From positions 6,510,001-6,574,000 of the forward strand of contig CM120643.1 in the NCBI GenBank assembly GCA_051362555.1: 64,000 bases of DNA, in the 5' to 3' direction. The translations under genes and the position numbers were made by a program. Position 1 is the first letter of the stretch. Every line of letters starts with the position of its first letter. Source of the DNA: Lingula anatina. Its lineage: Eukaryota; Animalia; Brachiopoda. Shown in pieces: positions 1-64,000 of this stretch. The notes under the pieces were generated by a model, which saw only the letters and a program-made list of their open reading frames with translations, was not told the origin of the DNA and did not search any database.

Positions 1-360
1 TTGTTAAAAATACATTAATATCCACAATGTGTGCCATTCTGGGCTTTTCGTTATCCGACGCACTGTACAAAAACTCGCAACTTATGTCTGTGTCTGCATT
101 AATGCGTTTCGCGCCATATGTTATTTTGGTCTCGAATGAACGCGAGAATCCGCGTGACACCATTACGTCATTAGCAACGAATGCCTTGATGACCGGGAAG
201 AAAAGGCATCGAAAGCCCTATTGACAAGCACAGATTTTAGTTTTACTACAATAACGGCCGTTTTAGTGGTAAAATACAATAGAATATATTTTCATGCGTT
301 GTTTACAATGTTTTTCATGCGGAATTTTGAATCTCAAAGGAAGAGTTATTATTGCTTTAA
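1..360. mobile_element. Right end of a Kolobok-like non-autonomous DNA transposon
   Basis: Ends in gaagagttattattgct+TTAA, the near reverse complement of the left end TTAA+agggataataactcttc at ~47864. The internal stretch 250-312 resembles 57383-57443 of the complete copy. Confidence 0.5.
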
Positions 361-575
361 AACAATTTAATGGGAATTCATTTACCACATTTTAAAATGT
401 AAACACACAGATGGACTTTAGGGGGAGACTCTAGCTGACACAAAAACACTTAGTTCAAATTCACTGTTCAGTGATCTATATCTTTGAATGGGTCTTCTAC
501 TATGTTAAATAATGTATTGAATTCTTGTTGTGCACAGGTATGAAATGTTTAATTTGTTTTCCTGTCTTTCTTCAG

Positions 576-1133
576 TCAGAATCAATGACACAACAACTGT
601 GAAAGCAGACGTGAAGGAGAGAGGTAAGACAGTAGGACCAATAGAATAGTAGGGTCAAAATTTATTACGCTGATTGAATGTGATTGTGCATGTACACGCA
701 CGTGCACACACACTAACACACACACTCCTTATGTTGTGCCAACACAGTTTGCTACTGCTTGTTGTTGCACAAAATCGACAAACACATTTTTCAAAGCAAC
801 TGCGTCCGCCATTTACTTTCTAACTTCCTACTGCACATGCGTCAAGGTATAAGAATCTCCTCCGAGTGCAGCTGAGAATTAATTACAGCTTTGGAAGTAA
901 TTCGCTCGCTCTGCTAGTTAATTACGCAGCGGGGTATTCAGGGCACAGACCGTGATCACTAGATACCGCCAATAGATTTTTAGATTTTTAGAAAATAGAT
1001 TTTTCATGTGAACGGTCCCTTAGTGAGTAATATTGTCTTATACATTTCAGCTCGAAAGGACCACCGCCAATCTAGATGGAGGAGGGTATTAAATCTGTTC
1101 ACGTCTTGCTTCAGACGCAGGCCAAGAACATAA
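576..1133 (+). CDS. Partial small spliced gene: 48-nt exon (VRINDTTTVKADVKER) joined to a terminal exon (ARKDHRQSRWRRVLNLFTSCFRRRPRT*)
   Basis: Exon 576-623 is bounded by ttcttcag and gtaaga. Exon 1051-1133 follows catttcag, is phase-1 compatible, and is followed by AATAAA at ~1169. No 5' exon was identified. Confidence 0.35.
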
Positions 1134-1327
1134 ATGGTTATTATTGTTATTATGATAATTATTTATTAAATAAATCTCATCACTTCAGACATTTAGAAAT
1201 AAGGAAAATTCAGAAGTACTTTTAATAGAATAGATTTATTATATATTTACAAAAAGATTTTTTGTTTGTCTCTTTGTTTTAATGGTATCATAGCTAAGTA
1301 AGCTTTGTTTTTTAGAGGAAAAATTTG

Positions 1328-1540
1328 ACTGCATTCCCATAGATTTAGATCAATCCATATAGAACGACCTAACTCCCTGGGGGTTCATGCTAAATTGCAG
1401 TCAGCCGAGCGCGCACGGTAGTTAATTACCCCCTTACAGCTTTTAGTAGGCGGGACAGACATTTAAGCCCGCTAAGCTGACAGTAATCCAGTGAGACTCC
1501 CCACAGGGATAGATAGATCTAAAATCTGTAGGAATGGGGT
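1328..1540. mobile_element. Small MITE with ~26-bp imperfect terminal inverted repeats
   Basis: gactgcattcccatagatttagatc pairs with gatctaaaatctgtaggaatggggtc, and both ends are flanked by ttt. Confidence 0.5.
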
Positions 1541-1917
1541 CTTTGTCTAACAGCTGGTAAAACTGCACATGAAAGCAGGAATTATATGATAGCAGCCAGG
1601 AGCTGGTGGTTGTAGACTTACTGTTAACATCTTTTTACAACTGATAGATTATATTATATATTTCAATATTTTCATCTTTAATTTTTCAGAGTCGTCAGTG
1701 CAGAACCATTTAATGCCTCAGTAGCAGCCACTTAAAAAACTTCAAAATGTCATTCTCTTAATTTCAAAATAAAATATAAATTTTGTGCATTTTGTTTTTC
1801 TTTCTTTTCTTAAATGAGGATACCATTGGGGAGGGGTGATCAAAGTTCATGGGAAATAAAATCATCAATTCAAAAATTTACTAGTCACGAGAAGTGCTTC
1901 ACGGATCACCCAAAGTA

Positions 1918-2300
1918 AATGGTGGTTACAGTGGAGGAATACGAAAAAACTATGTTATTGACGCTGCCAGTAAAATAACGAGAGATCTCCCCCAACTGGA
2001 TGATATCTTGGAAGACAGAATGGAGAAAACAACAAGACAATTAAATTATGGGGATCCCACCCATTCAGCAAATTCTTTTTTTTTTTAATTGTTACCAAGC
2101 AGTAGCAAACTTTTGACACACAAGGGCAGTAAATGTTTTTTTAAGTAGTTTTTGCCTCTCTGCAGTATCTAATATTAATTCTTCTTTTTAGCCTAGTTTG
2201 TAAATATTATAATGTCCAGTTCTTTATTTAGTTTGACCTCTCAAATGAAAACAATTTATGATATTTATATTTTGATATTCTTATTGGCTGAATAAATTAC
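1918..2300 (+). mobile_element. Degenerate 3' fragment of a Rex/Babar-like LINE
   Basis: Translates to YSGG..AASKITRDLPQLDDI..DPTHSANSFF, typical of the Rex1/Babar/L2-group ORF2 C-terminus. Homologous to 6742-7045 and 29960-30330. Confidence 0.7.
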
Positions 2301-2515
2301 ATCTTATTTCACTTGGTGGAAAAAAACAACAAAAACATAAAATGCCCTTTACTGGACTTTTATTGGTAGACGCGTCCACAGCTGCCGTAAGCTTACAATA
2401 ATCATTACAATACAAATCACTTCTCACACACATTTCTCAAAAACATACCCAGATATATCTTTGGATATTTGATATCCTTATTGTGAACAAGTATGGTTTC
2501 CATTTTTTTCTTTAG

Positions 2516-2668
2516 TTGATGCCAAAGACACAAAAACTGTGACAGAGGACGTGAAGGAGAGAGGTAAGACAGCAGGGTCAATATAATAGGAATCTATTTA
2601 TTACACTGATGGAATGTGATTGTGCATGTGTGCACACACACTCCTTACGTTGTACCAACACAGTTTGT
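2516..2668 (+). repeat. Diverged duplicate of the 576-750 micro-exon and intron start (48-nt exon 2516-2563, VDAKDTKTVTEDVKER)
   Basis: Shares gacgtgaaggagagag|gtaagacag and the downstream intron sequence with 576-750. AG and GT are retained and the exon length is identical. Confidence 0.7.
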
Positions 2669-3336
2669 GCTTTTTCCAAGTTTAAAATGATACTTGGCAA
2701 GTTTGTTTATTCTTAACAGTGTTCATGTGTCATTGCACCTTCATACATAAAGATTATGTTCCACTGATGGCCTATTGAAGGTTATATATTATTGCATCTC
2801 ATAATGCCCCCTTTCTGGCCAATTTTAATTAATTATATGTGATATTCAGTAAGTGATGGCAGCATTAATATGTATTCAGTTAACTAGAAGAGCGCTGTAT
2901 CTACCTTCAAATAATAGTTTTACAATTTCATGTGCATGTAATCCAAATTTTCTATTTGTTCTTCAGTAATTCACATCCAAACTCTCCAAAACTCTACATT
3001 AATTTCAAAGATACAATGCCATCCAGTCCCTGTTAAATACCAGTGAAATGCAAACAAATACCTGGGTTTTTGGTATCAAAAATGCTACACAAAGCAACCC
3101 AAAAGGAATATTAAAACTCTTAACAGATTTAGATGCATTTCTTTTTTTTCGTTAACTGTATTTATAAGACCTCATTTGCATTTAAACTATATAATGTACC
3201 GTAATGTACATTTCTTTAATTCTCCGGAATAAGAATTACTCAATAATAGTGTTTGTAAAAGCAGAAACTAGGTAAAATACTTAATGGTTCAACATTTTTA
3301 AAGACTAAAAACTGAAGGACAAAAGTAGACACCTTA

Positions 3337-5966
3337 TTATCTGTTGTTAAAATACTGAACATATGCTTCCCTTATGGCTTTGGCATCGTACTGTCTCATG
3401 TCATGTCCTGGTTGGTATCCGTTATGATTTCGATCTTCCTCCACCAAGTCCATCCACTCCTGGTCAAAGCCTTCATTGTGAACCATGACAACATTATGCA
3501 GTGTTAAGCATGCCAGGATGAGCACTGGCACAAATTCAGTTTCAAAATCTAGCCTGTGTTGAAGTATCTGCCATTTCCCTTTACATCTACCCAAACATCC
3601 CTCAATGCACATTCTTCCTCGAGTGTGGCAATAGTTGAAGTTCTTTTGAGCTTGAGTAAGTACATCAAAGTCTGAAAATGCTTTTAACAGCCAAGGTTTG
3701 AGGGGATAGGCAGGGTCACCTATAATCAAAATGGGCACTTCTACTCCATTTATCAGTCGACTTGACGGGGGGAATAAAGTCCCACTTTCTGCCTTTTGAA
3801 AGATGCTTGACTGTGCTAATACTTGTGCATCTTGCACTTGTCCTGGCCAGCCTGATACCACATGCAAGACTCTTAGTTCATGATCACATATCACCTGTAA
3901 CGGAAAGTTGAAAAAATATACAAAATGTGACAAAACTAAAATAATATAATAATAAATGCTGCTTCTAAAATCTAGTGAAAAAAAAAGCCACATATAAATT
4001 AGAGCTGAACTCAACCTCCCAACATTTGAACACACTCCAAGACTATGAAGTTCTAATAACACAACTTAGCACCACCAAAAAGTGTTGTAAAGTAATGAGG
4101 ATATTTTTCATGTGTATTTGTAAGAGGGGTGGGAGTGGAATAGGTTAACTGTACTTATTGGACACCTTTTGGCTATTAAAGAACCAAGGATCCTAGAGAG
4201 AATCATGCACGCTGTATATTTATTCTCCTTTACCTGACTAACAATGGAATAAAAACATTTCTGGTTGTAGTAATCAGTCTTGTTTTGGCTTGGAGCAATA
4301 ATGGGCACGTGTGTTCCATCAATAGCCCCTGCACATTGTGGAACACCCCATTTGGCCTCAAATCCCTCCACAATATTTTGTAGTCTTCTCCCACTGGGCA
4401 TCTGAATGAATTTAGGAGAAAGATGGGTGGCTATGGCCTGCACAGTTTCTTGGAAAATGGTGCAGGCTGAAGACATTCCAATTCCAAACAAATGCGCAAT
4501 GCTTCTGTATTCCATACCAGAGCCACATATCCACAGAGTCACTGCAACCCTGAGTTCTACTGAATAACACCTACAAAAAGCATAAATTTGAGCTGTTATT
4601 GCAAAATATTAATACATAATGGCAATTCCACAGTCTTGGTTATGAATATAAAAATACTTAGCCTTACAATTTTCAATAACGACAGCAATTATCCATAATA
4701 TTTTCCCACATTAGTTGTATTACTGTTAAATGCTACAGACATTTTTATGAATAATCTCCAACTTGGGAATTGCAAAATTTTGTAAACAAAAAATTTGGAA
4801 CTTTATTTTGCACAAATGCAAAATCGGTCATATGTTTTTCATACAACAATAACGTAACATGACTGTATAATTGCATGCTATTTGTCATTAGCATTTAGAT
4901 CAACAAGAAGACACCACAGTAATTTTTTTTTTTTTTTGCAAACATGAGCAATCATATACAGTAAATGCATTCCTCCTCTTTATATTATCCCACAAGAATG
5001 TGCTGCCACTTACTTTCTGTGGGAGTTTTTCTCCAGAAAAGGTCTAAGTTCATGGCAAAGATACTGGAATGTTGTTCTTTTCATACAAAAATTTTCCATC
5101 CAATCTCCATCCGTAAAAGTCCGATTCACAATATGTTCCCACCAGTGGCTTGATCTAAAATGTAAATTTTGAATTTTATGTCAAGAAAAACAAACCCAGT
5201 TTTTACGATACAGACAACACCTTTAGACGTTCCTTCATCGAGGTAAAGAAATTTTAATTACCTATAAAAATATTTTAACTGTGCAAAATAAGACAAAAGT
5301 AAATACTAAATGCGATAATAATGTGCAAAAAATAATAAATGTGAAAAGTATGAAAATCTAAAGTCTGGAAAGTGATCCACCAGGGGTATTGGCATGAAGT
5401 GATTTAAATGTACCTGTGCTAAGATACAGTGGACAGTAGCAGTTATTTAAAATACACCGATTCTAGTTAATTAAAAATCTGGGTCCCGTACCTCGAAAAG
5501 CATCGCGTTTTGCGAATAGCGATATCACACAGGCTACAGTATTCTGGGTCGAGCATGTAATGGGCGAATTATGGAATCGAGACTCAGACGTTTGGTTTCA
5601 CTTTTTTTATTCTAGTTTTTGAAGCAAATTTTATTCGCTCACCAAAACAAATCAAATGACGCATGTCACCTACTTTTCTTTCATCCAAACAGTTCGATCA
5701 AGCGTGGGGAACAAGGCAAACATCAGCATAAGAACGAACTGCGCCCTCTGACGAGACTGTATACGCAAAAATTCTGCCATCCTCCTCCTCCATCTACTGG
5801 GGCTGGGTATCTTCGTGAACATCTCCGTGAATATCTCTGGTGACATTATCTCCGTAGATAGCCGATTCATTGCTACTCTACGGGCCAATTCATTCCTTTT
5901 TCGTCTCTGTTTTGAAAGATAATAGAACAGAAGAGCTTTTTTCCTTCGATCACCTCCAGCCGCCAT
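3337..5966 (-). CDS. PIF/Harbinger DDE transposase (HARBI1-like, DDE_Tnp_4), 4 exons, ~442 aa
   Basis: Exons 5674-5966, 5014-5154, 4234-4570 and 3337-3894 have GT-AG introns and consistent phases (2,2,0), giving an open frame. Motifs: WMENFCMKRTTF, GAIDGTH, GDPAYP, RMCIEGCLGRCKGKW, ACLTLHN. An alternative ATG lies at 5999. Confidence 0.88.
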
Positions 5967-6040
5967 GCTTTCTTCACCTCGAGTTTGTTTGATGAGCATG
6001 CGCACTTAATATTTCTCAGGTAGCTTCCGCATGGCGAATA

Positions 6041-6457
6041 GAGCCGAGATTTAATGACTGTACCCCCGCTGGGACGACGCGTGGGGATTCGTGTCAAAGG
6101 TGGAGAGACTATTAAAAGATTAGGCGGTTTTTCTTTCATGTACGTCCGCCATATTTAGTTCGTGGATTTGTAGAGCTATGGCTCAACTCGTTGACTGCAT
6201 TCTCAACGAATTGAGCCAGGCTTTACAAATCCTAAGAATGAATCGACTATCTACGGAGATAATATCACCAGAGATATTCACGGATATGTTCGGAGCCGAG
6301 ATTTAATTACTGTAGGCTTACTCCTCAGGGACGACGTGTGGGGAGGTGTGTGAGAGGCGGAGAGACTATTAAAAGATTAGGCGGTTTTTCTTTCATGTAC
6401 GTCCGCCATTTTTAGTTCTCAGGATTTGTAAAGCCTGGCTCAATTCGTTGAGAATGC
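6041..6457. repeat. Direct duplication (6041-6193 / 6293-6452) enclosing two inverted templated segments
   Basis: 6197-6238 is the reverse complement of 6416-6457. 6238-6291 is the reverse complement of ~5817-5870 in transposase exon 1. Confidence 0.85.
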
Positions 6458-6741
6458 GGCCGTTGTGAATGCGGTCATACTCACACATAGTAGGCCTACC
6501 CTACCATACGGTGCAATTACTGATAACTTCACTTTCGGTTTTATATTCCAGTATGTTCATGTTTAAATACAGTAGATATATAGTTCAAACTCCTAGGAAT
6601 TAACATGAAAACTAAACTTGCTTTAATAGACAAAAACGGCTTTCTAGATCACTGGCAACTTTTACAGATAATGAGCCCGATTAACTTGTTTTAATTGATT
6701 TTTATACGTGTAATATTGAGAGTATTTAACGTTTTATTCAT

Positions 6742-7045
6742 CTGTTGGCTACAGTGGAGGAACGAGGAAAACACCCCAAGGCAACGTCATTAACACTGCA
6801 AGTAAAATAATTAGAAGAGATCTCCCCCAACTGGATGGTATCATCAAAGACAATGGAAAAAACAACAAAACGAATTATGGAGATCCCACCCATCCAGTAA
6901 GCTCTTTTTAAATTCTTACCCAGTAATAGTAGACTGTTGACTTTAAAGGACAGTAAACGGTTTTAAGTAGTTTTTTTCTCTACAGGATTAAATATTAATT
7001 CCATTTTTAGGCTTAATTCATAAATATTTTAATGGCCAGTGTTTT
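6742..7045 (+). mobile_element. Degenerate 3' fragment of a Rex/Babar-like LINE
   Basis: Direct similarity to 1918-2300 and 29960-30330 (tacagtggagga...agagatctcccccaactgga...gatcccacccat). Confidence 0.7.
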
Positions 7046-7619
7046 AGTTTTTTATATCGGCACATGAATCAATAAGATACCAAACAACTTTCATGGAAAA
7101 TAAACTGAAATTAAATCTGGAGACTCCTTTATCTATTAGCATTTCGCATTTACGTGACATCTCGGCACGTTCGTCTTCATCACCATCATACTTCCGTCGC
7201 AGTCCGAAACGCGAAATTCAAACAGTGCATATCAAAACCGTAAATAGGAGTCCTTACGTAGGAAACATCGCGCTAGAGGACGGGTTTTATTAAGGCATTT
7301 TTGTTAGCGGTATTGTCACTAATTTAGAGAATCGTGAACAAATCTGGATGACTCTATCTATAACAAAGCAATTGTTACCTAAAAATCATATACAAGAAAA
7401 AATAATGAAAAGAACGAAGGCAGAATAATTTTTAAATTAAAAATGGAATCTGAACAACAAATACAGCTTCAAGCAAATGAAATTGAATATAGAAAATCAA
7501 ACTCATGATTTTGACTTATGCATTACATTACAATTTATTTTAAAACAATATCGCTACCTTGTCAATGCATGGAAGGACTGCGTGAAAACGACATACACCC
7601 TCCCCTACACATACACTAA

Positions 7620-7625
<6 letters not shown>

Positions 7626-7669
<44 letters not shown>
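7626..7669. repeat. (AG)n microsatellite
   Basis: About 22 perfect AG units. Confidence 0.95.
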
Positions 7670-7674
<5 letters not shown>

Positions 7675-8082
7675 CAATAATGGGGGGGCAATTAAATCAA
7701 ATGCCTTTTCCCCGTTGCCAACGCTCTCAAATCAGGTCTTTTATCCAAAAAATGTTTTATTGTATAAAATACAACGTACCGGTATATAATACCACAGACT
7801 TCGGTCGAATGATGTAGCTGTGGGCATGAACCCAAAATATGATATAGCACTATCAACAATGAAATGTATTTTCTTGAAAAAAGAACTGTCACATTAGGAT
7901 TAACCCAGCCCCCCCCACCCCACCCCCACCACCACCAATACGCCCCCTTTCTATTGATACTATACAAACTCAGCGTGTGTAAGAGTGTGAAAACTATGTG
8001 AAAGTAGATCAAAAGTTCACGGATAGGATATGCCACGTAAAAGGTTCTTAGGGGAGTTCGGTCATCTCCTTTTGCTTTCTTT

Positions 8083-8116
<34 letters not shown>

Positions 8117-9779
8117 TTTTGAGAAGAAATATTAGTGTCCTTCATTCCACTTAGTAAATATAAATGCAGATAAGCCGATTTTCTTTCCTTTATAATTCGT
8201 CAGATGTAATAAAATACAATATTTCCTTAAAAACCTTTACCCCCTTTTGTGAATGCAATGCGTCGTCTGCAGAGCTCAGCGTCTGCCACCACGCTGGATG
8301 ATTCTCGCTTCCCGGGAGCTGAACAGTTAATGCGGTCTGAAAATTTTTAGGGAGAGTCACATGAAATAGAGAAGGACCGTGGCATCTACAAAGTTTTACA
8401 TGGTGAAGCTTGAGTTGTGGGCTAGTTTTACTCTTTTCTTTTAAATAGGCAATATACTCTACCTTTCAGTAACTCTATGATACCAAAATATTTTTCTGGC
8501 ATCTTGATACATTTTTCCCTTCTGTCTCCCCCTAAAACGGTCCACACTAAAAAAAAAATCAATAATCGTATGGCAATTTTATACAGGCAATTGACCTACT
8601 TTTATACCCATGCAGCTATCAACGAGTTTTATGGCTGTGGGGTGAAAACGTAACACATGTCTGTGATATAAAAGTTATTTCTAATTATATAATTTACAAA
8701 CTATGCGTGTGGTTCAAAAGCGTTCCGATTTGTGAGCAAAAGGGTAAAATTACTTTTTGAAAACAATGAAAAAATTGGAGATAGGTCAAAATCAGAAAAA
8801 AATGCATTTTTTCTCTTATATGCAAATTAGGTCCCCTGAAGTAATATATGACTGGCCGGAAGTGATGTTCACATCAGAGATTTGTAATGGTGATGATCTT
8901 GATGACTTTGATAATCTTAATGGTGATAAAAAAAAATCTTACCAAATTTTTCAGTTGTCGTCTGGCGAAAAAGAAATTTTCTGCAATAACACAATCATTT
9001 CACGAGCGAAGAATAATTAGTGCACCCGCCTCAGAGATGCGCTGCAGTAGTCACGGCTTTTGGGTCAAAATCGCACGCGATATTGGTTATATTTACGATG
9101 TATAGGTTAAAAAAATTGCGTGTCTAATGTTTCCATTTTGAATGCATTTCTATTTATTTGTGTTCGAGAAGGGTGAATTCAATTAGGATTTTTTTTCTCT
9201 CTCTCTCTCTCTCTCTTGCTTTTTTCTTTTTTTTTTAAAGCGAATATTAAGGAGAAAGCCGAGTGAAAAAAATCCATAACAATCAAAATATTCAGAAGTA
9301 AGAACATTTCAGAGATAAAAGTTTTGTTGGCCACTATAGTTCCTCTTCGTAGAGGTTCACAGGAATATTTTAAGACAACTTGTAATCGTACATGTAGGCC
9401 TATATACTGATAATCATCAAATAACGCGCTTCTGAATTATGTTCGTGATGCGCAAATAAATTTCACTCGAACTGAATACCACCTTGACTTGTGCCACATA
9501 TTTCTAAATTTAAAATAAAACAAGAAAAGTTGAAAAATGGAATAAACTTTGAGTTTTTTTTCTATAAACATCGCAAAAAGTATAGATCTATATGTAATAC
9601 CCGTGAAATGTCAGAATTGTATTTTCCTGTAAAGCTCTCTTTTGGAAGAAGGGAAGGAAAAAAGAGTTTCACATCGATAGCTGAATGTAAAAAAAAACAT
9701 TATGTTAATTCTAAGTCACCGCTGTAATCATATCATATCATAAGTTAGTCGGAGTTAGTTGGGGTTAGTACATGGGACG

Positions 9780-9990
9780 CAGGGGCAGATCCAGGATTAT
9801 TTGAAGGTGGGAAGTTGACCCTCCCCCACCCTCTTTGGCGTGGGTTTAGGGGCCCGCTGAAGGGCCCTGAAAAAATTTGGTATTTTAGAGGGCGAACAGT
9901 GCCATTTGGTAGGGTTTAGAACTATGATTGAGCTAATCAAAATTCTAATTTCAGGAGCCCCCCCCCCCCCCCTATAGGATATCTATGGTT
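9780..9990. mobile_element. GC-rich MITE of the CAGGGGCRGATCCAGGA family
   Basis: The same terminus and internal tggtattttagagggcgaacagtgc occur at 17061-17265. The terminus also occurs at 25933, and there is a reversed relative at 38601-38860. Confidence 0.6.
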
Positions 9991-11212
9991 TGTTTTTTTG
10001 TTTCATTTAAATCATCCATATTAGAGTAATTAGAGTATCGTGTTTCTTTCCTTTTTTGATAATAGCTAGTGCCATGAAAGGTAAAAAAAAAAAAGGTATC
10101 CAGACAGTACAGATAGTTGAAGGAGCTTCATGTCAGATCTTTTATATGTTCTTTACCAGTACTTACTCCATTGAAAATGGATTTTGTAAATTATACATGC
10201 CATTTCAAAAATATGTTTATATGAGTTACCACTGAGAAAGGAAAATGCCGTACATAATTGTTACTAAAGTCAGATGAAAATACAACTTTTGATTTCCAGT
10301 TAATGTGAACAGTGATCTTGGTCACTGATCTAAACATGTTTATGACATAATTTTTTCTAATTGAAATGCAATAAAGAACTGTAAAAGACTAGAAATTGTA
10401 TTGTTGTAATAAAAAAATGCAGATACCTTACAGAGAGCAACAGATGGGAATAGATTTTGATTATACTGTATGAAATAAAAAGTCTGATGAAGAGGTGTTA
10501 GGATAGGACTTTATTTATTTATTTATTTATTTATTTTTTGAATGAATGTTTATGTTGATGGTTGATATAACATAATCAGGTATAAAGTATAGAATATATT
10601 TCAGTCTGTTTATTAAATTGTTCAACCAACTGGGTTTTTCATAGGATTTCCATAGCTTGACTACTTTTTTAAAACGAAAGATTGGTTTTATTCAAATTCG
10701 AAATAAACTTAAACAAGCATAATTTGTCATGATTATCCATGAAACTTTTGTCTTCTTTTGCAAACTTGTATTCTAATATCTAAAAACATGAGGGTCAGTA
10801 AAAGAAAAAGAAAATTCAGAAAATACTCACAAGGCAGATTTTATTATCACAAATCATTGAAGTTATTTTTAAAAAATGTCTATTTGAAAGTGAATGAGAT
10901 CATAAATGGCAGTATTTATTAATAAAAAAAGGAGATTCTGATCACATTATTTGCGCTGTTGCAATGTATTAAATAGTAAGGCAGTATGTTTGTCTATAAA
11001 AACACTTCTAATCCATAAAAAATTTAAAAGGACAAAGTTCAATACAAAATATTTTCATGATTTTTAATATTTTTCTTTAAATCATAAACATGGCATAGTT
11101 CTGCAATGGGGATATGAGACCTCCATGAGTCTGTTTGATAAAAGTTCTTGCACTATTTCTGGAATTATATCACTTAGTAAAAGGTTCCACTGGCAACAGA
11201 GCACTGAGTTTT

Positions 11213-12849
11213 TTAAAACTTAACAAGCTGTGTCTTCTCCTGCCTGTGAGCATCCTCTCTAGCCTCATTTGCTGAGAAAAGTATGCAGTGAAGATACACA
11301 CAAACTGCCTTCAGTGTCTGGAACACAAACAAGTCCTCCACCAGTGCCACTCCTACCAGAGCAGCCCAGTTGTACACAGCACTGTCACTCAGCTCTCTGC
11401 CATACACAATGCTGAGATATACTGCCATAGCCATAGAGATGCCCAGCAAAATGAATGCTGGATAGATCAAAAAGTGGGGCAACTTTCCGTCGTGTTTTCT
11501 GTTGACCATCATCTCCAGTGACTTCAGCTCAGTGTATGGCACCTCATCTGATGGTTCTGGAACAGATTGTGTAGAAATGAATTATTTCCAAAAGTATGTG
11601 GAAGTTTAACTACAAACTGAAGAAGGCTAATATTACCTCTGCTTAACACCATAATCACTGTTTTAATTATGATAAGGGCAACGAAGCTTGAAATCAATGC
11701 TCTAAATATCTTCAAAATGTAAGCTGAAGCAGGATAATATGAAAATGCATTATCCTTTTTTTATATATATTCATTCTTTTTAAAAATAATTTACTGAAAT
11801 GACAGACATTGATGATACCAAAATGGACAATTACCTTCCCAAATATTAACTGCTACATCATGTGCATTGTCTTTCCTCTTGCTGTTGTCTAAAATTGCAT
11901 TAAACAAAGGAAATGTAAAGGGAAATATAAAAAGTTATTTGTTTGAGCCATATATTGCTACTGTTGAACATTAATTAGGAAACAGTAAATCAAAATTTTA
12001 GGATGTTACATCTTTTCTACGCTATCAAAAAGGATTAAAAAACATCATCATATAGACATGTCTACAGCATAATATAATGACATACTATTATATATATATA
12101 TATATATATATATGATTACCTGGGATGAGAAAACTTGGGTTGAAGTGAGCAATGAGACTGTAAAAAGATGAAACATCTGCATTTCTGTAGCTGGAAATCT
12201 TCCCAGCATGGGATTTTGGGATTTCTGCCTGCATCTCCTTTTGCATATTTGAGTTTAGCCTAGGGTTGTTAGGAGGAGGAGCATATGTGTAGCTGGGTGT
12301 TTTCTGAAATATTGAAAATCATCCAATAATTGATTCTGCTGACTGGTTAATATAGTCAAAATATTCCACAGATGGGGACATTTGTTCTGGTGGTGGTTTG
12401 ATGTTGCACTATAATACCTCAATATGAGTATAATGTCTTTTTATGTTCTGGTATATACATATGTGCTTATAAGTCAAGCCAAATATATTGTCAAACATTA
12501 CAGAAATGATACAAGTGTCTGTTTTTAATTACAAGAAGGCAATACATGTATGTCTCAAAGGCAATCCATGATATCTGTACAGGCACATACATGCATGCAC
12601 AAACTAAAAATAGAAAAAAAGTAATAAATACCCCTTTCTTGTTGTCCACATCTCCCATGGCAACCATATCTTCCTTGACAACCAAATTTTCCTTGACAAC
12701 CATTTCTTCAATCTGTGCCATAGCCTGGTGTTCAACAGTTGCACGTGCCAAATCATAGTCCTTCTCAAAGTCATAAGCCACCTGTTTCATCATGGTCTCC
12801 ACACTTCCATGCACAACTTGTTGGAACCCATCACTGATTGTGCAACTGC

Positions 12850-12887
<38 letters not shown>

Positions 12888-15827
12888 ATCTTTCTTAAAT
12901 CAAGAAATATAGTGAAAAATTAGTATTATTGGTAAAATAACACTCTGACTATAATTACTAACTCCATTTACACACTCAGAACATGTGTCACATTAGCAAA
13001 AAAATGTGAAATCATTTCAATACTATTAATAGTCTACAAAATGAAACAAGTGTCCAGCCCAATACAAGTTGTCAGAATCAGTCATGGCTGTGAGCAAGAT
13101 CTGTGGTCAACTCCTAAAGTTAAAGACAAATTTAACTTTAGTCCAAAATAACTGTGAAATGAGGAGTCTTAAAATGAACACACAAAATAAACTGCTTCCT
13201 TACATGTCATCATACTGGGGCTCATCTTCCAGGTTCTGCAGCACAGTGTCACCAGTGTCCTCTCTGTCATAGCACCTGATACTGTACATTGCTACATCAT
13301 ATATGCTATTCACAAGGAATGTTCCTATATTGACAAGGAGGCTGGAGAGGAAGATACCTCTATCAAGCTGAATGACACCAACAGCACTGAGAAGGGTACT
13401 GATAAGCAGCATGTTTGCAAACATGTAGTTTAAGGTGCTGTTAAACCACAGAAGGACAGGGGCCAGCTTCAAGCTGGAACAGCGTGTCCATCCATGACAG
13501 GACCACAAATACAGAAGGCAAGTTTGCAGTCCAAACCTGAAAAATATTTTAATAAATTAAAAAATTTATATCAAATATCAAAGTACGGACATTTTACATG
13601 AAAATTACTACGAGTACATTCCATGTTGAAGAAAAACTGAATACTACATTAAAAAATCAGAATATGTATCATTATTATTATTATCTTTCATATTTTATTT
13701 GTTGATAACTTGTAAAAGCAGACATTTCAAAGTACATCATATGCTTATTTATCAATTGTGAGAAAGTCTCCAACTTACCTGGAGTTCTTACAAGACTCCA
13801 AAGTGGTGTATCCCACTGTGAGGCATCCATTGCTGCTGAAGTGGGATTCACAGCCAGATACTGTATCATATACTGTTATATCCAGCACATTCCTTCAATG
13901 AAAGAAAAATAATAATAAAAATTCACTCAAATTTCTTTATACAAAATATGTAAAAATATCTACTATAAATAACATAACAATATGAATATAACTTAAACTA
14001 CAGATGCATCCAAGGTATTCATGACACAAAACATATTTCAGAACAATGACAAAAATAATCTTCATTTGATTTGCAAAACTTTCTTTATACAGGTCCAATA
14101 GTGTAAATATGTTTGTGATGTTCCAGTTTGTATTTTTAAAATTACCATTGAGCTCCTGGTCTATCACTGATGTACACCACAACCTTCTTCAGTTTTCCCA
14201 GGGACTCTGAGTTTAAAATAAAAAAGATTCACTATAATGATTAAATGTTAGTGTGTTGTTTTAGAGTACAACATGCATCAAATATAACAGAGTTGTAGTT
14301 TATTTCTAAAAATAAATTTAGTTAATGCATAACAATACCATAAGAACCCTGTTTTACAAATCACCAATAATTCTTGCACTAACTCTCTCTGAACATGCTC
14401 TGCACTTAACTTTATGATAAAAAGTCAACATAACTGAGTTAACATGATACTTTAAGTAATAGTAATCATATATAATATAGCCACTGACTGAGATGAACAG
14501 CAAACTGTGACCTGATGTTCCATTTAAGACTGTACATGCTGAATATTGAATGTAATAAAGTAAATGGCAGTTAGCTGCTAATAATACTGTTGAATCAATA
14601 TTTGCAAGAAAAGAAATTTATATGTGCGCCAAAATATTCAAGATACTCACCTTTTGTATACAAAAGAAACCATTTCTTCTGTCCTACCCCAAGGAAATTG
14701 TGCTTCCTCCCATGTTCATTCAGATTATATTCAGGAGATATCCCCTGGTCTCCTATCAACTGCAATCTGACTTTGGGTGTCTTTACTGCTACAAAACAAC
14801 ATATTTCTATAGTTTGGAATAAATTCAGTTAAATAACAACTTCAACAATTATATACAACTGTAAGACTCTTCATTGGCCTATATCTCTATTTATATTTTT
14901 GTCATTTCAGTATTAAAATATATTAAAATATATTATTATTATTCACACAATAATAACTAGTTTAAGCTTTTCAACAAGGATCAGAATCAATAACTTGAAA
15001 GATCTTAGCATCACTTTTACCTCTTTTCAGCCCATTTTGAACTGCTACCATGTTTCTATAGTGATGTTCACCAGAATATTTGGGAACAACTATGATACCA
15101 CTTTGCTTTCTCTGAAATGATAATGACCACTATAATTATAAGGCAAAGGAAAAGAAAGGAAAGGAAAGAAATGTAAAAATAAAACAATAATGTTTTGAAA
15201 CTGATTACAGCAGAAACTGTTTTTATACTTTCATGCAGACTAAATTTAAAATGTAAGTGCAACACAAAATTTTGTTTCACTCTCAGTACCTTCTTCCAAT
15301 TGAACCAAATGATATAACTCGTGCTGAGTAACATAATGCCCAAAAACGCAAAGATGAATGCAAATGTGAGATTCTGGTACAGCATGAACTTTTGTGGAGC
15401 TTTTTTCAAGGCAAAAGCTAGCAAAGAAAAGAAAGGATGTAGCTTAAAAATGGAAAGCAAGGAAGCAACCAAGGGCAAAGAGAAGTATAGGAAGCACGAT
15501 TCATTTAAATGAATATAAAAAAATAGAGAAAGTAGGGTCTAATGAATTAGTCTCAAACAATACAAAACAATAACACAAAGTAAGATGCTGAATGCATGGA
15601 ACTTTGACAAACCAAATTAAAAAAAAAAAAAACATCACAATTTGTGCTAAATGAATGGTGAAAAAACATTGGTTCCCCGTGAGTTGTTTTAATGTATATC
15701 GCCTGCTTTGTAAACAAAAAAGGTGCAAAAGAGTTACATAAGCCTATAGTTTGATGATATACTTACCTCCATGGAGAGGTTGCATGAGTAGCAACATCAA
15801 CAAAACTTTGATCTTCAAGTTCTTCAT
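11213..15827 (-). CDS. Truncated polycystin-1 (PKD1-family)-like membrane protein: signal peptide, short stalk, TM1, PLAT/LH2, TM2-3, loop, TM4-5; 10 exons, ~555 aa
   Basis: Exons 15767-15827, 15290-15417, 15021-15111, 14651-14788, 14146-14206, 13779-13892, 13204-13536, 12632-12845, 12120-12303 and 11213-11556 are all GT-AG and phase-consistent (1668 nt). PLAT-like segment: VAVQNGLKRAVKTPKVRLQLIGDQGIS...SLGKLKKVVV...QWNVLDITVYD. PKD1-like TM4-5: LPHFLIYPAF...VYGRELS...W...FVFQTLK. Confidence 0.8.
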
Positions 15828-15972
15828 ACTGGCAATTTTTTATATGTTCTCCCTGTATCAAATAATATGAAGCCGTGTACAACAAACACGTATATTTAAA
15901 AATGAAGTCGCGATTACGCGAATAAACGAGAAATTATCGATATTTCAAACAATTTGGACGGAGTTGACTTTG

Positions 15973-16662
15973 ACTTCCGCCCAAATCTCACAAATGTCTG
16001 TTGCTAATTGACGTCACAGACACAATCAGCTCACGTGACCATTGTGCTGGGATGTGCGGTTGTGATGTTAAAACAGCCAAATCGATAAAACAATAATAGT
16101 TATAAATAACATTCACCTTGAAGACTCACTGTACAGCCTGATTGGGGCTTTAATAAATTACTTTGAAGAGGATACGTATGGTTTATGTTATTTGTCGTAT
16201 TTGTTTGAATATATGTACATATAGTTCTACTTAAAGGGACAAAAAATAGGATTAAAAACGCCTTTTTAGTGCATGGATTGCTTCTTTTTTAACTTATCTG
16301 AGAACAATTGCTATGGGTAAAGCATAAAATGGCAGGTAAATGGCCTTAATCAATATCGAAAAAAAGAATCATATTCACCGTCCACTTTCGAACCCCGGGC
16401 GTCAGCCATCTTGACACAGTTTGAAATAACGCGGCTTCTCGACTCAGATACGAGATGTAAACAATGCAGACAGCATGTCGTTTCGAAGGTGAGCGTGGAC
16501 GTGAAGGAGAAGAGGAATTGCTCACCGAATCTTTGCAGGTAAGCGAGTTATATTTACCAAAAGTACTATAAAATGGGAAGATGGCAGTGGAAATCAAAAT
16601 GTCTGGCAGAGGAAGTTAAAAAGCGTAGATAACTGCTAATAATTAACGTTTCCTCGGGTAAC
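15973..16662. promoter_or_regulatory. CpG-containing, probably bidirectional promoter region
   Basis: ETS ACTTCCG at 15973, CRE TGACGTCA at 16009-16016, E-box TCACGTGA at 16031-16038, and an RFX X-box-like GTTTCCTCGGGTAAC at 16648-16662. It lies upstream of the polycystin-like gene, and plus-strand donors (cag|gtaagc at 16538) follow. Confidence 0.5.
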
Positions 16663-16986
16663 GCACTCGCAGCCAAATCACTCGCACTGGGTACGTACTA
16701 CTATAGTTATATGAAGCGAGATAGTGCACTTTACCCCTGAGGTGTATAGGTCTGTAAAGCAGAAGGAATACCCTTTTCTGCTTAATGTGGTCATCTACCA
16801 GTACTTACAGACTAACCTCACACCATATTCTCGCAGGGGAATCCCATGAGATATACGATGTAACTCGAGTACTAGTGGGGATAGAGGGTGTTCTTTGTAC
16901 GGCACGTAACTACGTTAGCTTATTTGTAAATTTAATAATATTGTCAATGAATATGATTATAAGGAATGATTTTTTTAGCCTTTCAG

Positions 16987-17034
16987 AGGAGGAATTTGTT
17001 GATACACCCCTTCAAGCACGAGTGAAGAGATCAG
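16987..17034 (+). other. Isolated 48-nt phase-1 micro-exon candidate (EEEFVDTPLQARVKRS)
   Basis: tttcag acceptor, gtatgt donor, and open in one frame only. No convincing partner exons were found. Confidence 0.3.
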
Positions 17035-17060
17035 GTATGTTAATAATTTTAGCAGTATAA

Positions 17061-17265
17061 CATGGGCAGATCCAGGATTATTTGAAAGGGGGGGGGGGGG
17101 GGGGGGTCCGCGGATGCAAAGGCGACCCCCCCCCCCCCCCCCTAGTTGGCGTGGGGTCCTGGGCCTGCTTAAAACTTTGGTATTTTAGAGGGTGAACAGT
17201 GCAATTTGGTACGGTTTAGCACTTTACTGTAGTAAATTAGCTAGTCAAAATTCTAATTCCAAGTG
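17061..17265. mobile_element. GC-rich MITE, same family as 9780-9990
   Basis: gggcagatccaggattatttgaa terminus, polyG/polyC tracts and a shared internal sequence. Confidence 0.6.
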
Positions 17266-17541
17266 GGGAATATTAGTGTGATTTTTTTACATCAGTTCTT
17301 TGAAACCATGTGTGATTATGTTATTTCTTCTTGTGGCCTTTATGATTTAATGCAGCTGCAGATATTTAAATTTAATTTTTTTTTTTTTTGCCATAATCAG
17401 ACTTGCTTCTTTATAATAAGCTGGTTATCATGTAGTGATCATGCCCTCTAATTTGTTGATTTTTGTTAAAGAATAGTGCTGTTATGATAATATCAATACA
17501 TTTTTTTCTTTATAACCATTTTATGTAATTTTACTATTACA

Positions 17542-17810
17542 GTGCCTCAAGTTATGTCTGGAAAACTCATACCAGGAAGCACTCCAATCTTACAATACTG
17601 CATCACTTCAATCTCGGTGTGACAAGTTGTGTAAAAGACTGCTACAAAAAATTTGCAGCGATGACCACATGATCCACCACCTTTTACCAAAACCGAGTGA
17701 ACAGTTTTATATTATAATGCCCATGTACATGTATTTAAAGTGACAAGACTGAGATCAGCGAGAGCCTCAAGGCCTTTATTTTCTGTGCATTGTCAACTCT
17801 TCAATAATTT
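17542..17810 (+). mobile_element. Degenerate 3' fragment of an L2-group (Daphne/Crack-like) LINE
   Basis: Reads SYQEALQSYNTASLQSRCDKLCKRLLQKICSDDHMIHHLLP, matching the SY.EAL...L..RR..LC...H.LH.LLP ORF2 tail. Confidence 0.55.
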
Positions 17811-19267
17811 TATAATTTTGTCAAATACATCCAAAGATTCAATTCTAATGCAATACTTGAAAACTTTTTTAGAATATATTTTAATGTCGAACATGTTTTT
17901 CTAAGAACTAGCCCTTTAGTAAATTAACATGTACTATCCAACTGTTAATATTAATTAACATATTGTTATGTACAAAGCATAAGCTGCAGTATCAATGAAG
18001 CATTAACTGGGTAGAGATTATGAATGAAATAAAAGTTTAAATATTGAAACATCTTTTATTTATATTTGGCAAAAATACAAGAATAAACAAAGTTTGCTAC
18101 ATAAGTTTTGGAATTTGGCCAAATCATCTTTATTATTACCTGTCACATGTAATGAATAAGACATACACAGATTCTGTAAGCTAGAATGCATAATTATTTT
18201 CATACTCATTAATGCCATCTTCATAAATAAGCCTTCTATTCAAGCATTCACAAACTTTCACATTGTGCAGTACACATTATAGTATGATAACATTTTTGAG
18301 AGAGACTTATTAATAGCCAGGCTATCATGTTAAGAGTCTGATGTACATGCAGACCCATGAGGATTGCAGATCAACAAATTATCCCCCTCTCTGTCAGTGT
18401 ATTGACTCATGTGAGCTGTCTCCATGCAAAGGGATGTGTCATAAGAAAGGACCAACCCAACTTACACAAACATAAATTGTTTCATCAGTAAGATATTCAC
18501 ACATACTTTTCCAAGATGTGCAGGGAATAAATAGAAAGGTATAAATATTTCTTTAAAAAATACAGGCATAGCTTCCCTGCATGAATTCTAAATAATGGCT
18601 GAGTGGAGAATTGAATACAGGCACAAGTGTTCACTCAAACCATTTTTGTAGGTCTTAAAAGAAATGACATGCAGTCATTTGCCAAATACAGAATTTTATG
18701 CTGTAACAAAGTCACAAAACTGCAACTGGTGATCTTACAAAATCTAACAACACACTGGTTTAAAATCAAGTTGAAATCACAATATGCCACCAGTACCATA
18801 TTCCATAATACATTTGATGTCATTTAGATTTAAGAAGTAAATGCTGGACCAAAATGGTTTATTCTCAATATCAGGCATATGACTTAGGTTTGGGAGGAAA
18901 GACCACCTTGATTTCCAATCTGTCTGCATTATAGCATACATGTAAGTGCTAGATGGTTTGAAGTCAGCAGATTATGCTTTGTCACATTGGCAAGATGAGT
19001 TCACTGAATATATCCTGTAAGCAGCACTCGAAAGTCAGGAAAAGTCTCTCACTATCCAACTCGTCCCCGCTTTGGACCCTCAAGAAAAGTTCATCTTTTT
19101 TTGGTGGAGAGCCATGGAGTTCCTCTTCCATGTAAAAAACTCTTCTTCAGGGCATCATACTGGCAGTTGCTCATAACCTTTAGGTCTAAAAAAGCAAATC
19201 AAAATAATAATAATAATAATTAATTAAGATTGCAACCCAGTGGGTTGAAGTTGTACATAGTGTTAAG

Positions 19268-22200
19268 TGTAATATCTTCACAACTGACTTTATTACTGAA
19301 CCATGTGCTTCTGTCTTACATGCTCACTAGAGGGCGCACGTCATGACAAGCCCAAACTAATATACTACATTCCTTCCCCCTTTGTAAGTGACACTTTTAT
19401 AGATTCCCAAATGAACTGATATGTTAAACACTAAAAATAGAACACCGTTAAAAAAATTCCACAACACCAGTAGTAAAATAACTGAAAAGAAAAAATGAAC
19501 ATAAACAGTTATGAACAAGTCTTTTAGGTCATGCAACAGTCTTCTTTTTTAAGACAGTGTAATTAATAGTCACAGTCTGTCTTGAGTTCTTTGCTGCTTT
19601 GAATATTTACACATCAACAATAACTTTTGGTTTTCTATTTCTCACTGGGTACCTGCTTTCAAAATTGCTAATTTTTACAGATTCGTCACCTGTAGTGACT
19701 TGGGTTTTCCCAGGAGATGCTGAAATTTCCACATTAATATTTTCCTCTACATTTATGTCACCAGTGTCAGTGACCTGACTGGTAGGCACTGGTGTGTCTG
19801 ACACATGTCTGGTTGTCATACCAAAATTCTCATTAATTACAGGCATCTCCACCATTGGAGATGAAAATACCTTTGAAAAACAATACTGGTCAAATGCAGG
19901 TATTATTTGGTCAACATGCACATGCTTTAGTCCTTTCTCAGTTTGTACTAAGTATCTCCTTGGGCCCAAAACTTTAATCACCGATCCAGTCAACCATTTA
20001 TCCAACTTGCTGCCCGTCATGTCCCTGACACGTACACGGTCGTGACACTGAAAACAACGTTCTGGTGCTTTATCATGATGTCGTTTCTGTTGCATTTGTT
20101 TCTCCTCTACAACATCAGCCAAATTGGGTTTAAGTAGGCTGAAACGTGTGCGAATCTGTCGCTTAAGAAAAAGTTCTGCAGGAGTTTTTCCTGTGGTAGT
20201 GTGAGGAGTGGATCTATAACGCATCAAAAAATTTGCTAATCTACGCTTTAATGACATATTTTTGTACTTCACATCATGCAAGTGTTTTTCCAATGCTCGT
20301 TTCACATTTTTCACTGAATTTTCCGCAGCCCCATTCGACTGGGGGTGGTAAGGTGGAACCAAGGTTTGTTTGATGCCATTTGTTTTCAGAAACTCCCGGA
20401 ATTTATCTGAACTGAACTGAGGTCCATTATCAGATACAACTTCCTCAGGTAGTCCATATGATGCAATCAGTATTCTAAGTTCATCGATGGTGTGTTCGGC
20501 ATCTGTATTAGACATTGGTATCACCTCGAGCCACTTGGAATGTGCATCATGCACTAAAAGGAATGTTTTCCCTTCCTTAAAAAAGAAATCCAAATGAATA
20601 CGGCTCCATGGCCTAACTGGCCACTTCCAAGGGTATAATGGTGACGCTGGTGGCATGTTGCGCACAGACTGACATGCGCTGCATTCTCTCACCTTACATT
20701 CAATATCACTGTTTAAATTTGGCCACCAAACATAACTCCTTGCTATTGCTTTCATAGCGCACACTCCAGGGTGCTCCCAGTGCAAATCCTCTAGCAGTGT
20801 TTGACGGTAGATCTCTGGTATCACAACACGGTTTCCCCACAAGATACACCCTTGCTCTGCTGAAAGCTCATGTCTCCTGACATGATATGGTTTGAGTATC
20901 TCTGAATCTAGATACTCTGGCCAACCACTCATCGTATAATCCATGACTTTGCTTAATACAGAATCTTTCCGAGTGGCCTCAGCTATGTCACTAGCAGTAA
21001 GTGGTAGCTCTGTAGCTACTTCACATACATATATTGTGCAATCACTGCCAATTGATGACACCTCATGTGGTAAACGCGACAAACAATCTGCATTGCTGTG
21101 TAGTTCTGACTTGCGATACTGGATGTCATAGTCATATGCTGACAGAATAATAGCCCACCGTTGCATTCTTGCTGCTGCGAGTGTAGGCACTCCTGTCTTT
21201 GGGCCCAGTATGGTAAGGAGTGGTTTGTGATCAGTCACTAGAGTCCATTTTCTTCCATACAGATACTGATGAAATTTTGTAACACCGAATATTATGCTTA
21301 GTGCTTCCTTTTCAATCTGAGCATAGTTGCGTTCACTTTTGCTCAGAGTTCGTGATGCAAATGCTATTGGTTTCTCTGAACCATCATCCATGATGTGACT
21401 AATGACTGCCCCCACTCCATATGCCGAGGCATCACAGTCTAGTTTTATTTTGCGTTGAGAATCATAGTGTGTAAGCACTCTGTCACTGCTTAACTCACAT
21501 TTGCATGCATCAAATGCCTTTTGACATTCCTCAGTCCATTTCCAATTGACATTCTTCTGCCTTAGTCTGTTTAATGGTGCAAGTGTGGTAGACATGTCTT
21601 TGAAAAATGCACCATAGTAGTTTACAAGTCCAATAAATGACTCGAGCTCCTGTACATTCTTGGGCACGGGTGCATCTCGAATAGCCTTGACTTTCTCCTC
21701 TGTAGGATGAAGTCCAGCTTTGTCCACCATATGTCCCAGATATTCAACTTTAGGCTCCAGAAAGCGACACTTCACTCTCTTAGCCTTTACTCCATATTCC
21801 TTCAATCGCTGTAACACTTTTTCAACCTTTTTGATATCTTCTTCATGTTTACCATCTTCCTCTATGCCCTTGATCAAAACATCATCTTGTGAACAAATAA
21901 CGCCATCAAAATCTTTCAACATTTGATCCATTACACACTGAAAGATCATAGGTGCACTTTTGACTCCATAAGCTAAGCGCTTGAACTTATACAACCCCTT
22001 GTGTGTGTTCACAACAAGATACTTTTGACTTTCTTCATCGAGCTCCAACTGGGCATAGGCACTAGACAGATCGATCTTTGTGAAAACAGTTCCCCCTGCC
22101 AACGTTGAGAACAGATCCTTGGCCGTGGGAAGTGGATACTGTTCTTGTGATACAGCCTGATTCACAGTTACTTTATAGTCACCACAAATTCTCACTGACC

Positions 22201-23724
22201 CATCACTTTTGGGTACAACCACTATGGGAGCTGCCCACTCACTGTGATCTACTTTTTCTATAATGCCACTTTGCTCTAGTCTATTCAACTCTGCTTCTAT
22301 TGCTGGTTTTAATGCGTAAGGCACAGGCCTGGCCTTACAGAACACAGGTGATGCATCTTCTTTGACTCTGATATGAGCTTTGAACTCCTTAATTTTCCCA
22401 TATCCCTCTGAGAACAAATTTTCATATTTGTTCATAAGCTCCTCTCCTACATTTGGCCCCAGAGGCTGTGATATGGCGAATATCTCCTTCCAATTTAATT
22501 TCAATTTTTGTAGCCATCCATATCCAAGTAGAGGCGGCTTACCACTGCCCTTTGCTACTATAAGTGGCAGTTGGAGATTTTGCCCTTCATGAACAACATT
22601 CACGGTGATTTTCCCTATCAGCGGGATGGTCTCCCCATTGTAGGCTCTTAGCCTTACATCTGCTGAACCCAGTTTCTTATGACTGAAATGTTTCTTGTAT
22701 GTGTCCTCAGTTATCACTGAAACCTCAGCTGCGGTATCGATTTGCATTTGTATTATTTGTCCATCGATTGCTATGGGTACGAAGACCCCTTTCCTATTGC
22801 TGTTGTTCTTTAATGAATAAATGTGTAAAATGTCAGAGTGGTTTTCTAAGGTATCTTCGATGACCTCATTTACTGTTTTCCCTCTTTCCCAACACACCTT
22901 AGCAATGTGTCCTACCTTAGAACATACAAAACATTTCTCATCTTTAAATCTGCAGTCATTTGGAGAGTGATTTCCTGTACATCGCCAGCATTTGTTTACA
23001 CTTTTGTTTTTCCTTACCGCTGGTCGGTTGCTCTCTTTTGAATTGCTAGTAGTTACTTTATGCACATTGGCTGGCTCTGCTATTGGCGGTCTGAATTGCT
23101 GAGAATGGCAGTGTGCCAATTCCATGGCCATGGCAACGTCAAATGCCATTTCAAGTGTAAGATCCTTGGTTGCTAATAATTTCTTTTGTGTCCCTTCATG
23201 AAGCAGACCACAAACAAATCTGTCACGCAACGCCTGATTCAAAAAGTCTCCATACTCACAATGTGTTGACAATCGTCTCAGTTCTGATAGATATTCACTA
23301 ACCTTCTCACCTTCAAGTTGGTTTCTTTTCATGAACTTGAATCGCTCAGCAATTACCAAAGGCTTTGGAGCGTAATAATTCTGTAAATGGCCCTTCAGCT
23401 GGTCATAACTCAGCGTGCTGGGTAACTCCGGCGAAGTTAAACTTTTTAGCTTTGCATACGCTGTACTGCCAATAACTGTTAGTAACACTGCAGCTTTCTT
23501 GTCATTTTCTATGTCATTGACTAAAAAATATTGCTCTAACCTCTCTATGTAGCACTCAACATTTTCTTTACTATCGTCAAATTCATTTAGACGGCCAATC
23601 CTCGCCATCCTCGTCGCCAGAATGTAATATCTTCACAACTGACTTTATTACTGAACCATGTGCTTCTGTCTTACATGCTCACTAGAGGGCGCACGTCATG
23701 ACAAGCCCAAACTAATATACTACA
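19268..23724 (-). mobile_element. Full-length Ty3/Gypsy LTR retrotransposon, Mag-clade type
   Basis: Identical 102-bp TG..CA LTRs at 19268-19369 and 23623-23724. 5-bp TSD TTAAG at 19263-19267 and 23725-23729. PPT at 19370-19383. PBS TGGCGACGAGGATGG at 23605-23619. Confidence 0.97.
19607..23608 (-). CDS. Single Gag-Pol polyprotein (two zinc knuckles, protease, RT, RNase H, integrase), 1333 aa
   Basis: Knuckles CWRCTGNHSPNDC and CFVCSKVGHIAKVC; protease IDTAA; RT RICGDYK and SQDD; RNase H CDASAYG and EKEAL; integrase HHCC with HLDF, SDNG and AENS. Confidence 0.97.
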   Translation of the reverse strand: MARIGRLNEFDDSKENVECYIERLEQYFLVNDIENDKKAAVLLTVIGSTAYAKLKSLTSPELPSTLSYDQLKGHLQNYYAPKPLVIAERFKFMKRNQLEGEKVSEYLSELRRLSTHCEYGDFLNQALRDRFVCGLLHEGTQKKLLATKDLTLEMAFDVAMAMELAHCHSQQFRPPIAEPANVHKVTTSNSKESNRPAVRKNKSVNKCWRCTGNHSPNDCRFKDEKCFVCSKVGHIAKVCWERGKTVNEVIEDTLENHSDILHIYSLKNNSNRKGVFVPIAIDGQIIQMQIDTAAEVSVITEDTYKKHFSHKKLGSADVRLRAYNGETIPLIGKITVNVVHEGQNLQLPLIVAKGSGKPPLLGYGWLQKLKLNWKEIFAISQPLGPNVGEELMNKYENLFSEGYGKIKEFKAHIRVKEDASPVFCKARPVPYALKPAIEAELNRLEQSGIIEKVDHSEWAAPIVVVPKSDGSVRICGDYKVTVNQAVSQEQYPLPTAKDLFSTLAGGTVFTKIDLSSAYAQLELDEESQKYLVVNTHKGLYKFKRLAYGVKSAPMIFQCVMDQMLKDFDGVICSQDDVLIKGIEEDGKHEEDIKKVEKVLQRLKEYGVKAKRVKCRFLEPKVEYLGHMVDKAGLHPTEEKVKAIRDAPVPKNVQELESFIGLVNYYGAFFKDMSTTLAPLNRLRQKNVNWKWTEECQKAFDACKCELSSDRVLTHYDSQRKIKLDCDASAYGVGAVISHIMDDGSEKPIAFASRTLSKSERNYAQIEKEALSIIFGVTKFHQYLYGRKWTLVTDHKPLLTILGPKTGVPTLAAARMQRWAIILSAYDYDIQYRKSELHSNADCLSRLPHEVSSIGSDCTIYVCEVATELPLTASDIAEATRKDSVLSKVMDYTMSGWPEYLDSEILKPYHVRRHELSAEQGCILWGNRVVIPEIYRQTLLEDLHWEHPGVCAMKAIARSYVWWPNLNSDIECKVRECSACQSVRNMPPASPLYPWKWPVRPWSRIHLDFFFKEGKTFLLVHDAHSKWLEVIPMSNTDAEHTIDELRILIASYGLPEEVVSDNGPQFSSDKFREFLKTNGIKQTLVPPYHPQSNGAAENSVKNVKRALEKHLHDVKYKNMSLKRRLANFLMRYRSTPHTTTGKTPAELFLKRQIRTRFSLLKPNLADVVEEKQMQQKRHHDKAPERCFQCHDRVRVRDMTGSKLDKWLTGSVIKVLGPRRYLVQTEKGLKHVHVDQIIPAFDQYCFSKVFSSPMVEMPVINENFGMTTRHVSDTPVPTSQVTDTGDINVEENINVEISASPGKTQVTTGDESVKISNFESRYPVRNRKPKVIVDV

Positions 23725-23854
23725 TTAAGAAAATTATAATGAAAATAAAGTGAATATTTGCTTGAATAAAACTGAGTTAAAAGACTGCTAATTGAACTTT
23801 AAAATTATTGTACTTAGGATAAAAGACAACATAATACTATTGGAAATTTAAAAG

Positions 23855-24275
23855 TGCATACGGAATAAAAGAGCATCAGAATCTGTCGGTCTTAAATTGT
23901 GGCACTTTGTTACTATTGTTTGATCTTAAAAGACGATTGGATTGATCAATAAAGATGTGATTCAATTTGTCAGAGGATTCAGTTATTTTGTAAAAGAAAG
24001 TTTTGCACAGATCTCTTCGTTTATCTAAAGTACACATATGCCAGGTTCAGGGTTTCATCATAGTATAGGTCAGGGAAAATAATCTTCAAAGCACGAGTTT
24101 GGTCAGTCTCTTAGAGTTTGCATTGCTCTATAGTTAGTCCTGGATGCCACACAGGGCAGGCATATTCTAGAATTGAGTGCACAATACTTTGGTAAAGCTT
24201 AGCTCGTTTCAGTTGACGGAGGAAATAGAGTCTTGCATTATGTTTACATTATGTGTCGCCAATTTGGAAAAAAAA
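23855..24275 (-). mobile_element. Degenerate L2-group LINE fragment
   Basis: The minus strand gives ARLYFLRQLKRA...ILEYACPVWHPGL...ALKIIFP...FKTDRF*CSFIP, with stops and frameshifts. Confidence 0.65.
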
Positions 24276-24384
24276 TTGATAAAAGAGAAATCATGCACCT
24301 ATATGCCTAATATATGAGGAGTGAATATCAGCTTATTAAAATTCTGCTTACTCTAAAGACATGTTTTAGTCCCATGTTGGATCA

Positions 24385-25420
24385 TCAGGATCCTTTAATT
24401 CCCTCTTCTTCAGCATCTTCCTCCTCTTCCATCTGCACTTCTTCCAGTTCAGGCATACCATAGGAAAAAGTTACCTTGATACTGCAACCAAAAAAAAAAA
24501 AAGCAATAGTACATAAAATAAGATAATCGAGTTTGAGAAAAATTATGTAAAAACATAACTGAAATAAGTATAAAACTCAACTGAAATAAGTATAAATGCC
24601 ATTTTTCTCAATATGATCACCTTAAATTATCTAGACTGTCATTTTCAACTGCACTAGTATTAACTACAACTTAATTTTGAAGTTTCTTGATCACTTCATA
24701 TTGGTTTAATCTCCGAAATACTGGTTGGAAGTTAAAATTGTATGATCTAAATTATTACTCTGGACTATTTAATACATTAGAGAGATGTACCAAACATAAA
24801 CATGCAATATCCCCTTTCTGATTTATTTATTTTTAATGTAAAAAGGAGACAAATTGTCTTTAAAATATAAAATCAAAATACTACTATTTATTTTCACTTA
24901 TAGTTGACATGCCATTTAACATTGGGTTAAACTTAGATACAATAACAGCTTCTGCACATTCATTTTGGGATTTAGATGCCTAAAGAAATAGCATCTTTGT
25001 CATATGTCTTAATTACTGTGGTATGCCTAGATGTTAGAGGCACAAGAAATGTGCCCTCGGTAAGTCAAAAATTCGCCCTGGTCATTGTAATGTATATGTA
25101 ATGAGACTAGTATCTCCCACCATGTCCGTTTTTATTTAAACTTTCTTTGCTCTATAAACTAACCCAAACCCTGTCAGAGTCGACATATGAGCAACACTTG
25201 CAATTTCTGTCATCGATACCACTCATATTAGTTACAATTTCATGGCATATTTTGACAGACGAGCCTGACAATCGTTAAGATATACAACGAACACACGTAA
25301 ATAAACATAAATCTCTGTGCTTAATAAATATTTTCACTGGTGCCTTATCTCAAAGATTATTGTAAATGGTACTCACAAATCCAGTAAATACTTCGCGGCC
25401 AGGCCATTCTTCGTATCCAT
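24385..25420 (-). CDS. Candidate 46-aa acidic microprotein (MDTKNGLAAKYLLDFIKVTFSYGMPELEEVQMEEEEDAEEEGIKGS) or remnant of a decayed gene
   Basis: gccATGg at 25420, donor at 25377, exon 24352-24481 with a strong polypyrimidine acceptor, and a further acceptor at 19185. The Gypsy element would sit in the last intron. Confidence 0.35.
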
Positions 25421-25654
25421 GGCCACCCAAGCAGGTTTTCATCTGCCTTCTTCCTCGCCGGTGTTTATTGTTTGCCTGTCGTACATTTGCTGATACACTG
25501 TTTTACGCATGTTTTTTTGTAAAGGCTGTTTCTTTTTTCTTTTTGTTATCTGTCTTCGCTTCTTCGAAGGACTCCCAGCATAACTGAGCCTCCTGTTTCA
25601 CGTTGTCCTTTCCCGGCAGCTTGAACTGGTTTTAACTAGGTCGCAATACGAGAA

Positions 25655-25736
25655 TCTCGCGAGATCCGGAAGTCTAGAGAGCTCAATTATGAAAATGGAG
25701 GTGGTTGTTGGTAAACCTCCGCTTAAGCGGAGGTTT
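25655..25736. promoter_or_regulatory. Housekeeping-type promoter motifs and a perfect palindrome
   Basis: TCTCGCGAGA (BANP/ZBTB33-type) at 25655-25664, CCGGAAGT (ETS) at 25666-25673, and a 24-bp palindrome at 25713-25736. Confidence 0.55.
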
Positions 25737-25932
25737 TCTTTTTATTGTATTTTCTAAAAATGTTACAGAGCGATCGCGAGTGCCGGGAATGATAGATTAA
25801 AGGTTGGTAAATCGCGGAAAAGTAGTGTTAACCTCGGGATAAATCAGGATAAATCAATTTTGGCGCGAAAATCCTCTTTTGTGTCCTTTTAAATAGAAGA
25901 CAGCGGAAGACTGGCTACACTAAAATCATTAG

Positions 25933-26160
25933 CAGGGGCGGATCCAGGATTATATACAGGTGGGGCGAGTCCATTCCATTTGAGGGGTGGCAGGTGGGGC
26001 GAGTCCATTCCATTTGAGGGGTGGCAGGTGGGGCGAGTCCATTTCATCTGAAGGGGTGACAGGTGGGGCGAGTTCAATTCATTTGAGGGGTGACAGGTGG
26101 GACAATTCCATTCTTTTTGAGGGGTGACAGGTGCGGCGAGTTCGTCCGATTTGAGGAGCG
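25933..26160. repeat. 34-bp GC-rich minisatellite (~6 copies) directly behind a CAGGGGCGGATCCAGGA MITE terminus
   Basis: Unit aggtggggcgagtccattccatttgaggggtggc repeated from 25958, diverging rightwards. Confidence 0.9.
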
Positions 26161-26420
26161 CATGCACGTAAAATCACCACAAAATTACATTATAATGTCC
26201 GTGCAATTAGCTTTTTAAATATATTTTTTAAAATATTGTGTTAGCAAAGTTTTAAGGGGATATAAACTTGTATCATGCAGAAATAATCATTAAATTATTG
26301 GTCTCAAAATTTGCTTTTCCACAATTTCATATAAATATAACCTTTTTGTCTGCACATTTGGAATCAATATATTTCAAACATATATTTTAATAAGACCTTA
26401 TTCAAATAGATCGGAATATG

Positions 26421-26454
<34 letters not shown>

Positions 26455-29007
26455 GGAAGAAGCAAATTTCAACTGTTGCTATTTCAAGTGTGTCTCTCAA
26501 CTTTCTCATTTTTTCTGTTTAAATTTTAAATTGAAGTATTCATATGATGAGAAGATCGTGAAATTTGAATCAATTTTCTGCAACAATAACCAGAATCCTT
26601 CAAAAATGTACCCATATTAAACTGAGAGAATGGTATCCGGGAGGACGAACTCATTTATTCCAAGAGATATAAAAAACTGTCTAACTACAGAATAAAATCG
26701 AGAATAGCTTTTCAAAATGCAAAATCGTAAATTCACACATATTGTATTTATAAATGTGGGCTGTTGAAAAATCTTGAACGTGTTTTCTTAAAATGCTCAA
26801 ACTCAATAATTTACAAAATACTAGGAATATTTACAAACTTTTTGAAAAACCTTTTGGTTTTAGATATCTTCTGTTGCTGCAGAAATCAACAATCCCAAAC
26901 ACAATATTTACAGATCAATTTTAGCTGATTTAATTCGAAAGTACTCAAACAGTTATCATACCTTTATTATTACCACTATTTTAATCGACATTAATTCATA
27001 TCAAAGTAAAAGAAACAAGCAATGACAAACTTATCTATTCAGCTTTTATTAAAATGCAATAGATGCATGAATTTGCGTTTGGTTCCAGAAAGTGAATGAA
27101 AGGCTTGGTTGCTAGCAGGCGGGTGTAGTGCAGTACTCAGTATCTCAGCGGACTTCTGAAATGAAAAAGTAATGTGAACAATATTTGACTAAACGGACAG
27201 ACTCAGAAAATACAACAAATGCATTTTACATCAAAGAAAAAAGGGCGCTTGGAATGATGTGAGTGTTTACTGACTTGTTCGATGTTCAGGCTCAGCACCC
27301 CTCAAAAAGCCAATCTTTATCGAGGTTACGCCAAAATTAAGATCTGAAGTTATTGATAAAGATGTTTGAGATATCTTGCTTTGAAAAAATAAACAATGAA
27401 AACAATTCTTTAATTCGTGAAGGTTATAACTAGGGTCGTTAATTTATTTTACCTACTATTTAATGTTGTAATAGCTAAAATCGTTATGCAACACGCGTTT
27501 GTTTCAGCACTGCTTACGAACATTTTTACAGGCACATGTATAATACATTAAACCTACAAAAACTAATTTAAAATTGATAAAAAGAAAAAAATGAAACCTC
27601 TAAGAGACAAAAGTAAGATTATTCAAATCAAAAGGAGTATTTATTTCTTTTAATTTATCGTGACTGTCGTAAAGGGAGACGTTTGAATTTTCGATAAACT
27701 TTGACCATAAAAAGATGTACACGTTGATAGGGTGCACTTGTCTTTGGATCAAAAGCTCAGAACTGTATCAAGTGCGGTATTATCATTATCTAAATTAGTC
27801 CGTGATCTTTGTGGTCATATTCCCATCTACTAATATGTTAGCTAATATTCTGAGTGACATAAAAGAAACGACAGGCAAAATATAACAAAGAATCGTAACG
27901 TAAATACTTGTCGTAATTTTCCTTGCATTCTGTTACGCTTTGTATATCTACTGACTGAGGTTACTGAAGAAAACGTGATACTTACGAAACACGCATTTGT
28001 GTCTTCGCCTCAGAAAAGTTCGGCCCTGCAACTGTACCACACTTTCTGTTGCGTCTTCACCCTGATGTGTCCTACTGCCTAGAGAGCATTGGGGAAGACA
28101 GCTCGCACTACGACGAGCAACTTATTGTTATGCAAATTACAGACAGGTATGGCCCATTTTAGGTGAGGGACTGTGGCTGAAACTGTTCACGAATGTTCAC
28201 GGTCAAAAACATGTACATAAGGATTTGACTGAAATCCACTTGTTAAAATACACCACTTTATTCCACAAATATTGCGCATGCATCTTTCATCATGGAAAGA
28301 GTGTGAATGTTGATATTTTTATCGATCAATTGGCGGAGGCCCTACTTATAACCATGTTGTTGACATAATGGAACGGATAAATCCTAGTTTCATTCGGATC
28401 CAAGTAAGTAAGCAAATAAGTAAATAAATAAACACCGAGAAGCCTGTGTACCAACATGTTATGTACCAAACAATACGATATTTTATAGCAATAATGAATC
28501 TAATCGGTAGAAATAGTCCTGGGCGAAACAAGACGGGCCCTTGCCACTGTCGGAATAACGTTGCCTGGCGGATCAAGATTTTATTTATTTATTTATTTAT
28601 GCAAATATTGTTGAAATACTTATTTGTTTTTTAGTGTTTGCATATTTTGGGACAAAATCTTAGTAGTTCGGGAATGTTATCATAGTGTTTTTTATGCATG
28701 CGTTAGATTAAATTGGGGGTCAATTTTCATCGGCAACAGACAACAATCAAGAGTATAAGGTTTTTATCAACTTAATTAATATCAAAAGGATCGAGGCTGG
28801 GAAGATCAGAGATGAGCGTTTCATGTTTATTTTTATCTTATTCTTGTTGGGAAAATTAAAACTGGAGGATACTGACAGTGTGTGTGTGTGGGGGGGGGGG
28901 GGGGGAGGGGGACAGTGGAGGATGGTCTAAAAAAGCTAATTTGGAAGACTGGACTGTCACAAAATATTTCTGGATCCGGTCCCGACATAAAAAAAAACAA
29001 CCCAACC

Positions 29008-29025
29008 TGTCTCTCTCCCTCTCCC

Positions 29026-29082
<57 letters not shown>

Positions 29083-29086
29083 TACA
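29008..29086. repeat. Compound (CT)/(CTGT)/(CA) microsatellite
   Basis: Directly visible in the sequence. Confidence 0.9.
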
Positions 29087-29539
29087 CTAAATAGATAAAC
29101 AAGTAAATGAATAAACAAACAATGTAATTCTGTTTCTTTTCTTTCGATTTTTTTTGTTCAGTGTTTAGAAAAGAAACACTTATATTAGGTTTTTTTAAAT
29201 TTCTGTTTAAAAGTTTGCTTTGGCTACATAAAATTAGAAATAGCACCAAAACATTTTTAGATTTATTAGATTTATTAATGCTACGAAGAGTCTGTCATTT
29301 TTTCATAATAAGACTGTCCACAGTAAATATGTTATTCTGGCACGATCGATTTCGTTTAGCTCATCCCCTGAAATGTACATAATCTGATTGAGTTTCATTA
29401 CGTCTGTATGATAAGGGTACGAACATGGATCCCCATTCCAGGGAGGTGACCCGGGTTTACTACAATCCCAATCTTTATTCCAATTGAATATGGTAATTAT
29501 TATTAGCGCAAAAAGTTAAAGCATGCTGACGTTCATTAC

Positions 29540-30330
29540 TCACGCTTTAAAAATTCTAAAATTAGGGATGAGGCAATGAAAGCAGATGATATGGACTCGT
29601 AACTGATAACAGCGAGAGCGCATGTAGAAAGTTCATTGAATCTGTTGTTGAGCGGTGCAAGGGTAATGATCTTATTTGGAACATGAGTAAAACCAAGGAA
29701 ATGATAGTAGATATCAGACGGAATCAAAATGTAAAAACGCCGCTACATATAGAGCATACAGTTAAGATAGAGCAGTTCAAACTCCTAGGAATTCATTTGA
29801 ATAGTAAACTTACTTGGAATGACAACATCAAGAGCAGCGCAAGAAAAGCAAGACAAAGACTGTACTTTTTACGATCATTTGGAACTTTTACAAATAATGA
29901 GACCGTTTTAAATAACTTTTATACATGTATTATTGAGAGTATTTTAAGGTTTGAAGCATCTGGTGACTACAGTGGAGGAACCGGACCCAACTTGTCAATG
30001 TTATTAACACTGCCAGTAAAATAACTGGGAGAGATCTCCCTAACTGGAATATATCACGAAAGACAGAATGTAGAAAACAACAAAACAAATTATGGGGATC
30101 CCACCCATTCAGCAAATTCTCTTTTTTAATTCTTACCAAGCAATACCAGACTGCTGAGTAAACGGTTTTAAGCAGTTTTTGTCTCTGTATTCTCTAATAT
30201 TAATTCCACTTTTATGCCTACTTCATAAATATGTCCACTTCTTTTTTCAGTTTTATCTCTCCAATGAAAACAATTTCCAATATTTGTGTTGTAATATTTT
30301 ATTGGATGAACAAATTCTTATCACACTTGT
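29540..30330 (+). mobile_element. Degenerate Rex/Babar-like LINE, 3' part of the RT
   Basis: ADDM, SKTKEMIVDIRR, FKLLGIHLNSKLTW, KARQRLYFLR and the DPTH tail, with frameshifts. Confidence 0.85.
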
Positions 30331-30355
30331 TTGAAAAAAAATAAAAAACAAGTAA

Positions 30356-30438
30356 GGCCACACTTTTTTAATTTTATGGATGACATCCTGCGCGCGCACC
30401 GATTTTCGTCCGTTCTCCAAAAAAAAAAAAAAAAAAAT

Positions 30439-30469
<31 letters not shown>

Positions 30470-31454
30470 GGAAGTCGGTTGTCGCAAACGTCGTTATTGA
30501 ATTTGCCGGAAAATGCAATCGGCAATCCTCGGCTAATTCCGCAAGCTCCATACTGTCATTGTCAACTGCGGAGACATCCAAGTAGTTCCGAGTGCGGAAA
30601 ATGAGCTTTCTGCGCATGCGTATTATCACCACGTGGAAATATGGCCGCTTTGCCGTCAAATTCATCTCTAGCATTAATTTCAAAATACACGACAATTAAA
30701 GTCATAAAGAGAACGGGGGCCGTTGTTTTGGATTGGTTTGCCATTGATATTGGACATGGAGATATCACCCATTTACAATTATACGAAAGGCTGGCCGCGG
30801 CCAGCGATCATCGCCCAGAAAATTTCAGTGACATTCTGTCCAAAGCAGCACATACCAGGTTTTTTTGTAGCAAAAAAAGGGTCGACAAGAGCGTCGTGGT
30901 ATTTGGTGGACTGAAGGTCGGACAGGCCACCCGATAGTTGGCTGCTACGTGTGAGTCGAAGTAGACAAAATGGCATCGACCGAAATTACCTTTTTTAGAT
31001 TTGGTAGTAGGAAGCATAGGCCTATCTTTGCTTCATTTTTTTAACAATTCTGTGAAAAGTTTACAATGCTTTAATTTTCTGAGAGTACAAATAAAGACAC
31101 GCTGTTTATTTGATATTTGATTATTGACTGCTATACCAACAGAATGCATGAAATAACCTTAAATAGATTTGGTAATATGCAGCATATATATTCATGACTT
31201 TTTACCTTTCTACGAAGTAGGCCCTATTCACAATGCTTTAATATTTTGAGAGCATGGATAAAGACATGTTGTTAGTTTGATACATGTTTCTGTGGTAAAT
31301 TAGTGTTTCCAGCTGTGTACTGAAAACATAACTTTTCTTAAGCAGTTTTTTTTTTTTTTTTTTTTTTTTTGGACTGTTTTTTTTTTTTTCGCCCGCTCGC
31401 ACCGATTTTGGGGTCCCCAGAGGATGTCATCCATAAAAATAAAAAAGTGTGGCC
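30356..31454. mobile_element. Non-autonomous PIF/Harbinger-type element (1.1 kb)
   Basis: 33-bp TIRs GGCCACACTTTTTTA(A/T)TTTTATGGATGACATCCT and a 3-bp TSD TAA on both sides. Confidence 0.88.
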
Positions 31455-31509
31455 TAAGGTAAACACAAAACACCCTACACTGGATTTTTTAGAAATGACC
31501 TAACAAAAA

Positions 31510-31511
<2 letters not shown>

Positions 31512-31563
<52 letters not shown>

Positions 31564-34500
31564 TATGGAAAAAAAAATAATAATAAGTAAATAAATAAAC
31601 ACAAATAGAGTATATATATATATGTTCCTTTCATACACGCACACATACCCACGTACGCACAACACTCATACTTGGTCACTGCTAATATGTATATTATCCT
31701 TGCATTACACAGTTGTGTTTACAAAAATAGACTAATTAGTTGTCTGTCCATTTCACTCAAATATAGTAACTTCATCTCTAAGTGCCTGCTGATTAACAAA
31801 ACAAAATTAAATAAAATATAATAGAAAACTTAAACCCAAAAGATAAAGAAAGGGATGCTACTGCTATTCCCCTTCAACAAAAAGTGGTAACCATTGTGCC
31901 CATTGTTTAACAAAGTTGTCATATGTGCAAGATCCATGACGCAAAGCAATATTTTTTTCAACATGATACATAAATTTTATGTAACCCAAAAGACCTTGAA
32001 AGCTTGGGGTCTTTTTTTGTTTCAGGCACTTGTAAATATATAGTTTTCCAAACATAATAAGTAAATTAAAAATTTTACTTTCCGTTGTGCATTTTATTCC
32101 AAACAAGATTTTATAGTCATCGAGATCCAAATTGACATTAGTTTTTTCGAGTATATGGTCTTGAAACTTATTCCAAAGAGGACGCACACTATTACACTGT
32201 ATAAACACATGAAGGAGATCTTCACGGTCTCTTTTACAAAAGCCACATATGTCATTATCCTGAATGCCAATCTTTTTCAAATAAGCACCCAAAGGGAGTA
32301 TCCTATGTATTATTCTAAACTGAAGCCATTGTAACGTTGTATCTCGAGAAGTTCCAAAACAAGTCTCAAAAATTTCTTCCGTTTTTAAGCGAGCGTCCCC
32401 GTTATTGAATAGTTTTTGGTTCCATGTACAGACACCAGTGGGAATAATATTTTTCTTATTTAGGACATTATATACATATCTGTTTCCTTTTTCATTTAGC
32501 ATAAGCCCCTTGAAATGAAACGGGTAGTAAGGGGTGACTGTAATAGCCACCTTTTCCTTATCAAATTGTCTTAGAAAAACCTTAACTGCACTGTACATGC
32601 TATTAAACTGCATAGTTTGGACTCTCAAATTGAATTTTTGTTCAAGCACATTCTTTTTCATTAAATTTCCCTGATTGTCCAACATATCTCCAAGAACTTT
32701 TATTCCTTGTTTGTACCAGGAAGGGATAAACACCGAAGCGTTGTTAATCTTAATTTCAGTATTATACCAAAGAGGTATTGCGCCTGGGTCACTTGCCCAT
32801 TCCCTTAACATTTGGACTTTCATAAAGTAAGCCCAAGCTATCAGAGTATCCTGCCAAAATTTGTTTTGGATACGTTCTGCTAACTTCCTGACATAATCAT
32901 CACCAAAGTCGAGCAGGTTCTGGATTAACTTTTTTCCTAATATGGATTCTAATATATTAGTCCAAATCTGTTTCCTAGAAATTAGTCTTTTCAACCAAGA
33001 ACATTTTAATGATGTAATAAAACATTTTATGTCAATCATTTTAAGGCCACCAGCGTTGTGATTTTGAGAGGCTACGTCCCTTTTAATTCTATCACATTTT
33101 GACCCCCATACAAAATTATAAAACTCAGTCTCAAGCGATTTAATAAATCCGTTGTTTGGGTTGGGTAGGGAGATAAATAGATGGGTAAGTTTGGAAATTA
33201 ATAACGATTTTACAATCGTGGTTTTACCTATTGGGCTAAGGATGCGTTTTTTCCATTGTTTAATCTGACTTTGTACTTTTGTCATTTGCTTTTGATAATT
33301 CAGATCAATCATGTCACTTAACTCTACTGAAAAAGTTATGCCTAACAGCTCAAATATTTGTACCCCCCAATAAAGTTTCCATCTGGAATGATGGTACACA
33401 TCTTTACTATATTTTTTGGAACCTATCCATATTACTTTAGTTTTTGAGGCATTGATGTGTAGTCCAGATAATTTTGCAAAGTATTCAAGGGTTTCCAGGG
33501 AATTGAATAAAGATTCTTTCGATCCATCTAATGTAAGTGAAGTGTCATCTGCATATTGTAAAATCTTATTCTCGATTCCATTAATTGTTATTCCTTTTAT
33601 AGATGTGTTGCTCTTTATCAGTATTGACAGCATTTCAGCACTCAATATAAATAAATAAGGGGCTACTGGGTCACCTTGTCGACAACCTCTTTGGATAGAA
33701 AACGGTTTCGACAGGAAACCACATTGTAGAACGGATGCTGTAATGTTAGTGTTTAGTATGTTTACCCATGTTATTAGATTTCTGCCAAAGCCGAAGATGT
33801 TAAGAGCTTTATAGATGAAGGACCAAGCTAAGGAATCAAAAGCTTTTTCGAAGTCAATCAACATTAGAAGGCCAGGAATCTGTCTATTCTCAGTATAGTC
33901 CATCAGATCATATATTGCTCGTATGTTATCACCCAAGTATCTACCGGGTATGAAACCCGACTGCGATGGAGGTATGAGAGAATTCAGAGTGCGTTTTATT
34001 CGTCCACAGATACATCCAGAAATAATCTTATAAAATACATTCAGGAGTGTAATCGGCCTCCAGTTTTTCATGTCTTTTCTTGATTTTTCTCCTTTTGGGA
34101 GACATACAATGATTCCGAGTCTTTGTGAGATAGGCAACATTTTTTTAAAAAAAATATCATTTATAGCTCTTCTGATAAAGTACTTGAGATCATTCCAAAA
34201 AAATTTGTAGAACTCGGCTGAAAAGCCATCACTTCCTGGGGACTTGTTATTCTTCATTGATTTAATAACACTTAGGATTTCAGTTAATGTAAATTCTTGA
34301 TCTAATTCGTGAGCAGTAACATTGTCCAATTTATTAAAGGAATACGGTTCTAGTACATTACTGAGGTCTACGTCATCTATTTCATTTTCTTTGCTTGAAT
34401 ACAAATTTTCATAGAAAAGCTTCACCTCCTTAAGGATTTCTGACTGTTCGTAGACTGTTCCTTTTCCATCTATATCTAGCACCTGAATAGTTTTATTCAG

Positions 34501-34871
34501 AAAGTTTCTGGACTCTAAACCACAAAAATATTGCGTCGGTTTCTCCCCCTCGTCAACCCATTGTGCGCGTGATCTTATCATGCTTCCCCGTAGTTTCTCT
34601 TTCCTTAATGTTTCTAGTGATTGTATTTTTTCTTCCAAGATGCCATTATGTACTAAATTTCCTGCGTCATTGTCATCTTTAAGTTTTTGTATCTCATCAA
34701 TAAGTTCCTTTTCCTTCTTATTCTTATCTTTTTTCTTAGCACTAGCATGTGATATAGTTACCCCCCTTATTTCCATTAGTAGTACTTCCAAAAATAGGCT
34801 ATCGGATATGGATAATTGCAGGTCTTCTTCTGGAATACAATCAATTATGGATACTTTATACAAGATATTGG
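31512..34871 (-). mobile_element. 5'-truncated L1/Tx1-clade LINE with poly(A) tail and TSD
   Basis: ~50-nt polyT at 31512-31561, TSD CAAAAATCTTTT at 31504-31515 and 34872-34883, and a 3' UTR at ~31562-31863. Confidence 0.93.
31864..34863 (-). CDS. L1/Tx1 ORF2 fragment (RT and C-terminal zinc finger; endonuclease missing)
   Basis: KSPGSDG, WRPITLLN, DFEKAFD, RGCRQGDP, QYADD and CGFC..EDLLHVFIQC. The frame is open for 999 codons but lacks an authentic ATG. Confidence 0.92.
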   Translation of the reverse strand: MYKVSIIDCIPEEDLQLSISDSLFLEVLLMEIRGVTISHASAKKKDKNKKEKELIDEIQKLKDDNDAGNLVHNGILEEKIQSLETLRKEKLRGSMIRSRAQWVDEGEKPTQYFCGLESRNFLNKTIQVLDIDGKGTVYEQSEILKEVKLFYENLYSSKENEIDDVDLSNVLEPYSFNKLDNVTAHELDQEFTLTEILSVIKSMKNNKSPGSDGFSAEFYKFFWNDLKYFIRRAINDIFFKKMLPISQRLGIIVCLPKGEKSRKDMKNWRPITLLNVFYKIISGCICGRIKRTLNSLIPPSQSGFIPGRYLGDNIRAIYDLMDYTENRQIPGLLMLIDFEKAFDSLAWSFIYKALNIFGFGRNLITWVNILNTNITASVLQCGFLSKPFSIQRGCRQGDPVAPYLFILSAEMLSILIKSNTSIKGITINGIENKILQYADDTSLTLDGSKESLFNSLETLEYFAKLSGLHINASKTKVIWIGSKKYSKDVYHHSRWKLYWGVQIFELLGITFSVELSDMIDLNYQKQMTKVQSQIKQWKKRILSPIGKTTIVKSLLISKLTHLFISLPNPNNGFIKSLETEFYNFVWGSKCDRIKRDVASQNHNAGGLKMIDIKCFITSLKCSWLKRLISRKQIWTNILESILGKKLIQNLLDFGDDYVRKLAERIQNKFWQDTLIAWAYFMKVQMLREWASDPGAIPLWYNTEIKINNASVFIPSWYKQGIKVLGDMLDNQGNLMKKNVLEQKFNLRVQTMQFNSMYSAVKVFLRQFDKEKVAITVTPYYPFHFKGLMLNEKGNRYVYNVLNKKNIIPTGVCTWNQKLFNNGDARLKTEEIFETCFGTSRDTTLQWLQFRIIHRILPLGAYLKKIGIQDNDICGFCKRDREDLLHVFIQCNSVRPLWNKFQDHILEKTNVNLDLDDYKILFGIKCTTESKIFNLLIMFGKLYIYKCLKQKKTPSFQGLLGYIKFMYHVEKNIALRHGSCTYDNFVKQWAQWLPLFVEGE

Positions 34872-36439
34872 CAAAAATCTTTTACACTAATAATTAAATG
34901 CATCAGACTTCACTTAAATTCGATTGATGTAAAGAACACTACATATTAAATAAAATTTAGCTTTGAGAGTCAATCAGAAAGATAGTGGAATCATACAGAA
35001 AATCCTGCAATCCTGGCCTCAGGTATTCTTTACTCATAAAAAGTAATGTATGAAAACCATCTTAATTCAACAAGAAACATATGGAAGCCATTTGAATCAT
35101 CAAGGGTTCAGATAAATAAAATTAAAGAACAAATTCTTTTAACTATCCACACCAACTTAAATCTGTGCAATTTATAGAATATTATACTGCCATATATACA
35201 ATGTTCAATTTCTACTTAAATTCCATAATCCTTATTTCCAACAATGTTAGATCTTCAGCTTCACAAATAATAAAGAAAATTTATTTCATTAATAACCACA
35301 CCCTTTTAAAACAATGTAATTTATATTATATTAGACTGTCATACAAAGTTTAATCAAAACAAACCAATTCAATGTGTTGTAGACAATAATCCAATGATAT
35401 TCTGATCATCAGTACACACTTTCATGTCAGCAGGCTTTTAATATTTAAAGTTGTTATTAACTGGACACAACAGTTTGAACATTTAACAATGGTACCATTC
35501 CCTATGAGAAAACCATGAGCAAAATTTACTTAAGCATACATAATGGCTGATATGGTCAGAGAAAAATGATAACATTAATCTACCTCTACTTTCAGACTAA
35601 ACAAACTGGACTAAATTTCTGATTAAAGTTAAACAAAAATAAGATTTTAAATTAGCAGGTCTAGGCTGGACAACAGATGTGTTGAACAAGGATAGCATGG
35701 AAAATATAGTGATCAAAACATGCAAACACATTCAATGCCTGTAACTAATACAGATATTAAACAAATAATTTCAAGGAAACAGATGAAATGGCATCCAGAC
35801 AAGAAATATAACTCAAGAGTTGTAAAATTCTTTGAAAAAAAAGATCTGTCTATGAAAATGTTTTTAATTGTTCCAAATGTTTTTCTGACCAGCTATCAAT
35901 ACCGTCCCTGCCCTCTTTCAATATTTTATTCTTTCAAATGAAGACAACCATTAATAAACACTAGCAGTGAACCCTATGAGTAAAGCATCAGCTAATTCAC
36001 ATAAAATTTAAATAGGCCATACAATATTAATTTATGTAATGAGAAAAAGAGATAACCATTAGTACCTAAACCTTTAGACGAAGCAAATTTCACGACTACA
36101 TCACCAAGAAAACTAAATGACATGACATACATGTACCTATCTGGGGTACCTTGTAGATATGTTTCCATCTCTGTCTTAAAGGTGTGGAGACTCACTGATA
36201 TTACAGATATTTTCAACAAAAAGTGTTTCAATGGCCTATTGGTACACTCACCTGAAAGACAAAACCTCATACGCTGAGAGGGATAAATTGTTTGAAACAG
36301 CAAAGCTGGCAAAATACAGTGACCAGTAAAAAAAACAGTAAAAAAACTATGCACTTGCACACCATTTAAAACCAATCTTGCTCCCATTTAAAAGTAACAC
36401 TACTTGGTGAAGTTAATAAATTAAGTTCCTGAAAACATT

Positions 36440-36825
36440 TCATAAAAAATTGTAAACATTAATATGTTTCCATTTCTCAAAACGTTGTCACAATATTTTC
36501 AGAAAAATTATAAAAAATATATTGTAATTAATTCAAATAAATGTGTTTAAAAATGTTTTTTAAAATGTTTGGAGAAAATGTTTTCAAAAAAGTTTTCAAA
36601 AAACATTTTTAAAACGTTATTAAAAAGTTTCAATAAACATTTTTGAAAAACGTTTTTAAAATGTATCAAGAAAATGTATTCAAAAATGTTTGTAAAACAT
36701 TTCCAACCTTTTGAGTTTTAAAGGTTCTTATTAAATTCCAAATAAAAAAAGGTTTTAAAAAAAAAACATCTTTTAAACATTCTTGTAATGTTTCAAGAAT
36801 TTTTTTTTTAAATGTTTTTAAATGT
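36440..36825. repeat. Low-complexity array of AAAA(C/T)GTTTT / AAAACATTTT quasi-palindromes
   Basis: More than 15 short A/T-tract palindromic units, probably the interior of a decayed MITE. Confidence 0.6.
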
Positions 36826-36829
36826 TCTT

Positions 36830-37126
36830 TGGGCATATCTCTGTCACTATTAGAGATATAAGGGCTGAATTATAGGTTAGGTTTGTATAGTTTCTGAAAA
36901 TCAGCAGAAATAATTTTTTTTTGCAAAAAATTCTCATTTTTAGAATATTTCCTCCCGTTTCACCTTGAAATAAAGGCCAAAGGTCAAATCCAAGGGCATA
37001 TTAGAAATCTCTATATATGACTTTCAGTTAGCCATTTATAGAAATTTTTCCCATAAAAAGCCAGCAGACGATACCAGTCAGGACTGCAACCATGTGTACC
37101 GCCAGCACCACGCTGATGGTACTATA
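36830..37126 (+). mobile_element. 3' fragment of the Helentron-type family
   Basis: Similar to 40180-40360 and ends in the hairpin tgtaccgccagc-acca-cgctgatggtac. Confidence 0.7.
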
Positions 37127-37306
37127 ACTCAGTAATCAAGCTGTTGTTTGGATCTTTTTCTATTACTATGAAAACAATTTAAAGGCTGTGCAATGGAGTT
37201 GCCATTTTAAAGCAGGAATTCATCTAAATTTAAAAGTGATAAAACAGAGAACAATGCTTATTGTTTTTTTTACAAACTCATGACTCACCTGCATAAGTAC
37301 CTTTCT

Positions 37307-37587
37307 AATGATGACATCATCTAGATCTTTGAACTCAGTGCTAGAGAGTATCACCACACAGCTTTTCTTTATATCCAATGATGACATCATCTAGATCTTT
37401 GAACTCAGTGCTAAAGAGGATCACCACACAGCTTTTCTTTATATCCAATGATGACATCATCTAGATCTTTGAACTCAGTGCTAAAGAGGATCACCACACA
37501 GCTTTTCTTTATATCCAATGATGACATCATCTAGATCTTTGAACTCAGTGCTAAAGAGGATCACCACACAGCTTTTCTTTAAATCCA
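37307..37587. repeat. 70-bp tandem repeat x4 inside an apparent minus-strand exon
   Basis: Units start at 37307, 37377, 37447 and 37517 and are nearly identical. Confidence 0.95.
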
Positions 37588-38600
37588 CATAATGATACCT
37601 ACAGATTTTATACCAATTTCTGAAATTAATCATTATTTTTATTCAAATAAGTAATGAATTGGGGAAAATTATCCATCAGTTTACTTAATATACATTTTTT
37701 CAAAATAAATCATTAATTTTATCAACTGCCACAATCAATAAATGGAATAACTTATTCACAATGTTTCTGAAAGATCTCACTTCTATACAGTGCTTTTGAA
37801 AAATATTTAGCTAACAGTGAGGAGTTACTAGTATTTGTCTTAAAGAGACGTTATGCAATTTTGTATTCGCCAATAGCTTTTATTTTTTCTGTTCTGTTAT
37901 TGATCACAGCTCTCTTTCATCCTACCTCCCCTTTTTCTTGAATTTCATAGAATTTTTCAAATACAGATGGAAAGCACTTACACTCCAGAAGCCTTCTTGG
38001 CTACCACTCACCAATCACAGGGAATATCTTCTTTATCATGGACTTATGAAACAATATAACCTGAAAATACATAAATTTTCATTGAAAAAATTAAAAGAAA
38101 AAGAAATATATTTTAATTTTTTAGAATTTAAAAATATCTGTTAGAATGTTGCAATGGTGTGTGTGTGTGTGTGTGCATGTGTGGACCATGGTAGCCTTAG
38201 GGCCATGGAAACCCAAAGACTTTCAGAGAGCCAATCTTTGACATTATCCTACATAATAATGACAATTAACATGCCTAATTTTTCTTTCTCAAATATATAT
38301 TTGAAGTTATAAATATTCACTTAATAAATAAAGAAGAGATCTTATCCATTAAAAAGACATTAAAGGACACATCCCTCAATACTTACTCATTACATTACAT
38401 TACATAACATTTGTCTTCATCTGGGTTGGCTGTATGGTATACCACCTAAAATATTAAGAAAGGACACAATTTGAGAATAGAATAAAAATATGGTTGTATG
38501 TATATATAACTGAAAAAAGAAAGAGTTACCCATCACTAACAACAGTCATATTATACTTCACTATTTCTCAGGTCGTCTGCTTTTTTTTGTTTACAACTGG

Positions 38601-38860
38601 TAGTGGTGGATTTAGGGGGGGGGGGGGGGGGGTGTCAAGGGGGTCCTGACCCCTGCTTCCATTACTGAAAAAAATCACACCAATGGTCCCCTCTTGGAAT
38701 TAGAAATTTGACTAGCTGAATCATAGTTTTAAACAGTACACCATTTGCCCTCCAAAATACCAAAAATTTTTCTGGGGCCCATGTCCTTGACCCCAAGGCG
38801 AGAAAGGGGGGGGGGGGGGGTGAGGGTTGGCTTAGCATCCAGCACCCCCCTACAAAATTA
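38601..38860. mobile_element. GC-rich MITE related to 9780-9990
   Basis: agtggtggatttagggggg terminus. The internal sequence is reverse-similar to 9870-9955. Confidence 0.5.
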
Positions 38861-38869
38861 ATCAATCAT

Positions 38870-40650
38870 ATATAGTACCACCAGCTGGAGAAAGCGCATT
38901 CATATGGAACCCCCCCCCCCCAAAAAAAAAAAAGAGACACCACCACCACCAGTCTTGTGCTTGACATCATAAAAAGTAGGTCAAAGGTCAATTTTAAGGT
39001 CACAGTAAATTGCCAGTATATGACTTCCTATTCAAGTTCAATAGTACCAGTAACTATGGACCTATCTCTGCCAGTTTTGGAGATAAAAGGAAACCAAATT
39101 TTACAAAGTTCAATTCATGATGAAAAGTAGGTCAAAGGTCAATTTCAAGGTCACACTTAGATTGCCAGTATATGACTTCCTATTCAAGTGCAATAGTAAC
39201 TTTGGACCTATCTCTGCCAGTTTTGGAGATAAAAGGGAACAAAAATTTGCAAAGTTCAGTTCATGGTGAAAAGTAGGTCAAAGGTCAATTTCAAGGTCAC
39301 GCTTAGATTGCCAGTATATGACTTCCTATTCAAGTGCAATAGTAACTATGGACCTATCTCTGCCAGTTTTGGAGATAAAAGGGAACAAAAATTTGCAAAG
39401 TTCAGTTCATGGTGAAAAGTAGGTCAAAGGTCAATTTGAAGGTCACACTTAGATTGCCAGTATATGACTTTCTATTCAAATTCAATAGTAACTATGGGCG
39501 TATCTTTGCCAGGTTTGGAGATAAAAGGGAACCAAAATATGCAAAGTTCAATTCATGATGAAAAGTAGGTCAAAGGTCAATTTCAAGGTCACACTCATAT
39601 TGCCAGTATATGACTTCCTATTCAACTTTAATAATAATTATTGACCTATCTCTGCCAGTTTTGGAGATATAAGGGACTAAATGTTACAATTCTGGAGTTA
39701 CAATAATGTGCCATAAATTCCCTACAGAAAAAAATTATTTAAATAAAGAAAAGGTCATTTTGGTTGAAATTCTTGAAATGGGAGGTGCTCAGAAGTTCCA
39801 GATGTTCAAATTTCATGAAATAATGTCATTTTTGACCAGAAGTTGTCTGCCTCGTCAAGCCTTATGTTCTATTTTCCTGGGGTTCAAAATTAATTATCCA
39901 TTACCATACTGCACATTTTGCTTTCACCACCACAATGTACTTTTTAATACAGCATAACATGAAAACCGTATGAAATACAAAAAAACGGAGACCACCTTCA
40001 GTGTTGGGCTTTACATGCTCTACAAAATGCAAAAAAGAACGGGTCTCTAGCATTAACGGTTCCCGAATTAGAGACAGTTTTCAGTTTCGGTATCTTATGG
40101 CCGCTTCTCCCATAAAAATGCACTGATTGACCCCAAATTCATGGAGATGAAAGATGACCCAAAGGGTAACACTTTCCAATAATATTATTGGTAAAGACTG
40201 TGTAGTTTCTGAAAATCAGCACAAATAATTTTTTTTTTGTAAAAAAATTTGTTTTTTTGAAAATTTTGGCCTTGAAGCAAAGGTCAAAGATCAAATCCAA
40301 GGGCATATTTGAAATCTCCACATATGACTTTCGGTCAGCCGTCTGTAGAAAATTTTTCCATAATTCCTTCGGTAAGGTAGATAATTGGCATTGAATTTTC
40401 AAAAATTTTGACAAGGGTGCATTTCAACGAGCGTCACGCCGAGGTCAATGCACAGACTGAGACAAAAAAACCTGGGGGTTCAAGTTGAGGTTATATGTGA
40501 CCTAAATCCAAGAGATGGGGACAGGAGTCCTTGCAGTCTAGGAGGAGAAGCGGTAACGGTGACTTGTATCCGGCGCCAGTACGCGGAGCCGGCGGAGCTG
40601 GCAGAGCCGGACGAGACGGGTCGGGACTAAAACATGCTGGTGGTACTAAT
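38870..40650 (+). mobile_element. Non-autonomous Helentron-type (HINE/DINE-like) element with ~5 central 146-bp repeats
   Basis: 5' subterminal agtaccaccagc pairs with 3' gctggtggtact. A CGGA-like microsatellite lies near the 3' end and the tandem array spans 38975-39680. Confidence 0.75.
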
Positions 40651-40989
40651 TTAAAATTAGTCACAACCAAACAAATAAATCCGTTTCTTGCCTATCAGGC
40701 AAATTTCATCAAAATCTCTATGTAAATTTTTGCAAACTTTTTTCCTCTATTAATTATCTCATTAATTAAGATATTGGTCACAACCAAAATCTAGTTATTT
40801 GTTTCTTGGTGCCCTCTGTTTCTGAAAATGTCATTAAAATCTGTCCATAACTTTTTGCATAATGTTTTAAAAGACTCGCAGTGACTTCCATACTCCATTG
40901 GTTTAATTGTAGGGTAAGGTGGTACATGTTTATAGTTCTTTAGCTCTCTCTTTCTCATTCTTTTTCTCTCCTCCTCTCTCTTTCTCTGA

Positions 40990-41033
<44 letters not shown>

Positions 41034-42715
41034 AAAGTCACATGATCATCAATACAAGTATGGTCAAATCCAACCTTGAAACCAGACACCTCTTCTACTA
41101 GTTTCTCTCCATCAAGATTGCAGTTTACAGATTTTAATGCTAAACTTTATCAATTAAAATGTCAATCACATAACTTATAAACTGATTGGTTAATTCAGCC
41201 ACATCTCCACCCGCCATGGTGGGCAAAACCCAGTAATTCCATGTAATAAAGATCTAACAGATTATAACTTGCTTGAAACAAAGGACATTAAAATTTAAAC
41301 GGTTAGGTTTGAATTTTGAAATATTATCTAAAGCTATTTATACATCTACGCTTCCCATGTGTGTATTTTATTAGACAAAAAAGACTTCTTTTAATTGAAT
41401 TAATAACACATCATGTATGAAAAGTTAAAAAAATAAAAGTACTATCCTTTCAATACGCAAACTCTCTCTCTCTCTCTGATGAATTACATTAAAATCCCTA
41501 TATACATTGTTGCATAACATGCTGCCTGTGCTGACAAACATTCAATTAACCATCTTATTATTAAGAAATGAATTATAATAAAAATCTTTTTTATTTTGTT
41601 TCTTGGTCCCCTCAGTTTTTGAAAAATGTCATCAAACTTTATCCATAATTAACTTTTAGCATTATATTTTGAAAAGACAGATAAACCAAGCAAAAAGCAC
41701 AACCAGTGATTCGTGGAGAAAATAAATTAAGTTTTTAAGTCTTTCACTGGAATAATATTATTTCTCAATCTAAATTACTAAAAATAACTGCATGTCAAAC
41801 AATAGATTTGAAACATAAATCATTATTCATATTTCACTATTAACTGTAAAATGTTTGATATCCTTGTTTATCCCACCTGGTGAATTTCTACAATTCCTCT
41901 TCCCTCCCTATATTCAAAGAGTGTCATTTGGTAAAGATCAAGTAAACTTCTTTGAGGAAAATGTCACCAAAGCTCCATTTTGTGACATTTCTATAAACAA
42001 TTGCTTTACAAAATTGCTTATCACATCATCTACAGAAACAGCCTGGCATGTGTGACAAATACAAACTGACTGATAAAATTACTTCTTGTCTTTTATCTGG
42101 CTAGGTGTAAATTGATGGAATGCCATGTTACCTGTTAAAACTGGGATCCAATATAATTATTTGGATCTTAGCTGTTCATCAATAATTAGTGAAGTGATGA
42201 CACACAATTATATGCAGTGTAGATAACATCTTTAAAACATGACATCTGAAGTATTGAAGACAAATGACTTCAACCAATCAGATATGTCCATTGTAACTGA
42301 CAGTTAACACTGTCCAATAATATAGAATGCCTGTATTCAAGATTTTATGTAGCAGTAGCCAAATGCAACTATATATTGCTTACATGTAGTATAAAAACTG
42401 GGTATATCATTTACAACAAGATCAAACAGCAACCAAGCCTGGATAAACAGTTATCAGAGATTGTGCTGCTGGAATTAGTATTGGACAGGAATTTTCAAGC
42501 CAGAACTAGAGGATCAGAGAGGCGATACCGCCTCCGAATATTGTACCACCAGCTGGAGCAAGCGCATTCGTATAGACCCCCACATACACAAAATAAGGGG
42601 TGCAGCCACCAGTCTTGTGCTTGACAAGCTGTAAAAATGCAATCAACAAGAATTTTCAAAATATGCAAAAAATATATATAACTAAAAATGGTGCAATCAA
42701 AGTTAAGTTCATTGT

Positions 42716-44295
42716 AAGGTAGGTCAAAGGTCAATTTCAAGGTCACAGTAAATTGCCAGTATATGACTTCCTATCCAACTTCAATAGTAACTATGGACCT
42801 ATCTCTGCCAGTTTTGGAGATAAAAGGGAAGCAAAATTTGCAAAGTTCAGTTCATGGTGAAAAGTAGGTCAAAGGTCAATTTCAAGGTCACAGTAAGATT
42901 GCCAGTATATGACTTCCTATTCAACTTCAATAGTAACTATGGACCTATCTCTGCCAGTTTTGGAGATAAAAGGGAAGCAAAATTTGCAAAGTTCAGTTCA
43001 TGGTGAAAAGTAGGTCAAAGGTCAATTTCAAGGTCACATTTAGATTGCCAGTATATGACTTCCTATTCAACTTCAATAGTAACTATGGACCTATCTCTGC
43101 CAGTTTTGGAGATAAAAGGGAAGCAAAATTTGCAAAGTTCAGTTCATGGTGAAAAGAAGGTCAAAGGTCAATTTCAAGGTCACAGTAAAATTGCCAGTAT
43201 ATGACTTCCTATGCAAGTTCAATAGTAACTATGGACCTATCTCTGCCAGTTTTGGAGATAAAAGGGAAGCAAATTTTGCAAAGTTCAGTTCAAGGTGAAA
43301 AGTAGGTCAAAGGTCAATTTCAAGGTCACAGTAAAATTGCCAGTATATGACTTCCTATTCAAGTTCAATAGTAACTATGGACCTATCTCTGCCAGTTTTG
43401 GAGATAAAAGGGAAGCAAAATTTGCAAAGTTCAGTTCATGGTGATAAGTAGGTCAAAGGTCAATTTCAAGGTCACAGTAAGATTGCCAGTATATGACTTC
43501 CTATTCAACTTCAATAGTAACTATGGACCTATCTCTGCCAGTTTTGGAGATAAAAGGGAAGCAAAATTTGCAAAGTTCAGTTCATGGTGAAAAGTAGGTC
43601 AAAGGTCAATTTCAAGGTCACATTTAGATTGCCAGTATATGACTTCCTATTCAACTTCAATAGTAACTATGGACCTATCTCTGCCAGTTTTGGAGATAAA
43701 AGGGAAGCAAAATTTGCAAAGTTCAGTTCATGGTGAAAAGAAGGTCAAAGGTCAATTTCAAGGTCACAGTAAAATTGCCAGTATATGACTTCCTATGCAA
43801 GTTCAATAGTAACTATGGACCTATCTCTGCCAGTTTTGGAGATAAAAGGGAAGCAAATTTTGCAAAGTTCAGTTCAAGGTGAAAAGTAGGTCAAAGGTCA
43901 ATTTCAAGGTCACAGTAAAATTGCTGGAGTATATGACTTCCTATTCAAGTTCAATAGTAACTATGGACCTATCTCTGCCAGTTTTGGAGATAAAAGGGAA
44001 GCAAAATTTGCAAAGTTCAGTTCATGGTGATAAGTAGGTCAAAGGTCAATTTCAAGGTCACAGTAAAATTGCCAGTAAATGACTTCCTATTCAACTTCAA
44101 TAGTAACTATGGACCTATCTCTGCCAGTTTTGGAGATAAAAGGGAAGCAAAATTTGCAAAGTTCAGTTCATGGTGAAAAGTAGGTCAAAGGTCAATGTCA
44201 AGGTCACAGTAAGATTGCCAGTATATGACTTCCTATTCAACTTCAATAGTAACTATGGACCTATCTCTGCCAGTTTTGGAGATATAAGGGACTAA
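42716..44295. repeat. 146-bp satellite array (~11 monomers) with a 4-monomer higher-order repeat
   Basis: AGGTCAAAGGTCA occurs at 42721, 42866, 43012, 43158, 43304, 43450, 43596, 43742, 43888, 44036 and 44182. Confidence 0.96.
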
Positions 44296-44534
44296 ATGTT
44301 ATAATTTTGGAGTTACCATAATGTGCCATAAATTTCCTACAGAAAAAATTAATTAAAATAAAGAAAAGGTCATTTTGGTCAAAGTTCTTGAAATGGGAGG
44401 TTCTCTGAAGTTGCAGAAGTTTAAATTTGATAAAATAATGTCATTTTTGACCACAAGTTGTCTGCTTTGCCAAGCATTATGTTTTATTTTTCCGGAGTTC
44501 AAAATTTATTATCCATTACCGTACTGCACATTTT

Positions 44535-44827
44535 TACGGAAGCCGACTGGTGCCATATGTTGAAAAAAAAAAATTATCTCGAAATTTCGAGATAGCATTT
44601 TTTTTGTTCAAATTTCAAAATACTATCTCGAAATTTCGAGATAAATTTTTTTGCTCAAATATCAAAATGCTATCTCGAAATTTCGAGATAATTTTTTTTT
44701 TGTTCAAATTTCAAAATGCTATCTCGAAATTTCGAGATAAAAATTTTTTTTGTTCAAATTTCAAAATAGTATCTCGAAATTTCGAGATAATTTTTTTTTC
44801 TACATATGGCACCAGTCGGCTTCCGTA
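44535..44827. mobile_element. IS3EU-like MITE nested in the Helentron-type element
   Basis: 26-bp perfect TIR TACGGAAGCCGACTGGTGCCATATGT, 6-bp TSD CATTTT, five internal TATCTCGAAATTTCGAGATA palindromes, and an empty site at ~39914 in the sister copy. Confidence 0.85.
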
Positions 44828-46528
44828 CATTTTCCTTTCACCACCAATATGTACTTTCTGATACAGCGTAACTCGAAAACCGTATGGAATACAAAAAAAC
44901 CGAGACCACTTCAGTGTTGGGCTTTACATGCTCTACAAAATGCAAAAAAGAATGGGTCTCTAGCATTAACGGTTCCCGAATTAGAGACAGTTTTCAGTTT
45001 CGGTATCTTATGGCCGCTACTCCCGTGAAAATGCACCGATTGACCCCAAATTCACGGAGATGAAAGATGACCTGAAGGGTAACACTTTCCAATAATATTA
45101 TTGGTTAAGTCTGTGTGGCGTCTGAATAACAGGGCAAAAAAATTTTTTTTCGTAAAAAATTTCATTTTTTTGAAAATTTTGACCCATTTGACCTTGAAGT
45201 AAAGGTCAAAGGTCAAATCCGAGGGTATATTTGAAATCTACACATATGACTTTTGGAAAGCCGTCTATAGAAATTTTTCCCGTAACTCCTTCTGTAGGGT
45301 AGATAATTAGCATTTAATTTTGCCATTTTTAGACAAGGGTGCATTGCAATGAGTGCCACACCCAGACCCCAATACCGACAAAGCCCAAATTTTACGTGGA
45401 ACGAGTTGAGATTATAGGTGACCTAAATCCATGAGATGGGTACGGGGGCCCTTACCGTCTAGGAGGAGAAGCGGTAACGGTAACATGGCGGCGGAGCCGG
45501 CGGAACGGACCGGACGGGACCGAAACCATGTGTACCGCCAGCGCTAACGCTGGTGGTAAATTTTTTTGTTCAAATTTCAAAATAGTATCTCGAAATTTCG
45601 AGATAATTTTTTTTTCTACATATGGCACCAGTGGGCTTCCGTACATTTTCCTTTCACCACCAATATGTACTTTTTGATACAGCGTAACTCGAAAACCGTA
45701 TGGAATACAAAAAAACCGAGACCACCTCCAGTGTTGGGCTTTACATGCTCTACAAAATGCAAAAAAGAATGGGTCTCTAGCATTAACGGTTCCCGAATTA
45801 GAGACAGTTTTCAGTTTCGGTATCTTATGGCCGCTACTCCTGTGAAAATGCACCGATTGACCCCAAATTCACGGAGATGAAAGATGACCTGAAGGGTAAC
45901 ACTTTCCAATAATATTATTGGTTAAGTCTGTGTGGTGTCTGAATAACAGGGCAAAAAATTTTTTTTTCGTAAAAAATTTCATTTTTTTGAAAATTTTGGC
46001 CCATTTGACCTTGAAGTAAAGGTCAAAGGTCAAATCCGAGGGTATATTTGAAATCTACACATATGACTTTTGGAAAGCCGTCTGTAGAAATTTTTCCCGT
46101 AACTCCTTCCGTAGGGTAGATAATTAGCATTTAATTTTGCCATTTTTGGACAAGGGTGCATTGCAATGAGTGCCACACCCAGACCCCAATACCGACAAAG
46201 CCCAAATTTTACGTGGAACGAGTTGAGATTATAGGTGACCTAAATCCATGAGATGGGTATGGGGGGCCTTACCGTCTAGGAGGAGAAGCGGTAACGGTAG
46301 CCGTCCGGCGGAGCCGGCGGAGCCGGCGGAACGATCCGGACGAGACCGAAACCATGTGTACCGCCAGCGCTAACGCTGGTGGTACAATAATTCTTACAGA
46401 TTTTCCAAGAGACTGGCTGCATGGTGCATAGTAAGTTTACGACACTGGCATAGCAAAGTTTACGACACTGGCATAACTACAGCTGAGGAATTGTCAGGAA
46501 AAAAGGACAACAAACAGGAAAAATATCT

Positions 46529-47350
46529 GTGACAAGACTATCACAACTAAGTTCTTGCACCATTCATGCAAAAATGCAGACTGGAGAGAAACTTCACAAG
46601 TGTAGAAACTGCGAGAAAACTTTTACACACAAAGGCTATCGCAGCTTCCATGAAAGAATTCACACAGGAGAGAAACCTTACAAGTGTAGATTCTGTGTTG
46701 AAGCTTTTAACTGCAAAGTTTCTTGCATCATTCATGAAAGAATTCACACAAGAGAGAGACTTTTCAAGTGCAGATTCTGTGTCAAATCTTTTAACAGCCA
46801 AGTTTTTTGCAACATTCATGAGAGAATTCACACTGGAAAGAGACTATTCCAGAGTAGTTTCTTTGACCAAACTTTCACACAACAAGGGCATTGCACATAT
46901 CATGAAAGGATTCACACAAGAGAGGAGCCATGTAAATGCAGATTTTGTGACAAAACCTTTAACAGCCAAGTTTCTTGCAACATACATTCTAGAATGCACA
47001 CTGAAGAGATTATAACAAAATCAGCCTATATTACACATAATAAAATTCACACTACTAAAAACTCATACAAATGCACATTTTGTGGAGTAGAATTCATTCA
47101 AGGGCATAGCTCCAAAACACATGGAAAAACCCACACCACAGGAAATCATGGCACCAACATTATACAAGAAACTTGTGGCATTGAAAGTGGGCAAAGCAAT
47201 GTTCAAGATCATGATGATGACATTTTTACCACAGAGAATATCAGCATCATTACTGACAATGATGTCTATGAAATACTTACTGGCATAAAAAGGACCACGC
47301 CAGGTGTCATCACAACAATTATGAAAAATCCTTTCTACAACTCAAAATGA
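46529..47350 (+). CDS. C2H2 zinc-finger array protein, degenerate or possibly a pseudogene
   Basis: Tandem CxxC..H...HTGEKPY-type fingers: about 5 intact, one with the cysteines lost (FQSSFFDQ) and one partly deleted. The first finger is frameshifted (CDKT lies in another frame). Confidence 0.75.
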   Translation: MTRLSQLSSCTIHAKMQTGEKLHKCRNCEKTFTHKGYRSFHERIHTGEKPYKCRFCVEAFNCKVSCIIHERIHTRERLFKCRFCVKSFNSQVFCNIHERIHTGKRLFQSSFFDQTFTQQGHCTYHERIHTREEPCKCRFCDKTFNSQVSCNIHSRMHTEEIITKSAYITHNKIHTTKNSYKCTFCGVEFIQGHSSKTHGKTHTTGNHGTNIIQETCGIESGQSNVQDHDDDIFTTENISIITDNDVYEILTGIKRTTPGVITTIMKNPFYNSK

Positions 47351-48925
47351 TATGTTCAGATGACAGAAAAAGAAAACTAATACAGAGTCATAACTAAGCT
47401 ATTTTTGGACAATCAATTTAAGAACAATCTAATTTTATAACTCATACATTTGATTTTAACATTTTATGTTTAACAATTATTATTGCTCTCAAACGTACTC
47501 TCATCAGACACATTAGTTATTATAGATCATCAATAAGAAAAGAATTGCCCTTAGTCAAATACATACCATTACACCAAAATATCCATATCTCCTCTCTTTA
47601 AATGTTAAAATTTGCAAATTTGGATACACAAGTGTTTCATTAAGGAATTCTGAGTCTACTGGATAAAAACCATTTAAAGCATTTCAAAGTTTTTTAATCT
47701 ATCAAATTTATATATTCAGTGACTTAGCGACAGAATAAACAGTTGAAAAAGAAACATCTTTCTGTTTATTCAGGATAATGAATGTTTGATTAAACCAGAC
47801 ATCAAAGACGGTTCATATACAGACATTAAAGAAACAACTAGGCAAGTCAGATGGTGAAAGAGTTTAAAGGGATAATAACTCTTCGTTTCGGCCAGGAAAC
47901 GCTCTTGTGCAAAGAATACGTATCTAAAGGCAGGATTAATGCACAGCATTTTTTTTTAGATATACCTATGACATGACGTGTGTGATGAGTTTCATAACTG
48001 ACACAGTAGTAGTTTAGATATGTGTATTCTACTTAAGAAATATATTAAATGTTAAAACAAAATTTAAGTTCTTCAAAATTAAATTTCGTTTAAGATGTCT
48101 TATTTTATCGATTTTAAAAAATGAAATGCAACAGACTTTCTCAAGACTGCCCTCCGTGGCCCAACTAATGTGCATATATATGTATGTATTAAGAGGAGAA
48201 AGGGTGTGTCTGTTACTGGGCTTCTGTCATTAGATCTCCTTTTGTGTAAGCTTACGTGTATTTCAAGTGCTTATGCAAATTAAATGACCATAATTAAAAA
48301 TGTATAAAATATTTACATCCATTTTGATTCAAAAACTGACATACAGTAGCAGGTTCGAATGTTAACTTGATTGCCAGAAATATTTTCATTCGGTACTTTT
48401 TATTACTATTCATTCAAACCAATGGCTATAATCGGGTTTTCTGCATGAAAGGAATTAAATTCAAATTATTAGATTTTGACCGTCAGTTTTGAACTCTCGA
48501 AATGCGGCAGAGTCTGTGTATGATTCTGAAAACAGGGTATTGTGGAGTGGGGGGGAGGAGCATGTCTTGGAGACGGCTTTCTCTCTGTGCTCCAGATCTC
48601 GCTTTCGTGAACTCGGATGATTTATGATTTTTATGTACATTATTGAGTCACTGTACATTCATTTTCGTCTTTGTTATCTTGTTATAACCAGTAGGAGAAT
48701 AACGACATGAAAGGCAAATAAAGACTTAAATAATATGACGTCAACACAGATTATGCAAAAAATACATTTTTCACGAGAAGAAACCTTTATGCGCATTTAC
48801 ATTGTAATGTTAATGTAGAAATAGCGTCTCTCTCTCTCTCTTTCTCTCTACGGAGTAGTATTCTGACATCAGAAGATACAAAGAAAAATGTAAGCACGAC
48901 GAATGCTTTAATAAGTAATTTGTCT

Positions 48926-51592
48926 TCATCTTGATTCCAGGACCTTCATCTCCTCCGGAATCACATTAATCTGCAAAAGTTGGTTCAGTTTTGATAATTA
49001 TTCGTAACCCATTTCACACTTTATTTAATTTCGGTCATTTCATTTTCTTAGTACATCTTTAGGTTTACTATTTGGAAAATGATTTCCCATCATATTTGAT
49101 CTGATGTTTCTACCTGTAGTGAAACATAGAAAGCTGAGACGCAGTTTTTTGGTGCACAGAGAATTTTGAGTGTACTGTGGGTAAAAGAGACGAAACGTTA
49201 ACAACTACTTAGTTTACCTTTTCAATATACTTTTAGCTTGAAAATGGCTTTTATATTGTTTTTGCTGAATTTGAGCAACTTTATACAACTCTGATGAATA
49301 TGCATTATAGGGTAGTCATCATTTACTGTGATGGAATCAAATATTTCTAATTACATTTTTAACATCTTTTATTTCCAGACAACATAAAAAGGTGTATAAT
49401 GTTTTACACCTCTAACAATTCAATTAGTGAGATAACAAATCTAACATCAGAACATTCAACATAATTCACCATAAACATTTCCTTTCTGCAAGCATTTGCC
49501 TCATTTTCAATTTCCACATTACTGTGATTACAGGACCAACCTGGAAGGGGGTGATTAAGACACCCCTGCACACCCCTTAAACAATCAGAGTGTGCCCCAA
49601 TAGCTTTAACACAGTCTTCACACCAAATGTCAGTCACTATGTCAGTGCTCAAAGACTATATAAGAAAACAGAATTCATTATTTTTTAAAGTCACGTGTGA
49701 AGATTTTCAACCATGCATATGCACTATTATGATATGTCCTTGTTTATATTACTAGCAAGACCAAGAATAAAAAGGCCTAGTTTACAGCTAGTGAACTTGG
49801 TTTCAGATTATTGTTCAACATTCATTGGCTCCATTCTTTTTTTTAAGTCAGTGGAGAATTATCAAATCCTCTTCAATGCTGTCAGGAAGCACTCCAAAGG
49901 TCTCCTAATTATTGGGTAACCTGTAAAAAAGCAAATGAAAAACTTCAATATTTCACGATGAAACACTACAGCCATGCGATATTCTACAGCAAAAATGCTT
50001 ATCACCTTATTATAAAAATTATTTAACTCCACACAGAGCCGAAAAATGTTAATTTTGAAAATATTGTACCTAAAACCCTTTACACTGGACAGCGTCCTTT
50101 CTGCTTCCTTTGTGCAACCATGAAACTGACATTGCTGTGGTCGTAGAAAGGAGGCACAAGCATCACTATGGTTGCAAAATGAATGCTCAAAGATCGGCCA
50201 GTTGTCAGAACGTACTCAGTAATTTATTTAAATTTCAAACGCGGCCGTACTACAGAATGCAGAAAGGACGCCACCCAATGTAAAGGGGGCTTAAGAAAAG
50301 AGACAGAAAAACTGGCAAATGTACAGGCACAAGTCTTAGTAAATATAGCCACACAGCAAATATGAAGTAAAAACAAGGCAGCAAAGCTGTCAAATGTAGA
50401 AACACAAAGCAGAAAATAAAGATGCAGAAAATAGGTCATTTTGTCAAATCTGATGCAATTTAATAAATAATGTTTATAACAGCACAGTCAATCAACACTA
50501 AAATTTAATCATGCACAATAGGTAACATGGTCAATAAGATTACAGTTTCACATATTGTGAAAAATGAGAAAAATGATAGTGCATAAAATAATTTTGTATA
50601 ATGTTTAAAGGTATTAACACCAATATTATAGCTTATGTGGAAATACAGAAAATGTACAAAGCTTCGGGTGGGTGGGATCACATCTTGAAGATGCCAGTGT
50701 TTGAAAAAAAAAAATTAAAATAAAACATAACAAACAATATTCCAATAAAGCTGCTATTCAAACTTTTAATCTAGTTTTATTAACACGATATGAATAACCC
50801 CAGTGAGTATGAGGATAATAAGGCACTGTTATTCATCTATAGCATTTATGTTAGCATTACACAAAATAATTTTTTTCTTTTGTAAAATTATATGCAATAT
50901 CAAGCAACATTTACCTGCATAATTATCACTGATTCCTAATTATGTGACACTGTTAATTTCAGACTTTTACAAACTGTATCTGGCAGAGAGCTAAACATAT
51001 GGGAGTTTACAGGGAAATCTCAACATATGTGTAATGTATGTTTACTAATGTAATCTCATTCAATGGCCAGAAAAATCAACCAATAAGACTTGTTTTCCAG
51101 CTAAAGCTGTATTTAAGTCCTGTTTCTTTCCTGTAATTTCAGTCATGATGAAACTGTAGGTCTGATCACTGATGACCAGCCAAAACTTGTCAAGATGGTA
51201 AAAAATTGTACTTCGGCAGTCCAAAGGACCAGCAAGATTTTTAAGTGTCACCATTTTGAATTTACAGTCATCATTTGACATACTTCACTAACAGCGTTTT
51301 TTTTTTCCCCCTCCATTTACTTATCAGGCAAGATATAAAAAATGATAACATTCACAGACAAAGTAAGCTAGCCAATCATAGTATCTCTCTCAAACAAATA
51401 GAGTGATTCCCTATGGGGAAGCCCCCTGCTCCCGATATTACTTGCTCTGGCATTGTCTATTGCTCACGACACACAGACAGCTATCAAGAGAGTGGTCCAT
51501 GCTGCCAAGCATATGTTAACACGGCAGGGCAAATGTTTCCTGACAAACTTTTTTCTTTGAAAATAACGTTGGTAGCATAGAAATGAGGTCAC
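48926..51592 (-). pseudogene. Decayed or UTR exon cluster, including an open Cys-rich exon (SLSTDIVTDIWCEDCVKAIG...EMFM) and a terminal exon (INVIPEEMKVLESR*)
   Basis: Splice sites flank ~49470-49655 and there is an acceptor at ~48970. Upstream exon-like blocks (49790-49920, 50915-51290, 51441-51592) contain stops. Confidence 0.3.
50071..50294. mobile_element. Small piggyBac-like MITE
   Basis: ~35-bp imperfect TIRs (ccctttacactggacagcgtcctttctgc / gcagaaaggacgccacccaatgtaaaggg) with TTAA on the right. Confidence 0.5.
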
Positions 51593-51732
51593 CTGATTAA
51601 CTCAGTAAATTTGATTTCTCAGTTATTGGTACTTCTGTTTATATTCAGCCTGCGGCATATCACTGTTTTACGTAAAGATGGTTTAAAAGTTTGGTCAATT
51701 CTTCGAACGCGATTCGTGGTGAAAGAACATAA

Positions 51733-51836
51733 GGCCACACTTTTTTATTTTTATGGATGACATCCTCTGGAACCCCGAAATCTGTGTGAGAGGGTGAAAA
51801 AAAAAAAAACATTAAAAAAAAAAAATACTGCTTAAG
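51733..51836 (-). mobile_element. Single end of the Harbinger-type family seen at 30356-31454
   Basis: TAA+GGCCACACTTTTTTATTTTTATGGATGACATCCTCTGG, the reverse complement of the 31454 end. Confidence 0.8.
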
Positions 51837-51899
51837 TAAAGGAATGCTGAATGTTTCTTGCTAAACGGTAAAACAGTTTTCCACTTATCATGTTATTGG

Positions 51900-53570
51900 T
51901 GTTGGATACACGCTAAAAAAAAAAAAAAGCTTAAAAACAGCCTTACTTTTCACAAAATGGTCCAATCATGCTGATTTTTTAGCTTGACCCGCGTTTTATG
52001 AATATTCATCAGTTCTGTAAGTTTCAAGCGAAAAGGTAAAATGGCTTTCCACTAATCGTGTTAACGGTGAAAGTGCATGGCGACGACGACAACGACAGAC
52101 GCAGGTAACTGCTATATGTAGAGACTCATCTGTGTTTGTACATAAAAGACTGCTGAGATGAGAAAATATCAATAGAACAATTTTTAATTTCCAATTTGCA
52201 CCATTTTGAGATTCTGAACATAGTGAGAGATTGAAACTGCACTGATGTGACTTTATTTCCATTTCTGACACTATATTACACAATACAAGGTTACAGGTTA
52301 ACCATCATTTTTATACAATCAACTACCAAAATTGTTTAGGTGCAGAAAATGCCAAAAGAACACTTTTACATGACTGTCTAATTAGTTCAATAATGACACT
52401 GTTATCATGCCTAAGAATCAAATTCATGGTGGATAAAATATGCTGAAAAAAGTAAAAAACAGCACAACTTTTGGAGAAATGGTCTGATCAGACTGATTTT
52501 TAAACTTGACCTGTATTTTATGTATACTCATCAGTTCTGCAAGTTTGAAGACAAAAATTGAAATGGTTTTCATTTTAATTGTATAACCATAGATTAAATA
52601 TCCTAAAAAAAAACCCTAAAAAACAGAATAACTTTTTGAAAAATGGTATGGAACAGGCTGACTTTCAAACTTAAGCTGTATTTTATGAATATTCATCAGT
52701 TCCGACACAAGATAGTTTCACGTTTTTTATCCAATAAGGGTAGATAGAATATGCTGAAAAAAAAAATGGAACAATGGTCTGATCAGGCTGATTTTGGCAT
52801 TTCACTTGTGTTTTTATGAATATTCATCAGTTCTATGAGCTTAAAGATTAAAGGTAAAACAGTTTTCATATTAGTTTACTCTGAAGTGCCTAATAATAGT
52901 GCCGGCACGATTATTTTTTTCCCGGAAATTTTCCACCCGGCACGCTCTTATTTTCCCTAGCACGATTAAGAATTTCCACACGGGCACAATTATTCGGCTA
53001 GGCACTATTATTAATTTCTGAAAATTTTCAGGGGGCACAATTATTCCAGTAGGCACTATTATTTGGCACTTCAGAGTACTGTTATGTAATAATGAAAGTG
53101 CACGATGATGACAACGACAGCATAAGCAAAGGCTATATGTACAGACACATCCATCTGTACAGAAAAAAAAATGGTTAGATCATGCTGATTTTCAAATTTG
53201 ACCTGAATTTATGAATATTCATCAGTTCGAAGAGAATAGGTCAATGTGTCTGTACATAAACACTGACATCAATTCCAGTGTTGGGCTTGACAAGCTCTAC
53301 AAAATGCAACAAACAAGATGTCTCTAGCATTATAAGTTCCAAAATAGGTGTAAGAGAGTTTTCAGTTTTGGCACCAAATGACTGCTTCTCCCATAGAAAT
53401 GCACGGATTGACCTCAAACTTAAGAAAATGAAAGGAGACAGTAAGAGTAACTCTTCATTATAATATGACAGCTTAGGTCTGTGTAGTTTCTGAAAAAAGG
53501 CACAAACAATTTTTTTTTTGCAGAAAATTCCCATTTTTACATAAATTTGGCAGGTTTGACATTGAAAGGA
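51900..53570 (+). mobile_element. Old Helentron-type relics with diverged tandem units
   Basis: ttatgaatattcatcagttc recurs at ~51997, 52518, 52683, 52815 and 53209, with (GAC)n microsatellite ends. 53275-53560 resembles 45728-46020. Confidence 0.55.
52879..53076. mobile_element. Tc1/mariner-type MITE
   Basis: TIR CTCTGAAGTGCC(T/A)AATAATAGTGCC, TA on both flanks, and internal GGCAC.ATTATT repeats. Confidence 0.8.
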
Positions 53571-54032
53571 TCATTTGCAACAATTGCTACTGGAAAGAAA
53601 GCTACTAGTAAATAAGAAATGTTTGAAAAGAAGACCAAGAACAACATACATGGACAACATAAAAGAATAAACAGGTCAAAAAAAGTATAGTTCAAGTATT
53701 TGAGAGATGTGGTGATCCATGACAGCCAACCTTCTATGAGTGGATGGCACCCAGTGATGATGAAGTAAACTCAATTTATAGAACAATTTTGGGTAAATAG
53801 TTTTAAGGCCCAGATCTCAAAACAAGGATGACTTTTATTGTCAGTTATCAATTTCTGTATTCTTAGCTTAGTTATGCCAAAAAATTCTACTTCGTGCAAA
53901 ACAGGCAGTAAGCACACCCCCCCCCCCCCAAATAGCAATAAGATTCTATCACAAAGTGTTACGTCTACTTTGACCTCTTTCACAATATTTTTAAAGAATT
54001 ACTCTGTTCAGAAAAATTATAGTGTTACTTCC

Positions 54033-56845
54033 TTACCTTATGTGAGGGATTTTTTTCAATTCCACCCTCAAAAACTTGTGCAAACTTGCAGATTTCCCTT
54101 TCACCATACTAAAAGGCACCTTGAGAACCTCTCTGTATCCTGCTTGATATAGGAATTTTTTGTCAGCCTTTGCTTCACCTGGTGAATAAAGGAAACCAAA
54201 TCAATGTAACATAAAACATATTTCAATGTCTTACTGAGAGGAAATGTGTGCCTAAATGCACTGAAAAATTAATATTTACACAAAGAAAACCTATTCATGT
54301 CAAAACTTTATCACATAGACATATAACACATTCAAATTAAGATGGCCTCTGTTTGAAGCGTGAAATAATATACTGTTACCTGGGAAATATATACCACAGC
54401 ATGTTGAGATTTAGTGAGGCAGTGGAGTATAGTACTTTTTATTTGACATACATACAGAGAGAAAATACTCATTCCCCCCCCCCCCCCAATAAAAAATTAC
54501 CAAAAAACCAAAAAAGGTACATAGCCATAGTCAAATAACATCTTTAGGTATTACTGATAAATGCTGATTGAAATCAACAAGGCAGGTGCACAGCTTGCAA
54601 CTTACATATGTTGAATTTATATGAGAAGTGTACTATACAAGCATCAGTTGTCAAGACATTACTCTCTATTGATACATCATTGTTGTCCTTTGTACCCTAT
54701 TGTTATTCTCAGTACCCCATTGTTGTTATGGCTATATAAGCTGGCCCTCAGTGGGTAACCAGCAAGTATATAGGAAAAATAGGCTCAATACACTGAAGTC
54801 AAGCTTGTGTTAGTCATAACCCAAAGCTGCTCATGGCAGCAGGGTGGGCTTACTAAAGCCGTCTCTACATACAACAACCACATTTTTAACTCACCAGTTA
54901 ACATTGGCTTGTTGATAAAGAAATCTTCATCATGAAGAATCCACACTGCTATTCTTCTCCATCTTTCTGGCAAGGCAGACATGTTTTCCATTTTGAGGAA
55001 CCCATTTTCATCAAAGATTCTGGGCACCAGCTTCATGTCTACAGGCTCATTCAATTCATTCAAACAGAACTCCACAATAGGTTGATATATAGGAAGTACT
55101 GGGATGACTCTTGCCATGTGGGGACCACCAAGAATTATCTGTACAGCTGCTAAAACAGCCTTCTTTGAGGAATGCTGACATATATTTTTCAATTTCTCTG
55201 CACAGTATTGAATACCATCTGCTTCGTAAAGGCTTGTTGGAATTTTCTTAACATACTTGTCAATTTGCTCTATTTCTAATCTTCCACACAACTCCACAAT
55301 CCTTAAACATGCATACCCTTTTGTCTTCATGACATTTAATGATTCCTCCTTCATCAGACCAGACTGGAAACAACTATCAAGTATTCCACTGAAGACTTCA
55401 TAATAGCCATGACGGCACATCAAATGACAAGCAATGGAAAGCAATTTGAAAGGAGGGATATTTCTCCCTTGATTTTGCACTAAATCAACCACTTTTTTTA
55501 AAAAAGCAATATTTGTATTGCAATCCATTAGTAGGTAAGCTTGAACTAATCTATAACCACCGTCCCCGTCGATATCTTGTGCATTAGCCACAAAGTTCTC
55601 AGCAACTTTCAACAGCATTTCATGATCAGAATAATATATTACACTAAATTCCCATGTAATACCAATTTGCTGTCTCAATGGCAACAAAGATGCGTGCTTC
55701 TTAAATATCTCAGCAAGTTCTGTAACATATTGTACATCCATGAAACCTTTATTCAACTTCTGCTTTTGGGCTAAGCCCAACATCCACTTAATGCATAGAA
55801 ATGCACATCTCTTGTATTCTTCAGTTCCATCACGAAGCAGAATTTCCAACCCCTTCCATAAAATGTCAGAGGGCACCAAATATTCAACATTTTTACAGAG
55901 GCTGACATACCTGTACACTTCTCTCGGCTCAGAGAATTCACTGTTGAATTTCAGCTCCTGTAAAAAATGTCTTACATCATTTTCATCCACCCATTTTCCT
56001 CCCAGTTCACAAGAATAATGTGTTGCTACGTTTAGAACACTAACAAGCCAGTGAATTTCTTTGCCTCCAAGTTCTTTCCTCTCTAGCTCTGCCTCACTCA
56101 TCAAGTGCTTCAAGAAAATCCTTATCTGCTCTTCAAAGTACTTCTGCTTGTGTAGTAAAGACAGATGTAACCATCGGTGGCAGGCCTCTACCCTAGACTT
56201 ACCATGCCATTCGGACCATACCTGTGACATGTGTCTCTCCAGTTCCTTATAAAACTGAAGGATTTCTGGAGATGGCTGAATTAAAACCCCAACTAACAAC
56301 AATCTGTTTAACTGACGTGGAACACTTCCCTCCATCAAACCTTTGTTGAGGATGGTTAGCAGGGCTGATGATAACCTGTCATCTTGTAGAAGATGAGTGT
56401 TTTGATATCTTGGCGAATCCCTCAAACATTTAAGACTAACGACTGCATATATATACCGTAGCACTCCGTCAAGATCTTTTTCGGCATTACTACTACTAGC
56501 TCCGTTCTTGTAAGCACTAATAATCTCCGCTTCGCTCCTTCCATCTTGTATAAGGTACTCCTTCGCCTCTCTTTCCAAAAGATCTTGGTTGCGTCTGATG
56601 ATGACGTTATATTCATTTTCCGTGAGTTTTTTTGTAGAGTATGACAGCTCAGTCCCAGTGGTAACTTTCCCCATCGTCCAACCCCACATCTTGTGAAAGC
56701 TTCGCCTTCGGAGTTGAGAGACGGCACATGTAAATCGCAGCGATTGATGGCATTGTGAGGGTTGTGCCAAACACTGAGTTATTCTACCAACAAAACTGTG
56801 TCGACTACAACTTCGGTAGACATATCTCAGTGCCGAATAAAACAT
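54033..56845 (-). CDS. FAST kinase domain (FASTKD)-like mitochondrial RNA-binding protein with a C-terminal RAP domain, ~698 aa
   Basis: Exon 54895-56845 starts with an Arg/Ser-rich, acid-free presequence (MFYSALRYVYRSCSR...) followed by a helical body. It splices (G|gtgagt...caccag|) to 54033-54178, giving RRIAVWILHDEDFFINKPMLTGEAKADKKFLYQAGYREVLKVPF, a RAP-like pattern. Confidence 0.75.
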
Positions 56846-56952
56846 GATTACATGATTAAAATGTTCCCAGTACTGAACACGTCCATGGCCTCTGTCTCGA
56901 CCACGAGGCAGTTGAGGCAAGCTCGCATTTGTAGAAAGAGCAGGTCAGGTCA

Positions 56953-56964
56953 CAAAATGGCGGA
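56953..56964. promoter_or_regulatory. YY1-type motif near the FASTKD-like start
   Basis: CAAAATGGCGG lies ~110 bp upstream of the ATG. Confidence 0.4.
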
Positions 56965-57146
56965 AAACGGCATTTCAGGCTACGAGAAAAAATGACATAA
57001 AAAGCGGAACCTTATACTAGGGAATAAACACCCCTTTCAACGCAATTTTGACGTGAACAGCCAAAACCCGTATCTTTTATATCATGTTACCTTTTCTTGA
57101 GCATCTTCCCTGGCTATAAGGGCACGAGTTTCTTTTAAAAACTTAA

Positions 57147-57488
57147 AGGGATAACAACTGTTCATTTTGGCCAAAAATGAATTTTGCTAGGGTAAAAAAC
57201 AATTTTCCCAGTCTTATTAATGGTAATTGAATACATTCCGGCATTCAAAGTTAGTCCGTGTTTTTTTCCCTTAAAAATTTAGTTTTTTAATATTCTCTTA
57301 AGCATAAGAGATTATTACAGAGTGTAGCCATCTATAGAGGTCACTTGGTGTGATGGAAAGCACAAATTCCAGAATTATTGCGTTAACTGCCGTTTTTGTG
57401 GTAAAATAAAATTTATTACGTTTCTATGAGTTGTTTACAATGTATTTATTATTGTAATATGGATATCATGCGAACAGTTGTTATCCCT
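57147..57488. mobile_element. Kolobok-like MITE
   Basis: 17-bp perfect TIR AGGGATAACAACTGTTC with TTAA TSD at both ends. Confidence 0.8.
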
Positions 57489-57892
57489 TTAAAGTAGGTC
57501 CTACATGCTGACGCCACAAGATAATAATGGATATGACTCTTGTTAATTACATGTCTGTGGACTTTTCTTTTAACAGCAACAATTTCTACATAGAATTGAC
57601 GTCATCACTCATCTGGCTCTGGTACAAAGTTATTTTTAAAGGCATTATTTTAATATTAAAATTTAATTAAAATTGACAAAAAAATGACACTTTTAGTTGG
57701 AAAAGGCGTCTTTTAAAAAAGAATTTGTCAGTGTGGATTTTGGGGGATAGTGAAGAAACAATTAAAACTGACAGCTCATCAAAGGGATACCTGGATAAAT
57801 GAGATTATCTGTTTACCCCACTTCTACCTGGGGATGTGCCTTCATTAAGGTTAACAACATGATTAACGGGGGGAGGGGGGAGGTTAAAACAA

Positions 57893-58060
57893 CAGGCCCG
57901 TAGCCAGCAATTTCAAAAGGGGGGTTCTTTTTCTGAAAATGTGGACATTTTCCCATTAAACCTTCATGTACCTAGAACAAATTTTACCCAGAGTGGACCT
58001 TTTCCCAGCAAAAGGGGCGGTTCTTTCGAACCCCCCGAACCCCCCCTGGCTACAGGCCTG
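57893..58060. mobile_element. GC-rich MITE with CAGGCC(C/T)GTAGCCAG TIRs
   Basis: caggcccgtagccag ... ctggctacaggcctg, flanked by aacaa on both sides. Confidence 0.75.
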
Positions 58061-59697
58061 AACAACAAAGAGTGTCAGTAAGTTTATCAAAGGGATACCT
58101 GGATAAATGAGATTATCTGTTATCCCTATCTCTACCTGGTGAACATTTTGATCTAAGGCATGCATTTATAATTTTTCTTATTGTCACATAGTTTATTCTC
58201 AGTATTATATTAATTACAGGGGGAATTGTCCGGGGGTCAGTTGTCAAGGGGGTAATAGCCCGAGGTGGAGGATTGTCCCGGGGGGGGGGGGGGGGGGGGG
58301 GTGCCCTGATTTGCGACCACGACGGAGGGTGTCTTGGGGAATGCGAATATTCTATAACTTTTGGTATAATCATAGAAGTAGAGATGATCTTCCATACATG
58401 CTCTTTCATACACATACCCCAGTACATACATACACACATGAATATTTAACTACTTAAATCATTGCTCTGTTTTGTACAGGAATGGAATTGTCTCTTTAAG
58501 GCCGGGGTTAACGGGGTGTTTGGATACAGTATCTTAAATACGTAGTGATACATATAGGCAGGACACAAAAAGTTCTAGTAGAAAACAAAATAATTCTCAT
58601 TTATTGCAATTAATATAACAAAAAATCCACATTTGTATGTTTATGTCAGACGAAATGTCACAGTTACAATCTACACGTGTTTGCACTCTTGTTTTTAGTC
58701 AATTCCTTTTCCATTAAAAGGAAGTTTTTTACCCACTAATCTCGCAGACCCCAAAGTTAAACATTGTATTTAGTTGATACAAATAGAAATACAGGGTGTC
58801 CCAGTATAAACGTAACCCAAAAATGTGAACGCCGTTTATTTTCTGTTTACAAATTATATACAATTCATATATATTTGAAAACTGCAGAAGTTAGCAAATC
58901 TACTGCTACAAACAACATGTCACGTGCTCTACTGGCAAAGATTTTGTCGTCATTTATAGAAAATACTCCAAATATGCTCTGTTATACATTGCACAGTGTC
59001 TTTCAATTCAAAATGTAGTTTTATTAAGTAGTAAACATCAGAATGACAATTCGAGGACTAGCGAAAACGTTCTTCATATTTGTAAAGAGTATTGAACGAA
59101 ACTGATCTGGGCACTCAGCCGTATGTATGCAGTCACAGACTACATATTCCTCCGTTTAAATCGCACCGCACGCACAGTCTGTTGTCACGTGGTCTTCTGA
59201 CCCACCTGTCCATCAATCATCACTGTACTAAATATAAACATATCAATCATACACTGTAAATCTACAAAGTTCATTAAGTTTCTTGTTATAACCTCTCAGC
59301 AAAATTGAACTAAATGTAAATTACACCATCCCACCAAGGAAAATTTCAAATTTTATATTAAAAGAAAAGAAAGAAAAAAACAAGGGCAATTACAAAAGAT
59401 CTCATGTTGTGGGATCTTTCAATATTTGATTTAAGCTTTCAAGTAAGACAATTATTTTTTTTATCAGCGATAAGACAAAAAGAAGATATCCTCCAACAGA
59501 AGTAAATGTTACTGCAAATAAAAGGACTAAGGACAAAGTCGGTTATAAAAACTTTATTCAACTGGGGCCTACCAAAAGTCGCATGCTTTGTATACATGTA
59601 TGCGTGGATATAGCTGTAGAAGTAAAGCTATCGCCTGCGTCCGTCGTCGTCGCCCTGCATATTTCACTGTTATAGCAATAAATTGATAATCGTGTGG

Positions 59698-59740
<43 letters not shown>

Positions 59741-60561
59741 TAATACTTAAACTTACTGGAGTAATTCATATTATGATAAATACAGTCCACGTTTAAATGG
59801 CAGATATATTGGGTCTTTTTTCCCTAAATTATCCCGCTTTTTTTTTACTTTTCTGTTATACATTGTAATGTAAGATTTGTTAACGCAATAAAAGGAAAAC
59901 CCCGTGACTTATCATACTGAAATTTACAGAATCACTTTTTATATGAGTATTAAAATACAGGCCAAGGGCAAATATCAACTTTATCGGACCATTTTTGGCG
60001 AAGGTTATCCCATGTCCCCCTTTCCTTCGAATGGAATGTGTAGTCTCTCCTGACGCTCTGCTTTCCGTAGTTGTTATAAATACAGCTTTCTCGAGTCCGT
60101 CTTAACACTTTCTTGCAAAAATAATTTGTAATTGGATATACATAAATATTCTGTCGTTAAAGAGTCTAGATTTATTATTTTAGTCGCTACGAGAGAAAAT
60201 AATAAAGCTTGATAAAAGTATTGATCAAATAGGCCCATGATCATTAACATAAAGCGTGTTATTATAAATAGGTAATAATTTACAAATAATTAGCTTCAGT
60301 TGTTTCGGCTTCTCGATATAAAAGAACGTCTCGACGTGAATTCCAAGATTAAAAAATGTATCGCCTGCAGGGCCTCAAGTACGGTTACCACTGTTATATG
60401 GTGCTCTTTTTTCATATAAATGAAATTCATGACATTTGGACACTTTTGAAATAAGTGCATTCAGTACAAAAAAGTTTCGAGTATTTTTAATTTTTTTTAT
60501 TATGAAACTCCGGAGAAATTAGAAGAATAATTTTCATGTCAACGCCCTCTCTGATTTATCG

Positions 60562-62371
60562 CTGTCTTCACTAGCACAATATGATGAAATTCATGGACAA
60601 CGTCACAATCATGTTGAGATAGACTCTGAGGTCAAATACTGTAGCATTAAAACTGTTGTAACTCAACTTCCTCTATTCTCCCGGACCATTATACCTGTCA
60701 ACATTGACAATTGCCAGAGAGGAAGATTCCCGCGCACGACCTAGGTCTCCCACCCCGACACACACACACACACACACACACACACGAAAAAAAAAAAAAA
60801 AAATTATTCTTATAGTTTAGAAAGTAACGCCTCGGTTAGAAATGTGTTGTTAGCAGTTTGCTAAGAAAATAGTTTGACTATACAAAATGATATAGAAAAA
60901 TCAAACCGGCAATTAAGAACTTTATTATATTCCAATTCAAGTCTTTCAATGTTTCAAGAATATCATAGGCTGTTTTACAACTTGGTCATACTAACAGCCG
61001 GTTTTAATCAATAATTTAAACAAGTTAATATTTGCTCTCCGATATTTCAGTCTCCGTTCTCCGTTATGTGGCTTTCATCGGGGATTCAGCTTTTTGCACA
61101 CCTCAGGTAGAGGTGACACGTCCTTAGCCCATCTTTCTATGTTACTGGAACATTTTTGAAATATTGTTGAGATTTCTTTGTGAAGTACCAAATATCTCAC
61201 TTCGAAAAAAATCCTTTTTTTTATTTAAAAAACAAATTATCATTCTGTCCTTCAAACCGCAATCTGTACAACTCTTTTTTTTTAGCCCATTGCCTATGGG
61301 GACAGTTCAGCAAAAGCACTAAATCTCATTCATTAGCACGTCTGTCTTATGTTTTCTGATGTATTCTGGATAATTGCACAAATAGGCCCTAGTGCATATA
61401 TGAAAATGTGCAACATTTCGTGCAAGTCGGCAAACATACTTGATGTGATAATCGCCGACATTTTGTGTAGTTCAAAAATAGCAAACTTTTACTTCTTGTA
61501 AATTCTGTCGACACTGCGTAGGAATTTACGTCGTTTTTTTTTCACGCGCCATTACGTTGTGTGCAAAAACGCTAATTTCAATGAAAAATGCCGATAATTT
61601 CTTTCTGCTTTAATTTTTTTTTAATTTCTATTTCAAGACATGATAGACGAGTATGTAAGCTTCAATTTTATTCATTGTGGCAACATTTCAGAGGAAGAAT
61701 TTGATAGAGTAAATCAGCGCTAATTTATAGCCTAACGTCACGATGATTTTTTAGCATAACAACAGCATAACATTTGCTGGAACTTATTTTAATTTTAGTT
61801 CGTTTCGTAGCGTTGACGCTTTGCCAGTTAATTTTCTAGAGCTGCGTTTTTAGTAATGGCGCTCTTTCTCAATAGACGTCATCTTTGAATTCGAAGTCCA
61901 TCTTTGTGAATTACTATAGTTGAAACATACGGTAGTCATATAGGCCTAAGTAGAAAAGATAAATCTGAACAGTTTTTTTTAGAGACAAAAGTTGTAAAAG
62001 TTTGTATAACCTGGTGTGTTAAAGTTAAAGGACAACAGTAAACACCCGAACGCACTCAAAAATCAATTTTTCCGACTCTCCCAAACATTTTATACCATCA
62101 TCCATACCCTCCCCCCTTCATTTTTGTGCCGTTTTTTTCAACATATTTCCTTCTAATCCAACTTTCTCTATTGAATGACTCGTCAACATCTAATTTAAAC
62201 TAAAATATTATATCATATTGTCATTTTCAATGGCTTATTAGATAATTTCTTTATGAACTTTTTATCCCCCTCCCCGCCTCGCGTTATGTCTTCACTAACA
62301 CAATGGGGTGATATTTGTGGAGTCCGTCACAATCATGGTTGAGACAGCATCAGAATCAAAACACCGCAGTC
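60562..62371. repeat. Diverged pair of ~85-bp direct repeats (60562-60645, 62284-62371)
   Basis: tgtcttcacta(g/a)cacaat...cgtcacaatcatg(g)ttgaga is shared by both copies. Confidence 0.6.
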
Positions 62372-64000
62372 TCTATCGTAAGGTTTAGTTGGTCAAACAT
62401 AGCAAAAACTGCTCAGATATTCAAATCAGTGTACCTTATTGAGTCATGTCAAGAAAGCCAGTGACCTACATAATGTCGTTTCAATTTGGGGTTGATAAGG
62501 ATCTGAAGTTAATTTTCGTCTGGCATTTTTTTAAATATACTGAACACAATTAAAAGTCGTCCAATGTATTTTTAATGTTGTAAAGTACAAATGAAGTTTC
62601 ATCCATAAAATATTGGTGACAGTTGTAAAGGAAAGGCGGTCACTTCAGCCTGTCACCTCCCCCTACCATGAATGTAATAGGATGGACAGCCTGGAAGGAG
62701 ACGTCACTGTCTCAGTGCTGAGTGATCAGGAAGTGGAGCGAAGGCGGCTTAGATATTAAGTATACGAATATCGTAATTTCAGCCATATCAATATAACGTT
62801 TGAAGAAATCATTTTTAGGTATTTGGTAATAAGTTAATTGTGATTTATCTTTGAAAAGTATTTTGACGCCCGTTTACTTAAAAGTGGTTTTGAACATTTC
62901 CCAACATTTTCCCCACATACAATTTATTTCCTCTTTCACTTCATCTCTTCACACCTCATAAAACAAAGGTAGATGCAGTTGCACTTCATGTTCAGTATTT
63001 TGAACTTCGTCGGTAGAAATAGTAGTGGCAGTGGAAGTTTACCGTGAGAAATGGCCAAGGAGGGGAAAATGCTGTGAAATGTCTTGTGAAGGTCTGGCAA
63101 TTGACATGTTGATATTTACATGTAGTGAGCGGTTTGTAGTGGAATTATAGAATATGATATAGGTATAGTAACAAACGTCCATTTCCGAAGTAAAGAACAT
63201 AATTCAAGTATTAAGGAGTTATAGCAGTATACAGTAATACTTCCATTTCGAATATTGGCAAGATTTCATAAATTAATATATAAGATTTCATTTCATTAAA
63301 ATGTGTGAGCTAAATTGAAGTTCTATTGATTTCTGCGTGACATATTATAAGATCAACCTTTCAAGACATAAGGGGCGAAATGCTCGAAATGCTGTTTGGA
63401 ACGGATTTGAAAAGGCTTTGTCCAAAGGTGTCTTTTACGTGTTTTTTTAGTATAACATCACGAATTTGAGGTCTTTTACGAATTAAATGTAACATATTCA
63501 AAACGTAATGGTATATCAGAAAGCATGGTCATCGGTTAAAAACTTGCTTTATTGTATTGAAATACGTTGTATACTATCGTAGTGTCAAGTTTGTCACAAG
63601 TGACATTTGTGAACTGGTACTATACGTGGTATTCTTCAGCAAGACAGCAGGGGATGACTTTCTAGTTTAGATGCGAATTAAGTACGCAGTAATATACAAA
63701 TTTTATGTCGGTTTAAAGCCAAATATTTTTTCTGTAATATTCATCTATTTCACCTAAATCACCAAGGAACACATTATCGAATCCATTAATAAATTCTACA
63801 AGTCCGGTGTCGAATTCTTAATTTCTTTTTTTACCGGCCGCGGCGTGAGTAAACTTCAGTCTCATTCTCCAAATGTACTGAAATAAAAAATAAAACGACT
63901 TACGCTCATTGTGTGTCTTTCTTTCAATGTTCAGAAGGGAAAAAAGGATTATCGTCTCTTAAAATTTGAGTATTTGCTGTCTTGTTGAGTAAGAGATGCC

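What the first reader, a model, noticed from the sequence alone, without database searches (positions are those of the whole stretch)
11213..15827. Mini-polycystin: signal peptide fused almost directly to TM1-PLAT-TM2-5, with no GAIN/REJ ectodomain and no channel domain
Seen in the sequence: a phase-consistent 10-exon model reads MKNLKIKVLLMLLLMQPLHGAFA-LKKAPQKFMLYQN-TM1-KKRKQ-PLAT-TM2/3-loop-TM4/5-short tail-stop. Minus-strand AATAAA signals follow at ~10916 and ~10839, and I saw no channel-like exons further downstream. Established: PKD1-family proteins have a large ectodomain with GAIN/GPS, 11 TMs, PLAT after TM1, and a TOP plus 6-TM TRP-like module with a coiled coil for PKD2. Inference: this gene encodes only the N-terminal 5-TM+PLAT module. 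It could be a stand-alone lipid-sensing or scaffolding unit, a decoy regulator of polycystin complexes, or one half of a split polycystin.
Basis: partly seen in the sequence, partly recalled or inferred. Interest (0 to 1): 0.85.

Follow-up and report, generated by a model that had tools for sequence, protein, structure and literature searches.

The report
Channel-less polycystin-1 core in Lingula
This brachiopod gene encodes only the middle part of a polycystin-1-type protein (a PLAT domain and four or five membrane helices), with neither the large outer sensor nor the ion-channel half; it is one of a multi-copy family and likely acts as a membrane scaffold, so it could serve as a natural test of what that poorly understood part does.

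Summary
Largely real, with corrections. The gene has 11 exons (not 10) and encodes 573 aa. The best solved-structure match of its family is human polycystin-1 (PLAT, then TM4/5). No channel or GAIN exon is in the window, and RNA coverage ends just before the polyA signals. All close relatives found are uncharacterised Lingula anatina proteins: seven copies at 89-97% identity and five at about 28%. All 8 of these 12 that reach TM5 stop 17-31 residues later, so loss of the channel is an old family trait. The headline signal-peptide/TM1 fusion is unproven. Exon 2 (TM1) looks like a real exon (0.7-7.5% by chance) but had no reads, and the two longest RefSeq copies splice exon 1 to exon 3, giving PLAT plus four helices. 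Reads come mostly from other copies, depth is low, their changes look neutral (5 of 21 codons silent), the PLAT is degenerate and some copies are broken. Best reading: a channel-less, lipid-docking membrane scaffold in a fast-turnover family; decoy and split-gene ideas lack support. Channel-less PKD1 relatives are known in sea urchin but keep the REJ ectodomain. The scan noted a different channel-less type (GPS-bearing, no PLAT) in another genome.

The parts
15828..16125 (-). 5' UTR and promoter-proximal region; head-to-head with a + strand transcript
   Evidence: Sense reads in bins 15738-16125; opposite-strand spliced transcript from about 16200. The start site itself was not mapped.
15767..15827 (-). 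Exon 1 coding part. The first ATG opens a signal-peptide-like frame; a second ATG at 15772 in another frame starts the 512-aa ORF if exon 2 is skipped
   Evidence: P0009 and P0013 begin with the exon 1-exon 3 junction sequence. Signal peptide judged by pattern and hydropathy only.
15290..15417 (-). Exon 2: AxA cleavage-like motif, 13-residue stalk, TM1, basic stop-transfer; likely a cassette or vestigial exon
   Evidence: Chance 0.7% (TM plus 2 K/R) to 7.5% (TM only) in 3000 shuffles; mid-range splice scores; zero reads; no similarity to other TM1s beyond composition
15021..15111 (-). Exon 3: juxtamembrane linker and start of PLAT; in-frame ATG at 15051
   Evidence: exon 3/4 joint in reads of 3 runs; P0014 starts at this Met
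14651..14788 (-). Exon 4: PLAT
14146..14206 (-). Exon 5: PLAT
   Evidence: depth about 1.7
13779..13892 (-). Exon 6: end of PLAT
   Evidence: depth about 1.2
13204..13536 (-). Exon 7: linker, TM2 and TM3
12632..12845 (-). Exon 8: cytosolic loop, predicted helical, partly alignable to the long paralogs
   Evidence: loose ends run on into exon-9 sequence
12120..12303 (-). Exon 9: cytosolic loop; 34 residues shorter than in P0009, P0010 and P0013
11835..11888 (-). Exon 10: short loop exon
   Evidence: exon 10/11 joint in reads; present in P0008 and P0011
11213..11556 (-). Exon 11 coding part: TM4, TM5, short tail, stop
   Evidence: 34-37% identical to the C-terminal end of P0001, P0002 and P0003; family profile aligns to the polycystin-1 TM4/5 region
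10840..11212 (-). 3' UTR with AATAAA at 10920 and 10845
   Evidence: depth continues past the stop into bin 10888-11081 and is zero below 10888

Best explanation
The gene encodes the PLAT domain and membrane helices TM2-5 of a polycystin-1-type protein with no GAIN/REJ ectodomain and no channel half, and it likely works as a stand-alone membrane scaffold whose cytosolic PLAT would dock on inner-leaflet lipids and trafficking adaptors. Shown: gene structure, homology, the stop after TM5 shared with distant Lingula paralogs, and low transcription of the family. Inferred: (1) the usual product skips exon 2 and is a four-helix protein with both ends in the cytosol, because dropping signal peptide plus TM1 leaves PLAT inside and TM2-5 in the same orientation; exon 2 is an optional or vestigial exon that would add them back; (2) it conducts no ions and senses no outside ligand; (3) PLAT binds anionic lipid and adaptors as reported for polycystin-1, with the 200-residue loop as a binding platform; (4) the family arose from a PKD1-like ancestor by loss of the channel half, then of the ectodomain, and now turns over by duplication and loss, so any one copy, this one included, may be dispensable.
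For: Family profile A1: best 3 of 11 PDB matches are polycystin-1 (E 5e-10), PLAT then TM4/5 in order; P0001 alone gives the same order. ESM Atlas first hit for P0009 is a PLAT-only PKD1L2-named cluster, 0.92, 212 of 256 features. The N-terminal 120 residues of the P0009 model match PLAT folds (Z 9.7, rmsd 3.5, 111 aligned). 8 of 8 Lingula relatives that reach TM5 stop 17-31 residues after the TM5 motif, against 591 for fish PKD1L2; 3 of these 8 are only about 28% identical overall. No channel, GAIN or ectodomain hit among 2,074 window ORFs (best E 0.18). Reads end at the polyA signals. Skipping: zero exon-2 depth while exons 1, 3 and 4 are covered; P0009 and P0013 start at the exon 1-3 junction; distant P0001 and P0015 also begin just before PLAT without TM1. 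PLAT binding to phosphatidylserine, PI4P and beta-arrestin: PMC9672506 passage.
Against: No functional data. Pfam PLAT scores only 21.3 and 19.6 bits for P0009 and P0013 (cut-off 23) against 42-63 for the long paralogs, and the clade sits on a long branch (1.53), so lipid binding may be lost. Read-versus-window changes are 5 silent of 21 changed codons, against 22-28% expected if neutral. In the skipped transcript three upstream ATGs open an overlapping 34-aa frame, which should lower translation. 5 of 7 close RefSeq models are partial, one ending in a shifted frame. Reads cannot be assigned to this copy: at several sites all reads differ from the window (for example 15054, 10 of 10). Exons 5 and 6 also have depth of only 1.2-1.7, at which zero reads on exon 2 has probability 0.08-0.17. 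Both AlphaFold models are poor overall (pLDDT 37).
Confidence: 0.5

Rival explanations
1. The young clade, or this copy, is a decaying set of duplicates: derived from a functional channel-less PKD1-like gene, still weakly transcribed, but under little constraint and making little or no protein.
For: Neutral-like ratio of read variants; degenerate PLAT; partial and frame-shifted copies; overlapping upstream ORF; depth of 1-5 per run in about 6% of each run; Harbinger-type transposase, Gypsy and LINE elements nearby; the Lingula genome is reported to duplicate genes fast (PMC4595640 passage).
Against: Eleven exons keep frame and canonical sites. The clade has diverged 1.5 changes per site from the long paralogs yet keeps PLAT, four helices and the same end, which needs long-term selection. 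Indels between the window model and the two 577-aa copies keep frame (RefSeq models are biased towards this). 21 codons from mixed alleles and paralogs is a small sample that overstates amino-acid change.
Confidence: 0.25
2. One reading: signal peptide, a 13-residue stalk, TM1, PLAT, TM2-5, a genetically pre-cleaved and channel-less version of the polycystin-1 C-terminal fragment.
For: First ATG has A at -3 and gives 573 aa only with exon 2. The AxA motif is formed across the exon 1/2 junction. Exon 2 is unlikely by chance and sits where P0003 and P0016 have TM1.
Against: No reads on exon 2; 0 of 7 close RefSeq models include it; one X2 read fits exon 1 to exon 3 by depth arithmetic only (47+91+13 nt); no positional similarity to other TM1s (shuffle P 0.07-0.74). 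The stalk-dependent signalling described for polycystin-1 needs the TOP domain (PMC9672506 passage), which is absent. The chance criteria were chosen after seeing the exon.
Confidence: 0.17
3. It is one half of a split polycystin, or a decoy that binds full-length PKD1/PKD2 complexes.
For: The protein corresponds to one structural half (TM1-TM5), and the other half works alone with PKD2L1 (PMC8357825 passages), so separate halves are physically possible.
Against: No partner gene in the window; the parts that build the channel are the ones missing. The genome was not available, so a partner elsewhere is untested.
Confidence: 0.08

Closest known systems
Polycystin-1 family N-terminal membrane domain (TM1-TM5 plus PLAT) of PKD1, PKD1L1-3, PKDREJ; PDB 6A70, 8Z6B
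   Same: PLAT followed by TM2/3, a long loop and TM4/5, in the same order; best solved-structure match of the family profile; alignable to fish PKD1L2
   Different: No REJ, GAIN/GPS, TOP, six-helix TRP fold or long C-tail; PLAT degenerate; TM1 on an exon that appears to be skipped
Longer Lingula anatina paralogs LOC106163543 (P0003), LOC106179356 (P0016), LOC106172920 (P0001), LOC106179582 (P0015), LOC106175318 (P0002)
   Same: About 28% identical; PLAT, TM2/3 and TM4/5; the three that reach TM5 stop 17-22 residues later; no Pfam GPS or channel hit
   Different: P0003 and P0016 have about 300 residues before TM1 with no Pfam match; the loop is about 1,000 residues in P0001 and P0003 against about 200 here; stronger PLAT. 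All are named 'uncharacterized'.
Sea urchin SpREJ proteins with fewer than 11 helices (SpREJ1, 2, 7, 8, 9, 10)
   Same: PKD1-family proteins without the channel half, with cDNA ends determined (PMC1934368 passages)
   Different: They keep a REJ domain and are 1,450-3,580 aa; this one has lost the ectodomain and keeps the membrane core
Pygsuia biforma 346-aa transcript product (P0005)
   Same: Four hydrophobic segments, weak match to TM4/5 (E 1e-3), ends 23 residues after the TM5 motif
   Different: No PLAT; a single borderline hit from a protist; relationship unproven

Membership tests
PKD1 (polycystin-1) family | PLAT domain directly after TM1 | tested here: met
   Family profile and fold matches; Pfam PLAT on P0009 E 4.5e-4, just under the cut-off. 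Single window exons gave no PLAT hit. TM1 itself depends on exon 2.
PKD1 (polycystin-1) family | TM2-TM5 homologous to the PKD1 N-terminal membrane domain | tested here: met
   TM4/5 aligns to polycystin-1 as a weak second domain in the right order and to PKD1L2 (E 0.08); TM2/3 by alignment with PKD1L2; Atlas structure rows span residues 4-562 against PKD1L-named models at TM 0.46-0.48. Each piece is weak alone.
PKD1 (polycystin-1) family | GAIN/GPS domain before TM1 | tested here: not met
   At most 13 residues between the signal peptide and TM1; no hit with the PKD1L2 GAIN region in the window; no Pfam GPS in P0003, P0009, P0013 or P0016
PKD1 (polycystin-1) family | REJ or other large ectodomain | tested here: not met
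   Sense reads start near 16.1 kb, with an opposite-strand transcript and the 3' end of another gene directly upstream; no ectodomain hits
PKD1 (polycystin-1) family | TOP domain and six-helix TRP-like half (11 helices in all) | tested here: not met
   Stop 31 residues after the TM5 motif; same in 8 of 8 Lingula relatives that reach TM5; reads run through the stop into the 3' UTR
PKD1 (polycystin-1) family | Assembly with PKD2-type subunits | not tested
   No Lingula PKD2 sequence was fetched; the parts that form the channel are absent
PLAT/LH2 lipid-binding domains | Beta-sandwich PLAT fold | tested here: met
   Model strands at 20-117; top Foldseek and VIA matches are lipase and lipoxygenase PLAT domains; model is of sister copy P0009, pLDDT about 50-76 there
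PLAT/LH2 lipid-binding domains | Binding of Ca2+ or anionic lipid | not testable with these tools
   Needs a binding assay
Secreted-pathway protein with cleaved signal peptide | Signal peptide in frame with the membrane domain in the expressed mRNA | tested here: inconclusive
   In frame only with exon 2; exon 2 has no reads but depth is low; no signal-peptide predictor was available

The most novel reading that the evidence does not exclude
Lingula has turned the TM1-5/PLAT half of polycystin-1 into an autonomous, expanded protein family with neither GAIN nor channel, and one cassette exon switches this gene between a five-helix form with its own signal peptide (a genetically pre-cleaved mini-polycystin) and a four-helix form with both ends inside the cell. 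That would show the half has a function of its own and give a natural minimal version to study.
Probability: 0.3. Interest if true: 0.75.

Novelty: new variant of a known kind. Interest (0 to 1): 0.5.

Why it matters
The C-terminal TRP-fold half of PKD1 or PKD1L3 is enough for channel activity with PKD2-type subunits (PMC8357825 passages), which leaves the job of TM1-5 plus PLAT open. A natural family that kept only this half through deep divergence suggests it does something alone and offers a 500-570-aa protein for localisation, lipid-binding and structure work. Surveys that find PKD1-like genes through the channel domain (as in PMC11448475 passages) would miss it. The interest is tempered: it was found only in Lingula, expression is low, this copy may be dispensable, and channel-less PKD1 relatives already exist in print.

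Tried and rejected
No whole genome was held, so genomic exon 2 in other copies, true copy number and a channel-only partner gene could not be searched. No indexed RNA holder was listed; 6 of the 9 same-species runs were laid. Pfam on 8 single exons gave only two sub-threshold irrelevant hits. phmmer of P0009 alone against the PDB found nothing. Single-sequence AlphaFold of P0009 was unusable; the 11-row model is usable only for PLAT, and no polycystin appears among the rows shown, so the helical part is untested by fold. I first noted that exon 2 has the weakest splice sites; that was a training artefact, and leave-one-out scores are mid-range, so the chance test was redone. The binomial figures used 5 silent of 23 bases; one doubly changed codon holds a further silent base, so 6 of 23 is the fairer count, still within the neutral range; 6 of the 29 variant rows lay outside the coding sequence and were dropped. 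The Atlas search with the P0003 ectodomain gave only noise-level hits (0.80; one cluster has GPS in 53% of members, a lead only). PLAT-only PKD1L clusters in the Atlas (chordates, rotifers) may be gene-model fragments and were not counted as relatives. P0004 (bacterial-type repeat protein) and the LOXHD1 hits P0017 and P0018 were set aside. Both trees leave the root and order of losses open. The bacterial promoter scan does not apply. No complex was predicted. Paper searches listed no description of this family; the Lingula genome paper has no 'polycystin' or 'PKD' in its text or in the one supplement held. The library lacks most subscription journals. Earlier-findings look-ups by place and by sequence were empty.
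Full report
Gene model. Hydropathy shows a signal-like stretch at 4-24, one helix at about 31-60, two at 235-277 and two at 485-553. AATAAA starts at 10920 and 10845.

Relatives. Exon 11 searched against 1.84 billion representatives gave 5 hits at E <= 0.001: three Lingula anatina proteins, one bacterial-type repeat protein (set aside) and one Pygsuia protein. The word-indexed search gave 3 clusters of 194 candidates, holding 7 L. anatina RefSeq loci on contigs of 7 different lengths, 89-97% identical to the model over aligned residues. The window is therefore Lingula anatina or a very close relative (inference); none of the 7 is identical to it, and some may be uncollapsed alleles (heterozygosity 1.6%, scaffold N50 294 kb; PMC4595640 passage). 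A search with P0009 added nothing (3 of 5,599 candidates). A search with P0001 residues 1-260 gave 6 of 487: P0001 itself, two more Lingula paralogs, two LOXHD1-type proteins and a fish PKD1L2. No relative with this layout was found in another animal, but these searches are insensitive at this distance.

What it is. A profile of 10 Lingula proteins matches human polycystin-1 best among solved structures (E 5e-10; 3 of 11 hits), through PLAT and then weakly through TM4/5, ahead of lipoxygenases. The Atlas puts P0009 nearest PKD1L-named clusters by features (0.92) and by structure (TM 0.46-0.48 over residues 4-562). My own model of P0009 is poor overall, but its first 120 residues form a PLAT sandwich. 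The PLAT is degenerate: 21.3 bits in Pfam against 42-63 for the long paralogs.

The missing halves. All 8 of the 12 Lingula relatives that reach TM5 stop 17-31 residues after the TM5 motif, including 3 at about 28% identity; fish PKD1L2 continues for 591. The other 4 end earlier or are partial. The PKD1L2 channel half, its GAIN region and the ectodomains of P0003 and P0016 find nothing among 2,074 six-frame ORFs of the window (best E 0.18), and tblastn agrees. Reads cross the stop into the 3' UTR and end by 10888. Upstream, sense reads begin near 16.1 kb; beyond lie a + strand spliced transcript and the 3' end of another minus-strand transcript at about 18.0-19.5 kb. Only 11 kb downstream is in the window and no genome was held, but the conserved ends make a missed channel unlikely. 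P0003 and P0016 carry about 300 residues before TM1 with no Pfam match, so the family had an ectodomain without a recognisable GAIN; the window's clade has lost that too (order of events inferred; the trees do not fix the root).

The signal peptide and TM1. This is the weak point. For exon 2: it is in phase, lies where TM1 belongs, completes an AxA motif with exon 1, has ordinary splice scores, and such a segment arose in 0.7% (with two basic residues) to 7.5% (helix only) of 3,000 shuffles of the 655-nt interval (criteria chosen after the fact). Against: zero sense depth in 6 runs, of which 3 are informative, while the other ten exons have summed depth 1.2-9.6. The chance of zero is 0.08-0.17 at the depth of exons 5-6 and 0.001 or less at the depth of exons 3-4. 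None of the 7 close RefSeq models has it. The two longest begin with the sequence made by joining the ATG at 15772 in exon 1 to exon 3. Distant P0001 and P0015 also start just before PLAT. Exon 2 resembles other TM1s no more than its shuffles do. Skipping gives 512 aa and, by polycystin topology (PLAT in the first intracellular loop, PMC9672506 passage), keeps PLAT inside and TM2-5 unchanged; but it leaves three upstream ATGs in an overlapping 34-aa frame. I read exon 2 as a real but usually skipped, or decaying, exon.

Expression and constraint. Depth is 1-5 per run in about 6% of each run; joints were listed for 2 of 10 introns, with loose ends supporting a third. Those loose ends carry the exon-9 insertion of P0009, P0010 and P0013, and most coding variants match residues of other copies, so the reads show that the family is transcribed, not that this copy is. 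Of 21 changed codons 5 are silent, as expected under neutrality (22-28%); the sample is small and mixes alleles with paralogs. Three close models start inside exon 7, one is internal and one ends in the shifted frame of exon 8. This fits birth-and-death turnover; long-term retention of frame and layout across 1.5 changes per site argues that the lineage was under selection.

Mechanism. Without an ectodomain, TOP or pore it should neither sense outside ligands nor conduct (inference from architecture). The C-terminal half of PKD1L3 alone forms working channels with PKD2L1 (PMC8357825 passages), so the part kept here is the part not needed for that. What remains is a helix bundle, a PLAT that in polycystin-1 binds phosphatidylserine, PI4P and beta-arrestin and controls trafficking (PMC9672506 passage citing Xu et al. 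2016, which I did not read), and a cytosolic loop. I commit to a lipid-docking membrane scaffold (0.5), against decay (0.25), the five-helix form as main product (0.17) and split or decoy (0.08).

Known or new. It fails three defining PKD1 features (GAIN, REJ, channel half) and meets two, so it is PKD1-derived and not a canonical member. Sea urchin SpREJ proteins with 0-6 helices show that channel-less relatives exist, but they keep REJ (PMC1934368 passages). Planarian and abalone surveys describe PKD1-like proteins with channel or 11 helices (passages); passages of PMC4890752 and PMC12799467 added nothing specific. Nine paper searches listed no account of this family. Verdict: new variant of a known kind, interest 0.5.

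Noticed in passing
window 16200-18000 (+): Spliced, well-expressed transcript head-to-head with the gene (joints 16536-16977 and 17031-17540, depth up to 137). No long ORF at 80 aa; reads differ from the window at many sites, so probably another multi-copy unit or a non-coding RNA.
   Followed up: partly
window 18050-19190 (-): 3' end of another minus-strand transcript (depth up to 26). Its last exon has no single open frame through it in the window and lies next to a Gypsy LTR; possibly a broken copy.
   Followed up: partly
window 19268-23726 (-): Ty3/Gypsy-type element with one 1,341-aa gag-pol ORF and two identical 104-bp terminal repeats, so a recent insertion.
   Followed up: partly
window 3337-6457: Harbinger/PIF-type DDE transposase in two or more ORF pieces, with short inverted repeats at 5817-6457.
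   Followed up: no
window 31864-34881 (-): LINE-type reverse transcriptase ORF of 1,005 aa.
   Followed up: no
window 38965-39676 and 42698-44291: Two arrays of a roughly 146-bp tandem repeat, about 92% alike between arrays.
   Followed up: no
window 46487-47350 (+): C2H2 zinc-finger array ORF.
   Followed up: no
window 54785-56944 (-): 719-aa uninterrupted ORF with no Pfam match; its start looks like a mitochondrial targeting sequence by eye.
   Followed up: no
P0003 residues 28-320 and P0016 residues 30-330: Ectodomain of the long paralogs has a twice-repeated amphipathic segment and a basic furin-like site (motif recalled, read by eye); no Pfam or clear Atlas match. Could be a replacement for GAIN cleavage.
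   Followed up: partly
P0005 (Pygsuia biforma): 346-aa protein marked complete, with four hydrophobic segments resembling TM2-5 and no PLAT or channel; hints that the four-helix module may also stand alone in a protist.
   Followed up: partly
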